Positions 1-32,486 of a stretch of 32,486 nucleotides of DNA are shown here, in pieces. A model generated the notes under the pieces. That model made no database searches. It saw only the letters and a list, made by a program, of their open reading frames with translations, and was not told the origin of the DNA. The stretch lies in sequence record MF630922.1, one strand, 5' to 3'. How positions within the stretch are numbered: position 1 is the first letter of the stretch; each line of letters opens with the position of its first letter. The stretch is from Escherichia phage IMM-001. The position numbers and the translations under genes were made by a program.

Positions 1-40
1 TATAGCAATATTGCATCGAATGTAATGGTGTTTTTGATTG

Positions 41-55
41 TTGCAGAATTTGCAA
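41..55 (+). repeat. 5-5-5 inverted repeat TTGCA-gaatt-TGCAA inside element TTGATTGTTGCAG, also present at 32444..32464
   Basis: Direct reading at both window edges. Confidence 0.5.
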
Positions 56-228
56 TTATTGATGTGTTAGTGAATGAATGTTGGAAGAACTACCATACAA
101 GTTGATTTTGATTCTGGCTGAGCCATTTTACGGTATACGTGTAACTTCTGTATATTCATTGTAGTCACAAAAGTAAGTGACCACTAACATACGTTTTTAC
201 GCGAAATATACACGCCATATACAATATA

Positions 229-297
229 ATATCTATATATATCAACCTTTTACTATATTATTATTATTATTATTATATATATGTATACTGTGTATAC
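229..297 (+). repeat. AT-rich ~65-bp repeat, copy A, containing (TTA)6 microsatellite at 258..275
   Basis: Core atatctatatatatcaaccttttact + (TTA)n + tactgtgtata is shared with 27746..27806; lies in the 574-bp ORF-free leader region. Confidence 0.8.
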
Positions 298-340
298 CGC
301 TCATAGATTAAATAGTTGATATATTCCTCTGTGATATTCT

Positions 341-375
341 GACACTTGTCAGAATTGGATGACGCTTGTCAGAAT
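341..375 (+). promoter_or_regulatory. Two tandem operator-like elements gacacttgtcagaat / gacgcttgtcagaat spaced 20 bp; first is a 6-2-6 palindrome CTGACA-CT-TGTCAG
   Basis: Direct reading; intergenic; function unknown. Confidence 0.4.
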
Positions 376-574
376 AAAAAGGCACATATATAGGAAATCA
401 CATCAAAAAACTGTACACAGCGGATACGGCAAGGTTACATCCAGTAATGTCGTGGCTTTGGAGACTGAAAAGTGTATCAATGATAAAATATACTAAAATA
501 TACATTGACCGACACGTAAATCTCTGGCACTGTGGTAATCACTGAAACGCAGTACACAACAACGAGGCATTGAA

Positions 575-1123
575 ATGCAGAAAGTAACACTTGGTGAAGT
601 CATCCGTGAGATGGTGCGAAAGGCAATCGAATCGGAAAGTGGTGAGTTTAAGGTTCCGGTCAGCCAGATATTCAAAATGATTCGTGGGAAACCGTACCCG
701 GAAATGGAGTATGACGGCGAGACCGATGAGATATTGAATCTGGCAGACAGGTCATTACCGGAGCTTAAGAACTCATATATCTACAATACTGTATCGCGAA
801 TGACAGAGTTACGAGACGCAAATAAGAGGGCGCGATACAAGTTTATCTGGATTGATGACGAAGGGGAGCAGACAAGCGCAAGGCAATTTGATGGCGACGG
901 CGCTGACAAGCACCTGGTTATATATATTGAGAACGGTGCGCACTGGACTGGTAATCGAGAGAAGAAGAAACAGGAAGCTGAGAAGGAAGCGGCTACCATT
1001 GAGAAATTCAAGAAACGACTTTTGGCAGTCACTCCGAGCATTATCCACCTTAGCGGCGAAAAGCTTGAAGGTGCTCTGTTCGCGCTATCAGCATACCAGG
1101 AAATGATTAAGGAAGCCAAATAG
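575..1123 (+). CDS. hypothetical early protein (182 aa)
   Basis: First long ORF after regulatory region; ATG 575 preceded by aacgagg; no recognisable motif. Confidence 0.5.
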   Translation: MQKVTLGEVIREMVRKAIESESGEFKVPVSQIFKMIRGKPYPEMEYDGETDEILNLADRSLPELKNSYIYNTVSRMTELRDANKRARYKFIWIDDEGEQTSARQFDGDGADKHLVIYIENGAHWTGNREKKKQEAEKEAATIEKFKKRLLAVTPSIIHLSGEKLEGALFALSAYQEMIKEAK

Positions 1124-1224
1124 CATGTATGGCAGTAGACTACCATACCACTTGCGGTACGGTGAGGAAGAGGTTGAGGTGGCGATGGAGTTCTATCGGA
1201 AAGCTAAATAACTCCTGAGTGGAA

Positions 1225-1269
1225 AATAGCACTTTTTGCCTAACGCTATAACGCCATGGATGGCATAAT
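1225..1269 (+). promoter_or_regulatory. Conserved IR promoter-like cassette copy 1 (AATAGCAC-ttt-TTGCCTAA, 22-nt spacer, CATAAT)
   Basis: Member of 9-copy motif family; followed by conserved leader caccacatcaacagcgagatgg. Confidence 0.55.
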
Positions 1270-1306
1270 CACCACATCAACAGCGAGATGGAGTACAAAG
1301 ATAAAA

Positions 1307-1543
1307 ATGGCACACCAAATTGAAGTTATGAGTGAAATTAATGACCTATTACTTACATTGGTTAAGATTATTGACAGACCAGTAGTGAGTTACTTAGTTG
1401 GTTTTGAAGAGATATTTATCGAGTTTTACAAGCAACCAAATAGCCCTTGCTTTGGTGTAGTTAGTGAGACTTACAGATTCAAAAGTTGCAGCGAACTAAG
1501 AGATTGCGTCAACAGTTTAACCAGTAGCACCACTGATTGCTAA
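1307..1543 (+). CDS. hypothetical small protein (78 aa); start moved to internal ATG downstream of the promoter-like cassette
   Basis: ORF-track start 1256 lies inside the -10-like element; the 5' extension is conserved at nucleotide, not protein, level. Confidence 0.4.
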   Translation: MAHQIEVMSEINDLLLTLVKIIDRPVVSYLVGFEEIFIEFYKQPNSPCFGVVSETYRFKSCSELRDCVNSLTSSTTDC

Positions 1544-1599
1544 ACCTGCCGCAAGGCCATTTGATATAGTGGCCTTATTGAAGCAAAGCAAAAGAGGGT

Positions 1600-1833
1600 G
1601 TGATGGAAAGGAACAAATACGAAAGAGAGATTATCGGCATTAATGGCGAGAGGGCTATTGTTGATGTGTATCGCACGCTATCAGCATTCAGTGTTACAGA
1701 CCCAGCATGTCAGCATGCTATCAAAAAGCTGCTCTGCATGGGTTTGCGTGGCCACAAGGATGTCATTACTGACCTTGATGACGCGATAGACTCGCTAAAT
1801 AAGATGAAAACTTACCTGGAGCAAACGAAATGA
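1600..1833 (+). CDS. hypothetical protein (77 aa)
   Basis: ORF with 4-nt ATGA overlap to next gene. Confidence 0.45.
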   Translation: MMERNKYEREIIGINGERAIVDVYRTLSAFSVTDPACQHAIKKLLCMGLRGHKDVITDLDDAIDSLNKMKTYLEQTK

Positions 1834-2132
1834 TTACAATTAACCTGTCAGACAAGCAAGCCGCAACTCTTAAGCAGCTACTATCAAGCCAGCCAATGCG
1901 GTGCTCAGCGGTCGAGTTCTCAGGGATGGTCAAAGATGTTTGCACTCAAATCAGCAACCAGCAGTTCGATGTGTCAGACTTTGAGTCATCAAGGCAGTAT
2001 GAGTCACTGTCAATCGAGAGTGTTGGCCTCACCCAAAAAACCGAGCTATATAAAAGTATAGGGTGGATTATAAAGGAAAGCTCTCAGAATGAAGGATACC
2101 TAACTAACTGGGATGATGAGACTAATAAATGA
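1830..2132 (+). CDS. hypothetical protein (100 aa)
   Basis: ORF in translationally coupled chain. Confidence 0.45.
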   Translation: MITINLSDKQAATLKQLLSSQPMRCSAVEFSGMVKDVCTQISNQQFDVSDFESSRQYESLSIESVGLTQKTELYKSIGWIIKESSQNEGYLTNWDDETNK

Positions 2133-2275
2133 TTTACATTCACACTTATTACACAGGTAAGTTTAATAGCGTTAAGCATGTTCGGGTTTATGAGGACATT
2201 GATGAGGTTTTGGGCCAGTGTCGTGTTCTGGGAGGTGACATTAAGATTTGCAGGTTGATTCAAGTGATTTTATAA
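2129..2275 (+). CDS. hypothetical small protein (48 aa, below ORF-track threshold)
   Basis: ATG overlaps upstream stop; own stop overlaps motif copy 2. Confidence 0.3.
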   Translation: MIYIHTYYTGKFNSVKHVRVYEDIDEVLGQCRVLGGDIKICRLIQVIL

Positions 2276-2319
2276 ATAGCACGAATTGCTAAACAATCGC
2301 CGGAGCAATCCGGCATGAT
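2275..2319 (+). promoter_or_regulatory. Conserved IR promoter-like cassette copy 2 (AATAGCAC-gaa-TTGCTAAA, 22 nt, CATGAT)
   Basis: Motif family; leader aacacatcgacaacgagatgg follows. Confidence 0.55.
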
Positions 2320-2350
2320 TAACACATCGACAACGAGATGGAGTAGAGAG

Positions 2351-2560
2351 ATGAAGGTCAAGATTATTGAAGTTGGCATTGCTGTAGATGACGAGCTAAG
2401 CCTTGCGGATTGCGGTTTCCAGGTTGGTGATGTGGTGGAGGTTTCCGGTCAGTACAAAGATGGAAACTTATCAGTTAAGGCGATTCGTGAAACAAATTTC
2501 GTATCAATCGGAAATGAAGTCAGCATCCAGGAAGGCGAATACGAGGTGATTGAGGAATGA
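2351..2560 (+). CDS. hypothetical small protein (69 aa)
   Basis: Internal ATG with GGAG upstream; ORF-track start 2315 lies in the promoter-like element. Confidence 0.4.
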   Translation: MKVKIIEVGIAVDDELSLADCGFQVGDVVEVSGQYKDGNLSVKAIRETNFVSIGNEVSIQEGEYEVIEE

Positions 2561-2736
2561 AATTCAAGCAAAGTAACCCTAAGCTGCAAGCCAACCACTT
2601 CGATGGCTACTCAACATTCATTATTGCACAGGCTTGCGGAATGCGTGATGAACCTCAGGTTCACACCATCCACTTAACCGAGGAGCAGGCTAGAGAACTC
2701 GCTTATGAAATTCTTGAGCAATTGAATAAGATTTAA
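2557..2736 (+). CDS. hypothetical small protein (59 aa, below threshold)
   Basis: ATGA overlap with upstream stop; ends just before the RBS of the HNH gene. Confidence 0.35.
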   Translation: MKFKQSNPKLQANHFDGYSTFIIAQACGMRDEPQVHTIHLTEEQARELAYEILEQLNKI

Positions 2737-2745
2737 GGTGATAGA

Positions 2746-3111
2746 ATGAAATTAACAAAGTTACAAAGAGATGAACTAAAGTTTAAGCTAGGTGGATTCT
2801 GCGCATACTGCGGCTGCGAACTCGGTGATAAGTGGCATGCTGACCATATGAAGCCAGTAATCAGGTATGATGGTAAAATGGTGCACGATGAGCTTGATAA
2901 TATTTCGAACCTTGTCCCGGCGTGCCACGCTTGCAATCTGCATAAGCACTGCAATAGTGTGGAGGATTACCGGAGAATTATTGACGATGGTAGGCGGGAG
3001 TTTTTGGCATCCGGCAAGGGTAAGGCGCTCGTTCGCATGGGGCTGGTTGATATGAAGATGGATGATATTGTGTTCTGGTTCGAGAAGTTTGAGAAATTGA
3101 ATAAGATTTAA
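2746..3111 (+). CDS. HNH endonuclease (121 aa)
   Basis: Cys pairs CAYCGC and CHACNLHKHC with HADH...N...H spacing typical of HNH nucleases; RBS aaggtg. Confidence 0.8.
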   Translation: MKLTKLQRDELKFKLGGFCAYCGCELGDKWHADHMKPVIRYDGKMVHDELDNISNLVPACHACNLHKHCNSVEDYRRIIDDGRREFLASGKGKALVRMGLVDMKMDDIVFWFEKFEKLNKI

Positions 3112-3588
3112 CGCGTATAGAACGCGTTCTAACTAACAATAATTTAAATGAGGTGATTGCATAATCAAGGTCGTATACATCGGTGAGGATGATTATATGG
3201 CGCTTTTAAAGCACGGCGACGTCTTCTGTTCATGGACTGTTAGTAGTGATGGTAACTATTACATTATTCAAAATAAGAATGGAGAGGAAATTTACCTCTC
3301 GAAAGATGAGGTAGCACTTTACTAATGGATAACTACGAATCACCAAGCCAGTGGGCTAAGCGCATGATGGATGAGGCTAAGACTGGCGAAGAGTCAATGC
3401 AATACTTCGAGCTAATGAATCTATGGAAAGAGCGGGAGGATAAGAAAAATGCTTAACACGTGCTTTTTCCGAACTATCAGGAGTTTGTTGAGGATTTAAT
3501 TTACTTTCACGATAAATACGGCGACACGTTTGAGTGCGACGGTGATAACAACGAAGTTTTAGCAACTTTTGATAGAGGGATCGATGTA

Positions 3589-3633
3589 AATAGCACAAAT
3601 TGCTAAACAAGAGTGGCAAGGATGTCATATAAT
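3589..3633 (+). promoter_or_regulatory. Conserved IR promoter-like cassette copy 3 (AATAGCAC-aaa-TTGCTAAA, 22 nt, TATAAT)
   Basis: Motif family; leader ttcatcaaacaacgagatgg follows. Confidence 0.6.
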
Positions 3634-3662
3634 TAATTCATCAAACAACGAGATGGTAGAAA

Positions 3663-3902
3663 ATGTTCGGATTAAACGAGGCGCATTTCAATGCGGTCAA
3701 GAAGCAGGCTAAAAAGCTTAACGATGATTACTCTAAGTTATCACCAAAAGAGCGAAAGAATGACAAGCTAGTTGCTGCGCTAATATCAGGTTTATGGGAG
3801 CCAGTATTTACTATTATCAGTCGAGACCGCTTCGTTTGGGTGGCTGGATATTTGAAGGGTCGCGTTGGCCATGATGAGAATGGGAATAGCCTTTATGAAT
3901 AA
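3663..3902 (+). CDS. hypothetical protein (79 aa)
   Basis: ORF downstream of cassette copy 3. Confidence 0.45.
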   Translation: MFGLNEAHFNAVKKQAKKLNDDYSKLSPKERKNDKLVAALISGLWEPVFTIISRDRFVWVAGYLKGRVGHDENGNSLYE

Positions 3903-4134
3903 GATTAAGTCATTAATGTTTAAGGTTGGAATCCTACATAAGCATAAATATAGATTATTTCGACGCATAAATTGGTATGAGGACGAATATCAGGATGGGT
4001 GCAGGACAAAACTAATCTGTACAGTTTGCGGGAAGATTTTTAACTCAAAGGTTGACCTAATGGTTTGCAAAAGCACGCTGGATTTCATTAGATATGAAAA
4101 AGAGATTGCATCACTTAGGGGTTTTAATGGATAA
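3895..4134 (+). CDS. hypothetical Cys-rich small protein (79 aa), possible zinc ribbon
   Basis: Internal ATG 3895 overlapping upstream stop; CRTKLICTVCGKIF...C cysteine pattern. Confidence 0.4.
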   Translation: MNKIKSLMFKVGILHKHKYRLFRRINWYEDEYQDGCRTKLICTVCGKIFNSKVDLMVCKSTLDFIRYEKEIASLRGFNG

Positions 4135-4426
4135 GTTTATTGAATGCGTAGTATACACCTTATGCATCACTCTCGTTTTTTGCTCATTGATGATTAGCTT
4201 TGGTGTGCTGTTTAGAATCATTTAGGACAAAATCCTTGCATCACTGACCGGAAAGTATTAGTATGTACCTAGTAGCACAAAAGGCCACTAAGTGGCAACG
4301 GCGCACGGAGCGAAACACAAAGTCCATAGCTCACTAAGCAGCGTACATGGCAAAATCGGTCGAGAAACTCGACGCTGGATGCGTAACCAGCAATCTTTCA
4401 ATAGCGAAATCGCTACTTAAAGATTT

Positions 4427-4502
4427 GTTCTGCTGGCGTAACAGGATAACGCAAAGACCTCCTAAGTCTTAGTTACTGGTTCGAGTCCAGTGCGGAACAC
4501 CA
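4427..4502 (+). tRNA. tRNA-Arg, anticodon CCU (reads AGG), 76 nt with encoded CCA
   Basis: Hand-folded cloverleaf: acceptor gttctgc/gcggaac with one G-U, D stem gcgt/acgc, anticodon stem aagac/gtctt, loop ctCCTaa, variable agtt, T stem actgg/ccagt, T loop ttcgagt, discriminator A. Confidence 0.85.
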
Positions 4503-4518
4503 ATTAAGGAGATTCATT

Positions 4519-4701
4519 ATGTGGGACGTTAAGCTTTCAATCCGCTTAATGGGTCGAAGCTGTAAGAATTGCCAGCAAGAATTTATCGCGTCGGTTGCCG
4601 CTGAGTCCTCAGAGGAAGCGGTAGCGAAAGTTAAGGTAATGTCGGGAGCCGACCCTGATTACCACAAATTCCTAGTAGCTTACGTTCGTGAGCGAAAGTA
4701 A
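4519..4701 (+). CDS. hypothetical small protein (60 aa)
   Basis: Strong RBS aaggag 7 nt upstream, immediately after the tRNA. Confidence 0.5.
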   Translation: MWDVKLSIRLMGRSCKNCQQEFIASVAAESSEEAVAKVKVMSGADPDYHKFLVAYVRERK

Positions 4702-4754
4702 AAGAAGTTCTACTCTCTGGTTGTTTCATCTCTCTCGTTGTTGTTCGACACTTC

Positions 4755-4778
4755 GCTCTCTTCTTGAGGGCTTTTTTA
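4755..4778 (+). terminator. Rho-independent terminator
   Basis: Stem gctctc/gagggc (one G-U), loop ttctt, then T6. Confidence 0.6.
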
Positions 4779-4787
4779 GTGTTTGTG

Positions 4788-4816
4788 TTGACAATAATCA
4801 ACGGGTGCATTAGCAT
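4788..4816 (+). promoter_or_regulatory. Sigma70-like promoter (TTGACA, 17 nt, TAGCAT)
   Basis: Perfect -35 hexamer, weaker -10; upstream of 4858 gene. Confidence 0.45.
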
Positions 4817-4857
4817 TAACTCATCTGGGCGACCCACTAACCAGAAGGAGATTTAAA

Positions 4858-5061
4858 ATGATGACATTAAAAGCAGTATACAAAGACGGCAGCGAGCAGA
4901 TTATTGAAGTTAAAAGAGTTGGCTACGTGCAAGGTTCTCGACTTGTTGACTTCGTTGATTGCGATGGTCCAGGTCAGTTCTTCATGGAGGACCGAGTATT
5001 GTCAGTTTATGTGATGAATTCAGCCGGCAGCACCGTTGGGAAATACCAGCTAGCGGATTGA
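4858..5061 (+). CDS. hypothetical small protein (67 aa)
   Basis: RBS aaggag; followed by terminator. Confidence 0.5.
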   Translation: MMTLKAVYKDGSEQIIEVKRVGYVQGSRLVDFVDCDGPGQFFMEDRVLSVYVMNSAGSTVGKYQLAD

Positions 5062-5071
5062 GTTGCTATCA

Positions 5072-5095
5072 AGCCCCTTAATTGGGGCTTTTTTA
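5072..5095 (+). terminator. Rho-independent terminator
   Basis: agcccc-ttaatt-ggggct then T6. Confidence 0.7.
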
Positions 5096-5106
5096 CGTCT
5101 GCAATA

Positions 5107-5115
5107 TGCTATAAT
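5107..5115 (+). promoter_or_regulatory. Extended -10 promoter element (TGcTATAAT) upstream of terminase genes
   Basis: TGn + TATAAT 27 nt upstream of the terS-like start; no clear -35. Confidence 0.35.
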
Positions 5116-5142
5116 GCTAACCTGAACAAAAGGAGGACGAAA

Positions 5143-5667
5143 ATGAAAGACGAAAACTTCAGCAGCACAGCACAAGAAAAGGTTAGCTCTGGAAACTTTA
5201 AAGCCATGTACAACAAAAAGTATTCTGACATTACAACGCTAGCCAAGAACCGAATTATGACACCAGAGCAGCTATTTGACATTGCTGTGAAATACTTCTC
5301 TTGGGCAGAAGACCAGGCAATCAAGGCAATTGAAACCGCTAGCTTCCAGGGTGTTGTCACTGAAAACCTGGTGCACAAGCCTAGAGTATTCACGCTAACT
5401 GGATTCTGCCTTTACTGCGGCGTCACCCATAGCGCCATCGAAAAATGGAGGAAGTCTGCTGGTTATGACGAGGTAATTGCGTTCATTGATTCCGTTATTC
5501 GTGAGCAGAAATACCAGCTAGCAGCATCTGGCATTGTTAACCCAGGCATGATTTCCAAAGAACTTGGCATCGACAAGCCACAGGAGATTAACATCACCAG
5601 CACATCTTCAGCTAATGACGTCGACACAATGAAAGAAGCGCTGGAGTCGGTAATTAGTAAACTGTAA
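5143..5667 (+). CDS. putative terminase small subunit (174 aa)
   Basis: Position directly upstream of large terminase, size, RBS aaaggagg; no motif check possible. Confidence 0.5.
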   Translation: MKDENFSSTAQEKVSSGNFKAMYNKKYSDITTLAKNRIMTPEQLFDIAVKYFSWAEDQAIKAIETASFQGVVTENLVHKPRVFTLTGFCLYCGVTHSAIEKWRKSAGYDEVIAFIDSVIREQKYQLAASGIVNPGMISKELGIDKPQEINITSTSSANDVDTMKEALESVISKL

Positions 5668-5683
5668 GAATGGAGAGAGTAGA

Positions 5684-7252
5684 ATGTCTAATTTAGTTTG
5701 GGAGGAAATGACGTCAGCCGAAAAGATGGCGGTTAAGGCAATATCAACTCATAGCTTTGAGGGTTTTCTGAGGGTGTGGTTCCAACTGACACAGGGCGAG
5801 CGGTACATCCCAAACTGGCATCATAAATACCTTTGCAGGATAATTGACGAGATTATCGCTGGTGAGCGTAAGGACACCATCATTAACGTCGCTCCCGGTA
5901 GTGGAAAGACAGAAATTGCCTCAATCCACTTTCCAGCATACTCGATGGTTAAGCTGAAGAAGGTCAGGAACCTTAACATATCGTTTGCCGACTCACTGGT
6001 TAAGCGTAACTCCAAGCGAGTGCGTGACTTAATTAAGTCGGTTGAGTTCCAGGAGTTATTCCCATGCAAGTTTGGCACATGCAAGGATGATGAGCTACAG
6101 GTTCTGGATGAGTCTGGCAAAGTACGGTTTGAGTCAATCTCCAAGGCTGCTGGAGGCCAAATCACCGGCGCGAGGGGCGGCTATATAACCGATTCATATA
6201 GTGGCGCGGTTCTGTTAGATGATTTTGACAAACCAGCCGATATGCTTTCTGCCGTGTTCCGCGCAAACAATCACGTGATGCTAAAGAACACCATCCGCTC
6301 TCGTAGGGCTAGCTCAGTTAAAGGTAAAGCAACTCCGATTATCTCTATTCAGCAGCGACTTCACGTCAACGATAGCACGTGGTTCATGATGAATGGAGGT
6401 ATGGGTATCAGCTTCGATTTGATTAAGATACCAGCGCTAGTAACTGAAGATTACGTGGATACACTTCCTGACTGGATTAAGCAGCAATTCATTGATGACG
6501 TTCTATCAAGCGAATATATTGAGCGTGACGGCGTGAAATATTACAGCTACTTCCCAGAAAAGGAGTCGGTTAACGACCTGGTAGCAATGTGGGATTCAGA
6601 CAGCTATACATTCCTTAGCCAGTATCAGCAGGAGCCTGTAGCGCTTGGTGGTAATCTGATTAATGTAGAATGGCTCCAGCGCATTAGCGACACTCTGCGA
6701 CCGCCAGCTAAGTATGATTACAGATTCATGACTCTTGATACCGCCATGACAACAAAGTCATACAGCGACTTTAGTGTACTGCAACTTTGGGGTTATAAGG
6801 ATGGGAAGATTTACCTGCTTGACCAGCGACGAGGTAAGTTTGAAGCGCCGGAGCTAGAGGCTGAGTTATTGGATTTCGAGAAGATAGCAAGGGCATCCAA
6901 TCAGACAGATGGTATCCTTCGTAAAATCATCATCGAGAAGAAAGCCTCTGGCATCGGGCTGATTCAATCGGTAGGTAGGGTTATGCGGACACCAATCGAG
7001 CCATATGTGCCAGATAACGACAAGCTAACTCGCGTAATGAGTGCACTGCCTCAGATTAAGGCTGGTAACGTTATCCTGCCTGAGTCTGCAACATGGCTAA
7101 ACGGATTACTAACGGAGATTGCGGCATTCACGGCAGATGACTCGCATGTTCATGATGACCAGATTGACTGTTTAACTATGGCTGTCAACCTTGTTCTAAA
7201 CATTGCAGAGGATCCTAAATCAAGGATGATGAGATTAGCAGGAATCAAATAG
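5684..7252 (+). CDS. terL: terminase large subunit (522 aa)
   Basis: Walker A-like VAPGSGKTE near N-terminus, size and position before portal. Confidence 0.88.
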   Translation: MSNLVWEEMTSAEKMAVKAISTHSFEGFLRVWFQLTQGERYIPNWHHKYLCRIIDEIIAGERKDTIINVAPGSGKTEIASIHFPAYSMVKLKKVRNLNISFADSLVKRNSKRVRDLIKSVEFQELFPCKFGTCKDDELQVLDESGKVRFESISKAAGGQITGARGGYITDSYSGAVLLDDFDKPADMLSAVFRANNHVMLKNTIRSRRASSVKGKATPIISIQQRLHVNDSTWFMMNGGMGISFDLIKIPALVTEDYVDTLPDWIKQQFIDDVLSSEYIERDGVKYYSYFPEKESVNDLVAMWDSDSYTFLSQYQQEPVALGGNLINVEWLQRISDTLRPPAKYDYRFMTLDTAMTTKSYSDFSVLQLWGYKDGKIYLLDQRRGKFEAPELEAELLDFEKIARASNQTDGILRKIIIEKKASGIGLIQSVGRVMRTPIEPYVPDNDKLTRVMSALPQIKAGNVILPESATWLNGLLTEIAAFTADDSHVHDDQIDCLTMAVNLVLNIAEDPKSRMMRLAGIK

Positions 7253-7293
7253 CACTTTTTGCTAAAGACACTCCGCCATTGGTGGCGTATAGT
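7248..7293 (+). promoter_or_regulatory. Conserved IR promoter-like cassette copy 4 (AATAGCAC-ttt-TTGCTAAA, 23 nt, TATAGT), overlapping the terL stop
   Basis: Motif family. Confidence 0.55.
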
Positions 7294-7323
7294 TACCTCA
7301 CGCAAACAAGAGGAGAAAGTACA

Positions 7324-7696
7324 AGTGGCAACCAAATTAAAAGCTGTATATCTTGGCAACGAAGATGGAGAGTATCGTGGTTTCACCGTAGGAAATGAAT
7401 ATGAGGTTGGTAATTACATAGCTGAAAATGACTGCTTCGGTTCTTTTGATGATGATGGTTGTTATCTTTACATCAATAACGGAGCATTCCACAAGTTTCG
7501 AATCCACGATGAGAATGGCTACCTCAATTTAAAAACACAAGATGAATTTATCAGCAAAGAAAAGCAGTTAAAATACTACATCAATGGCGACGCTGTCACA
7601 AAATGTAAGTTCAATGACGTGCTGCTATGCGTAATGGGATTTCAGTCTGATGGGATTGACGCATCATCAATCAAGTTCGAAGTAAAATTCGAGTAA
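7324..7696 (+). CDS. hypothetical protein (124 aa from GTG 7324), moron-like between terminase and portal
   Basis: RBS gaggag before GTG; ORF-track ATG 7259 lies inside the promoter-like motif; flanked by cassette copy 4 and terminator. Confidence 0.45.
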
Positions 7697-7718
7697 CCAT
7701 AAAAGCTATGTTAAACTA

Positions 7719-7742
7719 AGCCCCTAACGGGGCTTTTTTATT
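7719..7742 (+). terminator. Rho-independent terminator
   Basis: agcccc-taac-ggggct then T7. Confidence 0.7.
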
Positions 7743-7753
7743 GGAGCAAGAAA

Positions 7754-9025
7754 ATGGTAAAAGCAGATTCATATGCCACGCAGTTCCTCGGTGGGGCTAG
7801 TGATGGCAGCGAGATTTACGGTCACTTTGGCAACACCTACCTAACACCTCCTTTCGCTGATTCACTTTACGTATCCAACTCAATTGTTCGTCGCATTGTC
7901 GACACCATACCGGAGACTGCAATCGCAGCAGGTTTCCATATCGACGGCATTGATGACGAAGGTGAGTTCTGGTCCAGGTGGGATTACCTGAAGGTTAACG
8001 AGTCAATATCTGACGCGTGGTCATGGGCGAGATTATTTGGCGGCTCGGCAATTGTGGCTATCGTTAAGGATAATCGTGCGTTAACTAGTCCAGTACGTGA
8101 AGGCGCAGAACTTGAATCACTTCGAGTATACGAGCGAAGTCAGGTAAAGGTGCAAACGAAGGAGGAAAACCCTCGCAACGTGCGATTTGGTAAGCCGCTA
8201 ACGTACCGCATCACGCCTGAAGGCAGCACCATGTTTTATGACGTTCACTATTCCAGGGTTCACATCATGGATGGTGAGAAAATCCCCAGTTCATTGCGTC
8301 GCGGTAATGATGGGTGGGGTGCTAGCGTACTGACTCCTGACTTGCTGGAATCAATCAAGGATTATCAGACGTGCGAGAAGCTGGCAACTCAGTTATTGCG
8401 ACGTAAGCAACAGGCGGTTTGGAAGGCTAAAGGTCTGGCTGAATTGTGTGACGACGCTGAAGGTTTTGGCGCGGCCAGGTTGAGACTGGCTCAGGTTGAT
8501 GATAACTCTGGAGTTGGGCGTGCTATTGGTATCGATGCTGAGGCTGAAGAATACAGCGTTCTGAATTCGGATATTGGTGGTATTGATGGATTCCTCGATA
8601 AGAAGTTCGACAGGATTGTTGCTCTGAGCGGTATTCATGAAATCATACTAAAGGGCCGTAACGTTGGTGGTCTATCCTCCAGCCAAAACACAGCTCTGGA
8701 GACATTTCATAAGCTAATCGACCGCAAGCGCAATGAGGAGTTACTACCTGTCCTTGGGTTCTTAATCCCATTCATCACAACGGAGCAAGAATGGTCGGTT
8801 GAGTTTAATCCGCTAGCTCAGGAATCGAAGAAAGACCGCGCTGAAATACTGAAGAATAACGTTGACTCAATCTCAGCCCTTATCACTAACGGCGTAATGG
8901 ATACAGATGAAGCACGAGATACCTTGCGTGCATTAGCACCTGAGGTTAAGATTGGTGAAGGTTCAATTGTTACCGAGCAATCCGCTCAGGAAGATTTACC
9001 AAAAGAGGAGGTTGTAATTGAATAA
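7754..9025 (+). CDS. portal protein (423 aa)
   Basis: Size and position after terminase; 8-nt overlap with next gene. Confidence 0.7.
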   Translation: MVKADSYATQFLGGASDGSEIYGHFGNTYLTPPFADSLYVSNSIVRRIVDTIPETAIAAGFHIDGIDDEGEFWSRWDYLKVNESISDAWSWARLFGGSAIVAIVKDNRALTSPVREGAELESLRVYERSQVKVQTKEENPRNVRFGKPLTYRITPEGSTMFYDVHYSRVHIMDGEKIPSSLRRGNDGWGASVLTPDLLESIKDYQTCEKLATQLLRRKQQAVWKAKGLAELCDDAEGFGAARLRLAQVDDNSGVGRAIGIDAEAEEYSVLNSDIGGIDGFLDKKFDRIVALSGIHEIILKGRNVGGLSSSQNTALETFHKLIDRKRNEELLPVLGFLIPFITTEQEWSVEFNPLAQESKKDRAEILKNNVDSISALITNGVMDTDEARDTLRALAPEVKIGEGSIVTEQSAQEDLPKEEVVIE

Positions 9026-10124
9026 GAATCGCTTTGATACAGCATCATTCAAAGCCACTGTCGACGAGAATGGATTCCTCGTCGACACTCCAGTGGTGGC
9101 AAGGCTTGGCGTGCAGGTTTATTACATGGAGGATGGTTCTACAGTTCGCGAGTTCAGGCCAGCAGAGGAAGTATTCAAAGAGGAATCGCTAGCCAGTTAT
9201 CAGGGAAAGCCAATGACTCTGAACCACGTATTTGTAAACTCTGATAACGCCAAAGATGTAGTGGTTGGTTCGGTAACAGGCAAAGCCGAAGCTCTTGGCA
9301 GTACAGTTATTGCGCCAATTGTCGTTTACTCTCAACAGGCAATAGATGAAGCTCGCACTGGTAATGCTAAGGAATTATCAGTTGGGTACTCAGCAGTTCT
9401 TGACGAAACTCCAGGCTGGGGCGATCCGGCAACAGGTGAGTATATCCTCAGGAGTGACGCGAAGGAAAGTGATGTACCCCCTGACTGGCAAGAATTCGAT
9501 GCAATCCAGCGAGACATTAAGGTCAACCATCTGGCAATGGTATCTAGAGGCCGTGCAGGTGTGGCGAAATTGAATATGGACGGCCAGCAGGAAAACCCTT
9601 ATACTGACAACGTTGATTCTATTAAAGAGGATGTTAAAGAAATGGTTAAGATTAAACTGAATGGTACTCAGGAGTTCGAAATTGCTCCAGAAGTTGCCGC
9701 ACACATTGCAACTATTAAAAAAGACGCAGATGATGCTAAAGCTAAAGCCGACACCATTGAAGCTGAGCGTGATTCGCTGAAAGCTAAAGTTGATGCGATT
9801 CCTGCTGAAATTGAGAAAGCCGTTAAAGCCGCTAAAGCTGACGCCGAAGCACTTGCTGCTCTGGTTACTGTAGCCGCAGAGGTTGGCGTTAAGACTGACT
9901 GTCTGGATGCTAAAGGCATTAAAGTTGCATACGTTAAAGAAGTTTCTGGCCTTGATGTTGCCGATAAATCCGACGCATACATCGATGCAGCGTTCGACAT
10001 TGCCAAAGATTCTGATAAAATGGCTGAAGTTCGCAAAGCTACCGCAGCTTCCGACAAATCTGACAAGTCTGACGAACCTAAGAAATTAGACCCGCGCGCT
10101 CGTCTGGCTAAAATTAAAAAGTAA
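9018..10124 (+). CDS. head scaffold / maturation protein (368 aa), possibly protease-scaffold fusion
   Basis: C-terminal half is Ala/Lys/Asp/Glu-rich and helical like scaffolds; position between portal and capsid. Confidence 0.45.
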   Translation: MNKNRFDTASFKATVDENGFLVDTPVVARLGVQVYYMEDGSTVREFRPAEEVFKEESLASYQGKPMTLNHVFVNSDNAKDVVVGSVTGKAEALGSTVIAPIVVYSQQAIDEARTGNAKELSVGYSAVLDETPGWGDPATGEYILRSDAKESDVPPDWQEFDAIQRDIKVNHLAMVSRGRAGVAKLNMDGQQENPYTDNVDSIKEDVKEMVKIKLNGTQEFEIAPEVAAHIATIKKDADDAKAKADTIEAERDSLKAKVDAIPAEIEKAVKAAKADAEALAALVTVAAEVGVKTDCLDAKGIKVAYVKEVSGLDVADKSDAYIDAAFDIAKDSDKMAEVRKATAASDKSDKSDEPKKLDPRARLAKIKK

Positions 10125-10135
10125 GGAGATAGATA

Positions 10136-10609
10136 ATGGCAATTCGTTCTGTAGCACTGGCAGGTATGGTAGCTGATACCTCCCTGTATAATATCGATGG
10201 CGCTTGTGTAGTTGGTGGCTCTGCTGCAATTCCTGTTGGTACTGTTGTTGGTGTTACGTCCGCTCAGCCTGTTGATGGGCACAAGGTAGTAGCTGCAACT
10301 GGTATTACCGCCGCTAACGTTCTTGGTGTTGTTGTTCGATCTCATTACGAGACTCCAGACGGCACAGCTCGCGTAAATGAAGCGGTTAACGTAATGACTT
10401 CTGGTCGTATCTGGGTTCGCACAACTCTTGATGCCGCCCCTGCATTTGGCGCTCCGGTTCTTGTTTCTGCAACTGGTGTTGTTGAGGAGGCTGGTGCTGT
10501 AGCGACTGGCTGGACCTTCGCTGGTGGCTTCATCCCTAACACTGGCACTAAGCCGCAAGACCTTAGCGTAGATGGCGCTCTGGTTGAAGTTCAGGTTAAA
10601 CAGAAGTAA
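10136..10609 (+). CDS. putative capsid decoration/cement protein (157 aa)
   Basis: Small Gly/Ala/Val-rich protein between scaffold and major capsid; position-based. Confidence 0.3.
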   Translation: MAIRSVALAGMVADTSLYNIDGACVVGGSAAIPVGTVVGVTSAQPVDGHKVVAATGITAANVLGVVVRSHYETPDGTARVNEAVNVMTSGRIWVRTTLDAAPAFGAPVLVSATGVVEEAGAVATGWTFAGGFIPNTGTKPQDLSVDGALVEVQVKQK

Positions 10610-10631
10610 TAAATATAGCAGTGTAAATAAG

Positions 10632-10652
10632 CCTCCTTCGGGAGGTTTTTTT
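10632..10652 (+). terminator. Rho-independent terminator
   Basis: cctcc-ttcg-ggagg then T7. Confidence 0.7.
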
Positions 10653-10679
10653 GTAATCAAATGCTGCCTATGTTATATT
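10651..10679 (+). promoter_or_regulatory. Sigma70-like promoter (TTGTAA, 17 nt, TATATT)
   Basis: Hexamers at canonical spacing just after the terminator. Confidence 0.4.
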
Positions 10680-10698
10680 CAACTCTCATCTAAAAAAA

Positions 10699-10926
10699 AT
10701 GAGATTAAACATGGCTTACACCGAAGTTAAGGCTATTAGTGCAGATAGCGGTCGATTCAATACACTGCTTCAAGCCGCCATCGATGGTGGTTTTCAGCCA
10801 GTAAGTAAAATCACGGTAAATGGCTCACAGTCATATTCCATCGTCGTAGCAAAAGGCGCTGACAGTTCAATCACTGAAGCGAATGATCACCTCCACCAAT
10901 ATGCGCAAGCTGTTCGAAGCTGTTGA
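10699..10926 (+). CDS. hypothetical protein (75 aa)
   Basis: ORF in terminator/promoter-bounded cassette; overlaps next ORF in +1 frame. Confidence 0.35.
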   Translation: MRLNMAYTEVKAISADSGRFNTLLQAAIDGGFQPVSKITVNGSQSYSIVVAKGADSSITEANDHLHQYAQAVRSC

Positions 10927-11398
10927 AGCTGCGTCTGATGATGGCTTCACAATTGATACGTCAAGCCTGAGTCTATCATCAGGTCAGTTCTTTGCTTATG
11001 CATATAAAGGCAGTGCTGGTGGTTCTGTTTCTGTGGCGTGGGGAGACGTAACTGGCAAACCAACCACCTTTGCGCCAATTGTCGGCACTGGTGCGACCCA
11101 AGCAATGGCTGGCAATAAGACGCTGGCTAACATTGGTGGCGTAGTTCCCTTGTCTGGCCTTCCTATTGCAAGCACCACTGCCGCTGGCATTATCCAGATT
11201 GGCACTGGCGCAACTAACGCAATGCCGGGTAACAAGTTTGTTGCTGGCGCGGCGGTTGCTAACGTTACTGCTCAGACCGTGACTGGTGCTGATGCCGAAG
11301 CGGTGGCAACCTCAGCTACCACAGCTGTTAACGAAGTAGCCACCAAGTTAAACGACCTTCTCGCACAGCTGCGAGTCGCCAAGATCATCGCGGGCTAA
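10883..11398 (+). CDS. Gly/Ala/Thr-rich repeat protein (171 aa), possible fibre/decoration protein
   Basis: Internal direct repeat GTGATQAMAGNK / GTGATNAMPGNK and helical C-terminus; start uncertain (10883 or 10901). Confidence 0.35.
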   Translation: MITSTNMRKLFEAVEAASDDGFTIDTSSLSLSSGQFFAYAYKGSAGGSVSVAWGDVTGKPTTFAPIVGTGATQAMAGNKTLANIGGVVPLSGLPIASTTAAGIIQIGTGATNAMPGNKFVAGAAVANVTAQTVTGADAEAVATSATTAVNEVATKLNDLLAQLRVAKIIAG

Positions 11399-11424
11399 CG
11401 CCAAGCTGGCGGATAACTCACCTG

Positions 11425-11452
11425 TTGATTTGTGGTCGCCATGCTGTATAAT
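11425..11452 (+). promoter_or_regulatory. Sigma70-like promoter (TTGATT, 16 nt, TATAAT) upstream of major capsid gene
   Basis: Near-consensus hexamers. Confidence 0.55.
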
Positions 11453-11490
11453 TGACTCGTACATACATAACTGAAAAGGAATAAACAAGA

Positions 11491-12432
11491 ATGGCCATTA
11501 AATTTGATGCAGAACAAGCAAAAATCACCGCTCACCTTGAGCAAATGGGTGTAGATAAGGCTGATGCTGCTGGTATCTGGACCGTTAAGCAGTTGACCGC
11601 GAATCTGGCGCGCGCTTACGAAGCAGAGTATTCGGAAAACTCCGTAGTTAATATCTTCCCTGTAACTAACGAAATCCCAAGTCACGCAAAGTATTTTGAG
11701 TATCCTGAGTTTGACGGAGCAGCAATTGCACAGATTATCGCTGAATACTCTGATGACCTGCCGCTGGTTGATGCGTTCATGACCGAGAAACAAGGTAAAG
11801 TGTTCCGCTTCGGTAACGCATTCCTGATCTCCATCGACGAAATCAAAGCAGGTGCAGCAACTGGTCAGTCACTGTCATCTCGCAAACAGGCTCTGGCATT
11901 CGAAGCGCACGATAACCTGCTTGATAAACTTGTATGGTCTGGCTCTGCACCGCACGGCATTCCTAGCGTATTCAATGCGCCGAACGTTAACCAGGTTGTT
12001 GCTGGTACTTGGAACTCCGCGGCTGCTGCTATGACTGACATTACCGCTCTTATCGATGCTATCGAAACAGCGACCAATGGCGCTCACACCGCGACTGATA
12101 TCCTGCTTCCAGCTTCCGCTCGCCGCCTGATGCAAGAATTGGTGCCGAATACCTCTATCAGCTACGCGCAGTTGTTTGCAACCAATAACTCCGGCATCAC
12201 TTTGCGCTATCTGCAATTCCTGGACAACTACGACGGCGCAAACGGCAAAGCTGCACTGGCATTTGAAAAAAATCCGTTAAATCTTAGTATTGAGATTCCA
12301 GAAGTTACTAACGTACTTCCGGGCCAACCGAAGGATTTACATTTCAAATACCCGGTGACTTCAAAGGCTACAGGCTTGATTTTATATAGGCCGCTAACTG
12401 TTTCCGTACTGAAAGGCATTACCTACGCCTAA
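11491..12432 (+). CDS. major capsid protein (313 aa)
   Basis: Size, position, own promoter and terminator; not motif-verified. Confidence 0.6.
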   Translation: MAIKFDAEQAKITAHLEQMGVDKADAAGIWTVKQLTANLARAYEAEYSENSVVNIFPVTNEIPSHAKYFEYPEFDGAAIAQIIAEYSDDLPLVDAFMTEKQGKVFRFGNAFLISIDEIKAGAATGQSLSSRKQALAFEAHDNLLDKLVWSGSAPHGIPSVFNAPNVNQVVAGTWNSAAAAMTDITALIDAIETATNGAHTATDILLPASARRLMQELVPNTSISYAQLFATNNSGITLRYLQFLDNYDGANGKAALAFEKNPLNLSIEIPEVTNVLPGQPKDLHFKYPVTSKATGLILYRPLTVSVLKGITYA

Positions 12433-12452
12433 TGGCACTAAATGACAAAACA

Positions 12453-12481
12453 ATACCACCGAAAGGTGGTATTTTTGTTTT
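12453..12481 (+). terminator. Rho-independent terminator
   Basis: ataccacc-gaaa-ggtggtat then T-rich run. Confidence 0.75.
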
Positions 12482-12507
12482 AACACAACGCTAATAGTGG
12501 TGCGGTT

Positions 12508-12981
12508 ATGGAATTTTCAGATTATATAGTTTACGACAATGGGAAGTTACGCTGGAAGAAGAAGACAGGGAGGTCAACCCAGATAGGCAAGGAGATAGGA
12601 ATAAATTCAGGGAGCGGATACCTTACATTCAAGTTTTATGGTAAAAGATACAAAGTCCACAGGGTTGTGTGGATGATAATGGTTGGGCCAATACCTGATG
12701 GTATGGAAACTGATCACATAAATCATGTTCGAGACGATAATAGAATTGAGAATCTCAGGCTTGTATCAAGGATTGAGAACATGAAGAACAAAAGCGTTTA
12801 CAGAAGCAACTCTTCCGGATTTTGCGGGGTTAGTGTCAAAAGCAGCGGCATGTACCACGCCTACATACAGTTTAATGGGAAGCAAGTAAACCTTGGTTTA
12901 TTTAAGGAAAAGCAGGATGCAGTAACGGCAAGATTGGAGGCAGAAATGGTTTATGGATTTCATGATAATCATGGGTTATAA
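12508..12981 (+). CDS. HNH homing-type endonuclease (157 aa)
   Basis: ETDHINHVRDDNRIENLRLVSRIENMKNK motif; free-standing between capsid and neck genes. Confidence 0.8.
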   Translation: MEFSDYIVYDNGKLRWKKKTGRSTQIGKEIGINSGSGYLTFKFYGKRYKVHRVVWMIMVGPIPDGMETDHINHVRDDNRIENLRLVSRIENMKNKSVYRSNSSGFCGVSVKSSGMYHAYIQFNGKQVNLGLFKEKQDAVTARLEAEMVYGFHDNHGL

Positions 12982-13013
12982 TCAACCATCAATTAATAAA
13001 AGTGGAGCAACAA

Positions 13014-13259
13014 ATGATTCGTTTAGAACACACTGGCGCGTGCATGATTACCTTTCGTGGTGTGAATTATATGCCAGGTGAATTCATCGAGGTCGAGGAA
13101 ATTAACGCTGGACTTAAGAGCTTGATTGCAGAAGGCCGCTTGCAGATTGATGGCGACACCAAAGCAACTAAAGAAATTGCCGCAGAGGTTAAAGCAAAGT
13201 CTAAGCGCAAAGAACCGAAGACCATTGACGAAGCTCAGACTGGTCAGGAATATAAATAA
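13014..13259 (+). CDS. hypothetical protein (81 aa)
   Basis: ATG 13014 with RBS agtggag; ORF-track start 13002 is GTG. Confidence 0.4.
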   Translation: MIRLEHTGACMITFRGVNYMPGEFIEVEEINAGLKSLIAEGRLQIDGDTKATKEIAAEVKAKSKRKEPKTIDEAQTGQEYK

Positions 13260-13264
13260 CCAAA

Positions 13265-13287
13265 TGGGCGCTTCGGCGTCCGTTTTT
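13265..13287 (+). terminator. Rho-independent terminator
   Basis: gggcgc-ttcg-gcgtcc (one G-U) then T5. Confidence 0.55.
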
Positions 13288-13300
13288 GCATGGGGGTTTT

Positions 13301-13696
13301 ATGAACGAACAAGCATTGGCATTTATGAGATCACTGGTTCCAGCTTTGCGTAACGTTCCAGATGAAACGCTGGACGCATGGCTTGAACTGGCTAAACTTT
13401 ACATCTGCGCTAGTAAGTTTGGTGACGATGCTTACAAGGCGCTGGCGTTATACACTCTGCACATTGCCTTTCTTGATGGCGCGCTTAAGCAGAATGGGTC
13501 GCTCGATGATTATGGGAAGAAAATTGCAAGTTACTCCCTGAGCGGTGAATACTCTATCAGGCATGAATCCACCTCGCAAACACAATCATCAATGACAGCC
13601 ACCCCGTGGGGTAGGCTTTACTGGAACCTCCTGCGTAAGAAAGGTGGCGGTTTTGGCTTTATTACGTCCGCTGGGCGTGGGTGCGGTTGCCGATGA
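13301..13696 (+). CDS. putative head-tail connector protein (131 aa)
   Basis: Position and size; ATG 13301 chosen over TTG 13286. Confidence 0.35.
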   Translation: MNEQALAFMRSLVPALRNVPDETLDAWLELAKLYICASKFGDDAYKALALYTLHIAFLDGALKQNGSLDDYGKKIASYSLSGEYSIRHESTSQTQSSMTATPWGRLYWNLLRKKGGGFGFITSAGRGCGCR

Positions 13697-14064
13697 ATTA
13701 CTCCCAAGTAGAATCATTAATGCGCACGGGCATCAATATCTTTAGTGATGGCGATGGTACGTTTACCATGGAAACTGGTAAAGGCGGTGTTGAAATTGTT
13801 GACGGCGTTGAAGTTCCCGTGGCTGGCGGAACTGCGTTAATTAAGGGGCTGGTGAGGGAGATTAAAACCAGGGATATTGATGGTGAGTATATTCAATTTG
13901 GTGACAAGCGTGGAATTTTCACTTCGGAAGTCCCAATCTTGCAGGGCTACAGGATTATAGTGGACGATGAAACTTACACTGTAGTCGACCCAAGGCCAGT
14001 TAAACCAACTGGCACAGTGGTCGCTTACAGGCCAATTCTAAGAAGGATTGCTACCTATGGCTAG
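13681..14064 (+). CDS. putative head-tail adaptor/neck protein (127 aa)
   Basis: Overlapping coupled ORF in neck region. Confidence 0.35.
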   Translation: MRLPMNYSQVESLMRTGINIFSDGDGTFTMETGKGGVEIVDGVEVPVAGGTALIKGLVREIKTRDIDGEYIQFGDKRGIFTSEVPILQGYRIIVDDETYTVVDPRPVKPTGTVVAYRPILRRIATYG

Positions 14065-14494
14065 AAACATTGGTGGGGTAGCTACATTTACGAATAGTAT
14101 TGCTGATTGGATTGATAGGGCTGATTCTAATGTGTCTGAAGTTGTGTCTGGCACTGTTATTAAAGCAGCTAACGCCATTGTTGATTTATCTCCCGTTGAT
14201 ACTGGTAGGTTCAAAGCCAACTGGCAGATTACCGCTAACTCACCAGCTGCGCAGTCCCTGAATGAGTACGATAAAACTGGTGGCGATACGAAAAGATATC
14301 TGGCAAGGCAAGCTCAAGCAGTTGCTAACTCACCAGCAACAAAGGTTATCTACATAACCAACAGGCTTGATTACGCTTCTGACCTTGAATACGGTGCATC
14401 GCAGCAAGCTCCGGCTGGTGTTCTTGGGGTTGTAAATATCAGGCTTGGACGGTACTTCGAAGAAGCTGTTGCTGAAACAAGGAGTAAACGATAA
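14048..14494 (+). CDS. putative neck/tail completion protein (148 aa)
   Basis: Position-based. Confidence 0.35.
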   Translation: MLPMARNIGGVATFTNSIADWIDRADSNVSEVVSGTVIKAANAIVDLSPVDTGRFKANWQITANSPAAQSLNEYDKTGGDTKRYLARQAQAVANSPATKVIYITNRLDYASDLEYGASQQAPAGVLGVVNIRLGRYFEEAVAETRSKR

Positions 14495-14892
14495 TGCAGT
14501 ATGAGCTATCTTTAGCAGCAAGGAGGTTTGTGACTGATTTGGTTAAAACGTTTCCAGTCAGGTACCCAATCTCATACGAAAACGTGGCCTTCTCTCCACC
14601 AAGCAATGGAGGTATGTGGCTGAAATACGATTACACAGAGGCCGATACGGTAACTTATAGCTTGAGTCGAAAGTGCAAATACTATGTTGGCATGGTTCAG
14701 GTGTCTGTATTTTTCTCACCAGGTGATGGTGTTGATAGTGCAAGGAGAATTGCTAATCAATTGGCAGAATCAATGCTTGATGGTACAATGCTTGACACAG
14801 GCTACATTTATGAGGGTGGGGTAGTTCACCCAGTAGTGAAGTCAAAATCTGGCTGGTTTATTCCAGTTCGTTTCTATGTTCGTCTTGACTAA
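14494..14892 (+). CDS. putative tail terminator protein (132 aa)
   Basis: Position just before major tail protein. Confidence 0.35.
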   Translation: MQYELSLAARRFVTDLVKTFPVRYPISYENVAFSPPSNGGMWLKYDYTEADTVTYSLSRKCKYYVGMVQVSVFFSPGDGVDSARRIANQLAESMLDGTMLDTGYIYEGGVVHPVVKSKSGWFIPVRFYVRLD

Positions 14893-14904
14893 AAAGGAAA
14901 ATAT

Positions 14905-15564
14905 ATGGCCCATCTCAGCAATGGCACCCAAGTCTTCGTAGAAGGTAGTAGGGGTGAAGCTATCAACGTAACCGCAATTTCTAATGCGGCTAACCCTGTT
15001 TTTACCGTGGCTGCCAGTTCAGGCTTAGCGGTTGGTGACTACATTCTAGTAACCAGCGCATCATCTACATTTATGGCAGATAAGCAGCTTCGCGTAACGG
15101 CAGTTTCAGACACTAGCGTCACGGTTGAAGGCATTGACACCTCCAATGTCACCAAATTCCCAGCTGGCGGAACGGCTGAAATCGTTAAGATTCTTAGTTG
15201 GTTTGAGATTCCTTGCGTTCAGGACGTATCAACTGACGGTGGCGAACAGCAGTTCGTTAACTTCCAGTGCTTGTCCGATGACCGTGAGCAACAAATTCCA
15301 ACTTACAAGTCTGCGGTAACAAATACCTACACGTTCGCGCACGAATACACCAACCCGGTATATCCTATTCTGCGTAACTATGACGAAGCTGGTACTGTTG
15401 TTGCTATCCGTATGTTTGTACCTCGCGCTAGTGAGATGCGTCTTCAGTCTGGTACCATCGCCTTTAACGACACCCCAAGCATTGGTGTCAACGAAATCGA
15501 AACGGTATCCATCGCGGTATCTATCCGTGGCAGGCTGAGTTCTGTAGCATCTGAACTGTCATAA
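14905..15564 (+). CDS. major tail protein (219 aa)
   Basis: Position before chaperones and tape measure; strong terminator after it. Confidence 0.55.
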   Translation: MAHLSNGTQVFVEGSRGEAINVTAISNAANPVFTVAASSGLAVGDYILVTSASSTFMADKQLRVTAVSDTSVTVEGIDTSNVTKFPAGGTAEIVKILSWFEIPCVQDVSTDGGEQQFVNFQCLSDDREQQIPTYKSAVTNTYTFAHEYTNPVYPILRNYDEAGTVVAIRMFVPRASEMRLQSGTIAFNDTPSIGVNEIETVSIAVSIRGRLSSVASELS

Positions 15565-15571
15565 AAATTAA

Positions 15572-15593
15572 CCCTCTTCGGAGGGTTTTTTAT
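15572..15593 (+). terminator. Rho-independent terminator
   Basis: ccctc-ttcg-gaggg then T6. Confidence 0.75.
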
Positions 15594-15594
15594 T

Positions 15595-15639
15595 GATAGC
15601 ACTTTTTGTTAAAGGCTATTGTGTTGATTGCTGTATAGT
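15595..15639 (+). promoter_or_regulatory. Conserved IR promoter-like cassette copy 5, variant (GATAGCAC-ttt-TTGTTAAA, 22 nt, TATAGT)
   Basis: Motif family; leader tcattcatcgaaacg. Confidence 0.5.
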
Positions 15640-15672
15640 TCATTCATCGAAACGAAATGATAGATTAATGAA

Positions 15673-15924
15673 ATGAACAACGTAAAAAATATCATCAAAC
15701 TTGCTGCTGCTCTTGGTGCTTTCTACCTGGCAATTCAGATTGTCAACCCAACTAGTGGCGCAACAGCAAACTCTGATGCAATAAAGTATGAAACTAAATT
15801 CAATAGCGCATATTCATACTGTGAAAAAGTTGCTGGAGACAAGGTTAATCAGATCATGACTCATGGTCGCGAAGTGTGCACAGAAGTTGCTCACAAAATT
15901 GCAAAAGAAGACGAATCAAAGTAA
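15673..15924 (+). CDS. small secreted or membrane protein (83 aa)
   Basis: N-terminal hydrophobic stretch LAAALGAFYLAIQIV after a Lys-containing n-region; two Cys in mature part. Confidence 0.45.
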   Translation: MNNVKNIIKLAAALGAFYLAIQIVNPTSGATANSDAIKYETKFNSAYSYCEKVAGDKVNQIMTHGREVCTEVAHKIAKEDESK

Positions 15925-15959
15925 TATAATCATTCAACACAAACAAAGGAGATAATGAG

Positions 15960-16274
15960 ATGGCAAAATTTAAACTTTCACTTAAGGCGCTTCCTGACTT
16001 TAAACTTCCAGTTAAGTTTCAGCTGGCTAATGGTGAAGATGCTGAAGTAGTACTAACAGTTAAGCACAAGAAATCATCTGAGTTGCAGGAGATTCTTAAT
16101 CGTGAAAACTTCAGCACTAAAGAATTGATTAGCGAAATCTGCTCTGACTGGGATTTAGAAGAGCCATTTAACGATGAAAACGTAGATGAGTTTGCAAACC
16201 TTTTTCCTGGCGCTGTTCCATCACTGATGGATAGCTACATGAAAGCGCTTGCAGGTCAGCGAGTAAAAAACTAA
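15960..16274 (+). CDS. tail assembly chaperone, lambda G-like (104 aa)
   Basis: Position before tape measure; ends with slippery heptamer. Confidence 0.6.
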   Translation: MAKFKLSLKALPDFKLPVKFQLANGEDAEVVLTVKHKKSSELQEILNRENFSTKELISEICSDWDLEEPFNDENVDEFANLFPGAVPSLMDSYMKALAGQRVKN

Positions 16275-16588
16275 AACGCGCAGTATACCTACAATACCAG
16301 TCGCCGCCAACGGATTCCGAACTTGAAGCTATAGGAATGAAACGTTCCGACTACGAAGGTGAAGAGCCCGAGGAGTTATTCTTCGATGAAACAATGATGC
16401 AAAGCTGGGATGTGTACTGTGCTATGTCAACACAATGGCGAGTAGGAGCTTGCGGCGCCACAGGTCTTGATTACAATTGCCTTCCATTCTTGTTCAAAGT
16501 CTATAAAATAGATGATGAAGAAATGGCACTTAACGATATCAGAATACTTGAGGCTAAAGCCTTAGATATGATGAACGCCAAGAAATAG
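15960..16588 (+). CDS. tail assembly chaperone GT-like fusion via putative -1 frameshift at A_AAA_AAC (16265..16271)
   Basis: The -1 frame is open from 16235 through 16588 and overlaps the end of the G-like ORF; the downstream ORF has no convincing RBS. Confidence 0.5.
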
Positions 16589-16613
16589 CCATCCTTCGGG
16601 GTGGCTTTTTTTA
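16587..16613 (+). terminator. Rho-independent terminator
   Basis: agccatcc-ttcg-gggtggct then T7. Confidence 0.7.
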
Positions 16614-16626
16614 TTATGGAGACAAT

Positions 16627-19599
16627 ATGGCAACTAACGAAATTGCTGGTATCACGCTAGCCGTCGACGTCGCTCAGGTCGATAGAGGTACGCAGTCCTT
16701 ACAGAAATTCAGGCAAGCAAACGAGCAAGCTGCAACAGGCATTAATAGCTTCGTTAATGCTGAACTTGTAGCCAAGACTCAAGCAAGGGATACAGCAAGG
16801 CAGCTTGAGGAGCAGCGAAAATCTTTCGCATCGCTTCAGCAAGTAATCGACCCAACTGCTGCTAAATTCCAGAAGTTGCAGAAAGCGGCAACCGAATTGG
16901 ACAAAGCATTTGAGTCTGGGCTGGTTCCTGATGATGAGTTCTTCAGGCTTGGCTCTGTTATTGAAACTCAAATTAATAAGCTAAACAGGTCCAGGGCTGC
17001 GTTGAGTGAAGAGGGTAGGGCTGCACTCCAAGCTTCAATAGATAAAGAAAAAGCAACAGCAACCGCGCAAAAGTTCATTCAATCCCTTGAGAACGAGGCG
17101 AATGCGGCAACTCTCACAAGGACTGAGCTGCTTCAACTTAAGGCTGCTCAGCTAGGCGTTAGCGACCAAGCGGCACCGATTATCGACAGGATTGGTAAGG
17201 CCGCTGAGGCGTCAGCAGTTCAATTGCAGAAGCAAAGCTCAGCTTTTGTTAAGTCAGGTTTAAGCGCAGGGCAGTACAAGCAAGCAATACGACAGCTCCC
17301 TGCTCAGATTACAGATATCGGAACCTCACTTGCTGGCGGCATCCCAATCTGGCTGATTGCAATTCAGCAAGGCGGTCAGATTAAGGATAGTTTCGGCGGT
17401 ATTGCGAACACGGCAAGGTTTGCACTTGCGGCCATTAATCCATTGACAGCTGTTGTTGGTACTTTGGGGCTGGCTCTTGGTGCTCTTGGTGTTGCAGCTT
17501 ATCAGGCTGATAAGAACACTCGCGGACTAGCATCAACGATAACGCTTGTTGGCAATTCAACTATCACTTCAACGGCACAGATAAATCAGGTTGTTGACGG
17601 GATTGAGAAAACAACATTAGCCACGCGCGGTCTTATTCAGGAAATAGCAAATAGTCTGGTAGCAAACGGTAATCTTACGCTTACGCAGATAGATAAGATA
17701 ACCAAGGCAACAGCGCAGTGGGCGACTGTAACATCAACCGACTCAAAGACTATCCTTGGATACTTTGACCAGATCACAAAGGACCCAATAAAGGGACTTA
17801 CTGACCTTGATAAGCAATTTAACTTTCTTCAGTATGGGCAGTTAAAATATATTGAGAATATCAGGAAGACGGCTGGAGAAACAGAGGCAGTAACCGCAGC
17901 CACTGAACTATTCGCTGAAGTTATGGAAAATAGGCTAGCAGACGTAGCGCTAAGCCTCAACCCTCTTGAAAGCGCGTGGAATAGCTTCAGGAAGTTTGTA
18001 AGTGAGATCTTGGATGACATCAGCAAAAGGACGCTTGGGGCCCTTAACTTAATAACTGACGTTGTTGCTGGTACGATTGAGCAGATAAGGTCACTCATAA
18101 ACTCCGGCGACATTCTCTTGGGTGAGTTTGCTATAGCAGCAACCAAGACGCTTCAGTCAATACCCGGCCTTGGTGATATAGGTAATGAGGCAATTGCTGA
18201 GCAGCAAAAGATTGTTGATGCAGCCAAGAAGCAAAATGAGGAGTTAGCAAAAAGCATATCTGAGCGAGATGCTAGAATCAGGAAGGGTGAGCTTGGCTAT
18301 GTGGAGAGAAATAATAACACTAACCTGAATGGAAATAATGCATCAACTGATAAGGAGTTCGGAGCAAGGAAGAAGGCCCTAGCAGACGAGCTTGATGCCA
18401 TAATGAAGGCTAGAAGGGAGAGGAACAAAGCTGTAAAAGAAGAAAGGGATTTAACCTTATCTTATGAATCTGGCGTTCTTGCACTTCAGGCTCAATTGAA
18501 GGTTTTGCAAGAGCATAGAACGATAAACGATGTAATAAGCAACGAGCGCAAGCAGCTATTTCAGGAAGAGGCTAAGTTTGCAATACTCGAGCAAAGATAT
18601 GCTGATGGTAGCCTAACCAAGTCTCAAGCCAAACTGCTCTCGCAGAAGGATATCATTCTTGAACAGGCTAAACAGAAGGCTGAACTAGGAGATCAGATTG
18701 TTCTTCAAGAGAGGTCAAACAAGTTACTTGATGATAACCTAAAGAAGACTGTTCAGATTACAAATGAGGCAAATAATGTTTCTCTTGCTGCTAATTTATC
18801 TGACAGGGAGAAGCAAAGGGCGAAAGAGCTTCAGGCGCTTCAATCCAATCAGTTAAACAAAGGTGGCTCTGTAGATGACGCTGATTTCCAGGCTTTACTG
18901 GAAGCAAGGCGTAATTTTTATGCTCAAGAGGACGCGCTACGTGAAAACTGGCTAGCCGGTGTGCAGTCATCATTCGCTAATTGGGCAGAGAGCGCGACAG
19001 ATGCATTTTCTATAGCTGGTGAATTGACCACTTCCGTGTTTACCGGAATTACAGAGCAGATTACCAGCCTTGTAACAACTGGCACGGCAGACTTCAGGAG
19101 CTTTACCGTTGAAATCCTGAAACAGATTGCCAAGATTGCAACACAGCTCTTAATTGTTAAGGCGATTGAGTCAAGTTTAAGCAGCTTCGGCGGAACTGGC
19201 GGCGCTATTGGTTCAATTGGTGGCGCGCTTGGCTTTGCTGGCGGTGGATATACTGGTGATGGAGGTAAGTACCAACCTGCCGGAACTGTGCACAAAGGTG
19301 AATTTGTTTTCACCAAAGAAGCAACCAGCAGGATTGGAGTCAAGAACCTGTACAAGCTTATGCGAGGTTATGCAAATGGCGGTGCTGTTGGTGGGCCATC
19401 TGGTTATGCTAATGGTGGTGCTGTCGGCGGTACTAATGTCAGTGTTGGCGGCGTTACTGTTAACGTAAATTCTGGAATCGGTGGCGGCAATGATGCTAAG
19501 GCTATAGAATCTGGAGTTAAGGTTATCGTGGCTGAGGAAATCAGTAAGTCATTCCAGCAGGGCGGCAGGGCGTATCAGTTCTTGCGCGGTTACAACTAA
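16627..19599 (+). CDS. tail tape measure protein (990 aa)
   Basis: Long helical protein with hydrophobic central segments and Gly-rich C-terminus, after chaperone pair. Confidence 0.85.
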
Positions 19600-19630
19600 T
19601 TAATGGGGCTTCTGCCCCTAAGGATTTAAA

Positions 19631-19981
19631 ATGGCATTGCAAACATTCAATTGGTGCTTAAACGTACTCAATGGCGGCTCTTCATTTACCAATGCCAACA
19701 ATATTAGGGTTGTATCATTTGGTAATGGTTACCAACAGCGTGGCACTGGAGGATACAGGACGAACAAGAGGACGTATACTGTTAGCTACGTTGGCCGTGA
19801 GTGGGAGGCAGTAATGAACTTCTGCCTTGATCACATCGTAAAACCTTTCGCATGGACTACGCCACAGGGTGAGTTAAAGATGTTTGTTATTCAGCAGGAT
19901 AGCATTAGCGTCTCGCCGAGCACAAAAGAAGTTCAGACTGTTAGTATGCAATTTACTGAAGTTTTCACTTCAATGAGTTAA
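19631..19981 (+). CDS. minor tail protein, lambda M-like (116 aa)
   Basis: Position and size after tape measure. Confidence 0.55.
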   Translation: MALQTFNWCLNVLNGGSSFTNANNIRVVSFGNGYQQRGTGGYRTNKRTYTVSYVGREWEAVMNFCLDHIVKPFAWTTPQGELKMFVIQQDSISVSPSTKEVQTVSMQFTEVFTSMS

Positions 19982-19985
19982 ACTA

Positions 19986-20009
19986 AGGCCCATAAAGGGC
20001 CTTTTTTTA
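19986..20009 (+). terminator. Rho-independent terminator
   Basis: aggccc-ataaa-gggcct then T7. Confidence 0.7.
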
Positions 20010-20020
20010 TTGGAGAGAAT

Positions 20021-20776
20021 ATGGCAAGTGTAAAGTTTGAAAACCAGCTTCAATCACTATTTCCTGGTGAGGTAGTCACACTTATTGAGGTTGATGGCAG
20101 CAAGTTTGGCGCAAGGGTTTACAGGTTTCATGGAGAGGACATCTCATACACGCCAGAGGAAATCATGCAAGCCCAAACATCTGGTCAGCCACTACCATCC
20201 AAGACAATCACGTTCCGTGGCGAAGAGTATGGAGCCAGGCCTTTCGGCATTAGCGGCATCAACCTGACTTCTGACGGCAAAGCAAACAAGCTCACGCTAA
20301 TTCTATCAAACGTTGACCAGGCTGTTTCCGCACTCATACGTCAGTATAATGGTATGGTTCAGGCCAAGGTGACAATCTGGGTTACTATCAGGGATAATAT
20401 CAATGAGGACGGCAGCATTGCAGATGGCGATTATCGTAAGATGGTTTACTTTATTGAGCGCCCTAAGCAGGTTGACTACAAAACTGCCTCTTTTGAGTTA
20501 TCTAGCCCAATTGATATGGATGGTATTTATATTCCAGCCAGGCTAGTCCAGTCAGTATGCTATTGGGCTTCCCGTGGCTGGTACCGCAGTGGGAATGGTT
20601 GTGCTTATGCTGGTAATCGATATTTTGATAAAGACAATAATCCTGTTGATGACCCTGGCCTAGATTTCTGCGCCGGAACTGTTGACGCCTGTAAGTTAAG
20701 GTTTGGCGAGAATAACCAATTAGATTTTGGCGGTTGTGCCTCAGCAAGTTTGCAAGCTAAGAATAATCAGAACTAA
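20021..20776 (+). CDS. minor tail protein, lambda L-like (251 aa)
   Basis: C-terminal cysteine cluster as in L-family tail-tip proteins. Confidence 0.65.
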   Translation: MASVKFENQLQSLFPGEVVTLIEVDGSKFGARVYRFHGEDISYTPEEIMQAQTSGQPLPSKTITFRGEEYGARPFGISGINLTSDGKANKLTLILSNVDQAVSALIRQYNGMVQAKVTIWVTIRDNINEDGSIADGDYRKMVYFIERPKQVDYKTASFELSSPIDMDGIYIPARLVQSVCYWASRGWYRSGNGCAYAGNRYFDKDNNPVDDPGLDFCAGTVDACKLRFGENNQLDFGGCASASLQAKNNQN

Positions 20777-20786
20777 GGGGAGTAAA

Positions 20787-21533
20787 ATGCTTACACCAAA
20801 AGTTAAACTAGAAATCATGCGTCACGCAAAAGAGGATTTCCCCAACGAATGCTGTGGTGTAGTCACCCAGAAAGGCATGGCTCAGAAGTACCATCGAATC
20901 ACCAACGCGTCTAAAGACACTGAGAATGAGTTCATTCTTGATGCTGGCGAGTACATGAAGATTAGTGATGAAGAACAAGTTGTTTACATTGTTCACTCAC
21001 ATACGGGAGATGGCGCGACTACTCGTCCAAGCCCTGCTGATATCTGTAGCTGCAATGAGTGCGAGATTCCTTACGTGATTGTTAGTTACCCTGAGGGGGA
21101 CATGAGAATTCTCGAGCCTGAAGAAATGCCGCTAGCAGGAAGGCCGTGGGGACTTGGTAGCTTCGACTGCTGGGGCTTGATAATGTCCTTCCACGCAAAA
21201 CACGGCGTAAAACTGACTGACTACCGAGTTAATTATCCATGGTGGAACAAGGAGTACGACGAAAATATCTACGACGACAATTGGATTAAGGAAGGATTTG
21301 AGCTAGTCGAAACTGATGATATTCCTGCTGGCTCCATGATTATGATGCAGATTCAAAGCGAGACAACAAATCACGCAGGAATCTACGTTGGAGATAACAA
21401 GTTCTTGCACCATCTTTACGGTAAGATGAGTAAAGTTGATACCTACAGTGATTACTGGCGAGAGCGCACCGTTCGCATCGTTCGCCACAAAGATTTACCA
21501 GAAGGAGCAAGCTACAATGCAGAGACTGATTAA
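20787..21533 (+). CDS. tail assembly protein, lambda K-like (248 aa), JAB/MPN + NlpC/P60-like
   Basis: HSHTGDGATTRPSPADI matches JAMM H-x-H-x7-S-x2-D; Cys/His in C-terminal half; ATG 20787 with RBS aaggggag. Confidence 0.75.
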   Translation: MLTPKVKLEIMRHAKEDFPNECCGVVTQKGMAQKYHRITNASKDTENEFILDAGEYMKISDEEQVVYIVHSHTGDGATTRPSPADICSCNECEIPYVIVSYPEGDMRILEPEEMPLAGRPWGLGSFDCWGLIMSFHAKHGVKLTDYRVNYPWWNKEYDENIYDDNWIKEGFELVETDDIPAGSMIMMQIQSETTNHAGIYVGDNKFLHHLYGKMSKVDTYSDYWRERTVRIVRHKDLPEGASYNAETD

Positions 21534-22083
21534 AGTTAAATTGGGCCTTTCGCTTGGTAGGAGGTATGGAAAGATTCACGAACTATGTGTCGAGTCTGTA
21601 CCGGAGGCGCTTAGGGCGTTGTCTGTAAACATTCCAGCATTCAAGGAATTCATGCAGAGCCATGTCGGGCAGAATACAAGGTTTGCAATCTTTGCAGATG
21701 GCAAAAACCTAAACGAGCATCGCATCAAAGACTTTAAGGCCGTAAAGGAGATTCGCATCATGCCAATCCCTCAAGGACGAAAGAGTGGTGGGTTGTTCCA
21801 GACTGTTTTGGGTGCGGCGCTAATTACTATTGGTGCATTCACCGGACAGGTTTATCTTGTTGCGGCAGGTGTTTCACTCGCAGCTGGCGGCGTAGCTCAA
21901 TTACTGTCACCTCAAGCAACAGGTCTTAAAAGCCAGGAGTCTGCACAAAACAGGGCTTCTTACGCATTTGGTTCGGCGGTTAACACGGTTGCTGCTGGAT
22001 ACCCGGTATGTCTGCCATACGGTTATCGAAGTGTTGGTGGCTCCGTATTTAGTGCTGGCAGTTACGCTCAGGATATTGCATAA
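21517..22083 (+). CDS. tail assembly protein, lambda I-like (188 aa)
   Basis: Hydrophobic C-terminal half, position between K-like and J-like; ATG 21517 with RBS gaaggag. Confidence 0.55.
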   Translation: MQRLIKVKLGLSLGRRYGKIHELCVESVPEALRALSVNIPAFKEFMQSHVGQNTRFAIFADGKNLNEHRIKDFKAVKEIRIMPIPQGRKSGGLFQTVLGAALITIGAFTGQVYLVAAGVSLAAGGVAQLLSPQATGLKSQESAQNRASYAFGSAVNTVAAGYPVCLPYGYRSVGGSVFSAGSYAQDIA

Positions 22084-22090
22084 ATTAACA

Positions 22091-22112
22091 CCCGCCTAGT
22101 GCGGGTTTTTTA
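22091..22112 (+). terminator. Rho-independent terminator
   Basis: cccgc-ctagt-gcggg then T6. Confidence 0.7.
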
Positions 22113-22162
22113 TTTGATGTACAATGGCACCAATAGTCAAAAACAAAACAGGATAATGTGAT

Positions 22163-25100
22163 ATGGCGCAGGACATTAAAATATACGGCAGCAAGGGCGG
22201 TAGTTCTAAGCAGAAACAACCAGTAGAGCAGCCAGATAACTTGATATCTGTAAACAAGGTTAAGGTTTTGCTAGCTGTTTCTGATGGTGAAGTTGATAAC
22301 TCGTTCTCGCTTAAAGACCTGTATCTTGCTGACGTTCCGGTTCAGAACCAGAATGGCACATACAACTACGAGGGTGTGACAGCAGAATTTCGCCCTGGCA
22401 CGCAGAGTCAGGATTACATCGCCGGCCTCGAGGGTGCCAGCTCTGAGGTGCAGGTCAATAGGGAGATTACAAACTCAACGCCTTACATAATTGCCGTTAA
22501 CAACACTCAACTATCTGCGATTAGGGTTAAATTATACTGGCCTCGACTGATTAATCAGGAAAGTAACGGAGACCTGAACGGAACAACTTGCGAGTACGCT
22601 ATTGACTTATCTGTTGATGGCTCCACGTACAGTGAGTACACGCGAGGCGTAGCTAACGGCAAGACGACTAGCGGGTACGACAGGAGTATCAGGGTAAACC
22701 TTCCAGCTGAGTTTTCTAGCGCTCTTGTTAGGGTCCGTAAAATTACAGCAGACTCAGAAAGCTCTACTCTGGTTAACGGAATGCAAATTACGACCTATCA
22801 GGAAGTAATCGATGCTAAATTCCGTTATCCGCTTACAGCGCTGGTTTACGTTGAGTTTAGTTCGGACCTCTTCCCTAACGGAATCCCGGCCATCTCAATC
22901 AAAAAGAAGTGGAAGTTGATTCGCGTTCCGACTAACTATAACCCAGAGACAAGAACTTATAGCGGAACTTGGAACGGCACATTTAAGATGGCGTATTCAA
23001 ATAACCCAGCGTGGGTTCTTTACGACCTTGTAACTAACCAGCGATATGGGCTTGACCAACGCGAACTTGGTATCACAATTGATAAATGGGGGTTGTATGA
23101 AGCGGCGCAATTCTGTGACCAAATGGTACCAGACGGAAAGGGAGGTGTGGAGCCGCGTTACTTGTGTGATGTTGTAATTCAGCAAAAGGTTGAGGCATAC
23201 CAAGTCATCCGTGATATCTGTTCTATCTTCCGTGGGCTAACATTCTATGATGGTGAGCAGATAGGGATTGTTGTCGATAAGCCGCGCCAACCATCATACG
23301 TATTCACCAACGATAACGTTGTTGACGGGTTATTTAACAGGACTTTCGGAAGCGACAAATCGCTATACACAGTCGCTAACGTTCAGTTTGATGATGTTGA
23401 AAACTCATACCAGCAAGATGTAGAGCCAGTATTTGAGCTAGAGGCAACAAGGCGTTTTGGTTACAACCCGGTTGACCTTACCGCTATTGGCTGTACTCGC
23501 AGGAGTGAAGCAAACCGCCGTGGTCGTTGGTTGTTAAAGACAAACTTGCGCAGCGAGACGATAAGTTTCACCACAGGGCTAGAAGGTATGATCCCAATGA
23601 TTGGTGAGGTGATTGCGGTTAATGACCAGGCATGGTCTAGCAACTACACCTTAAACCTTTCTGGTCGTATCGAGTCTGTAAGTGGTTTGCAGGTTTTCGT
23701 GCCGTTTAAGATTGATGCTGCTGCCGGCGACAGGATTCTGATTAACAAGCCTGACGGAATGCCGGAATACAGGACTATTGCATCTGTATCTGAAGATGGA
23801 ATGACGCTGCAACTTAACACGGCGTTTAGCTTCAACCCTCAACCTGATACTGTATTTGCGATTGATAAGGAGAATCTTGCGCTTCAGCAATATGTTGTGA
23901 CCGGGATTCAAAAAGCAGACAGCGATGGAGATGATGCGTTCGGTTACAGTATTACAGCGGTTGAGTACGACCCGAACAAATACGACGAGATTGATTACGG
24001 CGTAAACATTCAGGACAGGCCAACGTCAATCGTTGAGCCAGATACATTACTGGCACCTGAGAATGTTCAGGTAAGCAGCTACAGTAAGGTTGTGCAGGGT
24101 ATTTCAGTTGAGACTATGGTCATCACCTGGGATAAGGTTCAGTACGCTAAGACATACACAGTTCAGTGGCGTAAGGAGAATGGAAACTGGATTAATGTAC
24201 CGCGCACTGCAAACACAGAAGTTGATATTGAAGGTATTTACGCAGGCATTTATCAGGTTCGTGTAAGGGCTGTTTCTGATACTGAAAACGTATCTGCGTG
24301 GTCTGAAATTGTTTCAGCTAGCCTTACAGGTAAGATTGGAACTCCTTCTGCACCTACAGTTATTACGGCTTCAGATGACGAGGTGTTTGGCATTATGGTT
24401 AAGTGGGGATTCCCTGACAACTCAACTGATACGTCATACACTGAATTGCAGCAAGTTGCCGACAATGGTGATGGCACTTACACGCCAGAGAACGCAAGCT
24501 TGCTAACATTAGTTCCTTACCCGAGCTACGAGTATTGGCACACTACGCTACCGGCAGGTAAGGTTATCTGGTACAGGGCGCGACTAATCGACAAGATTGG
24601 TAACGTCTCACCATGGACTGATTTTGTAATGGGCATGGCAAGCGATGACGTTTCGGCAATCATTGGTGAAATTAAGGTTGATATAGAGAACTCGGAGGGG
24701 TTCAAGTATCTTCAGCAGAATGCCATTGAGTCAAACGGAGCTATTCAGGCGCAAGCAGAATCAATCATCGAGAACACCCTGGCGAATGATGGTGACGTTC
24801 GTCGAATGACTAAGGAAAACAGCAAGAGGAAGGCTGAATTTATTCAGGCAGTCAATCTTATCGCTGATGAAGAAAGGGCTCGCGTAGAGGCCCTGACTCA
24901 GCTTAAGGCACAGATTGATGATGAGATTGTAGCTTCGTTAACAAGGATTGATACTGCGCTAGCTGAGGAAACTCAAGCAAGGACCACTGCGGACACTGCT
25001 TTATCCGCAAGGCTTGGCGAGAATGAAGCTGCATTAAATGAGAAGCTTGACACATACGTTACCGCTGATTCAATTGGCGCTCAGTATGGAATTAAGCTCG

Positions 25101-25549
25101 GTCTTACTTACAATGGAGTTCAGTACAGTTCTGGGATGAGCATGGAGCTAACAGGTTCTGATGGTAATGTTCGTAGCCAGGTCATCTTTGACGCTAACAG
25201 GTTCGCGATCAGTAATGGTGTTAGTTCCGGTTCCGGTCAGTGGTCATTGCCTTTCGTAGTTGAGAATAATCAGGTCTTCATTCAGAGCGCAGTAATTCAG
25301 GACGGTTCAATCACTAACGCGAAGATTGGTAACAGGATTCAATCTAACAACTACGTGGCTGGATCTCAAGGATGGGCGATTGACAAGGCAGGTAGCGCCG
25401 AGTTTAGTAACGCAACTGTAAGGGGGAATTTATACGCAAATAACGGTAACTTTGCATTTAACGGAACAAACAACACTGTACAGATTAACAACAACGGAAT
25501 TACAGTTAATTTACCGAATGGTGGCAGGGTTGTAGTTGGAGTGTGGTAA
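22163..25549 (+). CDS. central tail fibre / host specificity protein, lambda J-like (1128 aa)
   Basis: Size and position after I-like gene; long multi-domain protein. Confidence 0.8.
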   Translation: MAQDIKIYGSKGGSSKQKQPVEQPDNLISVNKVKVLLAVSDGEVDNSFSLKDLYLADVPVQNQNGTYNYEGVTAEFRPGTQSQDYIAGLEGASSEVQVNREITNSTPYIIAVNNTQLSAIRVKLYWPRLINQESNGDLNGTTCEYAIDLSVDGSTYSEYTRGVANGKTTSGYDRSIRVNLPAEFSSALVRVRKITADSESSTLVNGMQITTYQEVIDAKFRYPLTALVYVEFSSDLFPNGIPAISIKKKWKLIRVPTNYNPETRTYSGTWNGTFKMAYSNNPAWVLYDLVTNQRYGLDQRELGITIDKWGLYEAAQFCDQMVPDGKGGVEPRYLCDVVIQQKVEAYQVIRDICSIFRGLTFYDGEQIGIVVDKPRQPSYVFTNDNVVDGLFNRTFGSDKSLYTVANVQFDDVENSYQQDVEPVFELEATRRFGYNPVDLTAIGCTRRSEANRRGRWLLKTNLRSETISFTTGLEGMIPMIGEVIAVNDQAWSSNYTLNLSGRIESVSGLQVFVPFKIDAAAGDRILINKPDGMPEYRTIASVSEDGMTLQLNTAFSFNPQPDTVFAIDKENLALQQYVVTGIQKADSDGDDAFGYSITAVEYDPNKYDEIDYGVNIQDRPTSIVEPDTLLAPENVQVSSYSKVVQGISVETMVITWDKVQYAKTYTVQWRKENGNWINVPRTANTEVDIEGIYAGIYQVRVRAVSDTENVSAWSEIVSASLTGKIGTPSAPTVITASDDEVFGIMVKWGFPDNSTDTSYTELQQVADNGDGTYTPENASLLTLVPYPSYEYWHTTLPAGKVIWYRARLIDKIGNVSPWTDFVMGMASDDVSAIIGEIKVDIENSEGFKYLQQNAIESNGAIQAQAESIIENTLANDGDVRRMTKENSKRKAEFIQAVNLIADEERARVEALTQLKAQIDDEIVASLTRIDTALAEETQARTTADTALSARLGENEAALNEKLDTYVTADSIGAQYGIKLGLTYNGVQYSSGMSMELTGSDGNVRSQVIFDANRFAISNGVSSGSGQWSLPFVVENNQVFIQSAVIQDGSITNAKIGNRIQSNNYVAGSQGWAIDKAGSAEFSNATVRGNLYANNGNFAFNGTNNTVQINNNGITVNLPNGGRVVVGVW

Positions 25550-25553
25550 ATGA

Positions 25554-25579
25554 TTAGGCCCCTTTTGGGGCCTTTTCTT
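25554..25579. terminator. Bidirectional rho-independent terminator between convergent genes
   Basis: aggcccc-tttt-ggggcct with T-runs readable on both strands. Confidence 0.7.
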
Positions 25580-26542
25580 TTAGTAGAAGTTTGGGATAAA
25601 TGGCAGAGCCATTGATATGTTTGTGTCGAATGGGAACTGCGCCCCAGTCTGTGTTGAATAGTTCCCTATTACAGTTCCAGGTACAGCCATTACGGCGCCT
25701 CCAGACATACAGACACCCTTGTACCTTAAGTTGTTATACCCACCAGTAACCCTTGTTGTAGCTCCACACCTGAGTAGTGGAAAGAACCCCCCATTTATTG
25801 ACTGGAAACCATTGGTTATTTGTATAAAACCACTAAGAACGAAAGGTCTCCTGACGCTTGAGAAGACAATCTGACCAGAACTGTTAGACATTGTAAGGCC
25901 GTGGCCAGCTATTGGAGGCTCATTTCTGAATATCACTAATTGGACGTAAGTGCTTGCTGCCACGTCATCTATGCCGCCGTAATTTATATCGCGACACCAT
26001 ATTGTACTCCCGTCACTCTCGAGAGAGACGTTTGGGTTATCCCATTTACCAAACGGGATTCCGCTAACTGGAAGTGAAGCCGCGCCGTTAACCTGAATCC
26101 CACCAACCCATGCCGCCGACATTAACCTAGAATTGCTTGATATTGCCAAAAAGTCAGTTGAGTTCTCAACCAGTATGCCAGGGCTTGACGACGATGAAGC
26201 ATCAAGTATCTCAAAGCAATTACCAGCGAAGTCAATAATTCGACCTCTGGCACCATTAAAGTTACTAAGCGTTATCCTGCCAACTCCGTCATTTACCTTC
26301 TGAAACCCGTTAATATAATAAACTTCAGGTACAACATCATAGGCGTCAACGTGGACGGCCTTTGTTGGCAAGCAGAATGCGGTAGAGCCTGGTGACATGG
26401 TTAAACCAAAGTCCCATGATGATGCTGGCGTCGAAAGTCCATTAGTATTTATTGATCCAGTCACAGCAGGTGCTCTTAGTCCAGCGGTAATCTCCATCGC
26501 TGGCCTTCCGTCATTTAGGTCAATCAATATACCTTGCGGCAT
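25580..26542 (-). CDS. putative receptor-binding protein / tail fibre (320 aa)
   Basis: Minus-strand gene after J-like gene, TAATG-coupled to the upstream lipoprotein gene; ATG 26542 has AAGGAG 8 nt upstream (ORF-track GTG 26551 sits inside that RBS). Confidence 0.4.
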   Translation of the reverse strand: MPQGILIDLNDGRPAMEITAGLRAPAVTGSINTNGLSTPASSWDFGLTMSPGSTAFCLPTKAVHVDAYDVVPEVYYINGFQKVNDGVGRITLSNFNGARGRIIDFAGNCFEILDASSSSSPGILVENSTDFLAISSNSRLMSAAWVGGIQVNGAASLPVSGIPFGKWDNPNVSLESDGSTIWCRDINYGGIDDVAASTYVQLVIFRNEPPIAGHGLTMSNSSGQIVFSSVRRPFVLSGFIQITNGFQSINGGFFPLLRCGATTRVTGGYNNLRYKGVCMSGGAVMAVPGTVIGNYSTQTGAQFPFDTNISMALPFIPNFY

Positions 26543-26787
26543 TATTTCCACTCCTTAGATCCGTGGTCAGCAACTGAACCACCGTAACCGCCGCCAACCT
26601 TGCTCTCAATACCAGCGTAGCGCACATCAACTTCACCAGCCGGTACAACTACACCATTTTTCCATTTAGCAACGCACACGCCGTTTGCTTGCGTTGCACA
26701 CCAACCGTCAGGACGAGGAGCAGATGAACAACCTACCATCATGATTGCTGCTGCGGCGATGATTGAAAGTTTGATTAAGTTAGTCAT
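26542..26787 (-). CDS. small lipoprotein (81 aa), candidate superinfection-exclusion factor
   Basis: Signal peptide [20 protein letters not shown] with lipobox-like MVGC; RBS aagga. Confidence 0.65.
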
Positions 26788-26828
26788 TTACGTATTCCTT
26801 ATGAGGTTCGTTTCTTTTCGATGGAGTA

Positions 26829-26870
26829 ACTATATCTCATTCTTGAGATTTGTCTTTAGCTATTCGTGCT
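26829..26870 (-). promoter_or_regulatory. Conserved IR promoter-like cassette copy 8, variant (AGCACGAATAGCTAAAG, 22 nt, TATAGT), overlapping the MTase stop
   Basis: Motif family on minus strand upstream of the lipoprotein gene. Confidence 0.5.
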
Positions 26871-27578
26871 GTTTATTCTATTTTTTGCGACATTAAAATA
26901 CTCAGTATCTAGCTCTATACCTATAAATGACCTGTTTGTGTTTACGCATGCTACGCCAGTTGTTCCGCTACCCATGCAGTTATCAAGAACTAAGTCACCC
27001 TCGTCAGTGTATGTTTTTATTAGGTACTCCATCAAGGAAACCGGCTTTTGCGTTGGGTGTAGTGATGATTTCTGCTTGTCGCTAGCCATCTTTATCACAT
27101 CCCTTGGGTATCTCATTGTTGAATCATAAGATAGTGATTCGAAATTCTGATCTCCATAGTTTGTTCCATTGTCGTTCCTCTTTGTTGCTGTTTTTCTTTT
27201 GTGACCCTCTGTCATTTGCGGGTTGTATTTGTAAGGTTTTTTGTAGAAAACAAGTATGTTTTCATGAGCCTTCATCGGAGCTCTCTTGGCATTAAGGTGT
27301 CCGGTTGCATGTGTTTTTTCCCATATCCACTCATGCTTCAACATTTCAAGATTGGAGCACCCGAGTACTTTATCGAATGGTGTTTGCGCCGTAAGTACAA
27401 TTGCACCCTTGCACACCCTCCTGTATTGAGTCCATAGCAAGTCAAGGTCTATAACTGAATCCCACTTGTTTCTGGTTGTTCCGTATGGTAAGTCGCACAA
27501 AATCATGTCAATTGAATTGTCTGGGATTTCTTTCATAAGCTCAAGGCAGTCGCCATTCATTAATTTAATCATTTCCAT
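26856..27578 (-). CDS. orphan DNA methyltransferase, beta-class, DPPY motif (240 aa; may start at second ATG 27572)
   Basis: Motif IV ILCDLPYG near N-terminus and motif I VLDNCMGSGTTG near C-terminus; no adjacent restriction enzyme gene. Confidence 0.8.
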   Translation of the reverse strand: MEMIKLMNGDCLELMKEIPDNSIDMILCDLPYGTTRNKWDSVIDLDLLWTQYRRVCKGAIVLTAQTPFDKVLGCSNLEMLKHEWIWEKTHATGHLNAKRAPMKAHENILVFYKKPYKYNPQMTEGHKRKTATKRNDNGTNYGDQNFESLSYDSTMRYPRDVIKMASDKQKSSLHPTQKPVSLMEYLIKTYTDEGDLVLDNCMGSGTTGVACVNTNRSFIGIELDTEYFNVAKNRINSTNS

Positions 27579-27603
27579 CTCTCATTGCGTTTTTGTTGTG
27601 ATG

Positions 27604-27646
27604 ATTATACATAACCAAGCAAGGGTGTCTTTAGCTATTCGTGCTA
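27604..27646 (-). promoter_or_regulatory. Conserved IR promoter-like cassette copy 9, variant (TAGCACGAATAGCTAAAG, 22 nt, TATAAT)
   Basis: Motif family on minus strand upstream of the MTase gene. Confidence 0.55.
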
Positions 27647-27745
27647 CTGGTTACGCGTAACCGATGTAAATCGATGTATACCATATGCATCCGCTGGAAA
27701 TCGTATACGCATTGTTACGCCTAGTTACGCCATAGTTACATTAAA

Positions 27746-27806
27746 ATATCTATATATATCAACCTTTTACTCTTATTATTATTATTATATATATTACTGT
27801 GTATAT
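27746..27806 (+). repeat. AT-rich repeat, copy B, containing (TTA)5 microsatellite at 27773..27787
   Basis: Shares core with 229..297; lies in the 535-bp ORF-free region between divergent blocks. Confidence 0.8.
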
Positions 27807-28113
27807 CATGTAACCACTGTTCTGGAGTGTTCCGGCTATAATTTTTATATCATGTGATTTTATACAGTATTTCGCGGCACATATACCAATGCACCACCCG
27901 CTAAAATCGGTATACACGGTATACGCATTATTTACATTGAGCTATAGCGGCCCAGCCGGAGCAGTTAAGCGTAACTAATGCCAATGTCTACACGTAATTA
28001 CAAAATTATACGCGTATACTTGATTAATTAATCGGGGATACCAATTAGACGTGGTGACAAGCGTTCTGCATAATTATCACATCGAAAGCAAACAACCATA
28101 GAGAGATAGAGAA

Positions 28114-28308
28114 ATGCCATACTTCATCATTAAAGAGAAAAAAAACGCACTGTTCGGAGATTGCTACTTCGGCGGTGAGGCTGGATATACAATTCACAAA
28201 TCTGAAGCGGACCGATTCGATACCAAGGAAGAGGCCAAGTCTATTCTGACTGGATATTTCACTGAGGAAGATTTGAAAGCTGTTAAGATTGTTAAAATTA
28301 AGGATTGA
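28114..28308 (+). CDS. hypothetical small protein (64 aa)
   Basis: First ORF of rightward block; RBS agagag. Confidence 0.45.
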   Translation: MPYFIIKEKKNALFGDCYFGGEAGYTIHKSEADRFDTKEEAKSILTGYFTEEDLKAVKIVKIKD

Positions 28309-28311
28309 ACC

Positions 28312-29283
28312 ATGACATTTACCGTATACACCAACGACGAACTAACAAACGAATCCTATCACGAAGAGCAGAGCCACATCTCTGGCTCTTCACTGGCTGA
28401 GATTCTCGCCACTTCACCAGCAAAATGGAAATTCAAGCAGCGCGATAACTCAAGCGCAGCACTTAAGTTTGGCACTCTAAGTCACTGCATGATGCTTGAG
28501 CGTGAGGCGTTCGATTCAACCTACATGCGAGCCACTGACTTTGATGAAGTTGAGGGGTTAATCACAAGCCAAACCGCGTTATCGGCAGCACTTAAGAAAG
28601 TTGGAGTTTCTGGTACGTCAGGAAAAGGCTATAACGAGCTAGTAGAGATGATGTACAAGTGCGGTGAGGATTGGCCTGTTAAGTGGCTAATTGAACAGCA
28701 GGAGAGCGCTGAGGCGTTAATTAGTGGCAAGGAGTTGGTTAGTGCGAAAGATTACGATAAGGTAATCGCAATGCGCGAGGTTCTGACCAATATCCCAGCT
28801 TACGATGCAGTTATTAATTCACCAACAGCGCAGAAAGAGCTATCAATCTTTGGTGAGATTCTTGGATGCGGCGTTAAGGTTAGACTTGACCATGTGGATG
28901 TTGTTGATGGCGCGGTTTACATTACTGACTACAAAACCACAGCAGACGCAAGTCCTCGAGGATTTGGTAAGTCGGCTTATGACCATGGATACCTTTGCAA
29001 GATGGCACTCCAGCGCGATTTGTTTGTTAAGGCGTTTAGCGAGAAGCGTAAGGTTGTAGTTCGTCTTCTGGCGCAGGAGAAGACAGAGCCTTATTTGCCA
29101 ATGTGCTACACGCTCACAGATGAGCAGCTTCACATTGGTCGCCTTCAATATATGGAAGCACTTGCCACGTACAAGCAGTGTAAGGAACTTGATGTTTGGC
29201 CTGGATACAGTAATGGGATTACAGAGCAAGATTTAATGATTCCTGAATGGGTAGCAAAACAATACGGAGAGATATTAAAATGA
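28312..29283 (+). CDS. PD-(D/E)xK family nuclease, RecB-like domain (323 aa); likely recombination exonuclease
   Basis: VRLDHVDVVD and YITDYKTT resemble nuclease motifs II and III (hhD / D-Y-K); sits upstream of Erf. Confidence 0.6.
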   Translation: MTFTVYTNDELTNESYHEEQSHISGSSLAEILATSPAKWKFKQRDNSSAALKFGTLSHCMMLEREAFDSTYMRATDFDEVEGLITSQTALSAALKKVGVSGTSGKGYNELVEMMYKCGEDWPVKWLIEQQESAEALISGKELVSAKDYDKVIAMREVLTNIPAYDAVINSPTAQKELSIFGEILGCGVKVRLDHVDVVDGAVYITDYKTTADASPRGFGKSAYDHGYLCKMALQRDLFVKAFSEKRKVVVRLLAQEKTEPYLPMCYTLTDEQLHIGRLQYMEALATYKQCKELDVWPGYSNGITEQDLMIPEWVAKQYGEILK

Positions 29284-29744
29284 ATAAAGATTGCTGGCAG
29301 ACACCATTAGAATTATTTAATCAACTAAATGATAAGTACAATTTCCAGGTTGACGCGTGCGCAAGTCAAGAGAATGCTTTGTGTGAGCATTTTTGGACCG
29401 AAGATGATGACTGTTTGCAGCAGGATTGGGGTGATGAAAATGATTTTGTTTGGTGCAACCCACCATACAGCAACCCATTGCCATTTGTCGAAAAGTGCCA
29501 GGAGTACGGTTACGCTGTTATGCTTTTAAATCAGGACACATCAACGAAATGGGCTAAGATAGTTTTTGAAAAATCCTCAAAGGTAATACTGTTATCAGAT
29601 AGGGTTAGGTTTATAAACCCATCGACGCTCGAGATTGGGAAGTCAAACCCAAAATGCCAGATGATTGTAGTGTTCGATAATAGTGTGGAGCATGGGCCTG
29701 TCATAAGGTGGTGCTCAATAAAAGATATTCACAAAAACATCTAA
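29280..29744 (+). CDS. Dam-like phage N6-adenine DNA methyltransferase (154 aa)
   Basis: N-terminal CWQTP and catalytic NPPY motifs; ATG 29280 overlaps upstream stop. Confidence 0.7.
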   Translation: MNKDCWQTPLELFNQLNDKYNFQVDACASQENALCEHFWTEDDDCLQQDWGDENDFVWCNPPYSNPLPFVEKCQEYGYAVMLLNQDTSTKWAKIVFEKSSKVILLSDRVRFINPSTLEIGKSNPKCQMIVVFDNSVEHGPVIRWCSIKDIHKNI

Positions 29745-29788
29745 ATAGCACTAATTGCTAAAGATAAAATTAACAGGTGTGGTATGAT
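29744..29788 (+). promoter_or_regulatory. Conserved IR promoter-like cassette copy 6 (AATAGCAC-taa-TTGCTAAA, 22 nt, TATGAT), overlapping the Dam-like stop
   Basis: Motif family; leader accacatcaacaacgagatgg. Confidence 0.55.
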
Positions 29789-29819
29789 TACCACATCAAC
29801 AACGAGATGGTTTAAGCAA

Positions 29820-29963
29820 ATGAAAGTATTTAAAAGTAAAATATGTAGCTACATTAAAATGGCCATTAATCGAAACGATGATATTATAAAAACAATAGAT
29901 ATAAAACCTGGCGACGAGGTTTTTGTCATAATCGAAAAGTCTATAGCGTTAGAACTTGCATAA
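29820..29963 (+). CDS. hypothetical small protein (47 aa, below threshold)
   Basis: ATG downstream of cassette copy 6; the in-frame upstream ATG 29784 lies in the promoter-like element. Confidence 0.3.
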   Translation: MKVFKSKICSYIKMAINRNDDIIKTIDIKPGDEVFVIIEKSIALELA

Positions 29964-30000
29964 TACATCTTAAAAAATTCAGAAAAACTAGAGGATTGAT

Positions 30001-30651
30001 ATGAACATTTCAGAATCATGCAAATCAATTTTAAACGCACTGCACACTGCTAAATCGCTATTTGCGAAGGCTGAGAAGTCAAAGCAAAACTCGCACTTAA
30101 AGAACAAGTACGCCACTTTAGAAGACGTTTTAGCAGCAGTTGAGCCAGGATTGGATGAGTGCGGTTTGGTAATGTTCCAAAGCGTAATAGATGATGAATC
30201 AACGAACCGAATAAAGGTTGAAACTAAGCTGTTTCATGCAGAATCTGGAGAATGGGTTAGCTTCTTAATGATTGTCCCAATCAGTAAGCAAGATGCTCAA
30301 GGTTACGGCTCTGCTCTTACATATGCTCGACGCTATGGCATTACAGCAGCCTTAGGGCTTAGCCAGGCTGATGATGATGGTAATCTTGCAGCTAAGGGTG
30401 TTAAAGACTTCAAGCGAGAACTTGAGAAGTGCAATACGCTCGATGAGCTTCGTAATGTCTGGAAGGAGGCTAAACAGTCACTTGATGCGGCAGGATGGAA
30501 GGTTTTCGAACCACACATTATCGAGCGCAAGGCAGAGATTCAGGCAAATGAAATGAATGGCTTCAACCCAGCCACGCCTAAGAAAGTTGCAGAAAAAAGT
30601 AGTGATAAAGAAAAGATTGAAGTAGAATCACAACAAATCGATACATTCTAA
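30001..30651 (+). CDS. erf: Erf-family single-strand annealing protein (216 aa)
   Basis: GSALTYARRYGITAALG hallmark and NSHLKNKYATLEDVL N-terminal motif; RBS gagga. Confidence 0.75.
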   Translation: MNISESCKSILNALHTAKSLFAKAEKSKQNSHLKNKYATLEDVLAAVEPGLDECGLVMFQSVIDDESTNRIKVETKLFHAESGEWVSFLMIVPISKQDAQGYGSALTYARRYGITAALGLSQADDDGNLAAKGVKDFKRELEKCNTLDELRNVWKEAKQSLDAAGWKVFEPHIIERKAEIQANEMNGFNPATPKKVAEKSSDKEKIEVESQQIDTF

Positions 30652-30693
30652 ATTAAACGGGGCTTCGGCCCCAGCAAACAGAGAGATAAAAAC

Positions 30694-31131
30694 ATGCACG
30701 TAATTACTGGTCAGATTCGCCGCGCTCCATTCACTAAAGAAGGTCAGAATGCTAATGGTACCTGGAAAATGTTTGCGGTTGATTTGAGTGAGCGATACAA
30801 AGATAAAGATGGTCAGACTCAGTATAGTAACTATCGCGCAGTCTTCTTCGCGAAAGAGTCAATTTTAGATTGGTATAATGAAGCATTTCAAGAAGGTAAA
30901 ATTGTTAGCGTTAGCGCTGAAAGTTTATCTGTAGATGTTCGAGATAAAGATGGCAAGACTTACGTAACAATCAATATGAATAATCCTCGACTTGAGTTTA
31001 GTCAGCGTGGAGATTCGCAACCACAACAAAATCAGAGACAGCAGCAGCAACAACAGCAGCAGAATAATCAGCAGAAGAGGCAACCACAACCACAACAACA
31101 GCAGCAGTTTGACGACTCCATTCCATTCTGA
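30694..31131 (+). CDS. ssb: single-stranded DNA-binding protein-like (145 aa) with poly-Gln linker and acidic tip
   Basis: C-terminal FDDSIPF resembles the SSB DDDIPF tail; preceded by a Gln-rich linker; N-terminal domain not canonical. Confidence 0.55.
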   Translation: MHVITGQIRRAPFTKEGQNANGTWKMFAVDLSERYKDKDGQTQYSNYRAVFFAKESILDWYNEAFQEGKIVSVSAESLSVDVRDKDGKTYVTINMNNPRLEFSQRGDSQPQQNQRQQQQQQQQNNQQKRQPQPQQQQQFDDSIPF

Positions 31132-31140
31132 TAAAAGATA

Positions 31141-31163
31141 AGGCCCCTTTCGGGGCCTTTTTA
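31141..31163. terminator. Bidirectional rho-independent terminator
   Basis: aggcccc-tttc-ggggcct then T5; convergent genes on both sides. Confidence 0.7.
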
Positions 31164-31691
31164 TGGCATGTTTACTCGAATTGAAACGAACGAGTCAGAA
31201 GGTATATCTATAGGGTCTCCGTTACTGAAGCCGTCAATTTTATTTCTCGCGAAAGACGGAGATGAATCGTGAGTGCGATGATAAGTTTTAACAACTATTG
31301 AACCATCAGCTTCAACCTCGTAATCTAGCCATATTCTAGGCTGCTTATTCAAGTCTACAGGTACCTCAAATCCACCGTTAACACCGCCCCAAGAAGTGTC
31401 AGAATTTAGGCCAAGCACACCTGATACCTTATAAACACCAGTAGAAACCCTCTCCACTGAAGCTCCTTCTGATTCCTCGTTTGTTTCAAAACTCCCATCT
31501 CGGAATACCTTAATTATAGGTGAGGCCACTTTGACGAAACCGCTAGGGTCCACTGTTGTGTTTAATCCGTGTAAAAGTTCCATTACCGCAAGTCCGCCAT
31601 TATAAGTTGAGTTAGCTATATAACAACGCCTTGCCCCATAAGATATGGCAAGCTGACCCCACTCGCGTGGAGTTGGGCCAGGCATATCCAT
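31161..31691 (-). CDS. tail-fibre-like protein, C-terminal part (176 aa from first ATG); frame stays open upstream to 31970 with no start codon
   Basis: Upstream in-frame translation ...NLQNKLQARSNLGLGTSATINHGDDAGQ... looks fibre-like; no ATG/GTG/TTG in 93 upstream codons. Confidence 0.4.
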   Translation of the reverse strand: MDMPGPTPREWGQLAISYGARRCYIANSTYNGGLAVMELLHGLNTTVDPSGFVKVASPIIKVFRDGSFETNEESEGASVERVSTGVYKVSGVLGLNSDTSWGGVNGGFEVPVDLNKQPRIWLDYEVEADGSIVVKTYHRTHDSSPSFARNKIDGFSNGDPIDIPSDSFVSIRVNMP

Positions 31692-32011
31692 GAATACAAC
31701 AGAATCTTTGTGTAAGTTAAAACCGGAACCGTAAGGCTCATATCCATAAGACCATGTTTTTGTTGTCCTATTCGCTGAAAGAAACCTTGGTCCATAAACT
31801 AGCTGGACCTGCCCTGCATCGTCTCCATGATTAATAGTCGCAGAGGTTCCAAGTCCAAGATTGGACCTTGCTTGTAGCTTGTTTTGTAAGTCATTCAGGT
31901 TTTCTTCTTTTTTTAAAAAACTTGATGGATTTACTGAATTAGCGTAATCTGCCGCTTGCTGCGCTGATGCTCAGGGAGCAATCCTTCTTCAGTTGCTCAA
32001 GCGCTTCGCCT

Positions 32012-32179
32012 TTAATCTTCATTTTTAAACCACCTTTCTTTAAGAACCTGAGCCCAAGACTTTGCATCATCTTCTGTCATGAAGAAACTTAATTTTGGGT
32101 ACTTGTGAAACCCCTTTAACTCAACAACCCAATGACCATTATTGTGACTGTAAGAAACTGTTTTTTCTTTCATTATTAC
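32012..32179 (-). CDS. hypothetical small protein (about 55 aa from internal ATG)
   Basis: ORF-track entry starts at a GTG inside structured leader; internal ATG has gagag upstream. Confidence 0.35.
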   Translation of the reverse strand, partial: VIMKEKTVSYSHNNGHWVVELKGFHKYPKLSFFMTEDDAKSWAQVLKERWFKNED

Positions 32180-32385
32180 CATCTCTCTATATTTGCTTGT
32201 TATCGAAATCTCTTCAACGTACTCGCTACAACTCGGGATTTTAAACCCGGCCCGGCATCCTGGCAAAAGGACCCGCAAGGCGCTTTGGTGGGTTAGGTAA
32301 CGCTTCCTCACATTGCGCGGTGTCGTTCACTCTTTTTGGTTCCTTTCGGAAGTGACTCAGAGTCCAGCACCGTTTCGATGAATAC

Positions 32386-32431
32386 ATAGTAGCAACTTAC
32401 TCATGATTGAGCATTAGCAAAAAGTGCTATT
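32386..32431 (-). promoter_or_regulatory. Conserved IR promoter-like cassette copy 7 (AATAGCAC-ttt-TTGCTAA, 23 nt, TACTAT)
   Basis: Reverse complement of 32414..32431 equals copy 4 motif; leader gtattcatcgaaacg. Confidence 0.5.
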
Positions 32432-32486
32432 CGTTGGATTTATTGATTGTTGCAGCTATTGCAATGATTCACATGACTATTGCACA

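Follow-up and report, generated by a model that had tools for sequence, protein, structure and literature searches.

A probable free-standing HNH-AP2 homing endonuclease gene between capsid and head-completion genes of Escherichia phage IMM-001

Escherichia phage IMM-001 is a T1-like coliphage of the Drexlerviridae, and the window is the whole stretch of its DNA that was analyzed, i.e., 32,486 nucleotides of the sequence record MF630922.1. The features of the locus are compiled in Table 1. The interval between the major capsid protein gene and the DUF7444 gene contains only one open reading frame of at least 40 amino acids on both strands, 12508..12981, which starts with ATG, encodes 157 amino acids and is labelled merely "hypothetical protein" in the record. 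At 40%, its GC content is lower than that of the capsid gene (48%) and that of the window as a whole (44%). The capsid gene lies immediately upstream of the HNH cassette, and the DUF7444 gene follows downstream, and then, according to a profile search, the gene of a DUF4054 virion protein. The capsid protein is 96.8% identical to GP04 of phage phiA2-1, and the DUF7444 protein is 96% identical to GP05 of the same phage. The true start of the DUF7444 gene is the ATG at 13014 and not the GTG at 13002 given by the ORF lister, because the former fits the 81-aa orthologues in the alignment. Both flanking genes are full length and uninterrupted, and no Rfam family matched the region 11400..13400 at E-values up to 1. 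The HNH gene is thus free-standing and intergenic, outside any intron or intein, and an intron-encoded endonuclease was rejected on account of the uninterrupted flanking reading frames and the lack of a covariance-model match.

Table 1. Features at and around the HNH locus of phage IMM-001 and same-site HNH genes elsewhere
Feature	Position	Strand	Evidence or remark
Major capsid protein gene, 313 aa	11491..12432	+	PF09950, E = 3.1e-36; phrog_264, E = 1.3e-83
Diverged 3' tract of the capsid gene, ~240 bp, at the left edge of the cassette	12191..12432	+	comparison with phiA2-1
537-bp segment replacing ~49 bp of the phiA2-1 empty allele (native terminator and spacer)	12434..12970	+	allele alignment
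Intrinsic terminator, class II / leader A	12452..12481	+	terminator scan, RNA fold
Weak Shine-Dalgarno-like stretch GTGGTGCGG	12497..12505	+	sequence, promoter scan
Free-standing HNH-AP2 endonuclease gene (probable), 157 aa	12508..12981	+	HNH_3, homologue alignment, AlphaFold, dN/dS
Beta-beta-alpha-metal (HNH) catalytic core (predicted), aa 66-92	12703..12783	+	I-HmuI alignment, homologues, model
AP2/ERF-like DNA-binding domain (predicted), aa 104-149, three-stranded sheet and helix	12817..12954	+	family profile, model
TATAAT box at the right junction	12977..12982	+	alignments; kept in empty and occupied alleles
DUF7444 gene, 81 aa, structural operon	13014..13259	+	PF24231, E = 4.9e-20; Shine-Dalgarno GGAG at 13004-13007
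Second HNH gene	2746..3111		PF01844, E = 8e-7
Same-site HNHs of Drexlerviridae: Rogue1 gp23, phiEB49 gp51, Sd1 gp43, Rao1 gp18/CY1_00051	between capsid stop and TATAAT box		
Same-site HNHs of metagenomes: loci L007, L093-L099	identical insertion site		

The 157-aa protein matched the Pfam family HNH_3 (PF13392) at amino acids 48-92 with 69.1 bits (cut-off 24.8, E = 2.5e-19), its only Pfam match, and PHROG 99, "HNH endonuclease", with an E-value of 8e-61. Both matches are far beyond chance, and the original prediction, which had placed an HNH protein of this length between the capsid terminator and the structural gene that follows, was borne out by the HNH_3 match. The protein could be aligned over its full length with 60 homologues, and all 61 sequences of this family alignment matched HNH_3. 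D69/H70, N82 and N91 align with D74/H75, N87 and N96 of I-HmuI; D69, H70 and N82 are invariant in the family alignment, and N91 is conserved in at least 90% of the sequences. The match to the I-HmuI sequence comprised the N-terminal ~100 residues and had an E-value of 2.5e-10 with the family profile and of 0.018 with the single sequence. The AlphaFold model had a mean pLDDT of 91.5, with strands at residues 66-70 and 83-87 and a helix at 88-92, and the best PDB fold match of this predicted structure was again I-HmuI (1u3e; probability 1.00, rmsd 3.1 Å, 94 columns). Profile and model indicate that the N-terminal part of this predicted nuclease has an I-HmuI-like sheet and an HNH core in which the catalytic residues are all intact. 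It contains one cysteine. Matches to the designed "Bagel" and "Cake" beta-propellers of the PDB (E-values to 2e-17) were discarded; they arose from one short hairpin motif, YxxxxNGKLxWK, aligned with many repeats, and are an artefact, because no single stretch was significant.

A Pfam search for AP2 with the 157-aa protein alone gave no match. The domain was found in 33 of the 61 aligned homologues (best E-value 9e-9), and in the IMM-001 allele it has diverged beyond the reach of the Pfam model. The family profile matched the AP2 structures of WRI1 (2.7e-8), TEM1 (5e-5) and AtERF1 (0.025), and the C-terminal sheet and helix of the model could be superimposed on AtERF1 (1gcc) with a target TM score of 0.72 and an rmsd of 2.2 Å. 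As judged from the profile search and the high-confidence AlphaFold model, the protein has a predicted C-terminal DNA-binding domain of the AP2 type. At the "KW" position the Trp that is common in the family, in a column that is not conserved to 90% or more, is replaced by Tyr in the IMM-001 protein.

The HNH gene is located directly downstream of an intrinsic terminator, for which the terminator scan yielded the hairpin AATACCACC-GAAA-GGTGGTATT at 12452..12473 (stem 12452-12460 and 12465-12473, loop GAAA), followed by the T-tract TTTGTTTT at 12474-12481. The promoter scan revealed no promoter-like site between the terminator and the ATG of the HNH gene. A Shine-Dalgarno-like GGTG is present at 12499..12502, 5 nt upstream of the ATG, and it is weak in comparison with the GGAGG or GAGGG of the orthologues. 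The ribosome binding site of its own that had been ascribed to the gene is thus present as a motif, but a poor one, and the expression of the HNH gene is uncertain because this site is weak. Sequestration of the ribosome binding site by pairing of a GCAC at the left junction with the GGUGC at the Shine-Dalgarno stretch, which was seen in the RNA fold, was rejected, as the pairing is not conserved in Rao1 and in the leader-B alleles. At the other end of the gene, the stop codon (12979-12981) falls within the TATAAT box. This is the case in the window-type lineage, including the metagenomic locus L007, and in the Rao1 lineage, and in phiEB49 the stop codon is situated upstream of the box. The scan found no acceptable -35 element for a promoter at this box.

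Together with the original prediction, an alignment with relatives had been proposed as a means to define the insertion site, and the lack of empty-site alleles in all relatives had been named as the result that would speak against a homing endonuclease. The alignment of occupied with empty alleles located the junctions to within a few bases, and a precise empty site was found in 12 loci, including phiA2-1, IME542, DTL and Rtp. The closest genome, phiA2-1, with a capsid protein that is 97% identical, has an empty site, and in the whole-genome comparison positions 12433-12962 of the window corresponded to positions 3915-3957 of phiA2-1. Among the loci whose capsid identity was 60% or higher, the class-I alleles were empty in 12 of 12 cases, and seven of the eight class-II alleles were occupied. 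The occupants are diverse: six same-site occupants that were compared belong to at least four HNH lineages, which are 30-39% identical to one another. The IMM-001 protein is 32-37% identical to the occupants of Rao1, phiEB49 and Sd1, 50% identical to the nearest of the six same-site occupants and 52-53% identical to HNH proteins at unrelated sites; its identity to any protein in the GenBank phage collection is at most 53%. The other same-site HNH proteins of the Drexlerviridae share the family and the domain plan with it. The metagenomic loci L093-L099 encode 157-aa orthologues with 78% and 69% amino acid identity and an identical 3' junction, and an exact-sequence contig look-up with the IMM-001 protein gave no match. 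In phiA2-1, two genes of the same family, GP15 and GP21, are found at tail-gene sites that correspond to about 19575-19672 and 22077-22082 of the window. Both sites are without an HNH gene in IMM-001, so presence and absence are reciprocal in the two phages and the sites do not overlap. Since this position is either vacant or taken by another nuclease gene in close relatives, it is a genuine hotspot for homing endonucleases, though an ordinary one. The view that the gene encodes a typical homing endonuclease at a recombination hotspot is supported by comparative genomics, namely by the empty sites, the at least four lineages, the reciprocal presence and absence, the free-standing position and the intact catalytic residues.

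The "capsid terminator" that had been described upstream of the HNH gene does exist, but it differs from the terminator of the closest HNH-less relatives. Among backbones with at least 80% capsid-protein identity, all occupied alleles have a Rogunavirinae-type terminator instead of the usual one; in the occupied alleles of Braunvirinae-like backbones it is foreign. Leader A was present in only four phage records, every one of which has an HNH gene at the capsid-adjacent site, and also in the metagenomic loci L093-L096; it tracks HNH occupancy and not the resident lineage. This had suggested that the terminator belongs to the mobile cassette itself. The idea was weakened, because leader A is homologous to leader B, which is the native terminator of the Rogunavirinae capsid gene and is also found in the HNH-less phage JLA23. 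The class-II terminator is better read as a donor flank that may have been co-converted. Leader types A and B have been shuffled independently of the lineage of the HNH reading frame.

Adjacent to it, the 3' end of the capsid gene is diverged. In the comparison with phiA2-1, the first 700 nt of the gene contained 46 mismatches (6.6%), and the last 242 nt contained 44 (18%); the mismatch density of the last ~240 nt is three-fold that of the upstream part, and the mismatches are mostly synonymous. The tract is a candidate for a co-conversion tract and/or for polymorphisms that confer target immunity. It could also represent ordinary phage mosaicism, because in a donor search of the phage collection phiA2-1 (82%) remained the closest sequence.

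Comparative genomics and domain predictions make it probable that the reading frame 12508..12981 is a free-standing HNH-AP2 homing endonuclease gene, inserted downstream of the capsid gene and ahead of the first head-completion gene. By analogy with MobE of T4 and I-HmuI of SPO1, a low level of the HNH-AP2 protein would be produced by read-through from the capsid operon. The protein would then nick or cut the genome of a co-infecting relative that lacks the gene, at or near the 3' end of the capsid gene or in class-I intergenic sequence, a target that is missing from the IMM-001 genome. Recombinational repair would introduce the HNH gene into the recipient genome, and the terminator and some flanking capsid-gene sequence may be transferred along with it.

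I-HmuI of Bacillus phage SPO1 (PDB 1U3E) is a nicking HNH homing endonuclease that has the N-terminal ~100 residues and the catalytic Asp-His, Asn and Asn in common with the IMM-001 protein. Its gene lies inside a group I intron, in contrast to the free-standing, intergenic IMM-001 gene, and its C-terminal DNA-binding part differs from the AP2-type domain. The T4 gene mobE is promoterless and limited by a terminator, and its product nicks a conserved gene nearby, with co-conversion of the flanks (PMC2790892). Like the IMM-001 gene, mobE and other Mob/Seg endonuclease genes are free-standing between conserved genes; the MobE type also resembles it in the absence of an own promoter, with an intrinsic terminator gating expression, in the combination of an N-terminal HNH with a variable C-terminal DNA-binding domain, and in a polymorphic adjacent conserved gene, which would fit co-conversion or immunity (PMC2790892). 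In contrast to MobE, the IMM-001 protein has a predicted AP2 domain, and its host is a Drexlerviridae siphovirus.

Genes of homing endonucleases are concentrated in the vicinity of capsid genes, and at a given locus one can replace another (PMC10448857). HNH-AP2 homing endonucleases form a family with members in phages, cyanobacteria and protists (cited as ref. 45 in PMC10448857). This family and the related "IPA-HNH" genes of ICP1-like phages have the N-terminal HNH and C-terminal AP2 in common with the predicted architecture of the IMM-001 protein, and also in these cases the genes adjoin essential genes, e.g., that of the capsid, and are interchangeable at the locus (PMC10448857). The HNH part of IPA-HNH is too divergent for Pfam HNH_3, whereas IMM-001 has a canonical HNH_3 and AP2 is the divergent part. 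The small, probably selfish IMM-001 gene belongs to a family that is very common in phages and adds a member of a well-known kind, without a conceptual gain over what is known from T4 and ICP1 phages. We know of no characterized endonuclease of the HNH-AP2 homing kind in Drexlerviridae. The "hypothetical protein" of IMM-001 can now be given the annotation of a free-standing homing endonuclease of the HNH-AP2 type, and the junction between the capsid and DUF7444 genes is a recombination hotspot to be heeded in the comparison, classification or engineering of T1-like phages. IMM-001 and phiA2-1 form a natural reciprocal pair in which homing in Drexlerviridae could be analyzed together with the length of co-conversion and marker exclusion.

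The dN/dS values of the HNH gene versus its same-site orthologues were 0.09-0.15 (about 0.1), and those of the capsid gene were 0.07-0.09; pN was 0.14 and pS was 0.67. The same-site orthologues are under purifying selection. Their nucleotide identities (76% and 68%) correspond to a divergence about equal to that of the flanking genes, and therefore much of the history of the HNH gene at the capsid-adjacent site looks vertical and not recently invasive. A long-lived partnership at this site instead of a transient invasion, with HNH-AP2 as a "driver" of essential-gene cargo, is conceivable, albeit rather unlikely. If true, the HNH-AP2 gene and the replacement terminator would be one module that restores the displaced regulatory element, gene conversion would drive the 3' end of the adjacent capsid gene and possibly the whole capsid allele, and the cargo would cross the subfamily boundary in mixed Braunvirinae/Rogunavirinae populations.

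In the L093 and L097 lineages the HNH gene has diverged in step with its flanks. This co-divergence and the strong purifying selection, which is on a par with that of the capsid gene, would also be consistent with a domesticated nuclease that is retained for a benefit to the phage and is not purely selfish. It might, e.g., exclude or degrade co-infecting relatives or satellites, or drive the inheritance of the adjacent capsid allele, and there is a precedent in the homing endonuclease "islands" that bracket essential cargo and in the co-option of their domains in the conflict between phages and satellites (PMC10448857). Domestication is nevertheless improbable: the gene is missing from the closest and from most relatives, further relatives have other HNH lineages in its place, and active homing in a site-polymorphic population would result in purifying selection as well. 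Moreover, this explanation overlaps with the homing mechanism and does not exclude it.

It is very improbable that the gene is an inactive remnant, with an open reading frame, a lost cutting activity and deletion as its fate. The weak Shine-Dalgarno sequence, the missing promoter, the AP2 domain below Pfam detection and the exchanged Trp would agree with decay, but the protein is full length by the standard of its family, it has all catalytic and most of the near-invariant residues, the two-domain AlphaFold model is confident, and the excess of pS over pN is unlike that of a decaying gene.

The original prediction had also mentioned that some free-standing HNH proteins assist terminase, and a predicted HNH nuclease in the late, structural region invites the comparison with HK97 gp74 and the cos-adjacent HNH endonucleases, which are likewise small phage nucleases of the HNH superfamily and typically have a PF01844 core and paired CxxC zinc-binding motifs (PMC3592412). 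A role in DNA packaging was rejected as extremely improbable, because the HNH gene is away from cos and is separated from the terminase genes at 5143..5667 and 5684..7252 by the portal, protease/scaffold, decoration and capsid genes, at a distance of 5.2 kb from the second of them, which encodes the large subunit, the protein belongs to the HNH_3 subfamily without CxxC zinc sites and has a predicted AP2 domain, which is of the sequence-specific type, and phiA2-1, IME542 and other close relatives, all of them viable phages, dispense with the gene. Hardly any weight can be given to an AP2-domain regulator of the head-completion/tail operon that acts at the TATAAT box and has nuclease activity as a secondary trait: the AP2 fold and the stop codon inside a box that is conserved in all alleles would fit, but the HNH catalytic residues are conserved, HNH-less relatives retain both box and operon, and the scan revealed neither a -35 element nor an operator repeat.

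Two minor observations concern the annotation of HNH genes. The second HNH gene that the original prediction had reported in the window is real (PF01844, Table 1). In a phage that is nearly identical to IMM-001 (L092), the gene caller picked the internal start M58, which resulted in a 100-aa product with 99% identity. This truncation was rejected as a sign of decay; the DNA differs at only 2 of 601 positions (Q25K, M146R), and the shorter product reflects the choice of the start codon by the gene caller, because the full reading frame is open.

The HNH gene predicted between the capsid terminator and the next structural gene was confirmed at 12453..13014, far beyond chance. The 157-aa ORF and the terminator at 12452..12473 were both found, and both neighbouring genes were matched (table). 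On the other strand of this interval the ORF listing contained no ORF of at least 40 aa. With 40% GC, the HNH ORF lies below both the capsid gene (48%) and the window as a whole (44%). The original prediction had also assigned the gene its own RBS; an SD-like motif is indeed present, but it is only weak. In the deposited IMM-001 record the product is labelled 'hypothetical protein'. Sequencing run SRR25011036 holds a near-identical phage (2 differences in 601 nt), and in its contig (L092) the automatic gene call at 2501..2803 yields a 100-aa product from M58; the full 157-aa frame is open there, with changes limited to Q25K and M146R. Both the label and the M58 call are annotation weaknesses that stem from the poor RBS.

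Features of the capsid-DUF7444 interval and of further HNH genes (window coordinates unless marked L085, the locus of phage phiA2-1)
Feature	Coordinates	Strand	Remarks
Second HNH gene	2746..3111	+	zinc-type, PF01844, two CxxC pairs; phrog_2118
Major capsid gene	11491..12432	+	upstream of HNH gene; PF09950
Intrinsic terminator	12452..12473	+	stem AATACCACC / GGTGGTATT, loop GAAA, then TTTGTTTT; terminator scan, RNA fold
Weak SD-like GGTG	12499..12502	+	in 26-nt spacer after terminator
HNH ORF	12508..12981	+	ATG start, 157 aa
Good SD GGAG	13004..13007	+	in 32-nt spacer after HNH ORF; precedes ATG 13014
DUF7444 gene	13014..13259	+	downstream of HNH gene
DUF4054 virion protein gene			downstream of HNH gene, listed after DUF7444 gene
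phiA2-1 GP15 (HNH)	L085 10670..11140		between tape-measure and minor-tail genes; window counterpart 19575..19672, 97-bp junction, empty
phiA2-1 GP21 (HNH)	L085 14275..14763		between tail-assembly and fibre genes; window counterpart 22077..22082, 5-bp junction, empty

The ORF matched Pfam HNH_3 with 69.1 bits (cut-off 24.8, E 2.5e-19) and PHROG 99 'HNH endonuclease' with E 8e-61. In an alignment of 61 family sequences D69, H70, N82, N94, G107 and A138 were invariant, and H51, W55, N78, L83, R84 and N91 were kept in at least 90%. D69/H70, N82 and N91 aligned with D74/H75, N87 and N96 of I-HmuI, the HNH homing endonuclease of phage SPO1, which in the structure paper are reportedly the general base and metal ligands. 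Pfam AP2 did not match the window sequence alone and was matched in 33 of the 61 aligned homologues. Positions 1-98 of the family profile matched I-HmuI (E 2.5e-10), and positions 99-150 matched plant AP2/ERF domains (WRI1 2.7e-8, TEM1 5e-5, AtERF1 0.025). The AlphaFold2 model reached a mean pLDDT of 91.5, with no segment under 50. It shows hairpins at the N-terminus, a beta-beta-alpha core at aa 66-92 and, at aa 108-149, a sheet of three strands with a helix. In a PDB fold search it matched best to I-HmuI, with probability 1.0 and rmsd 3.1 A over 94 columns, and to the GCC-box domain of AtERF1 (target TM 0.72, rmsd 2.2 A). Based on the catalytic-residue alignment, the AP2 matches of the homologues, the family profile and the model, the protein is thus predicted to be an HNH-AP2 two-domain endonuclease. 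The family is very large: a search at E <= 1e-3 gave 104,062 cluster representatives, and 3,674 records were counted among phages. The window allele is at most 53% identical to any GenBank phage-set protein. High-scoring PDB matches to the designed beta-propellers 'Bagel' and 'Cake' were spurious, because the N-terminal hairpin motif YxxxxNGKLxWK (window 12523..12603, aa 6-32) is repeated in those proteins, a pitfall for automated annotation.

The proposed alignment against relatives lacking the insertion was performed with 80 loci gathered via the capsid protein, together with annotated records and metagenomic contigs, and precise empty alleles were found. The nearest record of the GenBank phage collection was Escherichia phage phiA2-1 (Drexlerviridae, Braunvirinae; 85% nucleotide identity around the site, capsid protein 96.8% identical), in which about 49 bp stand in place of 537 bp of the window (12434..12970). 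Two terminator types, class I and class II, were seen behind the capsid gene. The empty class I alleles have the order capsid stop, TAATAAAT, hairpin GCCCTC-TTCG-GAGGGC, T6, ACGTCTGTACCAAATGGATTTGTTG, then GGTTATAATCA, SD and ATG. In the window and all other occupied alleles the capsid stop is followed by (A/G)GCAC..., a hairpin unlike that of class I, a T-run, an SD, the HNH gene and the same TATAAT box. This box (12977..12982) has the consensus GGTTATAATCA and precedes the DUF7444 start by about 30 nt. It is kept in all aligned alleles, empty and occupied, and is the right boundary of each insertion; it may be the -10 element of a late promoter, and a consensus -35 was not found for it by promoter scan. 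The HNH stop codon lies inside the box (GGG TTA TAA TCA) in the window-type (including L007) and Rao1 lineages, and upstream of it in phiEB49. Presence in all relatives, with no empty-site alleles and no nuclease activity, had been named as evidence against the prediction, and the part on relatives is contradicted: at a capsid identity of at least 60%, all 12 class I loci were empty. At the same identity seven of the eight class II loci were HNH-occupied (JLA23 was empty), and L015, a locus with unclassified terminator, was empty, as were all 68 T1-like loci further away, whose capsid identity is about 50%.

The occupants differ between genomes. The window type (157 aa) has orthologues with 78% (L093-96) and 69% (L097-99) amino acid identity in metagenomic loci. 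The 161-aa occupants of the metagenomic locus L007 and of Rogue1 (gp23) are 48-50% identical to it and 61% to each other. phiEB49 gp51 (174 aa), Rao1 gp18 with its CY1, TR2 and TR3 equivalents (198-202 aa) and Sd1 gp43 (196 aa) show 30-39% identity mutually and to the remaining occupants. HNH proteins at unrelated positions are as close to the window protein as that of the same-site L007; those of the Klebsiella phages KpV2811 and KP591P1, in the early-gene block, have 53% and that of ETEP102, adjoining the helicase, 52% identity. The same-family HNH genes of IMM-001 and phiA2-1 occupy non-overlapping sites, and the phiA2-1 tail-site proteins are 40-42% identical to the window HNH. Such reciprocal, sharply bounded presence and absence is the pattern by which free-standing homing endonuclease genes are recognised in genome comparisons, and the two tail-gene junctions are further HNH hotspots. 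phiA2-1 also contains a Rha-like gene (L085 12312..12809) that the window lacks. The metagenomic locus L096 has an additional HNH_3 gene (2591..3056) after the tail-terminator gene, where in the window the major tail protein gene (14905..) follows directly; this is one more position in the structural operon at which HNH presence varies.

Class II comprises leader A (hairpin ATACCACC-GAAA-GGTGGTAT; window, Rao1 group, L093-96) and leader B (hairpin GCACCC-TTCG-GGGTGC; phiEB49, L007, L097-99, Sd1, Rogue1). Leader type is shuffled against ORF lineage, and the window type was seen with both. Only four records of the phage collection have leader A, all with an HNH gene. Leader B is the terminator that Rogunavirinae natively have behind the capsid gene. 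It occurs also in the HNH-less JLA23, and the comparison of JLA23 with phiEB49 gave a clean insertion point between the T-run and TAGCTATTGA-TATAAT. Since leader B is native to Rogunavirinae, HNH-bearing genomes with Braunvirinae-like capsid genes have a foreign-type terminator, which would be most simply explained as a donor flank copied along with the HNH gene. Between the window and phiA2-1, mismatches in the capsid gene rise from 6.6% in the first 700 nt to 18% in the last 242 nt (mostly synonymous), consistent with a copied donor flank; the right flank of the cassette is 90-95% identical at once. A better donor for the diverged capsid tract was not found in the phage-collection search, which leaves room for ordinary mosaicism as its origin. 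In the predicted RNA fold of 12434..12503, GCACUA of the left junction pairs with UGGUGC, covering the weak SD; in transcripts that read through the terminator this pairing would mask the RBS, and it is not kept in Rao1 or leader-B alleles.

The HNH genes of the window and L093 gave pN 0.14, pS 0.67 and dN/dS 0.09, those of L093 and L097 dN/dS 0.15, and the capsid gene 0.07-0.09, all rough ratios as dS is near saturation. Because pN is much smaller than pS between same-site orthologues, the protein is clearly maintained. These orthologues have 76% and 68% nucleotide identity, a divergence that resembles that of the flanking genes, and therefore residence at the site is probably old in these lineages. 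A beneficial or domesticated role would be compatible with the purifying selection, as would active homing. An inactive remnant of a homing endonuclease gene is unlikely, since residues are conserved and dN/dS is low. The aside that some such proteins assist terminase does not apply to this gene, which lies 5.2 kb and four genes from terminase, is dispensable in relatives, belongs to the HNH_3 subfamily, and has none of the CxxC zinc motifs that HNH endonucleases next to cos sites contain (PMC3592412). An origin as an intron-encoded gene was rejected, as the Rfam search of 11400..13400 gave no match at E up to 1.

The reading as a free-standing homing endonuclease is supported by the domains, the intact catalytic residues, the position outside any other gene, the polymorphism, the leader linkage and the purifying selection, i.e., by sequence and structural model. 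By analogy with T4 MobE and I-HmuI, the protein would be made at low level through capsid-terminator read-through, and the AP2 domain and N-terminal sheet would recognise a site in HNH-less relatives, possibly in or close to the 3' end of the capsid gene or in the class-I intergenic sequence. The HNH core would nick or cut there, and recombinational repair off an HNH-bearing genome would copy the gene and its flanks. T4 MobE has no promoter, is limited by a terminator, nicks a conserved gene beside its own and causes flanks to be co-converted (PMC2790892); the window gene likewise lies directly behind a terminator, and no promoter-like site was found by promoter scan between terminator and ATG. 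Homing endonuclease genes cluster near capsid genes, and different ones are interchangeable at one locus (PMC10448857). The gene belongs to a very large and well-known class and is ordinary within it. Only the extras are modestly interesting: one site occupied by several lineages, a foreign terminator linked to the HNH gene, and IMM-001 and phiA2-1 as a natural reciprocal test pair.

The second HNH gene of the early block also proved real, by its PF01844 and phrog_2118 matches. It is unrelated to the capsid-adjacent gene, precedes the small terminase gene by about 2 kb and has no counterpart in phiA2-1. Its closest relatives (77% amino acid identity) come from Stx2a-converting and ArgO145 lambdoid phages and not from T1-like ones; it was apparently acquired separately, by horizontal transfer. 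phiA2-1 GP03 is a single ORF of 190 aa, and its homologue in the window, at 10699..11398 (+), is divided between two ORFs, 10699..10926 and 10883..11398, which overlap and lie in different frames. The frame switches near 10880, and the homologue contains an internal duplication of about 39 aa (GTGATxAMxGNK repeated). A frameshift, whether real or programmed, or a shared assembly error could account for the split; in the near-identical SRR25011036 phage the homologue was also called as two genes.

What the first reader, a model, noticed from the sequence alone, without database searches (positions are those of the whole stretch)
15595..15924. Small signal-peptide protein behind its own promoter cassette inside the tail operon
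Immediately after the major tail protein terminator comes cassette copy 5, then an 83-aa ORF with an N-terminal hydrophobic segment and two cysteines in the predicted mature part. A secreted or membrane protein expressed from its own element in the middle of the tail genes is a candidate superinfection-exclusion or host envelope-modifying factor.
Basis: partly seen in the sequence, partly recalled or inferred. Interest (0 to 1): 0.5.

Follow-up and report, generated by a model that had tools for sequence, protein, structure and literature searches.

The report
Small exported accessory protein in tail operon
A T1-like E. coli phage carries, wedged between its tail-tube and tail-chaperone genes, a small lineage-specific gene with its own promoter module that encodes an exported envelope protein of unknown function, most plausibly a second-layer block against superinfecting phages, but this is untested.

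Summary
An 83-codon ATG ORF (15673-15924, +) follows the major-tail-protein terminator and one copy of the phage's repeated promoter module. It has a signal-peptide-like N-terminus and two invariant cysteines. It is a real gene: about 81 Braunvirinae (Rtp-like Drexlerviridae) genomes carry it, it forms PHROG 22925 (unknown function), and dN/dS is 0.1-0.4.

New here: the gene plus its module is a lineage-specific insertion. Rogunavirus, Tlsvirus, Warwickvirus and Webervirus go straight from the terminator to the tail assembly chaperone. The ancestral -10 box and leader survive just after the ORF's stop codon. In Rtp and AugustePiccard the same slot, behind the same module and leader, holds an unrelated 128-aa lipoprotein, so this is a swappable slot for exported cargo.

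The gene does not track the outer-membrane receptor, being present in both LptD and FepA phages. The window has a separate Rtp45-like receptor-masking lipoprotein. No homologue of known function or informative fold was found.

My best guess is a post-adsorption exclusion factor acting at the DNA-entry or tape-measure step, analogous to HK97 gp15. That part is inference only. Interest is moderate to low: an ordinary "hypothetical" accessory gene in a tidy, testable context.

The parts
14905..15564 (+). Major tail (tube) protein gene, the upstream neighbour.
   Evidence: PF08813 at E 7e-68 and phrog_584.
15570..15595 (+). Intrinsic terminator-like hairpin (AACCCTCTTCGGAGGGTT) followed by a T-run, closing the major-tail-protein unit.
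   Evidence: Found by the scan. Identical in all Braunvirinae loci examined.
15596..15613 (+). Direct-repeat box ATAGCACTTTTTGTTAAA, 'T' subtype of the T1-like repeat aaATAGCACnnnTTGnTAAAA. It is the upstream element of the promoter module.
   Evidence: 9 copies in the window against 0.5 expected. About 20 copies in Rtp. Described in TLS, about 76 nt upstream of start codons (PMC11447400).
15634..15639 (+). -10-like hexamer TATAGT, preceded by TG. It lies 22 nt downstream of the TTGTTA in the repeat box.
   Evidence: Same position and spacing in all 9 window copies. The spacer is variable but the hexamer is conserved in homologous loci. Promoter function is inferred.
15645..15672 (+). Conserved initial-transcribed leader (CATCGAAACGAAATGATAGATTAATGAA) with a weak Shine-Dalgarno-like GATAGA. 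The RNA is unstructured.
   Evidence: The leader is conserved across cassettes. It is almost identical upstream of rtp34 in Rtp. RNA fold z-score is +1.0.
15673..15924 (+). ORF83 coding sequence: 83 aa plus stop, PHROG 22925.
15673..15768 (+). Codons 1-32: export signal. n-region MNNVKNIIK, h-core LAAALGAFYLAIQIV, c-region NPTSGATA. It is either a cleavable signal peptide or a signal-anchor.
   Evidence: The hydrophobic core is 12-15 aa, like the two lipoprotein signals. Sites obeying the (-3,-1) rule occur after A32, S34 and A36 in 11 to 13 of 13 members. In N-terminal codons 1-27, dN is about 0.10, against about 0.5 for codons 28-82.
15769..15921 (+). Codons 33-83: predicted periplasmic helical domain. 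Invariant residues are C50, G55, G65 and C69, plus the stripe A36, Y39, F43, A46, C50.
   Evidence: Alignment. AlphaFold2 predicts helix at low to moderate confidence. dN is about twice that of the neighbouring genes.
15925..15951 (+). Retained ancestral tail-assembly-chaperone promoter-like box (TATAAT, 15925-15930) and leader, ending in the strong Shine-Dalgarno AAGGAG (15946-15951).
   Evidence: It aligns with the Rogunavirus gap between major tail protein and chaperone, TGTTATAATTTCAACTCAAACAAAC..GAGAGG.
15960..16588 (+). Tail assembly chaperone (15960-16274) and its frameshift extension (16337-16588), co-transcribed downstream genes.
   Evidence: PF08748 at E 1e-32 and PF08809 at E 1e-13. 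No terminator lies between ORF83 and this gene.
16587..16616 (+). Terminator-like hairpin closing the ORF83-chaperone unit, just before the tape measure gene (16627-19599).

Best explanation
ORF83 is a lineage-specific accessory gene, 'moron-like' in Hendrix's sense, of Braunvirinae T1-like phages. A block made of the phage's standard promoter module (repeat box, -10, conserved leader) plus one small gene was inserted between the major-tail-protein terminator and the older promoter and leader of the tail assembly chaperone.

The product is targeted to the Sec pathway by its N-terminus. It ends up with a helical C-terminal domain of about 50 residues in the periplasm. That domain is either released by signal peptidase or tethered by the unusually conserved N-terminal segment, and it is probably stabilised by the C50/C69 pair.

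Inferred mechanism: in the infected cell it blocks a post-adsorption step of infection by related phages, namely passage of the tail tip, tape measure protein or DNA across the periplasm and inner membrane. This would complement the separate receptor-masking lipoprotein (the Rtp45 homologue).

What is shown: the anatomy, the insertion history, purifying selection, the export signals, the alternative exported cargo in the same slot, and independence from receptor type. What is inferred: promoter activity, topology, the disulfide, and the exclusion function itself.
For: - Real, conserved gene.
- Insertion history: four other Drexlerviridae groups have no gene in this slot. The ancestral -10 box and leader are retained after the stop codon.
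- Swappable slot: the same slot, behind a near-identical module and leader, carries an unrelated lipoprotein in Rtp, AugustePiccard, RobRod40 and MM01.
- Export: plus the SignalP 4.1 and TMHMM positives reported for the gene next to the MSK major tail protein (PMC8421802).
- Not tied to receptor: ORF83-type JeanPiccard and OzMSK use LptD and ORF83-type IME253 uses FepA, while rtp34-type AugustePiccard also uses LptD.
- Receptor masking is done by another gene in the window.
- The periplasmic domain evolves about twice as fast as its neighbours, as expected for a protein that interacts with variable partners.
- Precedent: the HK97 gp15 moron lies between the tail chaperone and tape-measure genes. 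It is a small inner-membrane protein that blocks DNA entry with tail-determined specificity (PMC3594210).
- Restricted to virulent phage genomes: absent from 5,426 E. coli genomes and from plasmids.
Against: - No experiment, homologue of known function or informative fold exists.
- The structure models are low confidence and show one long helix, in which C50 and C69 could not pair within one chain.
- There is no terminator after the ORF, so the promoter may exist mainly to express the chaperone. G+C content matches the neighbouring chaperone gene (0.389 against 0.394).
- The Shine-Dalgarno sequence is weak in this phage.
- The phage already has a dedicated exclusion lipoprotein.
- The argument from position (linkage to the tape measure gene) is an analogy only.
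- A signal segment more conserved than the mature domain is atypical for a simple secreted protein and hints at a different, membrane-embedded role.
Confidence: 0.33

Rival explanations
1. Lysis-timing regulator. A small periplasmic or weakly anchored protein, in the manner of the T4 RI antiholin, binds the periplasmic face of the pinholin/SAR-endolysin system and tunes or delays lysis.
For: - The N-terminal segment is short, rich in Ala and Gly (LAAALGAFYLAIQIV), marginal as a transmembrane helix, and more conserved than the rest, as in signal-arrest-release domains.
- The protein is small, helical and periplasmic.
- T1-like phages use a pinholin and a SAR endolysin (PMC13164509).
Against: - The gene is far from the lysis cassette, which in Rtp lies at 40.7-41.8 kb.
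- No similarity to the family's holin or spanin.
- The alternative cargo in the slot is a lipoprotein with no obvious lysis link.
- In the group-B homologues the segment is Val-rich and more hydrophobic.
Confidence: 0.12
2. Host-takeover or counter-defence factor acting in the envelope. It would inhibit or mimic a host periplasmic or inner-membrane protein, for example a protease, a divisome coiled-coil component or an envelope-stress or abortive-infection sensor, to secure the infection. It would not exclude other phages.
For: - Exported, fast-evolving helical domain.
- Accessory distribution restricted to one subfamily.
- Independent of receptor type.
- The same repeat-box promoter type also precedes early-type genes such as the DNA methyltransferase.
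Against: - No PADLOC, Pfam or structural hit points to a target.
- No host homologue that it could mimic was found among 5.8 billion proteins.
- The hypothesis is unspecific.
Confidence: 0.18
3. Passenger gene with little function. The repeat-box promoter is there to restart transcription of the chaperone and tape-measure genes after the strong major-tail-protein terminator, and ORF83 merely occupies the leader.
For: - No terminator lies between ORF83 and the chaperone, and the unit ends only at 16587-16606.
- Other subfamilies also have a promoter-like box after the terminator.
- Weak Shine-Dalgarno sequence.
- Composition matches the chaperone gene.
Against: - Purifying selection with invariant Cys and Gly residues and a conserved reading frame across 47 clusters.
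- The start codon sits at the same distance from the module as for all other first genes.
- The ancestral chaperone -10 box is still present downstream.
- The slot is always filled by an exported protein in Braunvirinae.
Confidence: 0.07
4. Virion or tail-assembly component, a small membrane-active protein packaged in the tail.
For: - It is located among tail genes.
- It has amphipathic helices.
Against: - A Sec-type N-terminal signal is incompatible with cytoplasmic tail assembly.
- It is absent from four related subfamilies that have the same tail genes.
- In Rtp it is replaced by a lipoprotein.
- It is not among the structural bands named for MSK, although that analysis only matched band sizes.
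Confidence: 0.03

Closest known systems
HK97 gp15 moron (YebO-like superinfection exclusion protein)
   Same: Both are small envelope proteins with an N-terminal hydrophobic segment. Both are encoded by an added transcription unit inside the tail operon, next to the chaperone and tape-measure genes. gp15 acts without touching the outer-membrane receptor, which parallels ORF83's independence from receptor type (PMC3594210).
   Different: - No sequence relationship: no YebO or any other Pfam hit.
- HK97 is temperate and gp15 is expressed from the prophage, whereas this phage is virulent.
- ORF83 lies between the major tail protein and the chaperone, not between the chaperone and the tape measure gene.
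- ORF83 has no terminator of its own and no G+C anomaly.
- Its function is untested.
Rtp45 / T1 Cor / T5 Llp receptor-masking exclusion lipoproteins
   Same: All are small exported proteins of siphophages with a cysteine pair. In this lineage they are expressed behind the same repeat-box promoter type.
   Different: - ORF83 has no lipobox.
- No sequence similarity.
- It is not linked to the receptor-binding protein gene and does not co-vary with receptor type.
- The window has its own Rtp45 homologue at 83% identity.
rtp34 of phage Rtp (128-aa predicted lipoprotein, function unknown)
   Same: It occupies exactly the same slot, behind the same terminator, repeat box, -10 and leader, and it is also exported.
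   Different: The sequence is unrelated. It has a lipoprotein signal (LLAGC) instead of a signal peptidase I type signal. The downstream ancestral -10 box is not retained in Rtp.
T4 Spackle, Imm and RI (small periplasmic or membrane proteins of a virulent phage that block entry or regulate lysis)
   Same: Comparable size class (83-97 aa). These proteins have N-terminal export or anchor signals, act in the envelope of an infected cell, and are used by a virulent phage. This comparison rests on general knowledge and was not tested here.
   Different: No detectable sequence or fold match. The tape measure protein of this phage shows no lysozyme domain that a Spackle-like inhibitor would target.
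T1-like direct repeat aaATAGCACnnnTTGnTAAAA (phage TLS 'DR' elements)
   Same: [quoted passage not shown]
   Different: Here it is shown as part of a fixed module (box, 22 nt, -10-like hexamer, conserved leader) that travelled together with a cargo gene. Its function is still unresolved in the literature, where stoperator, enhancer site and UP-like element have been proposed.

Membership tests
PHROG 22925 (Braunvirinae hypothetical protein family) | Significant full-length profile match. | tested here: met
   E 1.5e-28, residues 1-80 of 83 against profile positions 1-80 of 82. 81 phage records and 47 clusters are homologous.
Moron (Juhala/Hendrix definition) | An extra gene present between two genes that are adjacent in related phages. 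| tested here: met
   The major tail protein and chaperone genes are adjacent in Rogunavirus, Tlsvirus, Warwickvirus and Webervirus. The ancestral junction is retained after ORF83.
Moron (Juhala/Hendrix definition) | Own promoter. | tested here: inconclusive
   A complete repeat-box, -10 and leader module lies directly upstream. Promoter activity was not measured, and the box is 22 nt from the -10, which is not a standard sigma-70 geometry.
Moron (Juhala/Hendrix definition) | Own terminator downstream. | tested here: not met
   No terminator-like site lies between 15924 and 15960. The next one is at 16587-16606, after the chaperone genes.
Moron (Juhala/Hendrix definition) | Base composition different from the flanking genes. 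| tested here: not met
   G+C is 0.389 against 0.394 for the chaperone gene. The window average is 0.443.
HK97 gp15 / YebO family | Sequence homology to YebO or gp15. | tested here: not met
   No Pfam family at E up to 1 and no NCBIfam hit of relevance.
HK97 gp15 / YebO family | Blocks DNA entry without blocking the receptor, with specificity set by the tail. | not testable with these tools
   This needs plating efficiency, adsorption and DNA-entry assays.
Cor / Llp / Rtp45 exclusion lipoproteins | Lipoprotein signal with a lipobox cysteine. | tested here: not met
   There is no [LVI][ASTVI][GAS]C motif. The first Cys is residue 50. The window's true lipoprotein has MVGC.
Cor / Llp / Rtp45 exclusion lipoproteins | Encoded next to the receptor-binding protein gene and co-varying with the receptor. 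| tested here: not met
   The gene lies 10 kb from the receptor-binding protein locus. It is present in both LptD- and FepA-dependent phages.
Sec/signal peptidase I secreted proteins | Positive n-region, hydrophobic h-region, c-region with small residues at -3 and -1. | tested here: met
   K5 and K9, core L10-V24, allowed sites after A32, S34 and A36 in 11-13 of 13 members. SignalP 4.1 was reported positive for the MSK homologue, mapped by gene order. Actual cleavage versus anchoring was not determined.
Spanins / holins of T1-like phages | Homology to Rtp63 (holin) or Rtp65 (spanin). | tested here: not met
   hhalign probabilities are 0.3% and 0.1%.

The most novel reading that the evidence does not exclude
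The conserved N-terminal segment, rather than the fast-evolving periplasmic domain, could be the business end. In this reading ORF83 is a weakly anchored, RI-like sensor and effector. It either plugs the inner-membrane route used by T1-like tape measure proteins or couples superinfection to delayed lysis. That would give a virulent siphophage with a pinholin/SAR-endolysin system a lysis-inhibition or entry-immunity circuit so far known only from T-even phages. The slot between the major tail protein and the chaperone would then be a dedicated, swappable 'envelope effector' position driven by the T1-type repeat promoter.
Probability: 0.08. Interest if true: 0.7.

Novelty: new member of a known kind. 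Interest (0 to 1): 0.35.

Why it matters
Braunvirinae and other T1-like phages are notorious laboratory and fermentation contaminants and are also candidates for phage therapy. How they exclude each other and cross the inner membrane is known only at the receptor step (Cor, Llp, Rtp45).

A second, receptor-independent envelope factor encoded beside the tape-measure module would be an easy handle on the poorly understood DNA-entry step of siphophages. The finding also gives a concrete natural example of the unexplained T1-type repeat box moving as a unit with a cargo gene. That supports the idea that the box is part of a portable promoter. If ORF83 has no phenotype, it is simply one more conserved hypothetical gene.

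Tried and rejected
- Homology searches with Pfam, NCBIfam, PADLOC and PHROGs gave nothing beyond an unknown-function PHROG.
- A profile search against PDB sequences gave only a chance hit at E 0.18.
- A Foldseek search against viral predicted structures gave nothing.
- Two searches of 5.8 billion proteins, one with a single sequence and one with a profile, found only the same narrow phage family.
The single-sequence model (pLDDT 75) and the 14-sequence model (pLDDT 62) show only an N-terminal helix plus one long helix. They cannot settle hairpin versus coiled coil.
- I tested whether ORF83 is a diverged copy of rtp34 or of the Rtp45-like lipoprotein. It is not.
- I tested for similarity to the holin and spanin. 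There is none.
- I looked for ORF83 in E. coli genomes (as prophage DNA) and in plasmids. There is none.
- I looked for further cargo types in IMG/VR and in metagenomes, using the leader and terminator sequences. Only ORF83-type loci turned up among the relevant hits. Most metagenome hits were unrelated marine contigs sharing the hairpin by chance.
- The MSK paper's 'structural proteome' turned out to be matching of band sizes, so it says little about absence from virions.
- One literature search was too broad and useless.
- The apparent palindrome TAGCA-N5-TGCTA in the repeat box is not kept in two copies (AGCTA), so I do not claim an operator.

Full report
**1. What is there**

The window is a large part of a virulent T1-like siphophage genome, family Drexlerviridae, subfamily Braunvirinae (the Rtp group). 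Its closest records are Escherichia phages ES, AN_ECEAS, CY1 and TR1-3, at about 88% DNA identity over the region.

The local gene order is as follows:
- Major tail protein, 14905-15564 (PF08813).
- Hairpin plus T-run, 15570-15595.
- Repeat box ATAGCACTTTTTGTTAAA, 15596-15613.
- TATAGT, 15634-15639.
- Conserved leader.
- ORF83, 15673-15924.
- TATAAT, 15925-15930, and a strong Shine-Dalgarno sequence.
- Tail assembly chaperone, 15960-16274 (PF08748), and its frameshift part, 16337-16588 (DUF1799).
- Terminator, 16587-16606.
- Tape measure protein, 16627-19599.

**2. It is a real gene**

- tblastn finds ORF83 in 81 phage records. A profile search finds 47 clusters, all 46-88 aa, on contigs of at most about 49 kb. 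It matches phrog_22925, annotated 'unknown function'.
- In all 13 loci I inspected, it sits between the major tail protein and the chaperone.
- Pairwise dN/dS is 0.1-0.4. dN is about twice that of the flanking tail genes.
- Residues invariant across diverse members include C50, G55, G65 and C69, and a helical stripe A36, Y39, F43, A46, C50.

**3. The 'cassette'**

The upstream box is not private to this gene.
- The pattern ATAGCACnnnTTGnTAAA occurs 9 times in the window against 0.5 expected. It occurs about 20 times in Rtp.
[quoted passage not shown] It is followed at fixed spacing by a -10-like hexamer and a conserved leader, CATCRAMAMCGARATG.
- It precedes early-type small genes, a DNA methyltransferase, a structural gene and the exclusion lipoprotein.
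- The box was already described in phage TLS as a 21-nt direct repeat about 76 nt upstream of start codons, also present in T1, Rtp and Rogue1. Its function is unresolved (PMC11447400).
- The TTGCTA within the box lies 22 nt from the -10. It therefore cannot be a normal -35, and promoter function of the module remains an inference.

**4. Insertion history: the main new result**

- In Rogunavirus (phiJLA23, AHP42), Tlsvirus (DanielBernoulli), Warwickvirus (tonn) and Webervirus (Sushi), the major-tail-protein terminator is followed after 70-100 nt by the chaperone gene. Only an extended -10-like box lies in between. By the Rtp annotation notes, the same holds for T1.
- In the window, the sequence right after the ORF83 stop codon (TAATATAATCATTCAACACAAACAAAGGAG) aligns with that ancestral gap (TGTTATAATTTCAACTCAAACAAAC..GAGAGG).
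- So a block made of the repeat-box module plus ORF83, about 15596-15924, was inserted between the terminator and the old chaperone promoter and leader.
- In Rtp, AugustePiccard, RobRod40 and MM01, the same slot, behind a nearly identical box, -10 and leader, holds rtp34 instead. rtp34 is an unrelated 128-aa protein with a lipoprotein signal, MKAIIAIMATLLLAGC.
- Scans of IMG/VR and of metagenomes found no third cargo type.
- The slot is therefore a Braunvirinae-specific position that carries alternative exported proteins.

**5. Export and shape**

- The N-terminus has two lysines, a hydrophobic core of 12-15 residues (the same size as the signals of the two lipoproteins), then NPT(S/G). Several sites obey the (-3,-1) rule: after A32, S34 and A36, in 11 to 13 of 13 members.
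- The MSK paper reports that MSK_000011, the gene after the major tail protein MSK_000010, is one of only two SignalP 4.1 positives in that genome. The other is the cor/Rtp45-like lipoprotein. MSK_000011 is also TMHMM-positive (PMC8421802). The MSK sequence carries the ORF83 homologue exactly there. This mapping rests on gene order.
- Unusually, residues 1-27 are more conserved than the rest. dN is about 0.10 against about 0.5, and synonymous changes are present. The segment may therefore persist as an anchor or have a specific role.
- AlphaFold2 gives an N-terminal helix, a break at 24-33, and a long helix. Mean pLDDT is 75 from the single sequence and 62 from 14 sequences. That is not good enough to choose between a disulfide-stapled hairpin, which the invariant G55 and G65 suggest, and an extended helix that pairs between chains.

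**6. What it is not**

- It is not a lipoprotein and not a Cor, Llp or Rtp45 relative. The window has its own Rtp45 homologue at 26542-26787 on the minus strand, 83% identical with lipobox MVGC, next to the receptor-binding protein gene at 25580-26551. Rtp45 has been shown structurally to bind LptDE and block receptor recognition (10.1101/2025.07.07.663478).
- It is not related to the family's holin or spanin.
- It is not found in E. coli chromosomes or plasmids.
- It has no Pfam, NCBIfam, PADLOC, PDB or BFVD match.

**7. Function**

- The cargo does not follow the outer-membrane receptor. ORF83-type JeanPiccard and OzMSK use LptD. ORF83-type IME253 uses FepA. rtp34-type AugustePiccard and Rtp also use LptD.
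- So if the protein protects against other phages, it must act after adsorption.
- The best precedent is the HK97 gp15 moron. It is a small inner-membrane protein encoded between the chaperone and tape-measure genes. It blocks DNA entry with tail-determined specificity and leaves receptors untouched (PMC3594210).
- I therefore favour a post-adsorption exclusion role at the DNA-entry or tape-measure step, with confidence about one third. I am roughly 85% confident in the descriptive core: an accessory, exported protein that is not a virion component.
- The rivals are a lysis-timing regulator, another host-envelope takeover or counter-defence factor, a near-neutral passenger of the chaperone promoter, and a virion component. 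The last is very unlikely.

**8. Verdict**

In kind, this is a new, uncharacterised member of the familiar class of small envelope-targeted phage accessory genes. It is of moderate to low interest, but it sits in a clean comparative setting (empty slot, ORF83 or rtp34) that makes the experiments straightforward.

Noticed in passing
window 1226, 2276, 3590, 7249, 15596, 29745 (+); 26872, 27647, 32430 (-): There are nine copies of the module ATAGCACnnnTTGnTAAA, about 19 nt, a TATAAT-like hexamer, 5 nt, then the leader CATCRAMAMCGARATG. The TTGCTA lies 22 nt from the -10, which is not sigma-70 geometry. The spacer between the blocks varies while the blocks are conserved. The box is published for TLS with unresolved function (PMC11447400). 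A fixed link to a -10 and a conserved initial transcribed sequence suggests a factor-dependent or UP-like promoter.
   Followed up: partly
window 25580-26787 (-), cassette at 26872 (-): This is the locus for the receptor-binding protein and the exclusion lipoprotein. The 81-aa lipoprotein (lipobox MVGC) is 83% identical to Rtp45, which binds LptDE. The 323-aa receptor-binding protein is only 39% identical to Rtp44. The phage therefore probably targets LptD but with a diverged receptor-binding protein.
   Followed up: partly
window 15925-15951: A perfect TATAAT overlaps the end of ORF83. Together with the leader, it is homologous to the gap between major tail protein and chaperone in Rogunavirus. 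The chaperone may therefore keep a second promoter of its own. This box is lost in Rtp, where rtp34 fills the slot.
   Followed up: yes
window 16627-19599: The tape measure protein is 990 aa, against 921 and 920 aa in Rtp and AugustePiccard. The ends are 60-90% identical, but residues of about 300-600 are almost unrelated and contain gaps. This mosaic centre coincides with the switch from ORF83-type to rtp34-type cargo, but phylogeny is confounded with cargo type.
   Followed up: partly
window 4427-4499 (+): A tRNA gene lies among the early small ORFs (Rfam RF00005, 58.9 bits).
   Followed up: no
window 220-303 and 27737-27812: Two copies of an AT-rich block, 27.5 kb apart and about 94% identical over 35 nt. 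The sequence is TACA(A/T)TA(T/A)AATATCTATATATATCAACCTTTTACT followed by TATTATTATTAT...ATATAT. They lie at the borders of divergent transcription units. They could be origin-like or regulatory regions.
   Followed up: no
L017 (phage BEK26, Warwickvirus) 2001-2318: A weak relative of rtp34 (26% identity, E 1e-3) sits in the replication module of a different Drexlerviridae subfamily. This suggests the lipoprotein cargo moves between genome contexts.
   Followed up: no
window 7713-7743, 15565-15595, 19980-20010, 25544-25576, 31129-31166: A family of similar G+C-rich tetraloop terminators (GNNNCTTCGGNNNC type) divides the late region into short units, the 'transcriptons' noted for T1 and TLS. The exact hairpin after the major tail protein also occurs by chance in many unrelated marine metagenome contigs.
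   Followed up: partly

Follow-up and report, generated by a model that had tools for sequence, protein, structure and literature searches.

The tail assembly chaperone genes G and T of Escherichia phage IMM-001 are very probably expressed through a programmed -1 ribosomal frameshift of the lambda G/GT type, as comparison of their sequences with those of other T1-like siphophages indicates. The locus has the anatomy and the family identity of such a pair, its putative shift site is conserved among relatives, and the reading frame under selection switches there. The frameshift is already known in kind, being the homolog of one described in T1-like phages with a textbook mechanism. The main value of the analysis is a correct annotation, join(15960..16271,16271..16588), and the finding opens no new question. 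The window analysed here is the whole stretch of 32,486 nt in the IMM-001 record (MF630922.1). IMM-001 is a T1-like siphophage; its best matches were Escherichia phages TR2, TR3, Rao1 and CY1 (~94% nucleotide identity), which are classed as Drexlerviridae, Braunvirinae, Christensenvirus.

Anatomy of the G/T locus

The features of the locus, all on the + strand, begin with the Shine-Dalgarno sequence of G, AAGGAG, read from the sequence at 15946..15951, 8 nt 5' of the ATG at 15960. Its duplex with the anti-Shine-Dalgarno (anti-SD) sequence has an energy of -8.7 kcal/mol, among the strongest in the window. The ORF of G (15960..16274) encodes the short product, a tail assembly (tape measure) chaperone of 104 aa and 11.8 kDa, and its 3' end reads ...CGA GTA AAA AAC TAA. 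These last codons, GTA AAA AAC TAA, place AAAAAAC (16265..16271) in the X_XXY_YYZ register, and we checked that the slippery heptamer A_AAA_AAC has AAA (Lys) as its P-site codon and AAC (Asn) as its A-site codon. The stop codon of G, TAA (16272..16274), lies directly 3' of the heptamer; the -1 frame reads across it as C-TA/A.., giving Leu and then Lys or Arg.

In the -1 frame, a TAG at 16232..16234 is followed by an open stretch that begins at 16235 and ends at another TAG, 16586..16588. The frames of G and T are thus both open over 40 nt (16235..16274), and a shift must fall within this overlap, because the -1 stop at 16232..16234 bounds it on one side and the G stop at 16272..16274 on the other. 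We found only one in-frame X_XXY_YYZ sequence in the 40 nt, A_AAA_AAC. The original prediction had G ending just after this heptamer and the -1 frame running without interruption from 16235 into an ORF at 16337..16588; coordinates and register proved exact, no stop codon occurs before the TAG at 16586..16588, and the ATG at 16337 is in frame.

From the heptamer onwards, the -1 frame extension (the T segment, 16271..16588) comprises 105 codons and a stop codon. Its first 22 codons form a linker (16271..16336) in which ATG, GTG and TTG are absent, so that in IMM-001 the linker would be translatable only by ribosomes coming from G. The first ATG, GTG or TTG in the open -1 stretch is the in-frame ATG at 16337..16339, where gene callers start an 83-aa protein called 'TfmS'. 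In the conceptual GT fusion, which has 209 aa and a mass of 23.9 kDa, this codon probably does no more than encode Met127.

The local pattern by itself is only modestly unlikely. The bare heptamer AAAAAAC is not enriched in the window (12 copies, 9.2 expected), and the chance expectation of an in-frame X_XXY_YYZ within the 13-codon overlap is ~0.04, or 0.024 with Y = A or T. Long -1 extensions past a stop codon are frequent in the densely packed genome of IMM-001; we dropped the long extension of G as stand-alone evidence, because five other genes have longer ones through ordinary gene overlaps. Since the local pattern is only modestly unlikely, the case rests on identity, synteny and comparison. 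Conservation across genomes raises the site far above chance.

Family identity and gene neighbourhood

G matched the Pfam family Phage_TAC_4 (PF08748) over residues 1-104, corresponding to profile positions 1-124 of 124, with an E value of 9.6e-32 and a score of 110.3 bits against a gathering cut-off of 21.1, which makes it a member of that family. The T part likewise belongs to DUF1799 (PF08809): the domain lies at 16334..16573 (fusion residues 126-205), with an E value of 2.2e-13 and a score of 50.7 bits against a gathering cut-off of 26, covers profile positions 2-80 of 80 and carries the invariant motif TQWR...G..G.DY. In addition, phrog_17368 (213 positions) spans fusion residues 1-208 (E 1.6e-88), an end-to-end match which shows that phage proteins annotated as full-length fusions already exist. 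A tblastn search with the fusion matched 1096 phage records, with query coverage of at least 80% in 1029; nearly all of the matches listed came in two pieces, with the frame change at the same place.

A search of PDB sequences with the fusion profile returned chance matches only (E about 1) and no sequence-detectable relative, and NCBIfam has no model for the fusion. The AlphaFold (AF2) model of G was confident (pLDDT 85.9) and that of T fair (77.9); the models neither help nor hurt the frameshift interpretation.

The two same-strand ORFs lie between the gene for the major tail (tube) protein (14905..15564, +; Pfam Phage_tail_3, E 7.4e-68; phrog_584, major tail protein) and the gene for the 990-aa tape measure protein (16627..19599, +; TMP_2, E 6.9e-49; Tape_meas_lam_C, E 2.7e-19; phrog_24, E 6.9e-238), the presumed client of G/GT. 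The order is major tail gene, G, T and tape measure gene, followed by homologs of lambda M, L, K and I. That the pair follows the conserved G/GT arrangement upstream of tape measure genes had been part of the original prediction, and it is borne out by this synteny, by the Phage_TAC_4 and DUF1799 assignments and by the conservation of the site in relatives described below.

Several observations concern the neighbours themselves. The TR2 record gives the name 'major capsid protein' to the homolog of the major tail (tube) protein. In the lambda K-like tail protein (20727..21533, +), a Prok-JAB/MPN domain is joined to an NlpC/P60 domain; the TTG listed as the start of its gene creates a 50-nt overlap with the preceding L-like gene, and translation therefore probably begins at a later codon. 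One additional small ORF (15673..15924, +) separates the tail tube gene from G. It encodes 83 aa with a hydrophobic N-terminal segment (MNNVKNIIKLAAALGAFYLAIQIV...), has no Shine-Dalgarno sequence and matched phrog_22925 of unknown function (E 1.5e-28); no Pfam match and no NCBIfam model were found for it. A homolog is present in TR2, OzMSK and SCS31 and absent from Stevie, W011D and T1. A possible explanation is a moron for a small membrane or secreted protein, inserted after the terminator of the tail tube gene.

Terminator-like hairpins flank the G-T pair. A consensus scan located one of them, AGCCATCC-TTCG-GGGTGGCT followed by a T run, at 16587..16613 (+), where it overlaps the stop codon of T and sits 14 nt 5' of the tape measure ribosome-binding site (RBS). 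The other, also with a T run, lies at 15570..15587 (+), 3' of the major tail gene. Terminators are annotated at the equivalent places, after the tail gene and before the tape measure gene, in T1 and Stevie. The two hairpins around G-T suggest stepwise transcriptional attenuation across the tail genes.

Conservation of the shift site among relatives

AAAAAAC forms the last seven bases before the G stop codon in 11 of 15 annotated relatives, and those that have it span four Drexlerviridae subfamilies and Dhillonvirus. In phage T1 the site is at the same codon position and reads GCA AAA AAC TAA. Two more distant relatives, a Pseudomonas phage and a Ralstonia phage (~30% protein identity), have another canonical heptamer, G_GGA_AAC, there with an adjacent TGA.

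We also examined a sample of 80 IMG/VR loci that is independent of the annotated set; 74 of them were interpretable and had the same architecture. A_AAA_AAC followed by TAA was found in 58 of these 74, GCA_AAA_GTY in 11 and GCA_AAG_GTC in 5, the latter two types having a core of A_AAA_G or A_AAG_G only. TAA adjoins the shift site in all 74, and the 16 relatives without the full heptamer keep both the -1 frame T extension and the junction peptide. These 16 partial cores show that members of the family can do without the full heptamer, which implies single-tRNA-Lys slippage or a lower-efficiency site in such relatives. Heptamer-less relatives were L007 (phiEB49), L009 and L010 (Klebsiella Webervirus), L048, L052-L056 and L083-L095.

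The remaining 6 of the 80 loci were odd and were attributed to A5/A8 differences in homopolymer length or to multiple frame breaks. In one of them, L081 (IMG/VR metagenome contig 3300014001_000014, ~1800-1830; 34% identity), an A8 run, CGCGAAAAAAAACTGAGG, puts G and T in one continuous frame of 212 codons; either the assembly has the wrong homopolymer length, or GT is naturally fused there. In L058 and L080, an A5 run sets T at +1 relative to G.

Selection changes frame at the heptamer

We then compared pN/pS in the three frames among 13 genomes by the Nei-Gojobori method (NG86). Over the last 30 codons of G, pN/pS was 0.47 in frame 0, 1.35 in frame -1 and 1.08 in frame +1. The order was reversed in the 22-codon linker after the heptamer, with 1.44 in frame 0, 0.29 in frame -1 and 1.48 in frame +1, and the T core gave 1.02, 0.42 and 1.33, respectively. 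Thus the heptamer marks the exact point where purifying selection moves from frame 0 into frame -1. The junction peptide ...AGQRVKN/LKRAVYL.YQ.PPTD.ELEA.G... (the slash marks the junction) is kept despite many synonymous changes, for example among CGC, CGG and AGG for Arg and between GCA and GCG for Ala. As the criteria of Xu, Hendrix and Duda (2004) for G/GT pairs ask, arrangement and site are conserved together, and coding constraint crosses the junction into the new frame, with T overlapping the 3' end of G in the -1 frame at a correctly registered slippery sequence.

RNA structure around the site

Downstream of the heptamer in IMM-001 (16272-16319), we found no stable structure: predicted folds had energies of -4.1 to -11 kcal/mol and z scores of +0.8 to +1.2, and a stable conserved structure 5-9 nt after the heptamer is absent. 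A site can be of the G/GT type without a 3' RNA stimulator. RNAalifold gave no consensus structure for 12 mixed junctions.

Among 54 distinct junctions, about 25 have a GC-rich bipartite hairpin that starts 6-7 nt after the heptamer, (G)GGCGGUU..UCUG-N6-CAGAARCCGCC(C), with energies of -14 to -20 kcal/mol and z scores of -2.4 to -5.3. Its carriers are T1, Tempevirinae and other Tunavirinae, and the junctions that have it include those of Stevie, W011D, Sfin-1, Henu7 and Pocis76; loci with the hairpin were L002, L003 (for example L003:1813-1850), L006, L008, L015 and L096. At similar spacing, hairpins that differ in sequence occur in Dhillonvirus EE09 and a Pseudomonas phage. The GC-rich hairpin is absent from the IMM-001 lineage (with TR2), Guelphvirus and Rogunavirinae. 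The hairpin is a probable lineage-specific stimulator of frameshifting, and we found no description of it in the T1-like phage literature examined. Because lineages differ in having it, the hairpin lends itself to a small, manageable comparison of what determines frameshift efficiency.

The IMM-001 lineage has CGC GCA GTA where the 5' arm of the hairpin would be, so that its site seems to be made up of just the heptamer and the UAA next to it. Because the downstream hairpin is missing, frameshift efficiency in IMM-001 may be very low; the adjacent stop codon of G could conceivably contribute a stimulatory pause.

Two further candidate elements were set aside. GCAGGT, 8 nt 5' of the heptamer, resembles an upstream Shine-Dalgarno-like stimulator, but its bases are those of the Ala-Gly codons GCN GGN, and we rejected it because the third positions of these codons vary freely among relatives. 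The paper on phage Rogue1 noted the non-classical shift site of its lineage and mentioned a 'downstream pseudoknot'; this element was unsupported by our folds of phiEB49-type sequences, which covered simple secondary structure and gave z scores of +0.8 to +1.7.

Alternative explanations

The frame-specific selection bears directly on whether G and T are instead two independent genes, with T translated from ATG 16337 as a protein of 83 aa (9.7 kDa) and the heptamer a coincidence of the Lys-Asn C-terminus of G. The in-frame ATG does exist and is used by gene callers and depositors ('TfmS' in TR1, TR2, TR3 and CY1), 83-aa T protein clusters are present in databases, the annotator of OzMSK remarked on an 'independent RBS' for the downstream part, and the lack of enrichment of the bare heptamer in the window would also fit a coincidence. 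However, nowhere in the region is purifying selection stronger than in the 22 codons 5' of this ATG, where it acts in the -1 frame (pN/pS 0.29), yet these codons include no start codon. Among 57 distinct junctions, 43 have a Leu codon (TTA, TTG or CTN) in the position of the ATG, 12 have ATG and 2 have TTC. Moreover, the first possible start in the -1 frame scatters over relatives from codon -41 to codon +43 and none is conserved, which leaves the downstream ORF without a conserved translation start of its own. In 18 loci the first such start comes 41 codons in, inside the conserved domain; owing to such a late start the T1 record can call only the 55-aa ST39, and the range of 74 to 103 aa among database 'T' proteins results from arbitrary start choices. 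The ORF at 16337 had been predicted to lack a good RBS, and this held: anti-SD pairing at functional spacing is -0.2 kcal/mol, compared with -8.7 for G, -6.4 for the tape measure gene and a median of -5.6 for 33 candidate starts, and is worse than at an average random position (mean -2.3); the sole AGGA near the ATG directly abuts it. The G stop codon, 63 nt 5' of the ATG, is too distant for termination-reinitiation coupling, and both phrog_17368 and three curated records take the G-T product as one protein. Two independent genes are accordingly very unlikely, and a frameshift that joins G to T is preferred. Some independent synthesis of T from the in-frame ATG may nevertheless accompany the frameshift. 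A system of three products, in which free T from ATG 16337 would compensate for weaker frameshifting beside G and rare GT, is conceivable in Christensenvirus, Guelphvirus and Rogunavirinae, where hairpin loss coincides with the gain of Met at fusion residue 127; we consider it improbable. If it were true, it would be a natural experiment on the tuning of the GT:G ratio.

The homopolymer at the junction raises two other explanations. RNA polymerase could add one A to the A6 run, giving an A7 mRNA (...GTA AAA AAA CTA...) in which G is in frame with T and the junction reads VKK-LKR. The site is indeed a homopolymeric A6 run that a single extra A would bring into frame, and variants in run length occur among database sequences (A5 in L058 and L080, A8 in L081), although they are most simply sequencing or assembly errors. 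Productive runs in bacterial transcriptional slippage are generally ~9 or more A or T, so that A6 is short by this general standard. Relatives with no homopolymer keep the arrangement, at G_GGA_AAC in Pseudomonas and Ralstonia phages and at GCA_AAG_GTC or GCA_AAA_GTY in Rogunavirinae and Webervirus; such sites fit tRNA slippage and not polymerase stuttering. The strict X_XXY_YYZ register relative to the frame of G is also conserved, and polymerase slippage would need none. We thus give transcriptional slippage little credence. The same A run might hide a sequencing or assembly indel, with G and T being one continuous gene, or T lying in another frame, as the altered frame relationships of the A5 and A8 loci L058, L080 and L081 could be taken to show. 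Against this, T1, whose sequence dates from the Sanger era, has the identical A6C and TAA with the -1 relation, and so do 11 of 15 independent GenBank genomes and 58 of 74 IMG/VR loci, obtained on many platforms; all 63 G homologs in the database end at a length of 103-107 aa. A recurrent identical sequencing error is not credible, and the chance that an indel explains the locus is close to nil. Ribosomal frameshifting is favoured over both: the original interpretation as a programmed -1 frameshift is supported by comparison, and every sequence-level prediction for the lambda G/GT type was found at the locus.

Proposed mechanism

We propose that termination at the TAA of G would release the 104-aa chaperone from most ribosomes. 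The minority that slip by -1 on A_AAA_AAC would do so with tRNA-Lys at the P-site codon AAA and tRNA-Asn at the A-site codon AAC; the slipped tRNAs would re-pair with AAA_AAA, and reading in the -1 frame would resume at CTA (16271) and yield the 209-aa GT, ending at 16588. In the IMM-001 lineage, where no downstream RNA stimulator is evident, the heptamer and the adjacent UAA would have to suffice. The analogy with lambda suggests that both products bind the tape measure protein through the G part that they share, that the rare GT recruits the tail tube protein with its T (DUF1799) part, and that neither G nor GT stays in the virion. A fixed low GT:G ratio would, on the same analogy, be the purpose of the arrangement. 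The occurrence of slippage, its efficiency, the tandem-slip geometry and the functions of the proteins are what we infer.

A_AAA_AAC is among the g-t shift sites used by tailed viruses, it is much less shift-prone in E. coli than A_AAA_AAG, and lambda tail assembly needs a low ratio of ~1 GT per 30 G (all PMC5009743). In the searchable literature, we found no experimental demonstration of the frameshift for any member of Drexlerviridae.

Annotation and significance

Records of related phages differ in how they treat the locus. The curated records of Citrobacter phage Stevie, OzMSK and Hafnia phage Pocis76 have a two-piece joined CDS at G/T, and the papers on Stevie, U136B and Skenny describe the frameshift. 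Two separate genes are annotated, and a joined GT is absent, in TR1 (OP087522), TR2 (OP251154), TR3 (PP069512), CY1 (OQ357823), Rao1 and T1's own record (NC_005833); in TR1 and TR2 these are a 104-aa 'tail assembly chaperone' and the 83-aa 'TfmS'. Such separate-gene annotation hides the 209-aa GT product. G and GT matter for the engineering of T1-like phages, because lambda tail assembly depends on their ratio. In addition, a 2026 preprint reports that the bacterial immune receptor Avs17 senses the N-terminal core common to both tail assembly chaperone isoforms.

Comparison with known systems

One counterpart is lambda G/GT, where a programmed -1 frameshift occurs at G_GGA_AAG (Levin, Hendrix and Casjens 1993; Xu, Hendrix and Duda 2004, 2013, 2014; PMC5009743). 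As in lambda, IMM-001 has two overlapping ORFs between the major tail and tape measure genes, the downstream one in the -1 frame and lacking a conserved start of its own. The products resemble those of lambda in size, homologs of M, L, K and I give the remaining tail module a lambda-like character, and an RNA stimulator is not evident. Unlike lambda, IMM-001 uses the heptamer A_AAA_AAC with the G stop codon immediately after it, and its proteins belong to the Phage_TAC_4 and DUF1799 families; Pfam reported no lambda-family domain in G or T of IMM-001 at E <= 1.

A further parallel is found in IS1 insA-insB', dnaX and other bacterial -1 frameshifts, in which slippage of E. coli tRNA-Lys on an A-run heptamer likewise gives fused ORFs at a set low ratio. 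IS1 insA-insB' slips on A6C and dnaX on A_AAA_AAG. The biology of these systems, a transposase and a replication clamp loader, is unrelated. Furthermore, dnaX has AAG in the A site, an upstream Shine-Dalgarno-like element and a downstream hairpin, and no such stimulators are evident in IMM-001.

The remaining known systems are the direct homologs in T1 (ST40/ST39), Stevie (CPT_Stevie15/16), OzMSK, Pocis76, U136B and Skenny, with 45-98% identity over the fusion. IMM-001 differs from T1, Tempevirinae and other Tunavirinae in lacking the GC-rich hairpin 6-7 nt downstream, and from these T1-like pairs in having Met, not Leu, at fusion residue 127. It has in common with them the heptamer, the adjacent TAA, the junction peptide, the synteny and the flanking terminators.

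Follow-up and report, generated by a model that had tools for sequence, protein, structure and literature searches.

A predicted LptD-type host-recognition and self-exclusion locus with an accessory methyltransferase gene in Escherichia phage IMM-001

The association of a receptor-binding protein (RBP) with a small neighbouring lipoprotein that makes the receptor refractory is known from phages T5 (pb5 with Llp) and T1 (gp31/gp32 with Cor). Closer to the locus described here is phage Rtp, in which J comes first and the lipoprotein and RBP genes (rtp44-rtp45) follow on the opposite strand, their stop and start codons overlapping behind one upstream promoter cassette. The complex of Rtp45 with LptDEM has been solved (PDB 9RPS; Dunbar et al. 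PNAS 2025, PMC12685063), and the lipoprotein, in whose structure Cys30 and Cys38 form a disulfide pair, masks LptD by physically displacing its loop EL4 from the periplasmic side; this steric mode differs from that of T5 Llp, which acts on FhuA by long-range allostery. The RBP of phage Oekolampad (Bas18) has in turn been solved on open LptDE (PDB 9RPT, 9RPW and 9RQI), and 9RPT shows it as a compact domain inserted in the lumen of LptD. For phage vB_EcoS_OzMSK the dependence on LptD was shown by experiment, as two strains with mutated lptD loops are resistant to it (PMC13035648, Table 2), whilst Bas01, a relative, uses LptD plus a second receptor, NupG, via a domain of J.

In this work we follow up an original prediction made from the DNA of Escherichia phage IMM-001 (MF630922.1; the window is the whole stretch of 32,486 nucleotides that was analysed), according to which three minus-strand genes downstream of a J-like gene encode a fibre-like RBP, a small lipoprotein and an orphan DNA methyltransferase. 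All three open reading frames are indeed found on the minus strand where they had been placed, and the locus is laid out as follows:

22163..25549, plus strand: J-like central tail-tip protein, 1128 aa (Pfam and PHROG)
25556..25573, both directions: bidirectional intrinsic terminator (terminator scan, folding)
25580..26542, minus strand: predicted LptD-type RBP, 320 aa, DUF6453 (PF20051, PDB 9RPT)
26542..26787, minus strand: predicted Rtp45-type superinfection-exclusion outer-membrane lipoprotein, 81 aa (PF24052, PDB 9RPS)
26829..26874, minus strand: predicted promoter cassette of the lipoprotein and RBP genes, inverted repeat CAGCACGAATAGCTAAAG, then AAGACA-16 nt-TATAGT
26856..27578, minus strand: predicted orphan beta-class DNA methyltransferase, 240 aa, likely 238 (PF01555, PADLOC MTase_II)
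27604..27646, minus strand: predicted promoter cassette of the methyltransferase gene, inverted repeat TAGCACGAATAGCTAAAG, then AAGACA-16 nt-TATAAT

Loci of this kind, which serve host recognition in Rtp/T1-like coliphages, are ordinary and have been characterised before, and the block as a whole is, to judge from its homologies, very probably a host-recognition and self-exclusion module of the Braunvirinae (Rtp-like, T1-related) with one accessory gene upstream. The RBP and lipoprotein genes directly follow the gpJ homologue but are encoded on the other strand, and the two products match their Pfam families (DUF6453 and Phage_lipoprotein) far over the cut-offs. The order methyltransferase, lipoprotein, DUF6453 protein and J recurs in OzMSK/MSK and in a metagenomic contig. 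In vB_EcoS_OzMSK and MSK (genes 038-040) the arrangement downstream of J is identical, including the two cassettes, the OzMSK DNA being about 81% identical over the region, whereas the corresponding slot of Rtp holds no methyltransferase.

In the list of open reading frames the RBP frame opens at a GTG further upstream (26551) and is 323 aa long; as all homologues begin with MPQGI or MAQGI, however, the ATG that gives 320 aa is taken as the start; AAGGAG lies 8 nt 5′ of it. The protein matches PF20051 (DUF6453) with E=1.7e-135 and 451 bits (cut-off 25), and its residues 2-320 match the Oekolampad RBP of PDB 9RPT, chain C (E=8.5e-65), with 43.6% identity over 314 positions, even though that full-length homologue of the same Pfam family belongs to another phage genus (Dhillonvirus) and has diverged in sequence. 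Identity reaches 93.4% over 320/320 positions with the OzMSK RBP (gp38) and 95.3% with that of ES. Divergence within this family is strong, as identity to Rtp44 is merely 40.6% over 310 positions. The 320-aa protein is therefore best described as a predicted DUF6453 receptor-binding protein homologous to Rtp44, OzMSK gp38 and the Oekolampad RBP, and since its matches to these three place it in the LptD family, its receptor is predicted to be LptD and not FhuA. The epithet ‘fibre-like’ in the original prediction does not suit it, given that the solved homologue in 9RPT is a compact domain. Databases use other names again: PHROGs and several GenBank records label the protein ‘membrane protein’ or ‘moron’.

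The 81-aa protein carries, on direct reading of its sequence, a signal peptide and the clear lipobox that had been predicted (M-V-G-C20), followed by Ser at +2. Under the Lol sorting rule, Ser at this position (i.e., a residue other than Asp) leads to retention in the outer membrane, where the protein is accordingly predicted to be held. Its residues 1-22 are identical to those of Rtp45, and so are the positions of Cys20, Cys30 and Cys38; overall identity is 88.2% to Rtp45 and 86.4% to the OzMSK lipoprotein, the IMM-001 protein differing from Rtp45 by a Gly-rich insertion of five residues near its C-terminus. Matches to PF24052 (residues 1-80 of 80, E=3.4e-40, 136 bits, cut-off 27) and to Rtp45 in PDB 9RPS, chain D (E=1e-38), point the same way, and the protein would be an Rtp45-type lipoprotein that masks LptD against further phages. 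An RBP with an adjacent receptor-masking lipoprotein, as originally predicted, is thus supported by the close homologues of both proteins, which have been characterised by experiment and by structure.

The lipoprotein and RBP genes form one operon, since they have a cassette promoter in common, overlap at stop and start codons as TAATG, and end at a bidirectional terminator shared with J; translation of the RBP is coupled to that of the lipoprotein. The pair offers no new biology, the family, receptor, complex structures and exclusion mechanism having been published in 2021-2025. Within the literature searched, what appears to be undescribed is the cassette-bounded accessory slot with its methyltransferase, and the diverged central region of the methyltransferase allele.

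From its first ATG the methyltransferase (26856..27578) counts 240 aa, though the second ATG, at 27572, is the more likely start (238 aa) because of a GAGAG 6 nt upstream and the agreement with homologue starts. It matches PF01555 (E=6.8e-31, 108 bits, cut-off 26.7) and shows the beta-class order of motifs, with motif IV (D29-L-P-Y32) N-terminal, motif I (D199-N-C-M-G-S-G-T-T-G) C-terminal, the latter including the SAM motif G203-S-G-T-T-G208, and the target-recognition region between the two. D29, P31, Y32, G203, S204 and G205 are invariant in the family (18 members). The PF01555 N6-adenine enzymes M.BceJIV, CcrM, M.MboIIA, YhdJ and the DpnA type have the same order of motif IV, target recognition and motif I, the same D-x-P-Y catalytic motif and the same GSGTT SAM loop, whereas the DLPY of the IMM-001 protein, invariant in its subfamily, departs from the classic DPPY. 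Its sequence thus marks it as a predicted beta-class PF01555 enzyme, which probably modifies N6-adenine. It also seems rightly called an orphan in the original prediction, as no restriction nuclease family was found in the flanking open reading frames; its neighbours are the lipoprotein gene on one side and a 535-bp non-coding region on the other. The sole nuclease in the vicinity, the recombination enzyme exonuclease VIII, is encoded on the opposite strand at a distance of 730 bp.

No target specificity can be assigned to the enzyme, because every characterised relative is too distant: its similarity to these is low (E from 1e-16 to 1e-19), its solved relatives being DpnA-type enzymes, CcrM, M.BceJIV and M.MboIIA, and the NCBIfam equivalogs score only 77-82 bits, below their cut-offs of 292-830. 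Neither can a specificity be transferred from phage proteins, as the best relative in the phage database has 67% identity, and the OzMSK allele (62.8% identical overall) differs centrally, its ends being 70-87% identical and its central region, presumably that of target recognition, 27-53%. The exact sequence is absent from the assembly collection, where the best relative is 86% identical. PADLOC, likewise, returns generic methyltransferase models only (MTase_II, a ‘Type II methyltransferase’ model). The family itself is large (1535 phage records and >8000 database proteins) and extends over phages, virulent as well as temperate, that are unrelated to one another and infect many hosts.

The methyltransferase would most likely methylate adenines of the phage DNA during replication, and DNA so methylated would be protected from host restriction systems recognising the same site. 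It could instead be epigenetic or regulatory in the manner of CcrM or M.BceJIV, be left over from a restriction-modification system, or be a passenger of no benefit on the usual host. The presence of the regulatory orphans CcrM and M.BceJIV among its closest solved relatives would fit such a role, as would its best PADLOC match being to a Type II model and its absence from most close relatives of the phage (ES, Rtp and SU57). The same phage, moreover, encodes a second, Dam-like methyltransferase, next to which the PF01555 enzyme may be redundant or serve another purpose. Still, we consider a role other than anti-restriction unlikely, since all invariant catalytic and SAM-binding residues are intact, the gene stands under a strong sigma-70-like predicted promoter of its own (10/12 matches), no nuclease gene accompanies it, and the wide spread of the family across phages fits a portable protective function. 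The ‘host-range and anti-restriction island’ suggested in the original prediction is supported in part only: the hypervariable slot beside the RBP locus and the lack of a nuclease stand, while the anti-restriction role is the part that we infer.

Both the methyltransferase and the lipoprotein genes are preceded by a cassette built on an inverted repeat, TAGC-N7-GCTAAAG, which has 8 matches at ≤1 mismatch, as against 0.68 ± 0.78 in shuffled sequences, where 0/100 shuffles reach that number. The minus-strand copies are located at 27646-27629, 5′ of the methyltransferase, and at 26871-26854, 5′ of the lipoprotein, and the second of them overlaps the methyltransferase stop codon, whose TAA lies within GCTAAAG. 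Every copy is followed at a fixed distance by a TATAAT-like hexamer in which the A and T positions are invariant. For the methyltransferase the resulting AAGACA-16-TATAAT has 10/12 consensus matches, and for the lipoprotein AAGACA-16-TATAGT has 9/12. The cassette is hence read as a predicted promoter module of the sigma-70 type, with one copy serving the methyltransferase and the other the lipoprotein and the RBP. This reading is based on the conserved architecture of nine copies and not on the promoter scan, as the promoter-like sites in the region (10, versus 8.0 ± 2.5 in shuffles) do not exceed expectation. The claim that each gene is preceded by a cassette is correct for the methyltransferase and the lipoprotein but not for the RBP, there being two cassettes for three genes and the RBP having no copy of its own. 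A search of the literature on Drexlerviridae cassettes or promoters, in a scope that stopped short of the original T1 and Rtp genome papers, yielded no earlier description.

One may wonder whether the cassette acts instead at the RNA level, as a terminator or a processing hairpin, given the short inverted repeat within it (TAGC-N7-GCTA) and its position at the 3′ ends of upstream genes. This is very unlikely: the two copies fold no better as RNA than shuffled sequences (z=+1.0 and -0.1, at -3.0 and -1.3 kcal/mol), on which ground an RNA hairpin or terminator was rejected, and no T-run follows them. Each copy is, besides, co-oriented with its downstream gene and has the TATAAT-like hexamer behind it at constant spacing, whereas the window's true terminators are GC-rich hairpins distinct from the cassettes.

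The promoter module also delimits the place where the methyltransferase is found, which is a hypervariable accessory slot adjoining a horizontally exchanged RBP locus. Rtp, ES and SU57 have nothing in the slot, and TR2, CY1 and CEB_EC3a have other genes there; across nine relatives its contents upstream of the lipoprotein are either nothing, a methyltransferase, KilA/DNA-binding genes or an 86-aa open reading frame. In all nine, a slot with n accessory genes holds exactly n+1 cassettes, and every intact slot gene ends inside the next cassette, either with a C-terminus of the form ...S-T/I-N-S/C* or at the TAG of the inverted repeat. It is tempting to speculate that the cassette is not only a promoter but also a junction between the one-gene units of a modular array. 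On this view the 15-bp inverted repeat, whose centre lies near -42 relative to the predicted start, would serve as a putative activator binding site, and it would at the same time provide the short homology at which accessory genes swap between phages, methyltransferase alleles with different recognition regions included. This extension is tentative, and we regard it as possible but rather doubtful.

The original prediction also compared the locus to the arrangements known from T5 and T1. The comparison is sound as far as the functional logic goes, though not with regard to homology: the IMM-001 RBP and lipoprotein are predicted to resemble T5 pb5/Llp and T1 gp31-gp32/Cor in function without being their homologues, the T5 and T1 modules targeting FhuA and that of IMM-001, by homology, LptD. 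Were the locus a module of the FhuA type (or of the BtuB/YncD type), the lipoprotein would be a homologue of Cor or Llp masking a TonB-dependent transporter, and the outline of an RBP locus with a small lipoprotein downstream of J is alike in both cases; one GenBank record even names the lipoprotein ‘Cor superinfection exclusion protein’. This is nonetheless extremely improbable, as the T1 locus has another set of genes on other strands, with gp32 and gp31 on the plus and cor on the minus strand. In BLASTP against T1 Cor only residues 6-25 of the lipoprotein align, and this likeness (11/20 residues) is limited to the signal peptide and lipobox; the RBP, for its part, has no similarity to T1 gp31 (E=1). 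Homology to the T1 FhuA module was rejected on these grounds, i.e., a Cor match confined to the signal peptide and no gp31 match. In Pfam the two proteins fall into PF24052 and PF20051, with no match to a Cor family, and the four receptor-specific RBP families, of which the IMM-001 RBP falls in that for LptD, are described as mutually unrelated. NCBIfam has no family for either the RBP or the lipoprotein. There is just as little probability that the 320-aa protein is a host-membrane or ‘moron’ protein made in the infected cell and not a virion RBP, as PHROG 1265 (‘membrane protein; moron, auxiliary metabolic gene and host takeover’) and the ‘membrane protein’ of several records would have it, since these are automatic annotations with no experiment behind them, receptor specificity follows the allele at the RBP locus throughout Drexlerviridae and other small siphoviruses, and the homologue in mEp021 is annotated as ‘virion structural protein’.

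Returning to the LptD-directed module, receptor use, exclusion, location in the virion and DNA methylation are all ascribed to IMM-001 by homology, and the following course of events may be proposed. The RBP, as the terminal receptor-binding protein, would attach to the tip of the J-like protein by non-covalent contacts and, as its homology to the Oekolampad RBP on LptDE suggests, insert into the extracellular face of the open-state LPS translocon LptDE, by which the phage would be committed to DNA injection. The 81-aa protein, after export and attachment of a lipid to Cys20, would stay in the inner leaflet of the outer membrane; there, like Rtp45, it would bind to LptD from the periplasm, at a site between LptE and LptM, and drive EL4 outward. 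With EL4 displaced, LptD would be closed to the RBP, so that superinfecting LptD-dependent phages would be excluded and progeny would not be wasted on infected cells and debris.

LptD thus seems assignable as the terminal receptor of IMM-001 from sequence alone. If the assignment is correct, the loop-11 deletion published for LptD should block the phage, which, having an Rtp45-like lipoprotein, should in turn exclude other LptD-dependent phages. Both predictions are useful for the choice of phage cocktails and for phage-resistant production strains.

The J-like protein, the presumed docking partner of the RBP, matches FNIII-A_GpJ, Phage-tail_3 and Phage_Tail_Tip in Pfam and PHROG 31 (‘central tail fiber J’). 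Its last ~37 aa, among the tblastn matches listed, align only in phages with such an RBP locus. The J gene (ending at 25549) and the RBP gene (ending at 25580) converge on opposite strands with only their common terminator between them, GGCCCC-TTTT-GGGGCC, which lies in the 30-nt gap and folds at -21.8 kcal/mol on the plus strand (z -3.3) and at -16.3 kcal/mol on the minus strand (z -3.8). In SU57 and CEB_EC3a a terminator is annotated at the same position.

The methyltransferase gene is one of several interchangeable accessory genes beside a horizontally mobile locus for a receptor-binding protein (RBP), since the slot that it occupies holds different genes among related phages. As originally predicted, three minus-strand genes lie downstream of the J-like gene, and the ORF listing and minus-strand reading agree on this:

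22163-25549, plus strand: J-like tail-tip gene, 1128 aa, convergent with the three minus-strand genes (ORF listing)
25580-26542, minus strand: RBP ORF, 320 aa (ORF listing and direct strand reading)
26542-26787, minus strand: lipoprotein ORF, 81 aa (ORF listing and direct strand reading)
26856-27578, minus strand: methyltransferase ORF, 240 aa (ORF listing and direct strand reading)

The RBP start and lipoprotein stop overlap as TAATG, with AAGGAG 8 nt 5′ of the RBP ATG. The true start of the methyltransferase is likely its second ATG (27572), preferred because of a GAGAG 6 nt upstream and an N-terminus that agrees with the closest homologues. The 30-nt gap between J and the RBP gene holds a bidirectional terminator, a GC-rich hairpin with flanking T-runs on both strands. 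The window DNA is ~81-88% identical to that of Braunvirinae coliphages (ES, TR2, CY1, OzMSK/MSK, CEB_EC3a), i.e., Rtp-like Drexlerviridae, and its tail genes stand in T1-type order, followed by exonuclease VIII, Erf and SSB. The methyltransferase-lipoprotein-RBP arrangement is already annotated in OzMSK; only for the cassette-bounded accessory slot and the divergent allele of the methyltransferase was no earlier description found.

The cassette in question is a repeated inverted-repeat (IR) module, TAGC-N7-GCTAAAG, which at ≤1 mismatch occurs 8 times in the window against 0.68 expected, with a ninth, looser copy at 1226; all nine copies are co-oriented with their downstream genes.

1226, 2277, 3591, 7250, 15597, 29746, plus strand: IR cassettes
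26871, 27646, 32429, minus strand: IR cassettes
27631-27604, minus strand: promoter-scan site in the methyltransferase cassette, AAGACA-16-TATAAT
26856-26829, minus strand: promoter-scan site in the lipoprotein/RBP cassette, AAGACA-16-TATAGT

When aligned, the cassettes read AATAGCAC-N5-TGCTAAAGAC, with a TATAAT-like hexamer (A2 and T6 invariant) ~16 nt on and then a conserved leader, whilst RNA folding of the repeat showed no improvement on shuffled sequence. From its sequence, we read the cassette as a promoter module. It contains TAGCA-N5-TGCTA, a conserved inverted repeat of 15 bp whose centre falls ~42 nt before the inferred start, the typical site of activators overlapping the -35 region. 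Conservation of the -35 hexamer is poor; repeat position and weak -35 conservation together suggest an activator-dependent promoter class. In our reading, one predicted cassette promoter serves the methyltransferase and the other serves the lipoprotein and the RBP. The expectation that each gene sits behind a cassette therefore stands for the methyltransferase and the lipoprotein but not for the RBP, which lacks a dedicated copy. The methyltransferase and lipoprotein genes have no terminator between them, so that a read-through transcript of all three genes, ending at 25556-25573, could also be made. Elsewhere in the window, the stop codon of the terminase large-subunit gene (5684-7252) is the TAG of an IR repeat.

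The slot lies between the lipoprotein gene and a divergent intergenic region, and was surveyed in the window and nine related genomes, where n accessory genes are accompanied by n+1 cassettes.

Slot genes and IR cassettes in the window and nine related genomes
Rtp, ES, SU57: no slot gene; 1 cassette
Window, OzMSK, metagenomic contig L006: methyltransferase; 2 cassettes
CEB_EC3a: DNA-binding/anti-repressor-like gene; 2 cassettes
UALMA_PCEc3: 86-aa ORF; 2 cassettes
TR2, CY1: KilA/DNA-binding gene and 86-aa ORF; 3 cassettes

The KilA gene is intact in CY1 (227 aa); in TR2 its annotation is split between a DNA-binding part (145 aa) and a KilA-N fragment (45 aa), the latter terminating ahead of any cassette. 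The stop codon of each intact slot gene falls within the next cassette (minus-strand cassettes 26851-26874 and 27625-27646 in the window; 1575-1592, 1892-1909 and 2701-2718 in locus L004, and likewise in loci L007, L008 and L010). One such stop is the TAG that opens the repeat. Some are the TAA within GCTAAAG, so that the methyltransferase, the KilA/DNA-binding protein and the 86-aa ORF, though unrelated, have a common cassette-encoded C-terminus, ...S-T/I-N-S/C*. The ‘host-range and anti-restriction island’ first proposed thus gains partial support, from a variable accessory slot beside a mobile RBP locus; this arrangement does not show that methylation and host range are functionally connected.

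The methyltransferase matches PF01555 (E=6.8e-31), and its motif IV (D29-L-P-Y32) stands N-terminal to motif I (G203-S-G-T-T-G208), with the residues of both invariant across 18 aligned family members. Judged from sequence, this order is the beta arrangement, which bears out the class originally assigned. D-x-P-Y motifs point to N6-adenine over N4-cytosine methylation, and the one found here suggests that the enzyme modifies N6-adenine. Relatives with solved structures, namely a DpnA-type enzyme, CcrM, M.BceJIV (GTWWAC) and M.MboIIA, are distant, and its scores against NCBIfam equivalogs are far under the cut-offs. The family is very large, with members in phages that infect many different hosts. 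The enzyme's best relative in the phage database shares 67% identity, and the best metagenomic one, within the same methyltransferase-lipoprotein-DUF6453-J order, 86%. The OzMSK enzyme in the same slot is 62.8% identical (window 26856-27578 vs 5452-6144 of the OzMSK locus), with ends at 70-87% and the central ~90 residues at 27-53%, a mosaic pattern compatible with different recognition regions and target specificities. The predicted orphan status holds, as no endonuclease gene adjoins it in the ORF listing or the Pfam/PHROG matches. The window has a second orphan methyltransferase:

29247-29744 (likely start 29280), plus strand: T1-Dam type methyltransferase (PF05869, TIGR01712)

It probably starts at an ATG that overlaps the stop codon of exonuclease VIII as ATGA, and its TAA abuts a cassette copy. 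The corresponding position in OzMSK carries no more than a 150-nt ORF, so this gene looks like variable cargo too.

The RBP matches DUF6453 (E=1.7e-135) and has a single, full-length PDB match, chain C of 9RPT/9RPW/9RQI, the Oekolampad RBP solved on LptDE (2-320 vs 2-321, E=8.5e-65, 43.6% identity); it is 93.4% identical to OzMSK gp38, 95.3% to the ES homologue and 40.6% to Rtp44, and its family is common (405 phage records). Two lptD loop mutants resist OzMSK, and an engineered loop-11 deletion blocks it (PMC13035648). In the BASEL study, alleles directly downstream of gpJ track the terminal receptor in Drexlerviridae and other small siphoviruses, the DUF6453 type pairing with LptD (PMC8594841), and a 2026 preprint describes four unrelated RBP families (FhuA, BtuB, LptD, YncD) with >30% identity within each. 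By analogy with this structure, the RBP would be a compact domain inserting into the LptD lumen, and not the fibre-like protein originally predicted; the ‘membrane protein / moron’ labels of PHROGs and GenBank are automatic annotations.

The lipoprotein matches PF24052 (Phage_lipoprotein, E=3.4e-40) and Rtp45 (9RPS chain D, E=1e-38, 88.2% identical). Residues 1-22, which take in the lipobox M-V-G-C20 and the +2 Ser, are the same, and Cys30/Cys38, disulfide-bonded in the Rtp45 structure, are kept; apart from a Gly-rich insertion of 5 residues close to the C-terminus, the two show no notable difference. In that structure Rtp45 occupies a periplasmic position on LptD, flanked by LptE and LptM, reaches up the LptD lumen with a hairpin and displaces extracellular loop EL4 by ≤20 Å and excludes RBP binding (PMC12685063). 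Given this homology, the window lipoprotein should work likewise. The proposed pairing of an RBP with a receptor-masking lipoprotein is supported: for close relatives of the two proteins, publications already give the receptor, the structures of the complexes and the mechanism of exclusion. Between window 25580-26787 and the Rtp locus (1343-2508) the lipoprotein is 88% identical and the adjoining RBP only 40.6%; the two appear to diverge at very different rates, which fits a conserved periplasmic surface and variable extracellular loops.

The analogy drawn with T5 and T1 is one of functional likeness, but not of membership of those protein families. The T1 locus differs in composition and orientation: its gp32 and gp31 genes are plus-strand and its cor gene minus-strand. 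Similarity of the window lipoprotein to T1 Cor is limited to the signal peptide, and none was found between the RBP and T1 gp31.

In a tblastn search with the C-terminus of J (261-aa query), most phages align only to ~residue 213-224. TR2, where the DUF6453 RBP locus was confirmed, aligns to the very end, as do vB_EcoS-26020III and three more phages among the matches listed; DUF6453 matches were seen in relatives of vB_EcoS-26020III. The last ~37 aa of J (25436-25546) may be an RBP docking adaptor. The same 2026 preprint describes a NupG-specific domain in J of Bas01.

The window has two further kinds of feature:

27579-28113: AT-rich divergent intergenic region, 535 bp, with motifs GTATAC / GCGTAAC / GTTACGCGTAAC and a (TAT)n-(TA)n tract
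7713-7743, 15565-15595, 19980-20010, 25544-25576, 31129-31166: GC-rich hairpin terminators of GGCCCC/GGGGCC type

The intergenic region, kept in relatives at 77-87%, has many copies of its three motifs and could be an origin or regulatory region. Its stretch 27737-27771 (35 nt) shares 94% identity with window 220-254; the adjoining (TAT)n tract recurs there too, within 220-324. The J/RBP terminator copy is 88% identical to that at 31129-31161. Public records contain annotation errors: that of ES (OR466728.1) mislabels exonuclease VIII as ‘capsid maturation protease’ and Erf as ‘head morphogenesis protein’, and starts the lipoprotein gene 16 codons too far upstream. Among records with the RBP-lipoprotein locus, one is listed under Pseudomonas phages and several under Campylobacter phages.

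Follow-up and report, generated by a model that had tools for sequence, protein, structure and literature searches.

Results

Two methyltransferase genes at the start of a recombination module

The window, by which we mean the whole stretch of 32,486 nt analysed here, is part of a genome that its sequence would assign to a virulent T1-like siphophage of the Drexlerviridae, Braunvirinae-like in character; Braunvirinae coliphages share its synteny and are about 80-86% identical to it in DNA sequence. Two intact methyltransferase genes, here called MT1 and MT2, flank the start of the RecE-Erf-SSB recombination module (Table 1). Their positions and strands agree with those in the preliminary description, and their matches to methyltransferase families are far beyond chance. 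Both have a GC content of about 40% (40.2% for MT1) in a window at 44.3%. A recent capture from an Escherichia coli restriction-modification (RM) system or prophage was considered as their origin and rejected: a search of 5,426 complete E. coli genomes gave no DNA match to MT1 or to MT2.

Table 1. Coordinates of the genes and sequence features at the methyltransferase locus
Feature	Position	Strand	Description
Cor-like phage lipoprotein	26542-26787	minus	PF24052 E=3.4e-40; downstream of MT1; left border of slot 1
20-nt motif, downstream copy	26851-26870	minus	perfect direct repeat of 27626-27645, 775 bp apart
MT1	26856-27578	minus	240-aa ORF; predicted orphan beta-class N6/N4 amino-methyltransferase, DLPY subfamily
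20-nt motif, upstream copy	27626-27645	minus	reads AGCACGAATAGCTAAAGACA on the minus strand
Conserved non-coding divergent region	27646-28113		separates the MT1 cassette from the hyp64-recE operon; borders slot 1 on the right
RecE-like PD-(D/E)XK exonuclease VIII (recE)	28312-29283	plus	PF12684 E=1e-22; phrog_412 E=4.5e-102
MT2	29280-29744	plus	154 aa; predicted orphan phage-type 'Dam' N6-adenine methyltransferase (PF05869/TIGR01712)
20-nt motif, third copy	29747-29766	plus	AGCACTAATTGCTAAAGATA; begins 3 nt past the MT2 stop

Neither gene is adjoined by a cognate endonuclease gene as in a type II RM system, and the earlier statement that no restriction endonuclease gene lies nearby can be extended to the window as a whole. 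The neighbours within about 5 kb of both methyltransferases are all otherwise assigned (RBP, Cor-like lipoprotein, RecE-like exonuclease, Erf and SSB), and the only other nucleases in the window are HNH genes at 2746-3111 and 12508-12981, far from MT1 and MT2. RecE was considered as a hidden restriction partner of MT2 and rejected: it is a conserved exonuclease VIII whose gene is the first large one in the recombination module, and all relatives have it whether or not they carry MT2, T1 (gp29) included. The Cor-like lipoprotein is annotated in phage G8 as a Cor superinfection exclusion protein. The non-coding region to the right of the MT1 cassette contains long invariant runs in an alignment of six phages; an Rfam scan of 26500-30100 returned only a sub-threshold chance match, and none for this region.

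MT1 belongs to a beta-class subfamily with a D-L-P-Y motif

MT1 matches PF01555 (N6_N4_Mtase) at E=6.8e-31 and 108.4 bits against a cutoff of 26.7, with residues 23-232 aligned to positions 1-220 of the 221 in the profile, and it matches phrog_67 at E=3.8e-84. Motif IV lies near the N-terminus (DLPY, residues 29-32, in the context MILCDLPYGTT) and motif I near the C-terminus (DNCMGSGTT, residues 199-207), giving the circularly permuted order of the beta class, so that the family match and the motif order agree on the class first proposed. Motif IV itself had been reported as DPPY; the sequence reads DLPY, and D-L-P-Y stands in place of the canonical (D/N/S)-P-P-(Y/F/W).

The preliminary description had allowed that one of the two genes might be catalytically dead, and the departure of DLPY from the canonical (D/N/S)PP(Y/F) would make MT1 a candidate; a literature search with 'DLPY' and 'methyltransferase' yielded nothing relevant. 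DLPY is, however, the norm of the family, occurring in 118 of 120 MT1 homologues, with DMPY in the other two. It is also found in M.Phi93I, whose near-identical (99%-similar) twin M.Phi145I is active and gave protection against HphI on heterologous expression (PMC4190342). Motif I is kept as DNCMGSGTT in 97 of the 120 homologues, and when MT1 is aligned with five relatives, a small set, motif I and 80 other columns are invariant. The 118 homologues and the active M.Phi93I rule out DLPY as the mark of a dead MT1, and we give a catalytically dead gene a negligible share of the probability. Hundreds of unrelated phages carry the family in strongly conserved form. It makes up a large beta-class subfamily of phages in which the catalytic motif is D-L-P-Y, documented here and with one active member.

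The true start of MT1 is probably the ATG at 27572, giving 238 aa, because this codon has the better SD spacing and yields the length of the closest homologue (P0001). A variable segment at about residues 121-158 occupies, by alignment, the target-recognition position of beta-class enzymes and differs from that of all characterised relatives. The relatives with structures in the PDB that were found by sequence include the M1.HpyAVI-type 'DpnA', CcrM, M.BceJIV, M.MboIIA and M.RsrI, and the specificity of such solved relatives varies widely (GTWWAC for M.BceJIV, for example). The target of MT1 is most likely a short motif, probably asymmetric, that cannot be read from the sequence. We infer its product to be m6A by analogy with a 46%-identical relative. 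A link to the non-specific Hia5-type adenine methyltransferases was rejected, as their DPPY lies near residue 191-194 in a different architecture, and we draw nothing from them.

MT2 is a small Dam of the T1/HP1-phage type

MT2 matches PF05869 ('Dam') at E=5e-40 and 137.3 bits (cutoff 28.1) and the equivalog model TIGR01712 (phage_N6A_met) at 111.8 bits (cutoff 97.05). NPPY occupies residues 60-63, the catalytic residues are invariant among 56 homologues, and the predicted structure is a confident Rossmann methyltransferase model that consists of the catalytic core alone, with no separate target-recognition domain. The earlier label of a Dam-like NPPY enzyme is therefore right as to the motif and right as to Dam in the sense of phages T1 and HP1; it does not extend to E. 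coli Dam, T4 Dam or DpnM, with none of which MT2 has a sequence match and from whose alpha-class family (PF02086) it is separated by both homology and the target-recognition domain. MT1 and MT2 show no pairwise similarity and belong to different families, so they are indeed unrelated and their targets almost certainly differ.

Three things favour 29280 as the start of MT2: a GGAGAG SD, an ATGA in which the start and the stop of recE overlap, and twelve clusters of 154-aa orthologues. Through this overlap MT2 is predicted to be translationally coupled to recE. The clade is sharply bounded, its 12 clusters having exactly the same length and 78-86% identity, with the next relatives 46% identical or less. 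The product of MT2 is most likely G(m6A)TC, because the protein is bracketed by two GATC-specific relatives, M.Phi93DAM and the T1 Dam (which we take to be GATC-specific from the literature of the 1980s), that are only about 37% identical to each other; the analogy spans 31-33% identity to MT2.

Both genes occupy slots of variable content

Comparison with related phages places each gene in a presence/absence slot. In slot 1, MT1 is found in the window and, as an 86%-identical protein, in contig L011, while Msk/OzMSK has an MT1-like gene (59%), JeanPiccard has a phrog_757 methyltransferase, G8, 2004V and several metagenome contigs have an anti-repressor, and ES, T145P1 and T1 have nothing. The JeanPiccard protein has no match in Pfam, only PHROG 757 ('DNA methyltransferase') fitting it, and its C5 class rests on the 'Dcm-like' label of its depositors together with PC- and ENP-like motifs seen by eye. 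In slot 2, MT2 is found in the window, G8, JeanPiccard, T145P1 and metagenome contigs; Msk has a small ORF there and ES an HNH remnant, and the slot is empty in 2004V and T1. The pairing of MT1 with MT2 occurs in 0 of about 12 other MT2-bearing loci.

A promoter-like motif marks the cassette boundaries

Copies of a 20-nt motif lie at both ends of slot 1 and at the right end of slot 2; the consensus is AGCACGAAT[T/A]GCTAAAGACA. Its layout is AGCAC-N5-TGCTAAA, followed after about 20 nt by a TATAAT-like element, and in the window its 16-nt core has 7 occurrences where 0.47 would be expected. The upstream copy at slot 1 and the TATAAT at 27609-27604 make up a promoter-like site, 26 nt ahead of the MT1 ORF, that scores 10/12 in a promoter scan (AAGACA-16-TATAAT). 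The downstream copy encodes the C-terminal end and stop codon of MT1 (S-T-N-S-stop) and, with TATAGT at 26834-26829, forms a similar promoter-like site before cor. We infer a promoter function for the motif from two things, the consensus scan and its gene-oriented placement; a standard -35 would have to lie closer to the -10 element than the conserved block does.

Two copies of the motif surround slot 1 wherever it is filled, and there is one where it is empty: in ES and T145P1 the single copy is joined directly to the sequence that follows the second copy of the window. By this sequence comparison, MT1 can be described as a cassette of 775 bp, a gene together with its promoter-like site, that has been inserted upstream of cor at a conserved 20-nt motif. 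At slot 2 the MT2 insertion ends on the right at the third copy, which is followed by a small ORF and erf, and in the alignment of genomes without MT2 the 3' end of recE is joined directly to the motif.

GATC is depleted throughout the lineage

GATC occurs 20 times in the window against 126 expected, a ratio of 0.16 that is the lowest among all 256 tetramers, and GATC, CTGCAG and EcoKI sites are depleted or absent. The GATC ratio is 0.24-0.31 in genome-scale relatives and 0.38-0.39 in two 10-kb partial loci. Depletion is equally strong in relatives without MT2, so composition does not corroborate a GATC role for the enzyme; as a test of MT2 specificity it was set aside as uninformative, being lineage-wide irrespective of MT2. 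If MT2 is GATC-specific, few targets would remain for it. In phages of enterobacteria, counter-selection against GATC has been put down to the action of MutH on under-methylated sites.

It is conceivable that the main task of MT2 is in DNA metabolism, as an accessory to the recombination module, and not in anti-restriction, full methylation of the few remaining GATC sites preventing nicking by MutH or affecting the timing of packaging or recombination. The gene is embedded in and apparently coupled to the recE-erf-ssb operon, and it belongs to a lineage with strong GATC counter-selection while T1, with its GATC Dam, is barely depleted (0.78). MT2 is nonetheless dispensable, for 2004V, Msk and ES lack it and show the same depletion; the dam gene of T1 sits elsewhere, so that linkage to recE is not a rule of the family; and the link to MutH or packaging is without direct support. 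On balance we think this role unlikely. We hold a similarly doubtful view of a joint proposal in two parts. In the first, the 20-nt motif would be a dedicated recombination linker through which the Braunvirinae swap, at fixed sites, promoter-plus-gene counter-defence cassettes (three methyltransferase kinds and anti-repressors), the motif even giving captured genes their last codons and stop; in the second, the narrow MT2 clade, tied into the recE operon, would have its use in the recombination or replication of a genome purged of GATC, or would have a non-GATC target, in place of classical anti-restriction.

Discussion

Orphan N6-adenine and C5-cytosine methyltransferases have already been reported as abundant in the Drexlerviridae, and anti-restriction is the demonstrated role of the nearest characterised relatives of both MT1 and MT2. 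The preliminary description went further and proposed that two specificities imply broad protection against host RM systems. It is true that relatives of both enzymes guard DNA from specific restriction enzymes, and a survey of the Drexlerviridae put forward methylation as a means of defence in Hanriverviruses with dam, pointing to the resistance of pSf-1 to six endonucleases (PMC7552041); Korf 2019 and Olsen 2020 make only a general statement about dam where Drexlerviridae methyltransferases are concerned. Against this stands JeanPiccard, a phage with the same two slots filled that was restricted 10^3- to 10^6-fold or completely by all six RM systems tested (PMC8594841). It plated at about 1e-5 on EcoKI, about 1e-3 on EcoCFT_I, 1e-5 to 1e-4 on EcoCFT_II and about 1e-6 to 1e-5 on EcoPI, and gave no plaques on EcoRI or EcoRV (PMC8594841, S1 Data). 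The authors of the BASEL collection saw no pattern between methyltransferase genes and restriction resistance in its phenotypes (PMC8594841). Each enzyme would cover one short motif, a pair of such motifs cannot suffice against type I, II and III enzymes whose sites are unrelated, and the phage visibly relies on site avoidance. Broad protection is thus largely refuted in JeanPiccard and very improbable as an account of the present pair; by analogy with the characterised enzymes, the protection is likely to be narrow. Even a narrow benefit is unproven, because the BASEL data show no link between methyltransferases and resistance.

The same lack of correlation might be taken to mean that MT1 and MT2 are near-neutral or selfish cargo, kept by frequent exchange at the linker motifs. 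The content of the slots does vary freely, from an anti-repressor through three kinds of methyltransferase and an HNH remnant to nothing at all, and the pair recurs at none of the other MT2-bearing loci compared. Yet neither ORF is disrupted and every catalytic residue is conserved in both, and the uniform length and high identity of the MT2 clade, together with the conservation of the MT1 family, point to purifying selection. We accordingly see only a slim chance that the genes are cargo.

Our preferred reading is that MT1 and MT2 are two independently acquired cassettes encoding functional stand-alone N6-adenine methyltransferases, located in two hypervariable slots and providing a narrow, motif-specific counter-defence, and we put its probability at roughly 0.65. 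It is built on what was observed: that the genes are intact and belong to their families, that their motifs are conserved, that the slots are polymorphic, where the cassettes begin and end, and that sites are depleted. As to enzyme activity, target sequences, promoter function of the motif and the role in fitness, we would propose the following course of events. The MT1 cassette may have been brought in with its own promoter at the 20-nt motif upstream of cor, and MT2 may have entered between the stop codon of recE and the following copy of the motif, to be translated by coupling to recE. During replication the two enzymes would mark progeny DNA, and in the next host the genome would be shielded only from nucleases whose sites overlap the two motifs, such as DpnII/MboI-type enzymes in the case of GATC and possibly also MutH. 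Methylation would in this way form a layer of counter-defence over the passive avoidance of GATC, CTGCAG and EcoKI sites.

If this reading is true little changes, since the same two enzyme families have already been characterised together in a phage of lactococci (PMC4190342), and two unrelated stand-alone methyltransferases in known exchange slots are ordinary for the T1-like phage family. The locus does offer a caution to annotators, in that the presence of two methyltransferase genes is no predictor of restriction resistance in the Drexlerviridae. The cassette boundaries at a repeated promoter-like motif suggest an exchange route for counter-defence genes among T1-like phages, and such a route for accessory genes is relevant to the prediction of host range in therapeutic phages.

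Comparison with known systems

The closest characterised counterparts of MT1 are M.Phi93I and M.Phi145I of lactococcal 936-type (Skunavirus) phages, which make GGWG(m6A) and protect against HphI (Murphy et al. 2014, PMC4190342). M.Phi93I resembles MT1 in being an orphan PF01555 beta-class enzyme, 46% identical over its full length, with DLPY, HPTQKP and DNC.GS.TT. At 282 aa it has about 30 extra residues, located exactly in the variable target-recognition segment, and because of this difference the GGWGA target need not apply to MT1. Its gene is part of the packaging module, in a phage of a Gram-positive host, while MT1 adjoins cor.

MT2 resembles M.Phi93DAM (31% identity), which makes G(m6A)TC and renders DNA DpnII-resistant and DpnI-sensitive (PMC4190342), and the T1 Dam (gp20; 33%): all are small PF05869 Dam proteins with NPPY as almost the sole classical motif. 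The T1 protein has 237 aa, with N-terminal, internal and C-terminal extensions relative to MT2; its gene follows the helicase/VRR-NUC genes, whereas MT2 lies between recE and erf; and its genome has nearly five times the GATC ratio of the MT2-bearing window (0.78 versus 0.16).

The locus as a whole is most like that of JeanPiccard (Bas02, MZ501080), which has methyltransferases in both slots, an MT2 orthologue of 84% amino-acid identity and the same gene order (gpJ, RBP, cor-like, methyltransferase on the minus strand, control region, small ORFs, recE, MT2, erf, ssb). The two differ in the slot-1 enzyme, phrog_757 in JeanPiccard ('Dcm-like C5' to its depositors), and in the RBP allele (40% amino-acid identity), but slot 1 is bracketed by the 20-nt motif in both, and the JeanPiccard protein has a motif-encoded end, S-T-N-C. 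In the hyperplastic regions of T4-type phages, PeSL mobile promoter cassettes place a short promoter sequence between accessory genes at swap breakpoints. The 20-nt motif, a putative promoter and putative recombination element, differs from PeSL in sequence; what the two have in common is a recurrent, short, promoter-associated sequence at the breakpoints of gene swaps.

Two unrelated orphan methyltransferases

By its sequence the window comes from a T1-like siphophage and covers most of the phage's structural and recombination arm. It is fully syntenic, at about 80-86% DNA identity, with the E. coli phages ES, TR2, vB_Ec-G8, OzMSK/Msk, CEB_EC3a and JeanPiccard (Bas02, MZ501080), of which several are assigned to Drexlerviridae, Braunvirinae. 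Its two methyltransferase genes, MT1 beside cor and MT2 between recE and erf, had been described as unrelated and as having no restriction endonuclease gene nearby. Both points are borne out: the two show no similarity in a pairwise comparison, and no restriction endonuclease gene was found within the window, where RecE exonuclease and the products of two distant HNH genes are the only nucleases.

Features of the window
Feature	Position	Strand
16-nt core copies	1529-1544, 2278-2293, 3592-3607, 7251-7266	+
16-nt core copies	26855-26870, 27630-27645	-
16-nt core copy	29747-29762	+
Unmatched segments	10656-11444, 12434-12971	
Virion structural protein (phrog_1954)	10883-11398	
HNH_3 homing endonuclease	12508-12981	
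GpJ-like tail tip	22163-25549	+
DUF6453 receptor-binding protein	25580-26551	-
Cor-like lipoprotein	26542-26787	-
20-nt repeat copies	26851-26870, 27626-27645	
MT1	26856-27578	-
535-bp non-coding region	27579-28113	none
Conserved part of non-coding region	27646-28113	
Palindrome GGTTACGCGTAACC	27648-27661	
Palindrome TATACGCGTATA	near 28007-28018	
64-aa ORF	28114-28308	+
RecE-like exonuclease VIII	28312-29283	+
MT2	29280-29744	+
Small ORF	29784-29963	+
Erf	30001-30651	+
SSB	30694-31131	+
Tail-fibre C-terminal ORF	31161-31691	-
GATC sites	3579, 7211, 9423, 10338, 10885, 11383, 11826, 12712, 13329, 15852, 17772, 18006, 18691, 19829, 23590, 25207, 25362, 26454, 26558, 27149	

Two segments among the head genes lack a DNA match in all eight relatives compared and contain a 171-aa virion structural protein and an inserted HNH_3 homing endonuclease, and hold 3 of the 20 GATC sites in the window. 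At the lateral tail-fibre position, where relatives have 486-845 aa, there is just a 176-aa ORF with the C-terminal PF25670 domain alone. From there upstream to the window end at 32486 no ORF exceeds 99 aa, and none of the eight relatives matches 31563-32063; this may be a case of a truncated, replaced or split fibre.

Both the match of MT1 to PF01555 in a profile search (E=6.8e-31) and the beta-class order of its motifs (catalytic at residues 29-32, SAM-binding DNCMGSGTT at 199-207) mark MT1 as a bona fide enzyme of that family. The preliminary description was right about the class and wrong about the DPPY motif, which reads D-L-P-Y. We rejected the idea that DLPY is a lesion: the protein database has at least 8,000 homologues, of the best 120 of which 118 have DLPY and two DMPY, and DLPY is shared by the lactococcal phage enzyme M.Phi93I (46% identical to MT1), whose 99%-similar twin M.Phi145I produced GGWG(m6A) and HphI protection when expressed heterologously (PMC4190342). 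The start codon at 27572 is more likely, giving 238 aa as in the closest homologue (P0001, 86% identical). The target of MT1 is not readable from sequence; its recognition segment (about residues 121-158) is unlike that of M.Phi93I, and solved relatives vary in specificity, M.BceJIV being a GTWWAC enzyme.

Profile searches matched MT2 to PF05869 at E=5e-40 and to the NCBIfam equivalog TIGR01712 with a score exceeding that model's cutoff; MT2 has NPPY and five further family-invariant residues. Sequence similarity to the alpha-class enzymes E. coli Dam, T4 Dam and DpnM was not detectable, so of its earlier label, a Dam-like NPPY enzyme, the motif stands and 'Dam-like' is valid only in the T1/HP1-phage sense. 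T1 Dam is GATC-specific (1980s literature). M.Phi93DAM has been shown to make G(m6A)TC (PMC4190342). The product of MT2 is most probably G(m6A)TC too, since MT2 is bracketed by these two enzymes, whose distance from each other equals that of each from MT2.

Cassette boundaries and variable slots

A comparison of eight relatives and metagenomic contigs placed both genes in presence/absence slots that flank the start of the RecE-Erf-SSB module.

Contents of the two slots
Slot	Content	Found in
1 (cor to non-coding region)	MT1	window; contig L011 (86%-identical protein)
1	59%-identical MT1-like gene	Msk/OzMSK
1	different methyltransferase, phrog_757 ('Dcm-like' per depositors)	JeanPiccard
1	anti-repressor	G8, 2004V, several metagenome contigs
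1	empty	ES, T145P1, T1, two contigs
2 (recE to erf)	MT2	window, G8, JeanPiccard, T145P1, all contigs retrieved via MT2 orthologues
2	small ORF	Msk
2	HNH remnant	ES
2	empty	2004V, T1

The exact pairing of MT1 with MT2 is uncommon, as slot 1 lacks a PF01555 gene in all of about a dozen other MT2-bearing loci. The layout with one methyltransferase per slot is not uncommon, for JeanPiccard shares it. T1 differs in carrying its own dam elsewhere, after the helicase. Slot 2 of phage ES (L009 4485-5040) has an unannotated 69-aa ORF (...NGYLKVTIGGRNYKVHRIIWE...) that, judged by eye, resembles a broken HNH-type homing endonuclease. Many products in the ES record seem to be wrongly named, the RecE homologue, for example, being 'capsid maturation protease'.

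MT1 is bracketed by two copies, 775 bp apart, of a perfect 20-nt direct repeat, TGTCTTTAGCTATTCGTGCT, which reads AGCACGAATAGCTAAAGACA in the direction of transcription and has TATAAT or TATAGT 16 nt further on. Genomes with an empty slot 1 have one copy followed by exactly the sequence found after the second copy in the window, and in every filled slot 1 the cargo lies between two copies. The last codons and stop of MT1 (S-T-N-S-stop, 26856-26870) are encoded by the motif, as is the S-T-N-C-stop that ends both the MT1-like gene of Msk (L005 20962-20976) and the unrelated JeanPiccard methyltransferase (L006 about 16787-16795). Since three different slot-1 methyltransferases end in this way, the boundary motif supplies the 3' end of captured genes. 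A third copy begins 3 nt past the MT2 stop, and in genomes without MT2 the 3' end of recE directly abuts it.

AGCACGAATTGCTAAA, the 16-nt core of the motif, forms an AGCA-N5-TGCT palindrome. The window has seven copies where 0.47 would be expected, each running in the same direction as the genes around it and followed after about 20 nt by a TATAAT-like hexamer; three also have a conserved leader (ACATC.ACAACGAGATGG) after them. Related genomes have about 8-10 copies and T1 just 2 weak ones. The core is a candidate for a promoter or regulator site specific to the phage, and we infer that the motif may double as a recombination linker. GC content is about 40% in both methyltransferase genes versus 44% in the window, a search of 5,426 complete E. 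coli genomes found no DNA match to either, and unrelated phages, some of Gram-positive and some of Gram-negative hosts, carry close homologues of MT1, all of which fits exchange inside the phage gene pool.

Most of the non-coding region beside MT1 is more strongly conserved across six phages than the genes on either side. Its features include an AT-rich block, invariant over about 90 nt, iterated GTTACGC, TATACGC and GTTACAT units and two perfect palindromes, and it has no Rfam match. It could be a replication origin or a divergent control region with multiple operators.

Protection and site avoidance

Two specificities had been taken to imply broad protection against host restriction-modification (RM) systems. 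This fails because JeanPiccard, the nearest characterised relative, is unprotected and because the genome relies on site avoidance. JeanPiccard has methyltransferases in both slots, its MT2 orthologue being 84% identical, and was restricted by all six RM systems tested (S1 Data, PMC8594841): efficiency of plating was 3e-6 to 6e-5 with EcoKI, 4e-4 to 3e-3 with EcoCFT_I, 7e-6 to 1.4e-4 with EcoCFT_II and 1e-6 to 9e-6 with EcoPI, and EcoRI and EcoRV allowed no plaques (PMC8594841).

With 20 copies where 126 are expected, GATC has the lowest observed-to-expected ratio (0.16) of the 256 tetramers in the window, and its count falls about 9 sd short of second-order Markov simulations; 27150-32486 has none against 19.5 expected. 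The depletion is lineage-wide, with or without MT2 (ratios of 0.24-0.31 at genome scale in related Braunvirinae and 0.38-0.39 in two 10-kb partial loci), T1 differing at 0.78. CTGCAG, the PstI site, is absent from the window against 8 expected and is low in relatives too (ES, 0 versus 7.9), and the window has no EcoKI site (AACN6GTGC). These counts suggest that common restriction sites of E. coli are passively avoided. Given this avoidance and the restriction of JeanPiccard, the cover that MT1 and MT2 give is most plausibly narrow and motif-specific.

A promoter-like site of its own serves MT1 in the predicted layout, with no predicted terminator between the gene and cor. MT2 is coupled translationally to recE (ATGA overlap, GGAGAG SD) and would therefore be made with recombination and replication functions, during progeny DNA synthesis. 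A rival explanation gives MT2 a role in DNA metabolism, such as guarding the few remaining GATC sites against MutH.

Of the side findings, the DLPY motif, the cassette boundaries and the GATC purge are worth noting. The MT1 and MT2 alleles are new, at 86% identity or less to anything in the databases searched; T1-like phages with a pair of orphan methyltransferases are already known, and the same pair of enzyme families has already been characterised in a lactococcal phage (PMC4190342).

Follow-up and report, generated by a model that had tools for sequence, protein, structure and literature searches.

A repeat-bearing gap conserved in T1-like phages

What is the function of the 535-bp gap at 27579-28113, which separates two divergent gene blocks of Escherichia phage IMM-001 and carries a cluster of short repeats? 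A preliminary description had suggested that it may hold divergent promoters and possibly an iteron-type origin. The window, that is, the whole stretch of 32,486 nucleotides that we analysed (record MF630922.1), covers the first 32.5 kb of the genome of an Rtp/T1-like siphophage (Drexlerviridae, Braunvirinae). The flanking genes named in that description were all borne out: a DUF6453 receptor-binding-type protein, a lipoprotein and an N6/N4 methyltransferase on the minus strand, and a recombination block on the plus strand, comprising a 64-aa ORF, a PDDEXK RecE-like exonuclease, Dam, Erf and SSB.

The gap had matches in 134 phage records, every one of them a T1-like siphophage. Within the Braunvirinae (Rtp, ES, Msk/OzMSK, DTL, IME542 and others) identity was 76-87%, and the Rogunavirinae (Rogue1, AHP24, JK06) matched the left third of the gap only. 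The genes to its left vary among relatives (methyltransferase, KilA, DNA-binding protein, or none), while the place of the repeat element is constant; the adjacent methyltransferase is a variable cassette that is missing in most relatives retaining the element.

A degenerate 7-mer underlies the GTATAC cluster

All of the repeated strings that had been quoted for this region were found in the sequence, with small corrections of coordinates. GTATACGCATT occurs in exactly two copies (27703-27713 and 27919-27929), GGTATACACGGTATACGC lies at 27909-27926 and GTTACGCCTAGTTACGC at 27714-27730. The 12-mer cgtatacgcatt, reported to occur twice, is exact at 27702, but its second copy reads GGTATACGCATT.

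We then assessed the frequency of GTATAC against 100 dinucleotide-preserving shuffles. The results showed 15 copies in the window compared with 5.45 +/- 2.41 in the shuffles, none of which reached 15 (largest count 12; 0/100), so the proposed enrichment was confirmed at about 3-fold. More than half of the copies (8/15) lie within two short non-coding regions, five in 27676-28019 and three at 133, 283 and 292. Locally this amounts to 5 per 450 bp compared with 0.11 expected from the remaining window (Poisson 1e-7). The three copies on the left are present as had been described, except that the middle one starts at 283 rather than 284; they are not stray matches but part of a complete second copy of the element. 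In an unbiased screen of k-mers, GTATA, GCGTA, GTAAC, GCGTAAC, ACGCGTA and CGTATAC/GTATAC were enriched relative to the remaining window, with Poisson p values from 1e-7 to 1e-16, and Tandem Repeats Finder independently reported a period-10 array of 3.3 copies at 27706-27739.

The cluster is real, but its unit is not the GTATAC palindrome. Alignment of the window with 17 relatives (18 phages) defined the unit as a degenerate 7-mer centred on TAC(G/A)C, namely [G/T][A/T]TAC[A/G][C/T]. At fixed aligned positions GTATAC, GTTAC, GATAC and TTTAC interchange, and CGC alternates with CAC or CAT. We rejected GTATAC as a palindromic site in itself, since relatives carry non-palindromic variants at the same positions. 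In the left array, repeat columns were 0.95 identical compared with 0.85 for the spacer (15 Braunvirinae, Mann-Whitney p = 7e-4), and in the right module 0.91 compared with 0.78 for the spacers (p = 5e-6). These swaps, together with the conservation of the repeat columns, suggest the footprint of a putative degenerate binding site. Sixteen copies of the 7-mer lie in 27650-28018, arranged as arrays phased at 9-11 bp plus two palindromes. The best 400-bp window holds 15 copies, compared with 2.49 per kb over the whole window, and the homologous site in Rtp is the genome-wide maximum of 7-mer density.

Layout of the element

The element in the gap, which we call copy R, consists of four forward repeats, an AT core and two reverse repeats, with further arrays and terminal palindromes outside. 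The repeats on the two sides of the core are in opposite orientation and point towards it. Its parts are as follows.

27649-27662: perfect 14-bp palindrome GGTTACGCGTAACC made of two inverted 7-mers, outer left boundary
27664-27680, minus strand: reverse repeats ATGTAAA and ATGTATA, 10 bp apart
27688-27701: conserved block CATCCGCTGGAAAT, in relatives a palindrome TCCGCGGA(AA)
27703-27741, plus strand: left array TATACGC, GTTACGC, GTTACGC, GTTACAT, starting at 27704, 27714, 27724 and 27735
27742-27798: AT-rich core of 57 bp, candidate DNA unwinding element
27799-27814, minus strand: reverse repeats GTGTATA and ATGTAAC, 9 bp apart, directly right of the core
27815-27908: conserved spacer specific to copy R, with TATAAT (27837-27842) and TTTATACAGTAT
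27909-27937, plus strand: right array TATACAC, TATACGC, TTTACAT, starting at 27911, 27920 and 27931, kept in all Braunvirinae
27940-28018: distal right module, with the palindrome AGCTATAGC (27940-27948) and a reverse GCGTAAC (27969-27975)
28007-28018: palindrome TATACGCGTATA, outer right boundary

The position of the left boundary palindrome is kept in all relatives, as GTATACRCGTAAC or GGTTACRCGTAAC. The reverse repeats at 27664-27680 sit within a direct repeat, CGATGTAA/CGATGTAT, which is near-invariant among relatives. At the place equivalent to the block at 27688-27701, TLS carries ATCCGGCG in both its copies, and CCGCGGA is enriched in copy L of Rtp (4 copies). The left array, spaced at 10, 10 and 11 bp, is directed at the AT core from one side, and the pair at 27799-27814, invariant in Braunvirinae, is directed back at it from the other. 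In the copy R spacer the TATAAT is conserved and is without a recognisable -35, and we found no conserved hairpin at 27815-27908; the sole terminator-like hit there (27822-27835) is not kept in relatives. The distal right module also holds a conserved CTACACG..ATTAC segment. This module, as the motif string TTACAT.GAGCTATAGCTGGGCT...GCGTAAC...ACGCGTA, is shared by copy L of Rtp, ES, IME542 and OzMSK.

The AT-rich core

The core at 27742-27798 is about 90% A+T (88% over the best 60-bp stretch). It contains a 26-mer common with copy L (27746-27771), a (TTA)5/TA tract (27773-27795) and a perfect consensus for IHF, TATCAACCTTTTA, at 27757-27769; the IHF consensus is confined to Braunvirinae. The stretch 27737-27818 was 96-99% identical in eight relatives, compared with only 67-82% (nucleotide) for the neighbouring recE. 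A pure unwinding element requires A+T richness only, and an almost invariant sequence of 80 bp therefore suggests that something sequence-specific acts on the core.

A second copy of the element

A homologous second element, copy L, lies at about 100-560, 27.5 kb from copy R. Its parts follow the same order as in copy R: palindrome, phased repeats, AT core, ACTGTGTATA.

~100-560: copy L, with the palindrome-like GTATACGTGTAAC (133-145), the counterpart of the left boundary palindrome of copy R, and TGTATA/TGTAGT 10 bp apart (150-165)
Copy L, inner parts: forward repeats at 196 and 207, the 26-mer at 229-254, IHF consensus at 240-252
Copy L, right part: (TAT)7 at 256-276, reverse repeats at 281-296 (281/290; the same pair as at 27799-27814), further repeats at 434-520

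The exact 26-mer ATATCTATATATATCAACCTTTTACT occurs at 229 and 27746, two occurrences compared with 0 expected. No DNA in the window is less stable than the core of copy L (90% A+T). Copy L itself was found conserved across 92 phage records, and its counterparts in seven relatives could be aligned with it. Where genomes are complete, the copies lie in the two large intergenic regions between divergent genes, which in Rtp are rtp75/rtp1 and rtp45/rtp46. The arrays of copies L and R have apparently been exchanged between lineages.

We extended the comparison to T1 and TLS, which gave no match to the element in blastn searches. They nevertheless share the instability of the two cores. When stretches of 60 and of 100 bp were ranked by stability, the two cores took the two lowest places in the window, Rtp, T1 and TLS alike; they deviate from the mean by more than 5 sd, stand far clear of the stretch in third place and are 87-92% A+T over 60 bp. 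TLS, a member of another subfamily, served as a forward test of this core instability, and the result held. In T1, copy L has the layout of copies R and L of the window, and both regions carry AAATTACGCC twice 10 bp apart, GATTACG twice, CGTGTAACAG three times, and GTTACGC. The repeat of TLS differs, consisting of CGTGAAC/TGGAAC and AACAA in both copies. When all four genomes were scanned generically for clustered short repeats, the two elements ranked highest among the non-coding clusters; the other high scorers were coding repeats.

Predicted promoters at the outer edges

Sequence and conservation both support the suggestion of divergent promoters, with one predicted promoter on each outer edge of the repeat field.

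27604-27646, minus strand: P_left, -35 AAGACA (27631-27626) and -10 TATAAT (27609-27604), 10/12 in the promoter scan
28045-28113, plus strand: P_right, -35 TTAGAC (28045-28050), N18, -10 CATAAT (28069-28074)

P_left carries a copy of a 21-nt repeat of the T1 family, whose consensus aaATAGCACnnnTTGnTAAAA has been published for TLS, T1, Rtp and Rogue1 (PMC11447400). The copy reads AGTAGCACGAATAGCTAAAGA on the minus strand (~27625-27646) with two mismatches to the consensus; the conserved GTCTTTAGCTATTCGTGCT (27626-27645) is this minus-strand copy and provides the -35 region of P_left. GTCTTTAGC was invariant in 18 phages, with the -10 at a distance of 16-17 nt in both flank types. Members of this repeat family match aaATAGCACnnnTTGnTAAAA, are oriented with transcription and stand ~70-76 nt upstream of a start codon; the present copy conforms to this pattern, with 68 nt between its start and the start codon of the methyltransferase (27578). 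Other copies of the 21-nt repeat lie at 1226, 2273, 3587, 7246, 15596, 26851, 29742 and 32414, of which the one at 26851-26870 shares an exact 20-mer with the copy in P_left. The 21-nt repeat is a different motif from the 7-mer: it stands in single copies at many promoters, whereas the 7-mers are confined to two loci. It explains the left edge only, and not the GTATAC/GTTACGC cluster.

At the other edge, P_right is followed by a conserved leader with a ribosome-binding site, up to the ATG at 28114, and relatives carry TTGGAC-N18-TATAGT at the same place. Its -10 and leader belong to a 47-nt family with copies at 1262, 2312, 28067 and 29781. The repeat field thus lies between two outward-facing predicted promoters.

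A candidate origin and its machinery

The preliminary description had named an iteron-type origin as a possibility. Phased repeats in opposed orientation, the least stable DNA, conservation, and the presence of the corresponding initiator class in relatives together make this the best-supported reading, but the element remains a candidate, with transcriptional control as its rival. On these grounds we consider it an evenly balanced proposition that the two copies are twin replication origins, oriR at 27649-28018 and oriL at about 100-560, bracketed by promoters. Two other types of origin did not fit. An oriC/DnaA-type origin was ruled out, because an exact DnaA box (TTWTNCACA) is absent from both elements and GATC is absent in 27560-28120 and 1-600. 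A lambda-type origin would have four iterons of ~19 bp in the initiator gene, and here the 7-mers are non-coding. We also discarded cumulative GC skew as an origin signal: it follows gene orientation and is therefore confounded, with its minimum at copy L in Rtp and T1.

Genes for a suitable replication system are encoded in relatives, outside the window. Rtp67 (T1 gp9) is a DUF3987 protein, and DUF3987 proteins have been described as SF6 replicative helicases with a C-terminal winged helix (PMC4889955). The best structural matches of its AlphaFold model (pLDDT 89) were MCM proteins, revealing an MCM-like fold, and the model has a C-terminal winged helix at 451-521 in the order helix-strand-helix-helix-strand-strand. 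Sequence searches with the helicase against solved structures gave no significant hit, so that only the fold search was informative. Rtp51 (T1 gp24) is a primase with a primase-helicase zinc ribbon, annotated in the T1 record as similar to the P4 alpha replication protein. All relatives examined also have a gene for a Cro-like HTH protein (T1 gp23 / Rtp52), which diverges most strongly in its HTH segment.

The following mechanism could operate at each copy. A phage-encoded origin-binding protein would occupy the 7-bp [G/T][A/T]TAC[A/G][C/T] repeats, whose spacing of 9-11 bp would place them on one face of the helix, directed at the core from both sides. IHF would bend the DNA at TATCAACCTTTTA, the core of ~90% A+T would melt, and a helicase would be loaded on either side. 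The P4-alpha-like primase (T1 gp24 / Rtp51) may then prime synthesis by host polymerase. The outer promoters, probably read by host sigma-70 polymerase, would drive the methyltransferase, lipoprotein and receptor-binding genes leftward and the recombination operon rightward.

The leading candidate for the binding protein is the MCM-like DUF3987 helicase (T1 gp9 / Rtp67), which may read the repeats with the winged helix at its C-terminus; the alternative is that the Cro-like HTH protein (T1 gp23 / Rtp52) does so. T1, Rtp and TLS all infect E. coli, yet the repeat of TLS differs, which makes a phage-encoded binding protein likelier than a host protein. Compared with Rtp, the winged helix of the helicase is 62% identical in TLS and 47.5% in T1, yet it is TLS that carries the different repeat. 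Across the three genomes (Rtp, T1 and TLS), neither the winged helix of the helicase nor the Cro-like HTH cleanly tracks the type of repeat.

Two published analyses of T1-like genomes found no origin (PMC11447400, PMC7718038), and in the literature that we searched we found no mapped T1-family origin, no map of transcription starts and no description of the element. The promoter repeat at the left edge was already known; the element of repeats and core, and its duplication, are new relative to that literature.

Alternative explanations

Against an origin counts that an origin needs no second copy, and that both copies lie exactly at the two large divergent promoter regions. A transcriptional control element would explain this placement at least as naturally. 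The repeats would then be operators for a phage regulator, such as the Cro-like T1 gp23 / Rtp52, which together with IHF would switch the early divergent operons, and the AT core would hold back-to-back overlapping promoters with UP elements. Such a hub would suit the position of the two copies at the head of the two large divergent gene blocks, and the near-invariant core fits the constraints of promoters, UP elements and IHF better than those of a compositional unwinding element. A Cro-like candidate regulator is available in all relatives examined. Both cores also contain weak sigma-70 matches: on the plus strand TTTACT-N16/18-TATTAT or TATATT, and on the minus strand TACACA-N17-AATAAT. However, these core matches reach 9/12 only and were no commoner than in shuffled sequence (6 vs 4.3; 9 vs 3.6), and in the two copies they stand at distances from the conserved flanks that differ by 8 bp. 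The recognisable promoters stand outside the repeat field, and the promoter motif of the family is the 21-nt repeat, found at ~20 promoters, whereas the 7-mers occur at two loci with ~10-16 copies each. Such a reading would also leave the helicase/primase system without another candidate origin. Overall, we regard a control hub in place of an origin as possible though unlikely. The two readings are not exclusive, because transcription beside an origin often activates it.

A further proposal, which we consider rather improbable, is that the two elements form a functionally coupled pair, with one phage protein bridging both repeat fields. Bridging as in P4 ori/crr or the handcuffing of plasmid iterons would fold the ~46-kb genome into two loops and link the onset of replication with the switching of the four early divergent operons, and gene conversion would homogenise the copies. 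Such coupling would explain the existence of two copies, their placement at promoter hubs and the almost invariant 80-bp core.

It is more improbable still that the elements serve packaging or recombination, copy L being or adjoining pac and copy R a secondary pac-like site or a recombination hot spot. IHF assists at lambda cos and might do the same here. The records of T1, Rtp and OzMSK begin just left of copy L, the T1 record annotates a 2.8-kb terminal repeat from position 1, and the apparent exchange of arrays between lineages would suit recombination. However, record starts are conventions or come from low-resolution maps, the terminase genes are 5-8 kb distant, and a complete second copy in mid-genome would lead to aberrant series of packaging events. 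Nor are pac sites known to have repeat arrays that converge on a core which melts easily.

Finally, a gene for a small protein or a non-coding RNA is a very remote explanation of the conservation: some depositors have annotated ORFs here (for example, long-form rtp46 and OzMSK_041), the core is extremely conserved, and the gap, described as having no ORFs, does contain a mechanical 52-aa GTG ORF on the minus strand (27759-27917), but that ORF is kept in only 6 of the 18 aligned phages, no conserved reading frame was found across them, and the commonest plus-strand frame is not open in the window and is disrupted where an (ATT)n tract varies in length by 1 nt. For RNA, Rfam at gathering thresholds gave tRNA-Arg at 4427 alone over the whole window, 27500-28200 gave no match at E <= 1, and folding energies on the two strands were ordinary (z = -1.0 and -0.1).

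Relation to known systems

The candidate origins most resemble, in several respects, those of the SaPI islands of S. aureus and the PICI islands of E. coli, in which two sets of short repeats flank an AT-rich region proposed to melt; the same arrangement was found in copies R and L. In those islands at least two repeats stand on each side in opposite orientation, as do the four forward and two reverse repeats of copy R and the repeats at 196/207 and 281/290 of copy L. SaPI repeats are 5-6 nt long, compared with 7 nt here. The island initiator is a self-loading AAA+ helicase (SF3 or MCM-like SF6) whose C-terminal winged helix reads the repeats, with a separate or fused primase, and this class of helicase and primase is encoded in relatives of the phage (Rtp67, Rtp51). 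There are also differences. The island origin adjoins the rep gene, whereas the Rtp DUF3987 helicase gene (42193-43776) is separated from copy L by at least 2.5 kb and from copy R by ~14 kb. The elements described here are two homologous copies 27.5 kb apart, in a virulent phage and not an island; they have extra arrays and palindromes, extend over ~400 bp, and have a near-invariant core, with an IHF consensus in Braunvirinae.

The satellite phage P4 requires both ori and crr and uses octamer iterons. The likeness lies in two separated cis elements with short repeats in both orientations. The P4 alpha protein, however, is a single polypeptide with primase, SF3 helicase and DNA-binding functions, whereas T1-like phages encode the primase and the SF6-type helicase in separate genes, and the repeat sequence differs.

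Classical iteron origins (lambda ori, pSC101/R6K) likewise have direct repeats beside an AT-rich region, and those of pSC101 and R6K carry an IHF site. The classical iterons measure 17-22 bp at a spacing of about two helical turns and are accompanied by DnaA boxes, and those of lambda lie inside the initiator gene; here the 7-mers are one helical turn apart and non-coding, and there is no DnaA box. The operator region of Mu (O1-O3) has many short degenerate repressor sites in both orientations, an IHF site and the divergent promoters Pe/Pc. It resembles the elements in its short degenerate sites spread over a few hundred bp, its IHF site and its divergent promoters, but it is a lysogeny switch that occurs once per genome without an extreme AT core, whereas here two copies are found in a virulent phage. 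Judged from this comparison of sequences, the element is a plausible candidate, with about equal weight for and against, for a new case among origins that combine iterons with an unwinding element.

Significance

T1 belongs to the seven classic T phages; phages related to it commonly contaminate laboratories and fermentations and are also candidates for therapy. The present analysis provides a testable candidate for the origin of the T1 family, two elements of ~400 bp that each combine defined repeats with an IHF site and a core proposed to melt, and links these candidate origins to the MCM-like helicase and P4-like primase of the family. If the reading as origins is true, the elements could be used for phage-dependent replicons and as diagnostic targets conserved above any nearby gene, and they would mark sites to avoid or exploit in engineering T1-like phages. 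They would also offer a compact bacterial system for the loading of MCM-type helicases, and the origin design of the SaPI/PICI islands would extend to a family of virulent phages.

A promoter repeat distributed across the window

The leftward promoter at the left edge of copy R (the repeat-and-AT-core element at 27649-28018, a candidate replication origin or regulatory hub) includes the published 21-nt promoter-associated repeat of the T1 family. We located this repeat, the 47-nt family of -10/leader sequences and a direct repeat in the window as follows:

1226, 2273, 3587, 7246, 15596 and 29742, plus strand: copies of the 21-nt repeat
26851, 27626 and 32414, minus strand: copies of the 21-nt repeat
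1262, 2312, 28067 and 29781: copies of the 47-nt -10/leader family
26-60 and 32435-32469: 80% direct repeat TGGTGTTTTTGATTGTTGCAGAATTTGCAATTATT

The 21-nt repeats at 2273 and 29742 lie about 39 nt upstream of a 47-nt -10/leader copy. The 21-nt repeat contains the inverted repeat TAGCA-N5-TGCTA, which suggests a dimeric regulator working at many promoters. The 32435-32469 copy of TGGTGTTTTTGATTGTTGCAGAATTTGCAATTATT adjoins the minus-oriented 21-nt repeat at 32414-32431, and this direct repeat is probably a leader common to two leftward promoters.

We also inspected P_right, the rightward promoter heading the recombination operon (-35 TTAGAC, 28045-28050; -10 CATAAT, 28069-28074). The 21-nt repeat was not present there (28022-28050), and the alignment revealed that the relatives have a different inverted repeat, GATTGGCAAAACCAATTGGAC, at the equivalent position relative to the -35. 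The P_right operon may be under a regulator other than that of the 21-nt repeat promoters.

Methyltransferase genes and a tRNA gene

The window encodes two methyltransferases and a tRNA:

26856-27578: N6/N4 methyltransferase ORF
29247-29744: Dam-type methyltransferase ORF, overlapping the end of the recE-like gene
4427-4502: tRNA-Arg (CCU) gene

An exact 20-mer of the promoter repeat, TGTCTTTAGCTATTCGTGCT, occurs at 26851-26870 and 27626-27645, on both sides of the N6/N4 methyltransferase ORF. In ES, the closest relative, this gene is missing and the lipoprotein gene directly adjoins the element; in further relatives the spot is occupied by KilA or DNA-binding genes. Given these three observations, the N6/N4 methyltransferase looks like an inserted cassette whose promoter was duplicated with the insertion. 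The Dam-type ORF, the second enzyme, has a separate promoter repeat (29742) and leader (29781) after it.

Two copies of the element and possible exchange between them

Sequence comparison demonstrated that window 100-560 is a complete second element (copy L), which has an exact 26-mer in common with copy R. Both run from the palindrome to the phased repeats, then to the AT core and on to the reverse repeats. Copy L separates the leftward early gene block from the rightward one, and no DNA in the window is less stable. Four further features were recorded:

337-354: palindrome TTCTGACACTTGTCAGAA, right of the copy L core
365-375: second CTTGTCAGAAT, after that palindrome
27688-27701: GC-rich block CATCCGCGGAAAAT, including palindrome TCCGCGGA, with the outer palindrome on one side and the phased array on the other
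27815-27908: copy-R-specific block with invariant GTGTTCCGGYTATAATTTT and TTTATACAGTAT

The GC-rich block holds this position in each of the two copies and in different subfamilies (27688-27701 of the window and copy L of Rtp; in TLS, as ATCCGGCG, at 28781-28792 and 153-164); we know of no protein that binds it. Within 27815-27908, GTGTTCCGGYTATAATTTT is a perfect -10 without a -35, and the block is accounted for by neither the origin nor the promoter reading.

The 337-354/365-375 pair occurred only in the copy-L variant common to the window, T145P1, 12469II and TR1, and was not present in the Rtp/ES/IME542 variant. Because the pair is restricted to one variant, copy L is mosaic right of its core. 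The array of Rtp copy L (Rtp 150-230, ..CCAAGTTACGCCATAGTTACACTATAATATC) was closer to window copy R (27703-27760, ..CCTAGTTACGCCATAGTTACATTAAAATATC) than that of Rtp copy R was, which suggests exchange or gene conversion between copies L and R across lineages.

Follow-up and report, generated by a model that had tools for sequence, protein, structure and literature searches.

Positions 28,312 to 31,131 of the DNA analysed here, a window of 32,486 nucleotides from Escherichia phage IMM-001 (MF630922.1), very probably hold a conserved early-gene recombination module of the Drexlerviridae type, a role suggested by sequence comparison, structural modelling and analogy with studied systems. IMM-001 is a virulent Rtp/T1-like siphophage of the Drexlerviridae, described as Rtp-like in the literature (PMC6301781); at the nucleotide level, the window is about 80% identical to 98 phage records, mostly from Drexlerviridae, and had no match among 5,426 complete E. 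coli genomes. The module genes in all likelihood form a single plus-strand operon running from an AT-rich control region (~27.6-28.1 kb) to a bidirectional terminator at 31140-31165. A preliminary description of this DNA had proposed an exonuclease/annealase pair with a Dam-like methyltransferase and a tiny ORF between them, followed by an SSB-like protein that has a linker rich in Gln and an acidic tip. All of these ORFs are present at the positions given below, and their family matches, the conservation of catalytic residues and of aromatic residues at three of four DNA-stacking positions, predicted structure and synteny agree on the pair and on the SSB with its linker and tip. The module was thus read correctly, and it is an ordinary, already annotated gene set of T1/Rtp-like coliphages, not a new one.

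The order nuclease, variable segment, Erf, SSB, terminator and tail fibre recurs in phages JeanPiccard, G8, TR2, EC3a, and T1 (ST29/28/27), and also in Klebsiella Webervirus, Pantoea Sauletekiovirus, and Salmonella Tlsvirus; Rtp carries an equivalent module too, as do JeanPiccard (bas02_0029-0033), EC3a, and Webervirus. T1 and the other Drexlerviridae genera share both the gene order and the annotations, with the exception of T1 ST27, which is still labelled 'hypothetical' in the T1 RefSeq record. In T1, ST29 (exonuclease VIII / RecE-like), ST28 (Erf-like), and ST27 follow one another in the same order and orientation as their IMM-001 counterparts, to which they are 46% (nuclease), 44% (Erf), and 45% (SSB) identical, and T1 also has the bidirectional terminator before a convergent tail-fibre gene and a hairpin between the erf and ssb cistrons. 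Relatives from the Braunvirinae are about 80% identical to IMM-001 in nucleotide sequence. The loci differ in their accessory genes: IMM-001, JeanPiccard, and G8, unlike T1, have a Dam gene between nuclease and Erf, IMM-001 has a small gene (orf64) upstream of the nuclease that was looked for and not found in the T1 locus, and the orphan orf59 is unique to IMM-001. Downstream of the module, the IMM-001 record has a broken context, with about 15 kb absent compared to its relatives. A literature search found no experimental work on the T1 orthologues of the module proteins, and all biochemical activities given here for these proteins are predictions drawn solely from their homology and synteny.

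By analogy with RecET, lambda Red, and P22 Erf, the module may act as follows. The RecE-type PD-DxK exonuclease would resect the 5' strand at double-stranded phage genome ends, and the OB domain of the phage SSB would coat the 3' single strand exposed in this way. The disordered Gln-rich linker of the SSB would present its host-like FDDSIPF tip, which could recruit the cognate Erf and probably also host SSB-interacting proteins. From there the single strand would pass to Erf oligomers, which would anneal it to a complementary one, whether in the terminal redundancy of another genome copy, on the lagging strand of a replication fork, or in a co-infecting phage. The outcome would be RecA-independent single-strand-annealing recombination, concatemer formation, and the repair or restart of replication. 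The contacts of Erf with SSB and with the nuclease in this scheme are conjecture.

The SSB is possibly a primarily replicative protein that acts with the phage primase and helicase and owes its place after erf to operon convenience, a role compatible with the one just outlined. Relatives carry a DNA primase (and primase/helicase) near the module, just beyond the tail-fibre gene, and a Vibrio phage encodes a member of the same SSB family without an exonuclease or Erf adjoining it; the SSB is therefore not strictly part of a recombination module and may serve replication primarily. Interactions of the SSB C-terminus are established, and a host-like tip would suit the recruitment of host replisome factors. 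However, in each of the nine Drexlerviridae loci examined, which represent at least six genera or subfamilies, ssb lies directly 3' of erf. Annealases, moreover, are known to need contact with an SSB, their function depending on SSB binding (PMC11611040), and in HK620 there is a precedent for a cognate SSB that, encoded beside an annealase, stimulates it: the last six residues of SSB(HK620) are required to load and stimulate its neighbour Sak4 (PMC5928155). Taken as an analogy, this pairing of a distant phage SSB with an adjacent phage annealase, like that of the IMM-001 SSB with Erf, is the best experimental counterpart of the proposed hand-off from SSB to Erf, although the families differ, SSB(HK620) being a DUF669 protein and Sak4 a RecA-like ATPase rather than an Erf.

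The nuclease gene (28312..29283, plus strand) encodes a predicted 5'->3' exonuclease of 323 aa of the RecE-type (DUF3799) PD-(D/E)xK group. Residues 37-303 match PF12684 (E 1e-22; 81.5 bits, the cut-off being 26), the protein matches PHROG 412 'exonuclease VIII' at E 4.5e-102, and a PDB search retrieves the RecE nuclease domain 3h4r at E 4.9e-10. The NCBIfam equivalog for full-length RecE matched over the C-terminal domain only, with a score below its cut-off, which is expected of a domain-only protein. In the alignment with 3h4r, the segments GTLSHC, RLD, and ITDYK of the phage protein pair with GTAFHC, RPD, and MDVK of RecE, so that the putative catalytic residues H58 (28483-28485), D193 (28888-28890), D206 (28927-28929), and K208 (28933-28935) align with RecE His652, Asp748, Asp759, and Lys761, and the His-652 and PD-DXK site of RecE have been described (PMC11611040). 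In RecE from the Rac prophage, the C-terminal nuclease domain is homologous to the IMM-001 nuclease and shares with it the RecE-specific His and the PD-DxK site, and by analogy single-strand annealing would involve an annealase partner in each case, RecT in Rac and Erf, together with the phage's own SSB, in IMM-001. The IMM-001 protein is without the ~560-residue N-terminal region of RecE (the nuclease domain is RecE 564-866), and one of its loops exceeds that of RecE by about 40 residues opposite RecE residues 673-687, where RecE has disordered DNA-binding loops. This extra loop and the diverse functions of PD-(D/E)xK nucleases would be in keeping with an enzyme that, without pairing with Erf, chiefly degrades host or competing DNA (to scavenge nucleotides or to shut off the host) or readies phage DNA for packaging, but such a role is improbable for a protein that belongs specifically to the RecE/DUF3799 subfamily, with a RecE-type His and PD-DxK site, and that, in the Drexlerviridae loci examined, is always encoded one to two genes 5' of erf, an exonuclease next to an annealase being the classic arrangement (reviewed in PMC11611040).

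The predicted annealase partner of this nuclease is a 216-aa Erf-family single-strand annealing protein (30001..30651, plus strand). Residues 12-130 form its N-terminal ERF domain, after which come a helical C-terminal region, a charged linker that varies, and, at the very C-terminus, the conserved motif SQQIDTF. It matches PF04404, the family of which P22 Erf is the founding member, at E 1.5e-27 (96.9 bits, the cut-off being 25), and PHROG 155 at 5e-47, with PHROG 2324 also matched, under the label 'Erf-like ssDNA annealing protein'. The structure of a homologue has been solved: the match to PDB 9y6u/9y9c 'Gp77' (E 3.1e-54) pairs residues 1-213 with 1-213, and the chain in these entries matches the annotated Erf of Drexlerviridae coliphages, SLUR29 and orkinos among them, at 100% identity. 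P22 Erf works with Abc1/Abc2, which hijack RecBCD, and without an exonuclease of its own (PMC5928155); unlike P22, IMM-001 has genes for a dedicated nuclease of the RecE-like kind and for a phage SSB.

The third protein, of 145 aa (30694..31131, plus strand), consists of an OB domain, the Gln-rich linker, and the acidic tip, and, judged by family profile and modelled structure, it is a divergent but genuine SSB with a bacterial SSB/PriB-type OB fold. The preliminary description had called its N-terminal region atypical, which holds for the sequence: there is no match to PF00436 at E<=0.1, TIGR00621 (NCBIfam) scores 23.2 bits, under its cut-off of 53.95, a single-sequence phmmer search of the PDB found no SSB, and none of 120 close homologues carries a precomputed Pfam domain. 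The predicted fold of this domain (residues 1-107, 30694..31014), however, is still that of an SSB. The protein matches PHROG 44 at 6.5e-28, and a profile built from 79 family members finds Klebsiella SSB 7f2n (3.5e-10) and E. coli SSB 1eqq (3.7e-7) in the PDB, as well as the tail-less yeast Rim1 (5e-6, profile positions 4-117). The AF2 model is confident over residues 1-100 (pLDDT 94-97) and has at least five strands, with strands in 2-54, a helix at 55-64, and strands in 70-103; in a Foldseek search of the PDB with this model, the best 31 matches are all cellular SSBs, including 14 of 14 with E<=1e-3, with probability 1.00 and moderate TM-scores (0.4-0.56 on the target; rmsd 5-6 Å), and the hits belong exclusively to SSB/PriB. 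Like E. coli SSB (EcSSB; PF00436, PDB 1eqq/1eyg), the phage protein would combine an SSB-type OB fold with a disordered linker containing Gln and Pro and a D-D-x-I-P-F tip, at 15-20% identity over the aligned structures and with 145 aa to the 178 aa of EcSSB. Y35, Y47, and F52 align with the ssDNA-stacking residues W40, W54, and F60 of EcSSB, and R48 and K54 with its R56 and K62; within the family, all 79 sequences have Y47, and 72 of the 79 have F52. EcSSB W88 is replaced by Arg (R83), with Tyr or Phe at this position in 42 of the 79 family members, and EcSSB His55 is without a counterpart in the alignment.

The linker occupies residues 108-138 (31015..31107, about 31020..31105 in the preliminary description) and is predicted to be disordered, with AF2 pLDDT of 46-60 and low values throughout residues 106-145. 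Its 31 residues include 21 Gln (68%), while the linker of EcSSB is longer and made up of Gly, Gln, and Pro. The acidic tip FDDSIPF follows (31108..31131 with the stop codon), so that the protein ends in ...QQFDDSIPF; in the profile search, the tip aligns with the C-terminus of E. coli and Klebsiella SSB (host sequence DFDDDIPF), and all 120 close homologues have a [DE]-x-IPF tip, as do 63 of 113 distant representatives. The Gln codons of the linker are a mixture of CAG and CAA (17 and 10, respectively, in the whole ssb gene), interleaved with AAT, AGA, CCA, and AAG. This composition does not bear out the earlier proposal that the tract is prone to slippage, for the longest pure CAG run is three units, and pure triplet runs reach at most three units in IMM-001 and at most four in six relatives. 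Any slippage would stay in frame. The comparison of linker lengths that had been suggested does reveal variation, in a tract that is not a pure triplet repeat: across 114 close homologues the linker ranges from 24 to 35 aa, 103 of the 114 linker sequences are unique, and the 106-aa core is constant in length. Sequence comparison thus points to a linker whose length varies over evolutionary time. That the tract is a contingency locus, in which slippage often makes the linker longer or shorter among the phages of one population and so tunes SSB function, could produce such a spread of lengths beside an unchanging core but is very improbable, as the pure runs are short, Tandem Repeats Finder reports only eight imperfect CAG-like units (31039-31062) at marginal scores of 33-41, and the linkers of relatives show many substitutions as well, a pattern that fits a fast-evolving disordered region and not a simple repeat-number switch.

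The genes between nuclease and Erf are accessory cargo in a variable junction. The first, on the plus strand, encodes a 154-aa phage Dam-family N6-adenine DNA methyltransferase (29280..29744), with clear matches to PF05869 (E 5.2e-40, 137.3 bits against a cut-off of 28.1) and TIGR01712 (111.8 bits against 97.05) and the catalytic (D/N)PPY motif in the form WCNPPYSN. The longest ORF begins at 29247, but the ATG at 29280 is the most likely start because a GGAGAG Shine-Dalgarno sequence lies 8 nt upstream, the start forms an ATGA overlap with the nuclease stop codon, and the resulting 154 aa are as in JeanPiccard and G8; through this overlap, Dam translation is probably coupled to that of the nuclease. 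Dam is without a counterpart at the junction in EC3a and T1, TR2 has an HNH gene there instead, and the methyltransferase gene counts as an accessory one inserted here, its product not being a recombination protein. The second ORF, orf59 (29784..29963, plus strand, 59 aa), is an orphan small ORF preceded by an AGGTG Shine-Dalgarno-like sequence, and it is uncertain whether it is a real gene: it had no match above threshold in Pfam (a MazE/AbrB-like hit at E 0.024 only), none in PHROG, and none by tblastn against 50,697 phage records. JeanPiccard has a 71-aa ORF at the same place, which we considered as an equivalent of orf59 and rejected as unrelated.

The noncoding elements around these genes are consistent with a single transcription unit. 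The AT-rich control region (27579..28113), which separates a divergent minus-strand methyltransferase gene from the plus-strand operon and has no ORF of at least 30 aa on the plus strand between 27660 and 28114, is the probable promoter/operator of the operon; in phage EC3a, promoters are annotated at the equivalent position. Several repeated sequences occur here. One copy of a ~70-nt element lies at 27746-27812 and aligns with another at positions 229-300 of the window, the 25-mer ATATCTATATATATCAACCTTTTAC occurs exactly twice where no occurrence is expected, and GTATAC (15 occurrences, 5.45 expected) and GTTACGC (14 occurrences, 2.7 expected) each have five occurrences clustered in the control region. 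The first gene of the operon is orf64 (28114..28308, plus strand), whose stop lies 3 nt before the nuclease start. It encodes a small conserved, lineage-specific protein that also precedes the nuclease in JeanPiccard, G8, TR2, and EC3a, matches PHROG 35664/5247 (category unknown function), and has 36 homologue clusters at 70-89% identity, none of the 36 with a Pfam domain; a fold search with its AF2 model (pLDDT 83.7) gave no significant PDB match and, in BFVD, only uncharacterised phage proteins. Between erf and ssb lies a GC-rich hairpin with a UUCG loop (30658..30673, plus strand; core CGGGGC-TTCG-GCCCCA) that has a fold energy of -11.1 kcal/mol and no T-run 3' of it. Its position is kept in G8, TR2, JeanPiccard, and EC3a, and likewise in T1 with a different stem sequence, and it is possibly an element of RNA stability, processing, or attenuation. 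The bidirectional intrinsic terminator (31140..31165), found by a terminator scan, consists of AAGGCCCC-TTTC-GGGGCCTT followed by TTTTAT and closes the operon on the plus strand as well as the tail-fibre gene that converges on it; its hairpin (-15.7 kcal/mol) is kept in JeanPiccard, G8, TR2, EC3a, and T1, and the T1 and EC3a records have terminators annotated on both strands at the equivalent site.

A set of nuclease, annealase, and SSB is common to all T1/Rtp-like coliphages. One could go further and combine these features into a joint picture, which we regard as doubtful: the host-mimicking tip of the SSB, on a fast-evolving poly-Gln tether, would be a hub to the host SSB interactome that hands ssDNA to Erf, the I-x-x-F peptide at the Erf C-terminus (SQQIDTF) would dock Erf to the nuclease or the SSB, and the conserved orf64 could be a further, so far unrecognised accessory factor of the nuclease. 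Several defence systems sense phage SSBs or annealases, including Retron-Eco8, DARNA, Hna, AbpAB, and Avs21, and if this picture is true, the rapid changes in the length and sequence of the linker would be the mark of an arms race against those defences.

The recombination module of Escherichia phage IMM-001 is of a kind already known, for which the phage T1 reference record and numerous Drexlerviridae genomes already have annotations. Its single-strand-binding protein (SSB), the 145-aa product encoded at 30694..31131 (+) with the C-terminus FDDSIPF, drew no match from the Pfam SSB model at E ≤ 0.1 and scored 23 bits against NCBIfam TIGR00621, below the cut-off of 54; a single-sequence search of the PDB matched no SSB, and a precomputed Pfam domain is attached to none of its 120 nearest homologues in the database. 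HMMER, run exhaustively over 1.84 billion representatives, found no more than 114 clusters at E ≤ 1e-3, and canonical SSBs are among the weakest of them. A profile of 79 diverse family members, searched against the PDB, found Klebsiella SSB (7f2n, E 3.5e-10), E. coli SSB (3.7e-7), and Rim1 (5e-6); yeast mitochondrial Rim1 has no acidic tail, so that match depends on the OB domain alone. The AlphaFold2 model built from the same alignment (pLDDT 94-97 at residues 1-100) has a beta barrel with a helix spanning residues 55-64, becomes disordered at about residue 106 and stays so through the tail, and in a Foldseek search of the PDB its 31 best matches are cellular SSBs, including all 14 at E ≤ 1e-3, with a phage SSB and PriB lower down (probability 1.00 for the SSB matches; target-normalised TM 0.4-0.56). 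With E. coli SSB placed on the family HMM, the ssDNA-stacking residues W40, W54, and F60 correspond to Y35, Y47, and F52, of which Y47 is invariant in 79/79 family sequences and F52 is present in 72/79; R56 and K62 correspond to R48 and K54, and W88 corresponds to R83, a position held by Tyr or Phe in 42 of the 79 members. It is therefore a true, if divergent, protein of the SSB-type OB fold, and it has the three canonical parts: an OB domain, a disordered linker, and an acidic tip ending in IPF. We rejected membership of another OB family, of the T7 gp2.5 or HK620 DUF669 type, since bacterial-type SSB/PriB is all that the profile and fold searches indicate. The preliminary description had called the N-terminal region atypical, which holds for its sequence, divergent enough to fall below the Pfam and NCBIfam thresholds, but not for its fold. 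With the OB domain alone, tblastn reached 1,194 records of phages that include those of Klebsiella, Vibrio, Escherichia, Shigella, and Salmonella; SSB is the annotation in many of these records, and the GenBank record of IMM-001 itself gives the product (100% identical) the name 'single-stranded DNA binding protein'. Some records, including T1 ST27, still have family members as 'hypothetical'. The family lies under the Pfam and NCBIfam thresholds; profile or structure searches assign its members confidently.

The SSB gene sits in a conserved gene order. Nuclease, a variable slot, Erf, SSB, a bidirectional terminator, and a convergent tail-fibre gene follow one another in JeanPiccard, G8, TR2, and EC3a, and T1 has an equal order of genes, annotated as 'exonuclease VIII' (ST29), 'Erf-like ssDNA annealing protein' (ST28), and 'hypothetical protein' (ST27), to which the IMM-001 proteins are 46%, 44%, and 45% identical, respectively. 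The module order recurs in Klebsiella Webervirus, Pantoea Sauletekiovirus, and Salmonella Tlsvirus. One Vibrio phage, however, carries a gene of the SSB family without an adjoining exonuclease or Erf, so the SSB is not exclusively a recombination-module gene. It is possible, if less favored, that the IMM-001 SSB serves primarily in replication, together with the primase and helicase encoded nearby in relatives, a role that would be compatible with one in recombination.

The nuclease (28312..29283, +) matches DUF3799, the PDDEXK-like family of RecE, in Pfam (E 1e-22) and 'exonuclease VIII' in PHROGs (E 4.5e-102), and its sole match in a sequence search of the PDB is the RecE nuclease domain 3h4r (E 4.9e-10). 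In that alignment, GTLSH58C, RLD193, and ITD206-Y-K208 stand opposite GTAFH-C, RPD, and MD-V-K of RecE, so that H58, D193, D206, and K208 have His652, Asp748, Asp759, and Lys761 (chain numbering) as counterparts; His-652 and the PD-DXK signature are what set RecE apart from lambda Exo (PMC11611040). The PD-(D/E)xK nuclease read from the sequence in the preliminary description is thus borne out and is of the RecE type, and all of the open reading frames named there were recovered at their coordinates. Unlike RecE, the IMM-001 protein is a stand-alone nuclease domain, lacking the long N-terminal region, and its residues 79-133 (about 55) lie opposite a stretch of some 15 residues in the DNA-binding loop that is disordered in RecE. 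That such a nuclease serves degradation alone would be quite improbable because it belongs to the RecE/DUF3799 subfamily and is invariably paired with erf.

Erf (30001..30651, +) matches PF04404 over residues 12-130 (E 1.5e-27), and the whole protein aligns with the chain named 'Gp77' of PDB 9y6u/9y9c (E 3.1e-54). By tblastn, this chain was traced to Drexlerviridae coliphages (SLUR29, orkinos, and others), whose annotated Erf it matches at 100% identity; Gp77 is therefore a Drexlerviridae Erf, and a close homologue in the same phage family already has a solved structure. At the extreme C-terminus (residues 210-216, nt 30628-30648), after a variable charged linker rich in Lys, Glu, and Pro, there is a short I-x-x-F motif that persists across genera: SQQIDTF in IMM-001, SQSITNFE in T1, AQDISSFN in a Klebsiella Webervirus, and TPIENFE in Pantoea phage AAS23. 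Judged from sequence, this terminus looks like a docking peptide, for which the nuclease, the SSB, or a host protein would be candidate partners.

The SSB linker (residues 108-138, nt 31015-31107, +) is rich in glutamine (21 of 31 residues), encoded by interleaved CAG and CAA codons, and is followed by the acidic FDDSIPF tip at the C-terminus, both as expected from the preliminary description. The description had also held the tract to be slippage-prone, and this part fares less well: the longest pure CAG run is 3 units, pure triplet runs in the linkers of six relatives reach 2-4 units, and Tandem Repeats Finder reports marginal arrays only (scores 33-41), the best being 8 imperfect CAG-like units at 31039-31062. 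The proposed comparison of linker lengths found cores 89-99% identical to that of IMM-001 and 106 aa long in 113 of 114 close homologues, and linkers of 24-35 aa, 103 of the 114 unique. Such plasticity in length is the behaviour expected of a disordered low-complexity tether and supports slippage only indirectly. Slippage here would stay in frame and so would produce no on/off switching, and a contingency locus driven by slippage is highly improbable because the codon pattern is interrupted. The SSB tails of Drexlerviridae that infect Klebsiella, Pantoea, and Salmonella nearly copy the host SSB tail (for example, ...GGWGQPQQP...NEPPMDFDDDIPF): the SSB genes in three loci (L008, 3501-3983; L010, 3501-3947; L011, 3501-3929; locus numbering) encode GGWGQPQQP and/or NEPPMDFDDDIPF, also found in the E. 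coli SSB tail, joined to a divergent phage-type OB domain. These sequences suggest either acquisition from host SSB or strong convergence on it. Compared with them, the IMM-001 tail is more derived, with poly-Gln and then FDDSIPF.

The slot between nuclease and Erf varies among relatives: Dam is accompanied by an unrelated small ORF in JeanPiccard and stands by itself in G8, TR2 has an HNH endonuclease there and Webervirus a small ORF, and in EC3a and T1 the slot is empty. In IMM-001 it holds Dam and a 59-aa ORF, orf59 (29784..29963, +), for which we found no function and no homologue in 50,697 phage records. The Dam frame is readable from 29247, but its true start is almost certainly, on sequence features, ATG 29280 (29280..29744, +), which has a GGAGAG Shine-Dalgarno 8 nt upstream, an ATGA overlap with the nuclease stop, and a 154-aa product, the size that the JeanPiccard and G8 products also have. 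Just before the nuclease gene, orf64 (28114-28308, +; 64 aa) is well conserved in Braunvirinae relatives, with 28 invariant positions across 29 sequences (for example, NALFGDCYFGG), and in EC3a and Rtp forms the C-terminal portion of a longer ORF; no copy was detected at the locus in T1, and neither a homologue search nor Foldseek of a confident AlphaFold2 model against the PDB and BFVD gave an informative match. Divergent from the recombination operon lies a second DNA methyltransferase (26856-27578, minus; N6_N4_Mtase PF01555, E 6.8e-31), whose position is taken by a Dcm-like C5 methyltransferase in JeanPiccard and an anti-repressor in G8 and is therefore another variable slot. An assignment of the module proteins to defence or anti-defence was rejected, as a PADLOC scan gave only orphan-methyltransferase matches for Dam and none for nuclease, Erf, or SSB.

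Several nucleic acid elements accompany these genes. The erf-ssb gap contains a GC-rich tetraloop hairpin (30658-30673, +) that recurs at this position in five relatives, among them T1, whose stem sequence differs. Because no T-run follows, it was rejected as a plus-strand terminator; its conservation suggests a function at the RNA level, whether in stability, in processing, or in attenuation. Past ssb lies a conserved terminator, for which T1 and EC3a have annotations on both strands. An AT-rich element of about 70 nt (ATATCTATATATATCAACCTTTTAC...(TTA)n...TACTGTGTATA) occurs at 229-300 and 27746-27812, both in non-coding DNA ahead of plus-strand genes, and its 25-mer core is present exactly twice (0 expected); it is probably a repeated phage promoter or regulatory element. 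GTATAC occurs 15 times in the window against 5.45 expected (5 within 27676-28019, 3 within 133-297) and GTTACGC 14 times against 2.7 (5 within 27650-27975, including the palindrome GGTTACGCGTAACC), and their clusters in the divergent control region that precedes the recombination operon are candidate operator sites.

IMM-001 has been described as an Rtp-like siphophage specific for CS7-ETEC, with ORF numbers that follow phage T1 (PMC6301781). For the region 28000-31200, 98 phage records matched with a nucleotide identity of about 80%, almost all of them from Drexlerviridae coliphages such as JeanPiccard, vB_Ec-G8, TR2, and the vB_EcoS series. Megablast against 5,426 complete E. coli genomes found no match, which rules out prophage or host DNA as its origin. 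Downstream, a convergent 176-aa ORF (31161..31691, minus) with a C-terminal PF25670 domain only is a remnant of the tail-fibre gene, which is 1.5-2.8 kb in relatives and of which no more than the final 176 codons survive in the record. The closing ~420 nt of the window (32064-32486) correspond to T145P1/G8 sequence ~15 kb further downstream, so that the record is without ~15 kb that relatives have, including the remainder of the tail fibre, primase, and helicase. Either the DNA was truly deleted or the gap arose in the assembly of 50-nt single-end reads.

If RecET, lambda Red, and P22 Erf are taken as models, together with established SSB biology, the module most likely works as follows: the RecE-type nuclease would resect 5' strands at double-stranded ends, the phage SSB would coat the resulting 3' tails, and Erf, plausibly recruited to the SSB-coated DNA via the FDDSIPF tip, would anneal the coated strand to complementary single-stranded DNA. 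In this way the module would recombine DNA independently of RecA, link terminally redundant genomes into concatemers, and repair forks. Annealase function in vivo needs SSB contact (PMC11611040), and a distant phage SSB beside the HK620 annealase Sak4 stimulates it via the last six residues of the SSB (PMC5928155), although the HK620 SSB is DUF669, unlike the bacterial-type SSB of IMM-001. Studies of SSB-sensing defence (Retron-Eco8, DARNA) concern the SSBs of T7, T5, T4, and SECphi4, all outside the family of the IMM-001 SSB.

The core of the preliminary reading as a recombination module is thus right, its weakness being confined to slippage. IMM-001 has a standard Drexlerviridae RecE-like/Erf/SSB module, the significance of which lies mostly in correct annotation; least ordinary are an SSB family beneath curated HMM thresholds, the Erf I-x-x-F terminus, the erf-ssb hairpin, the uncharacterised orf64, and the ~15-kb gap. 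A compact nuclease, Erf, and cognate SSB from a virulent coliphage may form a recombineering toolkit, and annealase portability depends on SSB tails. For phage therapy, IMM-001 is relevant as a phage against enterotoxigenic E. coli that express CS7, and efficient recombination without RecA favors mosaicism among co-infecting T1-like phages.

Follow-up and report, generated by a model that had tools for sequence, protein, structure and literature searches.

The window considered in the current analysis is a stretch of 32,486 nucleotides from Escherichia phage IMM-001 (MF630922.1), a T1-like siphovirus of the Drexlerviridae (Braunvirinae-like), for which the closest record is Escherichia phage TR2 (Christensenvirus), with about 85% identity over window positions 8000-31013. 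The following features have been recognised in it, most of them at the locus next to the ssb gene.

31140-31159, no strand: GC-rich hairpin (AAGGCCCC GAAA GGGGCCTT) that separates the convergent genes for ssb and the fibre, recognised in the sequence
31161-31970, minus strand: 3' remnant of a lateral tail fibre gene, 269 codons and a stop, identified from translation, profile matches, alignment A4 and the limits of DNA homology
31161-31691, minus strand: ORF of 176 aa from the first in-frame ATG, with the whole PF25670 C-terminal domain at 31164-31562
31939-32022, minus strand: chimeric 27-codon ORF, composed of 17 genuine early-gene codons, 10 out-of-frame fibre codons (SISAASGRLR) and TAA
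31970-31971, no strand: novel joint of the two genes, placed by alignment A5 and blastn end points
31972-32022, minus strand: codons 1-17 (MKIKGEALEQLKKDCSL) of an early gene of 58-65 aa conserved in Drexlerviridae, preceded by a ribosome-binding site of its own and identified by blastn and alignment A3
32012-32173, minus strand: early ORF of 53 aa (MKEKTVSY...WFKNED), first gene of the leftward early operon, with a stop that overlaps the ATG region of the 27-codon ORF
1-32486, no strand: the entire window as one closed unit of 32,486 bp (32486 runs into 1), from the continuity of its ends in relatives

The minus-strand frame described in the initial annotation as open from 31970 down to 31161 is indeed open over this length and comprises 269 sense codons with a stop at 31163-31161, directly preceded on its 5' side by a TGA at 31973-31971 of the same strand. 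The first ATG, GTG or TTG of the frame is ATG 31691 and the 93 codons ahead of it are free of start-type codons, as had been noted. Under the codon usage of the window itself a start-free run of 93 codons has P=0.047, and the equivalent 93 codons likewise have no start-type codon in two intact homologues, in which they lie within a longer gene; the run is only mildly unusual and is not remarkable. The fibre-like nature attributed to the translation of the 269 codons is borne out by matches to the PF25670 profile (Phage_tail_C_2; E=2.9e-58, aa 137-269, profile positions 1-132 of 133) and to the 'tail fiber protein' profile phrog_1591 (E=6e-81, aa 27-269).

Intact fibre proteins homologous to this frame have been identified as follows.

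P0001, from sewage metagenome contig L008: 453 aa, 91% identity to the 269 codons of the window (over 259 residues)
P0002: 439 aa, 71% identity to the 269 fibre codons
P0003: 453 aa, 71% identity to the 269 fibre codons
phiA2-1 GP32: 362 aa, 75% identity to the 269 fibre codons

The homologous fibres are each encoded as a single ORF of 362-534 aa. In alignment A4 the fibre frame of the window corresponds to the final 60%, residues 185-453, of the intact 453-aa P0001, the sequence of which reads ...SSYKDAAA/ASAQQAADYANSVNPSSFLKKEEN around residue 185, where the first fibre codon of the window aligns (the slash, here and below, marks the point at which the window changes). A contig of the Logan collection, SRR25011036_5350, shares 99.3% identity with the window along 12 kb, and its fibre frame remains open for 18 codons past the TGA of the window (DAAASSASSASSYKDAAA/ASAQQ, that is ...SYKDAAA/ASAQQ). 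P0001, P0002, P0003, GP32 and the 498-aa fibre of TR2 share the conserved start MAIYD.GTASL...GLAQDVAETLR.YQS. About 184 N-terminal fibre codons, the anchor domain included, are missing from the entire window according to tblastx and alignment A4, and the remnant is left with neither the N-terminal virion-anchor domain nor most of the Ala/Ser-rich shaft. The lateral fibre proteins of Drexlerviridae are conserved only at the far N-terminus, the probable site of virion attachment (Maffei et al. 2021, PMC8594841), and since this is exactly the part that is missing in the window it counts in favour of a truncated fibre.

The remnant occupies the same genomic position as the lateral fibres of the relatives (TR2 'lateral tail protein' UXQ90362, phiA2-1 GP32, SA32RD_28 and P0001), is convergent with ssb, shares the terminator, and retains the linker ASAQ.AADYA...NLGLGTSA and the C-terminal receptor-binding region (PF25670). 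Unlike these proteins it has no N-terminal anchor of about 100 aa (MAIYD.GTASL...LR.YQS), hence no far-N-terminal attachment domain, and no shaft; no start codon of its own with a ribosome-binding site is present at its 5' end, and the primase gene usually found upstream is gone. We infer that the fibre remnant is non-functional. The hairpin at 31140-31159 is likely to be a bidirectional terminator. In SA32RD the annotation places a terminator at the corresponding site.

The 27-codon ORF reported at 32022 to 31939 on the minus strand with ATG 32022 has been found as described, with the translation MKIKGEALEQLKKDCSLSISAASGRLR and a TAA at 31941-31939; an AGGTGG motif precedes the ATG with a spacer of 7 nt. 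A short blastn query over the region revealed that window 32025-31971 matches the start of phiA2-1 GP58 and that 31970-31941 matches the fibre gene of TR2, the two matches being adjacent and without overlap. GP58, read from an internal ATG (MKLKGEALEQLKQECSLIGLNHDYTDMVLRG...CCDGLGCYECLPW, 61 aa), and TR2 UXQ90337 are proteins of the same kind. The full-length gene of this GP58-like family is present in 99 phage records, and database homologues number 42, with lengths of 43-63 aa overall and of 58-63 aa in all but one; the members of the family all continue after codon 17 with the near-invariant sequence IGLN.DYTDMVLRG...CCDGLGC.EC. In alignment A3 the window follows the family through L17 and then departs from it at IGLN; the small-gene proteins of the left-parent homologues are 48-59% identical to the chimeric ORF, with a match at about 12 of the first 17 residues. 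Codons 1-17, the ribosome-binding site and a location just behind the opening gene of the leftward early operon are what the window has in common with the GP58 / UXQ90337 family, which is characterised by a C-terminal CC..G.GC.EC. Unlike the family members, the copy in the window ends after residue 17 and the cysteine-rich C-terminal two thirds are gone. An earlier MAFFT alignment (A1) with a 28-nt insertion relative to the TR2 fibre was a chance alignment and was dropped once the GP58-like homology had been found.

The ATG of the 27-codon ORF had been called properly coupled, and this is accounted for by its neighbour, since the homologue of the 53-aa ORF is found directly upstream of the GP58-like gene in Veterinaerplatzvirus. 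The 53-aa ORF is also called as 53 aa on the Logan contig, and a 99-aa ORF with a GTG start in the program-made list of ORFs is probably this same early gene.

The homologies to three right-parent and four left-parent sequences all end at 31971/31970. On the fibre side, the blastn matches of L008 and the Logan contig both end at 31971. In alignment A5 the left-parent homologues (L013, phiA2-1 and TR2) read ...CTGA/TTGG..., the right-parent homologues (the Logan contig and L008) read ...GCAGCA/GCATCAGCG... and the window reads ...TGCTCCCTGA/GCATCAGCG..., with CCCTGA before the joint. The wild-type boundaries are GP58-like codon 17 continuing into ...ATTGGxxTxAAC, and ...TATAARGATGCCGCAGCA/GCATCAGCG in the fibre gene. 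The microhomology, as judged from homologues of which L013 (a Logan contig) and the GP58 family are the closest, amounts to 1 nt, the single A at 31971 that is assignable to either parent. The ancestry of both halves and the position of the joint are read directly from these alignments: the two flanks are collinear with parts of the genome that are normally distant, both end at one point, and in TR2 the two joined sites are 13,349 nt apart. Exact copies of the left parent were not found with 30-36-mers of the flanks in viral and metagenome contig collections, the joint 30-mer GAAGGATTGCTCCCTGAGCATCAGCGCAGC has 0 matches in viral, metagenome and genome contig collections, and by exact-protein look-up no recorded contig encodes either the 176-aa or the 43-aa ORF. 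The 5' disruption is almost certainly the joint of two unrelated genes, irrespective of whether the deletion is real or an artefact.

The fibre frame is +1 relative to the 27-codon ORF, and any shift between the two would be confined to 31942-31970, in agreement with the initial annotation, which had offered a programmed shift, a sequencing indel or a pseudogenised fibre in explanation. A programmed +1 ribosomal frameshift that leads from the 27-codon ORF into the fibre frame and produces a functional fibre could draw on the well-placed ATG with its ribosome-binding site and on the 29-nt overlap of the frames. It is countered by the codons of the overlap, 0 of 10 of which (codons 18-27) keep two of three bases after a +1 move, so that no re-pairing in the P site is available, and by the want of a stimulatory Shine-Dalgarno sequence or hungry-stop context there. 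The two-frame layout is, further, not conserved, the homologous fibres being single ORFs; the frames differ in ancestry, with an upstream ORF from an unrelated gene family (A3); and the fusion product would still be devoid of the anchor domain (A4). Such a frameshift is hardly conceivable and, as judged by comparison with the homologues, appears already refuted. The small ORF runs through 10 extra codons and then stops because the fibre part was joined in +1 phase, and this phase is a coincidence and not recoding.

A single-base indel, whether a sequencing error or a real change, within an otherwise complete fibre gene was suggested by frames that are one base apart and by a 13-nt homopolymer pair nearby. 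This T6A7 run is present as described, at 31920-31908 on the minus strand. It is read in frame as (S)FLKK(E), lies 3' of the stop of the small ORF, and is identical base for base in L008 and in the Logan contig, the translations at this place being PSSFLKKEEN in P0001 and QSSFLKKEEN in the Logan contig. The frame change, in contrast, maps to 31971/31970, away from the run, and no removal of a base could restore the ~184 N-terminal codons that are absent from the window. The probability left to an indel is negligible, and alignments A3-A5 appear already to refute it. Of the three options the pseudogenised fibre came closest; the mechanism is a different one, as two genes are joined and ~184 codons are gone. 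In the alignments to intact homologues, which had been recommended as a check, the upstream 93 codons are homologous to the fibre and internal to its gene, and the first 17 codons of the 27-codon ORF belong to an unrelated gene.

The 176-aa ORF from ATG 31691 has a complete PF25670 domain, is situated downstream of the early promoter-proximal operon and upstream of the terminator, and could yield a free C-terminal domain, receptor-binding or knob, with some function of its own. The window and the Logan relative differ in the fibre by 8 changes, 7 of them non-synonymous and 1 synonymous, which could be taken in the same sense. No Shine-Dalgarno sequence is recognisable ahead of ATG 31691 (upstream GTTGTATTC), Met-31691 is an internal residue in the intact homologues (A4), and no similar short stand-alone genes are found at the same position among the relatives inspected. 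The non-synonymous changes are spread over both lineages, as is typical of receptor-binding domains, and are too few to show decay. Expression of a separate functional domain is therefore considered very unlikely.

The surroundings of the locus have been compared with those in the relatives. In TR2, phiA2-1, SA32RD and vB_Ec-G8 the exonuclease, Erf-type recombinase and ssb genes follow each other on one strand, and the lateral tail fibre, the primase and more genes converge on ssb from the other strand. In the window the fibre-like frame comes next to the ssb gene (30694-31131), which is the expected order, and no primase is found upstream of that frame. Its place is taken by the 53-aa ORF and non-coding DNA that match vB_Ec-G8 24113-24533, a different part of the genome. 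The ends of the window are contiguous in vB_Ec-G8 (24533/24534), in TR2 (3599/3598) and, at 100% identity, in the Logan contig L011 (483/484). As the ends are contiguous in three independent relatives and the window has no terminal overlap, which might have hinted at forced circularisation, the window is a closed unit.

TR2 3778-17126 (13,349 nt) has no counterpart in the window by blastn and tblastx. Encoded on this segment are, besides the remainder of the GP58-like gene and five other small ORFs, a DUF3987 protein, spanin, lysozyme, holin, an ATPase, polynucleotide kinase, a nuclease, a helicase, a regulator, an HNH gene, the primase and the 5' half of the fibre. When TR2 3301-17300 was compared with the whole window by tblastx only the joint region and one HNH gene were matched, and a PHROG scan assigned no lysis or replication function to any of the ten unassigned ORFs of the window. 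L013 has the normal arrangement, with the module following the GP58-like gene. The window, as observed directly, is closed and retains terminase, portal, capsid, tail, gpJ, Exo, Erf and SSB, that is the packaging and virion genes among others, and no primase, helicase, holin, lysozyme or spanin gene is present in it. Without genes for replication and lysis, such a genome cannot belong to a free-living phage. The expected parent would be of about 45.8 kb, which fits the 43-52 kb known for genomes of the family (PMC8594841).

The best explanation of these observations, and one that we regard as probable, is that a T1-like phage genome has undergone a large deletion and that what looks like a disrupted 5' end is the new joint left by it. 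The parent would have had the arrangement of its relatives, in which the leftward early operon begins with one or two small genes, the GP58-like gene of about 61 aa among them, continues through about 13 kb of genes for early functions, replication and lysis, and closes with the primase and the lateral fibre, the latter convergent on ssb. Illegitimate recombination at a 1-nt microhomology would have brought codon 185 of the fibre, in the +1 frame, directly behind codon 17 of the GP58-like gene. Three products would be expected of such an event: a 27-codon chimeric ORF that keeps the ribosome-binding site and ATG of the early gene and stops after 10 out-of-frame codons; a start-less fibre remnant of 269 codons without the N-terminal virion-attachment domain; and a 32.5-kb circle with packaging, virion and recombination genes and without primase, helicases, holin, endolysin and spanin. 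The leftward early transcript would run from the 53-aa ORF through the chimeric ORF and the fibre remnant and stop at the putative hairpin terminator at 31159-31140. Since the remnant has no start and Met-31691 no Shine-Dalgarno sequence, little or no fibre product would be expected, and any product would be unable to attach to the tail.

In T1 headful packaging is established. By this mode the deleted genome could be encapsidated at about 1.4-1.5 unit lengths, while primase, helicase and lysis functions would have to be supplied by an intact phage infecting the same cell. The deleted genome would thus presumably propagate only in the company of an intact helper, packaged by the headful.

The same joint of two genes could also be an artefact of library preparation or assembly, arising through a chimeric fragment or through the closing of a spurious cycle in the assembly graph of mixed strains, in which case the real phage would have an intact genome of about 45 kb and an intact fibre of about 453 aa. 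The Logan contig SRR25011036_5350, which comes from an independent sample, is 99.3-100% identical to the window and covers nearly the same arc, is of relevance here. On one side it stops 33 nt before the joint is reached, and on the fibre side it extends 54 nt beyond the joint and ends inside a 42-nt tandem repeat; these end points could be break points of an assembly graph and not biological ones. The fibre-side end is attributable to the tandem repeat, and the other end may be due to a mosaic boundary located where the GP58-like gene begins (A5), a kind of place at which short-read graphs branch. The occurrence of the joint in no other sequence of the viral, metagenome and genome contig collections, and a resulting genome that is not viable alone, point in the same direction. 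Against an artefact, the parents have only 1 nt in common at the joint and offer no shared k-mer to a de Bruijn or overlap assembler, so that misassembly by k-mer overlap between the known parents is not expected. The joint is moreover internal to the sequence and not at its ends, therefore junction-spanning k-mers must have been in the reads, and no terminal overlap hints at forced circularisation. Considering these points together, an artefact is possible and rather unlikely, and we lean to the view that the joint was present in the sequenced DNA and did not come from library preparation or assembly.

A further suggestion concerns the biology of the deleted genome. The 32.5-kb circle could be a real, propagating, helper-dependent 'mini-T1', a defective-interfering-like derivative of a virulent Drexlerviridae phage, that would keep pac/terminase, all the virion genes and the Exo/Erf/SSB module and borrow replication and lysis from an intact phage. 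The window resembles defective helper-dependent or interfering genomes in that packaging and structural functions are kept and replication and lysis genes are lost. Were the suggestion true, the ends of the Logan contig near the deletion end points would mean a recurrent loss of the same 13-kb module. A literature search for deletion or defective-interfering variants of T1-like phages returned nothing relevant, and the suggestion is regarded as doubtful.

Broken side-fibre genes and deletion fusions are both known from other phages. The side tail fibre gene stf of lambda PaPa was reportedly inactivated by a frameshift in the laboratory strain, a finding attributed to Hendrix and Duda in 1992. 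As in the window, a dispensable side-fibre gene of a siphovirus is broken there and read as two ORFs in different frames; in lambda PaPa, however, a single-base change splits an otherwise complete gene, whereas in the window unrelated genes are fused by a deletion of about 13 kb and half the fibre is gone. The T4 rII deletion r1589 fuses rIIA and rIIB (mentioned in PMC8594841), and in fusions of this type end points inside two genes give a chimeric reading frame, as in the window, the fusion of which differs in being out of frame. Truncation of a gene at a deletion joint is an ordinary kind of event and involves no new mechanism.

In annotation the locus is to be described as a gene remnant at a deletion joint, and the labels frameshifted and recoded tail fibre are to be avoided. 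Although it closes into a circle, the contig should not pass for the complete genome of a viable phage, because the modules for replication and lysis are missing and its length falls about 13 kb below that of its relatives. Provided that the DNA really carried the deletion, the window represents a natural defective T1-like genome that headful packaging could still encapsidate, which would be of some interest for phage population biology, for the quality control of viromes and for completeness calls.

The ends of the window (32486/1) join each other to give a closed unit (window 1-32486), which falls about 13 kb below the length of the related Drexlerviridae genomes. Genes for holin, endolysin, spanin, primase and helicase are all absent from window 1-32486. 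A description of the window as complete on the ground of its circularity would be misleading.

An independent contig, Logan SRR25011036_5350, derived from a phage that is 99.3-100% identical, covers almost the same arc as the window, and its ends (L011 1 and L010 12023, L010 and L011 being parts of this contig) are situated 33 nt and 54 nt off the deletion end points of the window (compare window 32004 and 31971). The fibre genes of relatives carry a 42-nt tandem repeat, comprised of two copies of KDAAASSASSASSY, which has been identified at L010 11971-12023 and at 2120-2230 of L008, a sewage metagenome contig encoding an intact fibre. This repeat is located immediately upstream of the point at which the fibre remnant of the window starts, and the end of the Logan contig falls within it. 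A 5-bp inverted repeat (TGCTC-CCT-GAGCA, minus strand, window 31968-31980) is also created by the joint itself and is probably due to chance.

The similarity between the window and the Logan contig is mosaic in nature (1-4400 versus 4419-31971). It amounts to 94.5-96.6% where the small early ORFs are situated, rises to 99.3-99.7% across the structural and recombination genes and reaches 100% over 32004-32486.

The divergent early operons are separated by about 890 nt (window 32174-32486 plus 1-574), a stretch in which no convincing ORF has been identified and which is 73-80% conserved in the related phage vB_Ec-G8. Divergent early promoters are probably located here, and pac is possibly situated in the same region.

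The other features considered in the current analysis are as follows.

Further features of the window
2746-3111, plus strand, HNH endonuclease gene amid early ORFs
4427-4502, plus strand, tRNA-Arg(CCT) gene amid small early ORFs, 5' of the terminase genes
11491-12432, major capsid protein gene
12508-12981, plus strand, HNH endonuclease gene directly 3' of the major capsid protein gene, before the head-completion and tail genes
15960-16274 and 16337-16588, plus strand, two small ORFs 5' of the 990-aa tape-measure gene
26856-27578, minus strand, DNA methyltransferase of N6_N4_Mtase type, close to the cor/DUF6453 genes
29247-29744, plus strand, DNA methyltransferase of Dam type, 3' of the exonuclease
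30694-31131, plus strand, SSB with a long Gln/Asn-rich tract, QQNQRQQQQQQQQNNQQKRQPQPQQQQQ, followed by an acidic tail, DDSIPF

Escherichia phage TR2, the closest record, has a tRNA gene at the place equivalent to that of tRNA-Arg(CCT), and its HNH genes are matched by the second HNH gene of the window in tblastx. Both HNH genes are likely to be homing-endonuclease insertions. The two small ORFs occupy the position of tail-assembly chaperones, and the TR2 annotation names the corresponding pair 'tail assembly chaperone' and 'TfmS'. A -1 frameshift is usual for tail-assembly chaperone gene pairs.
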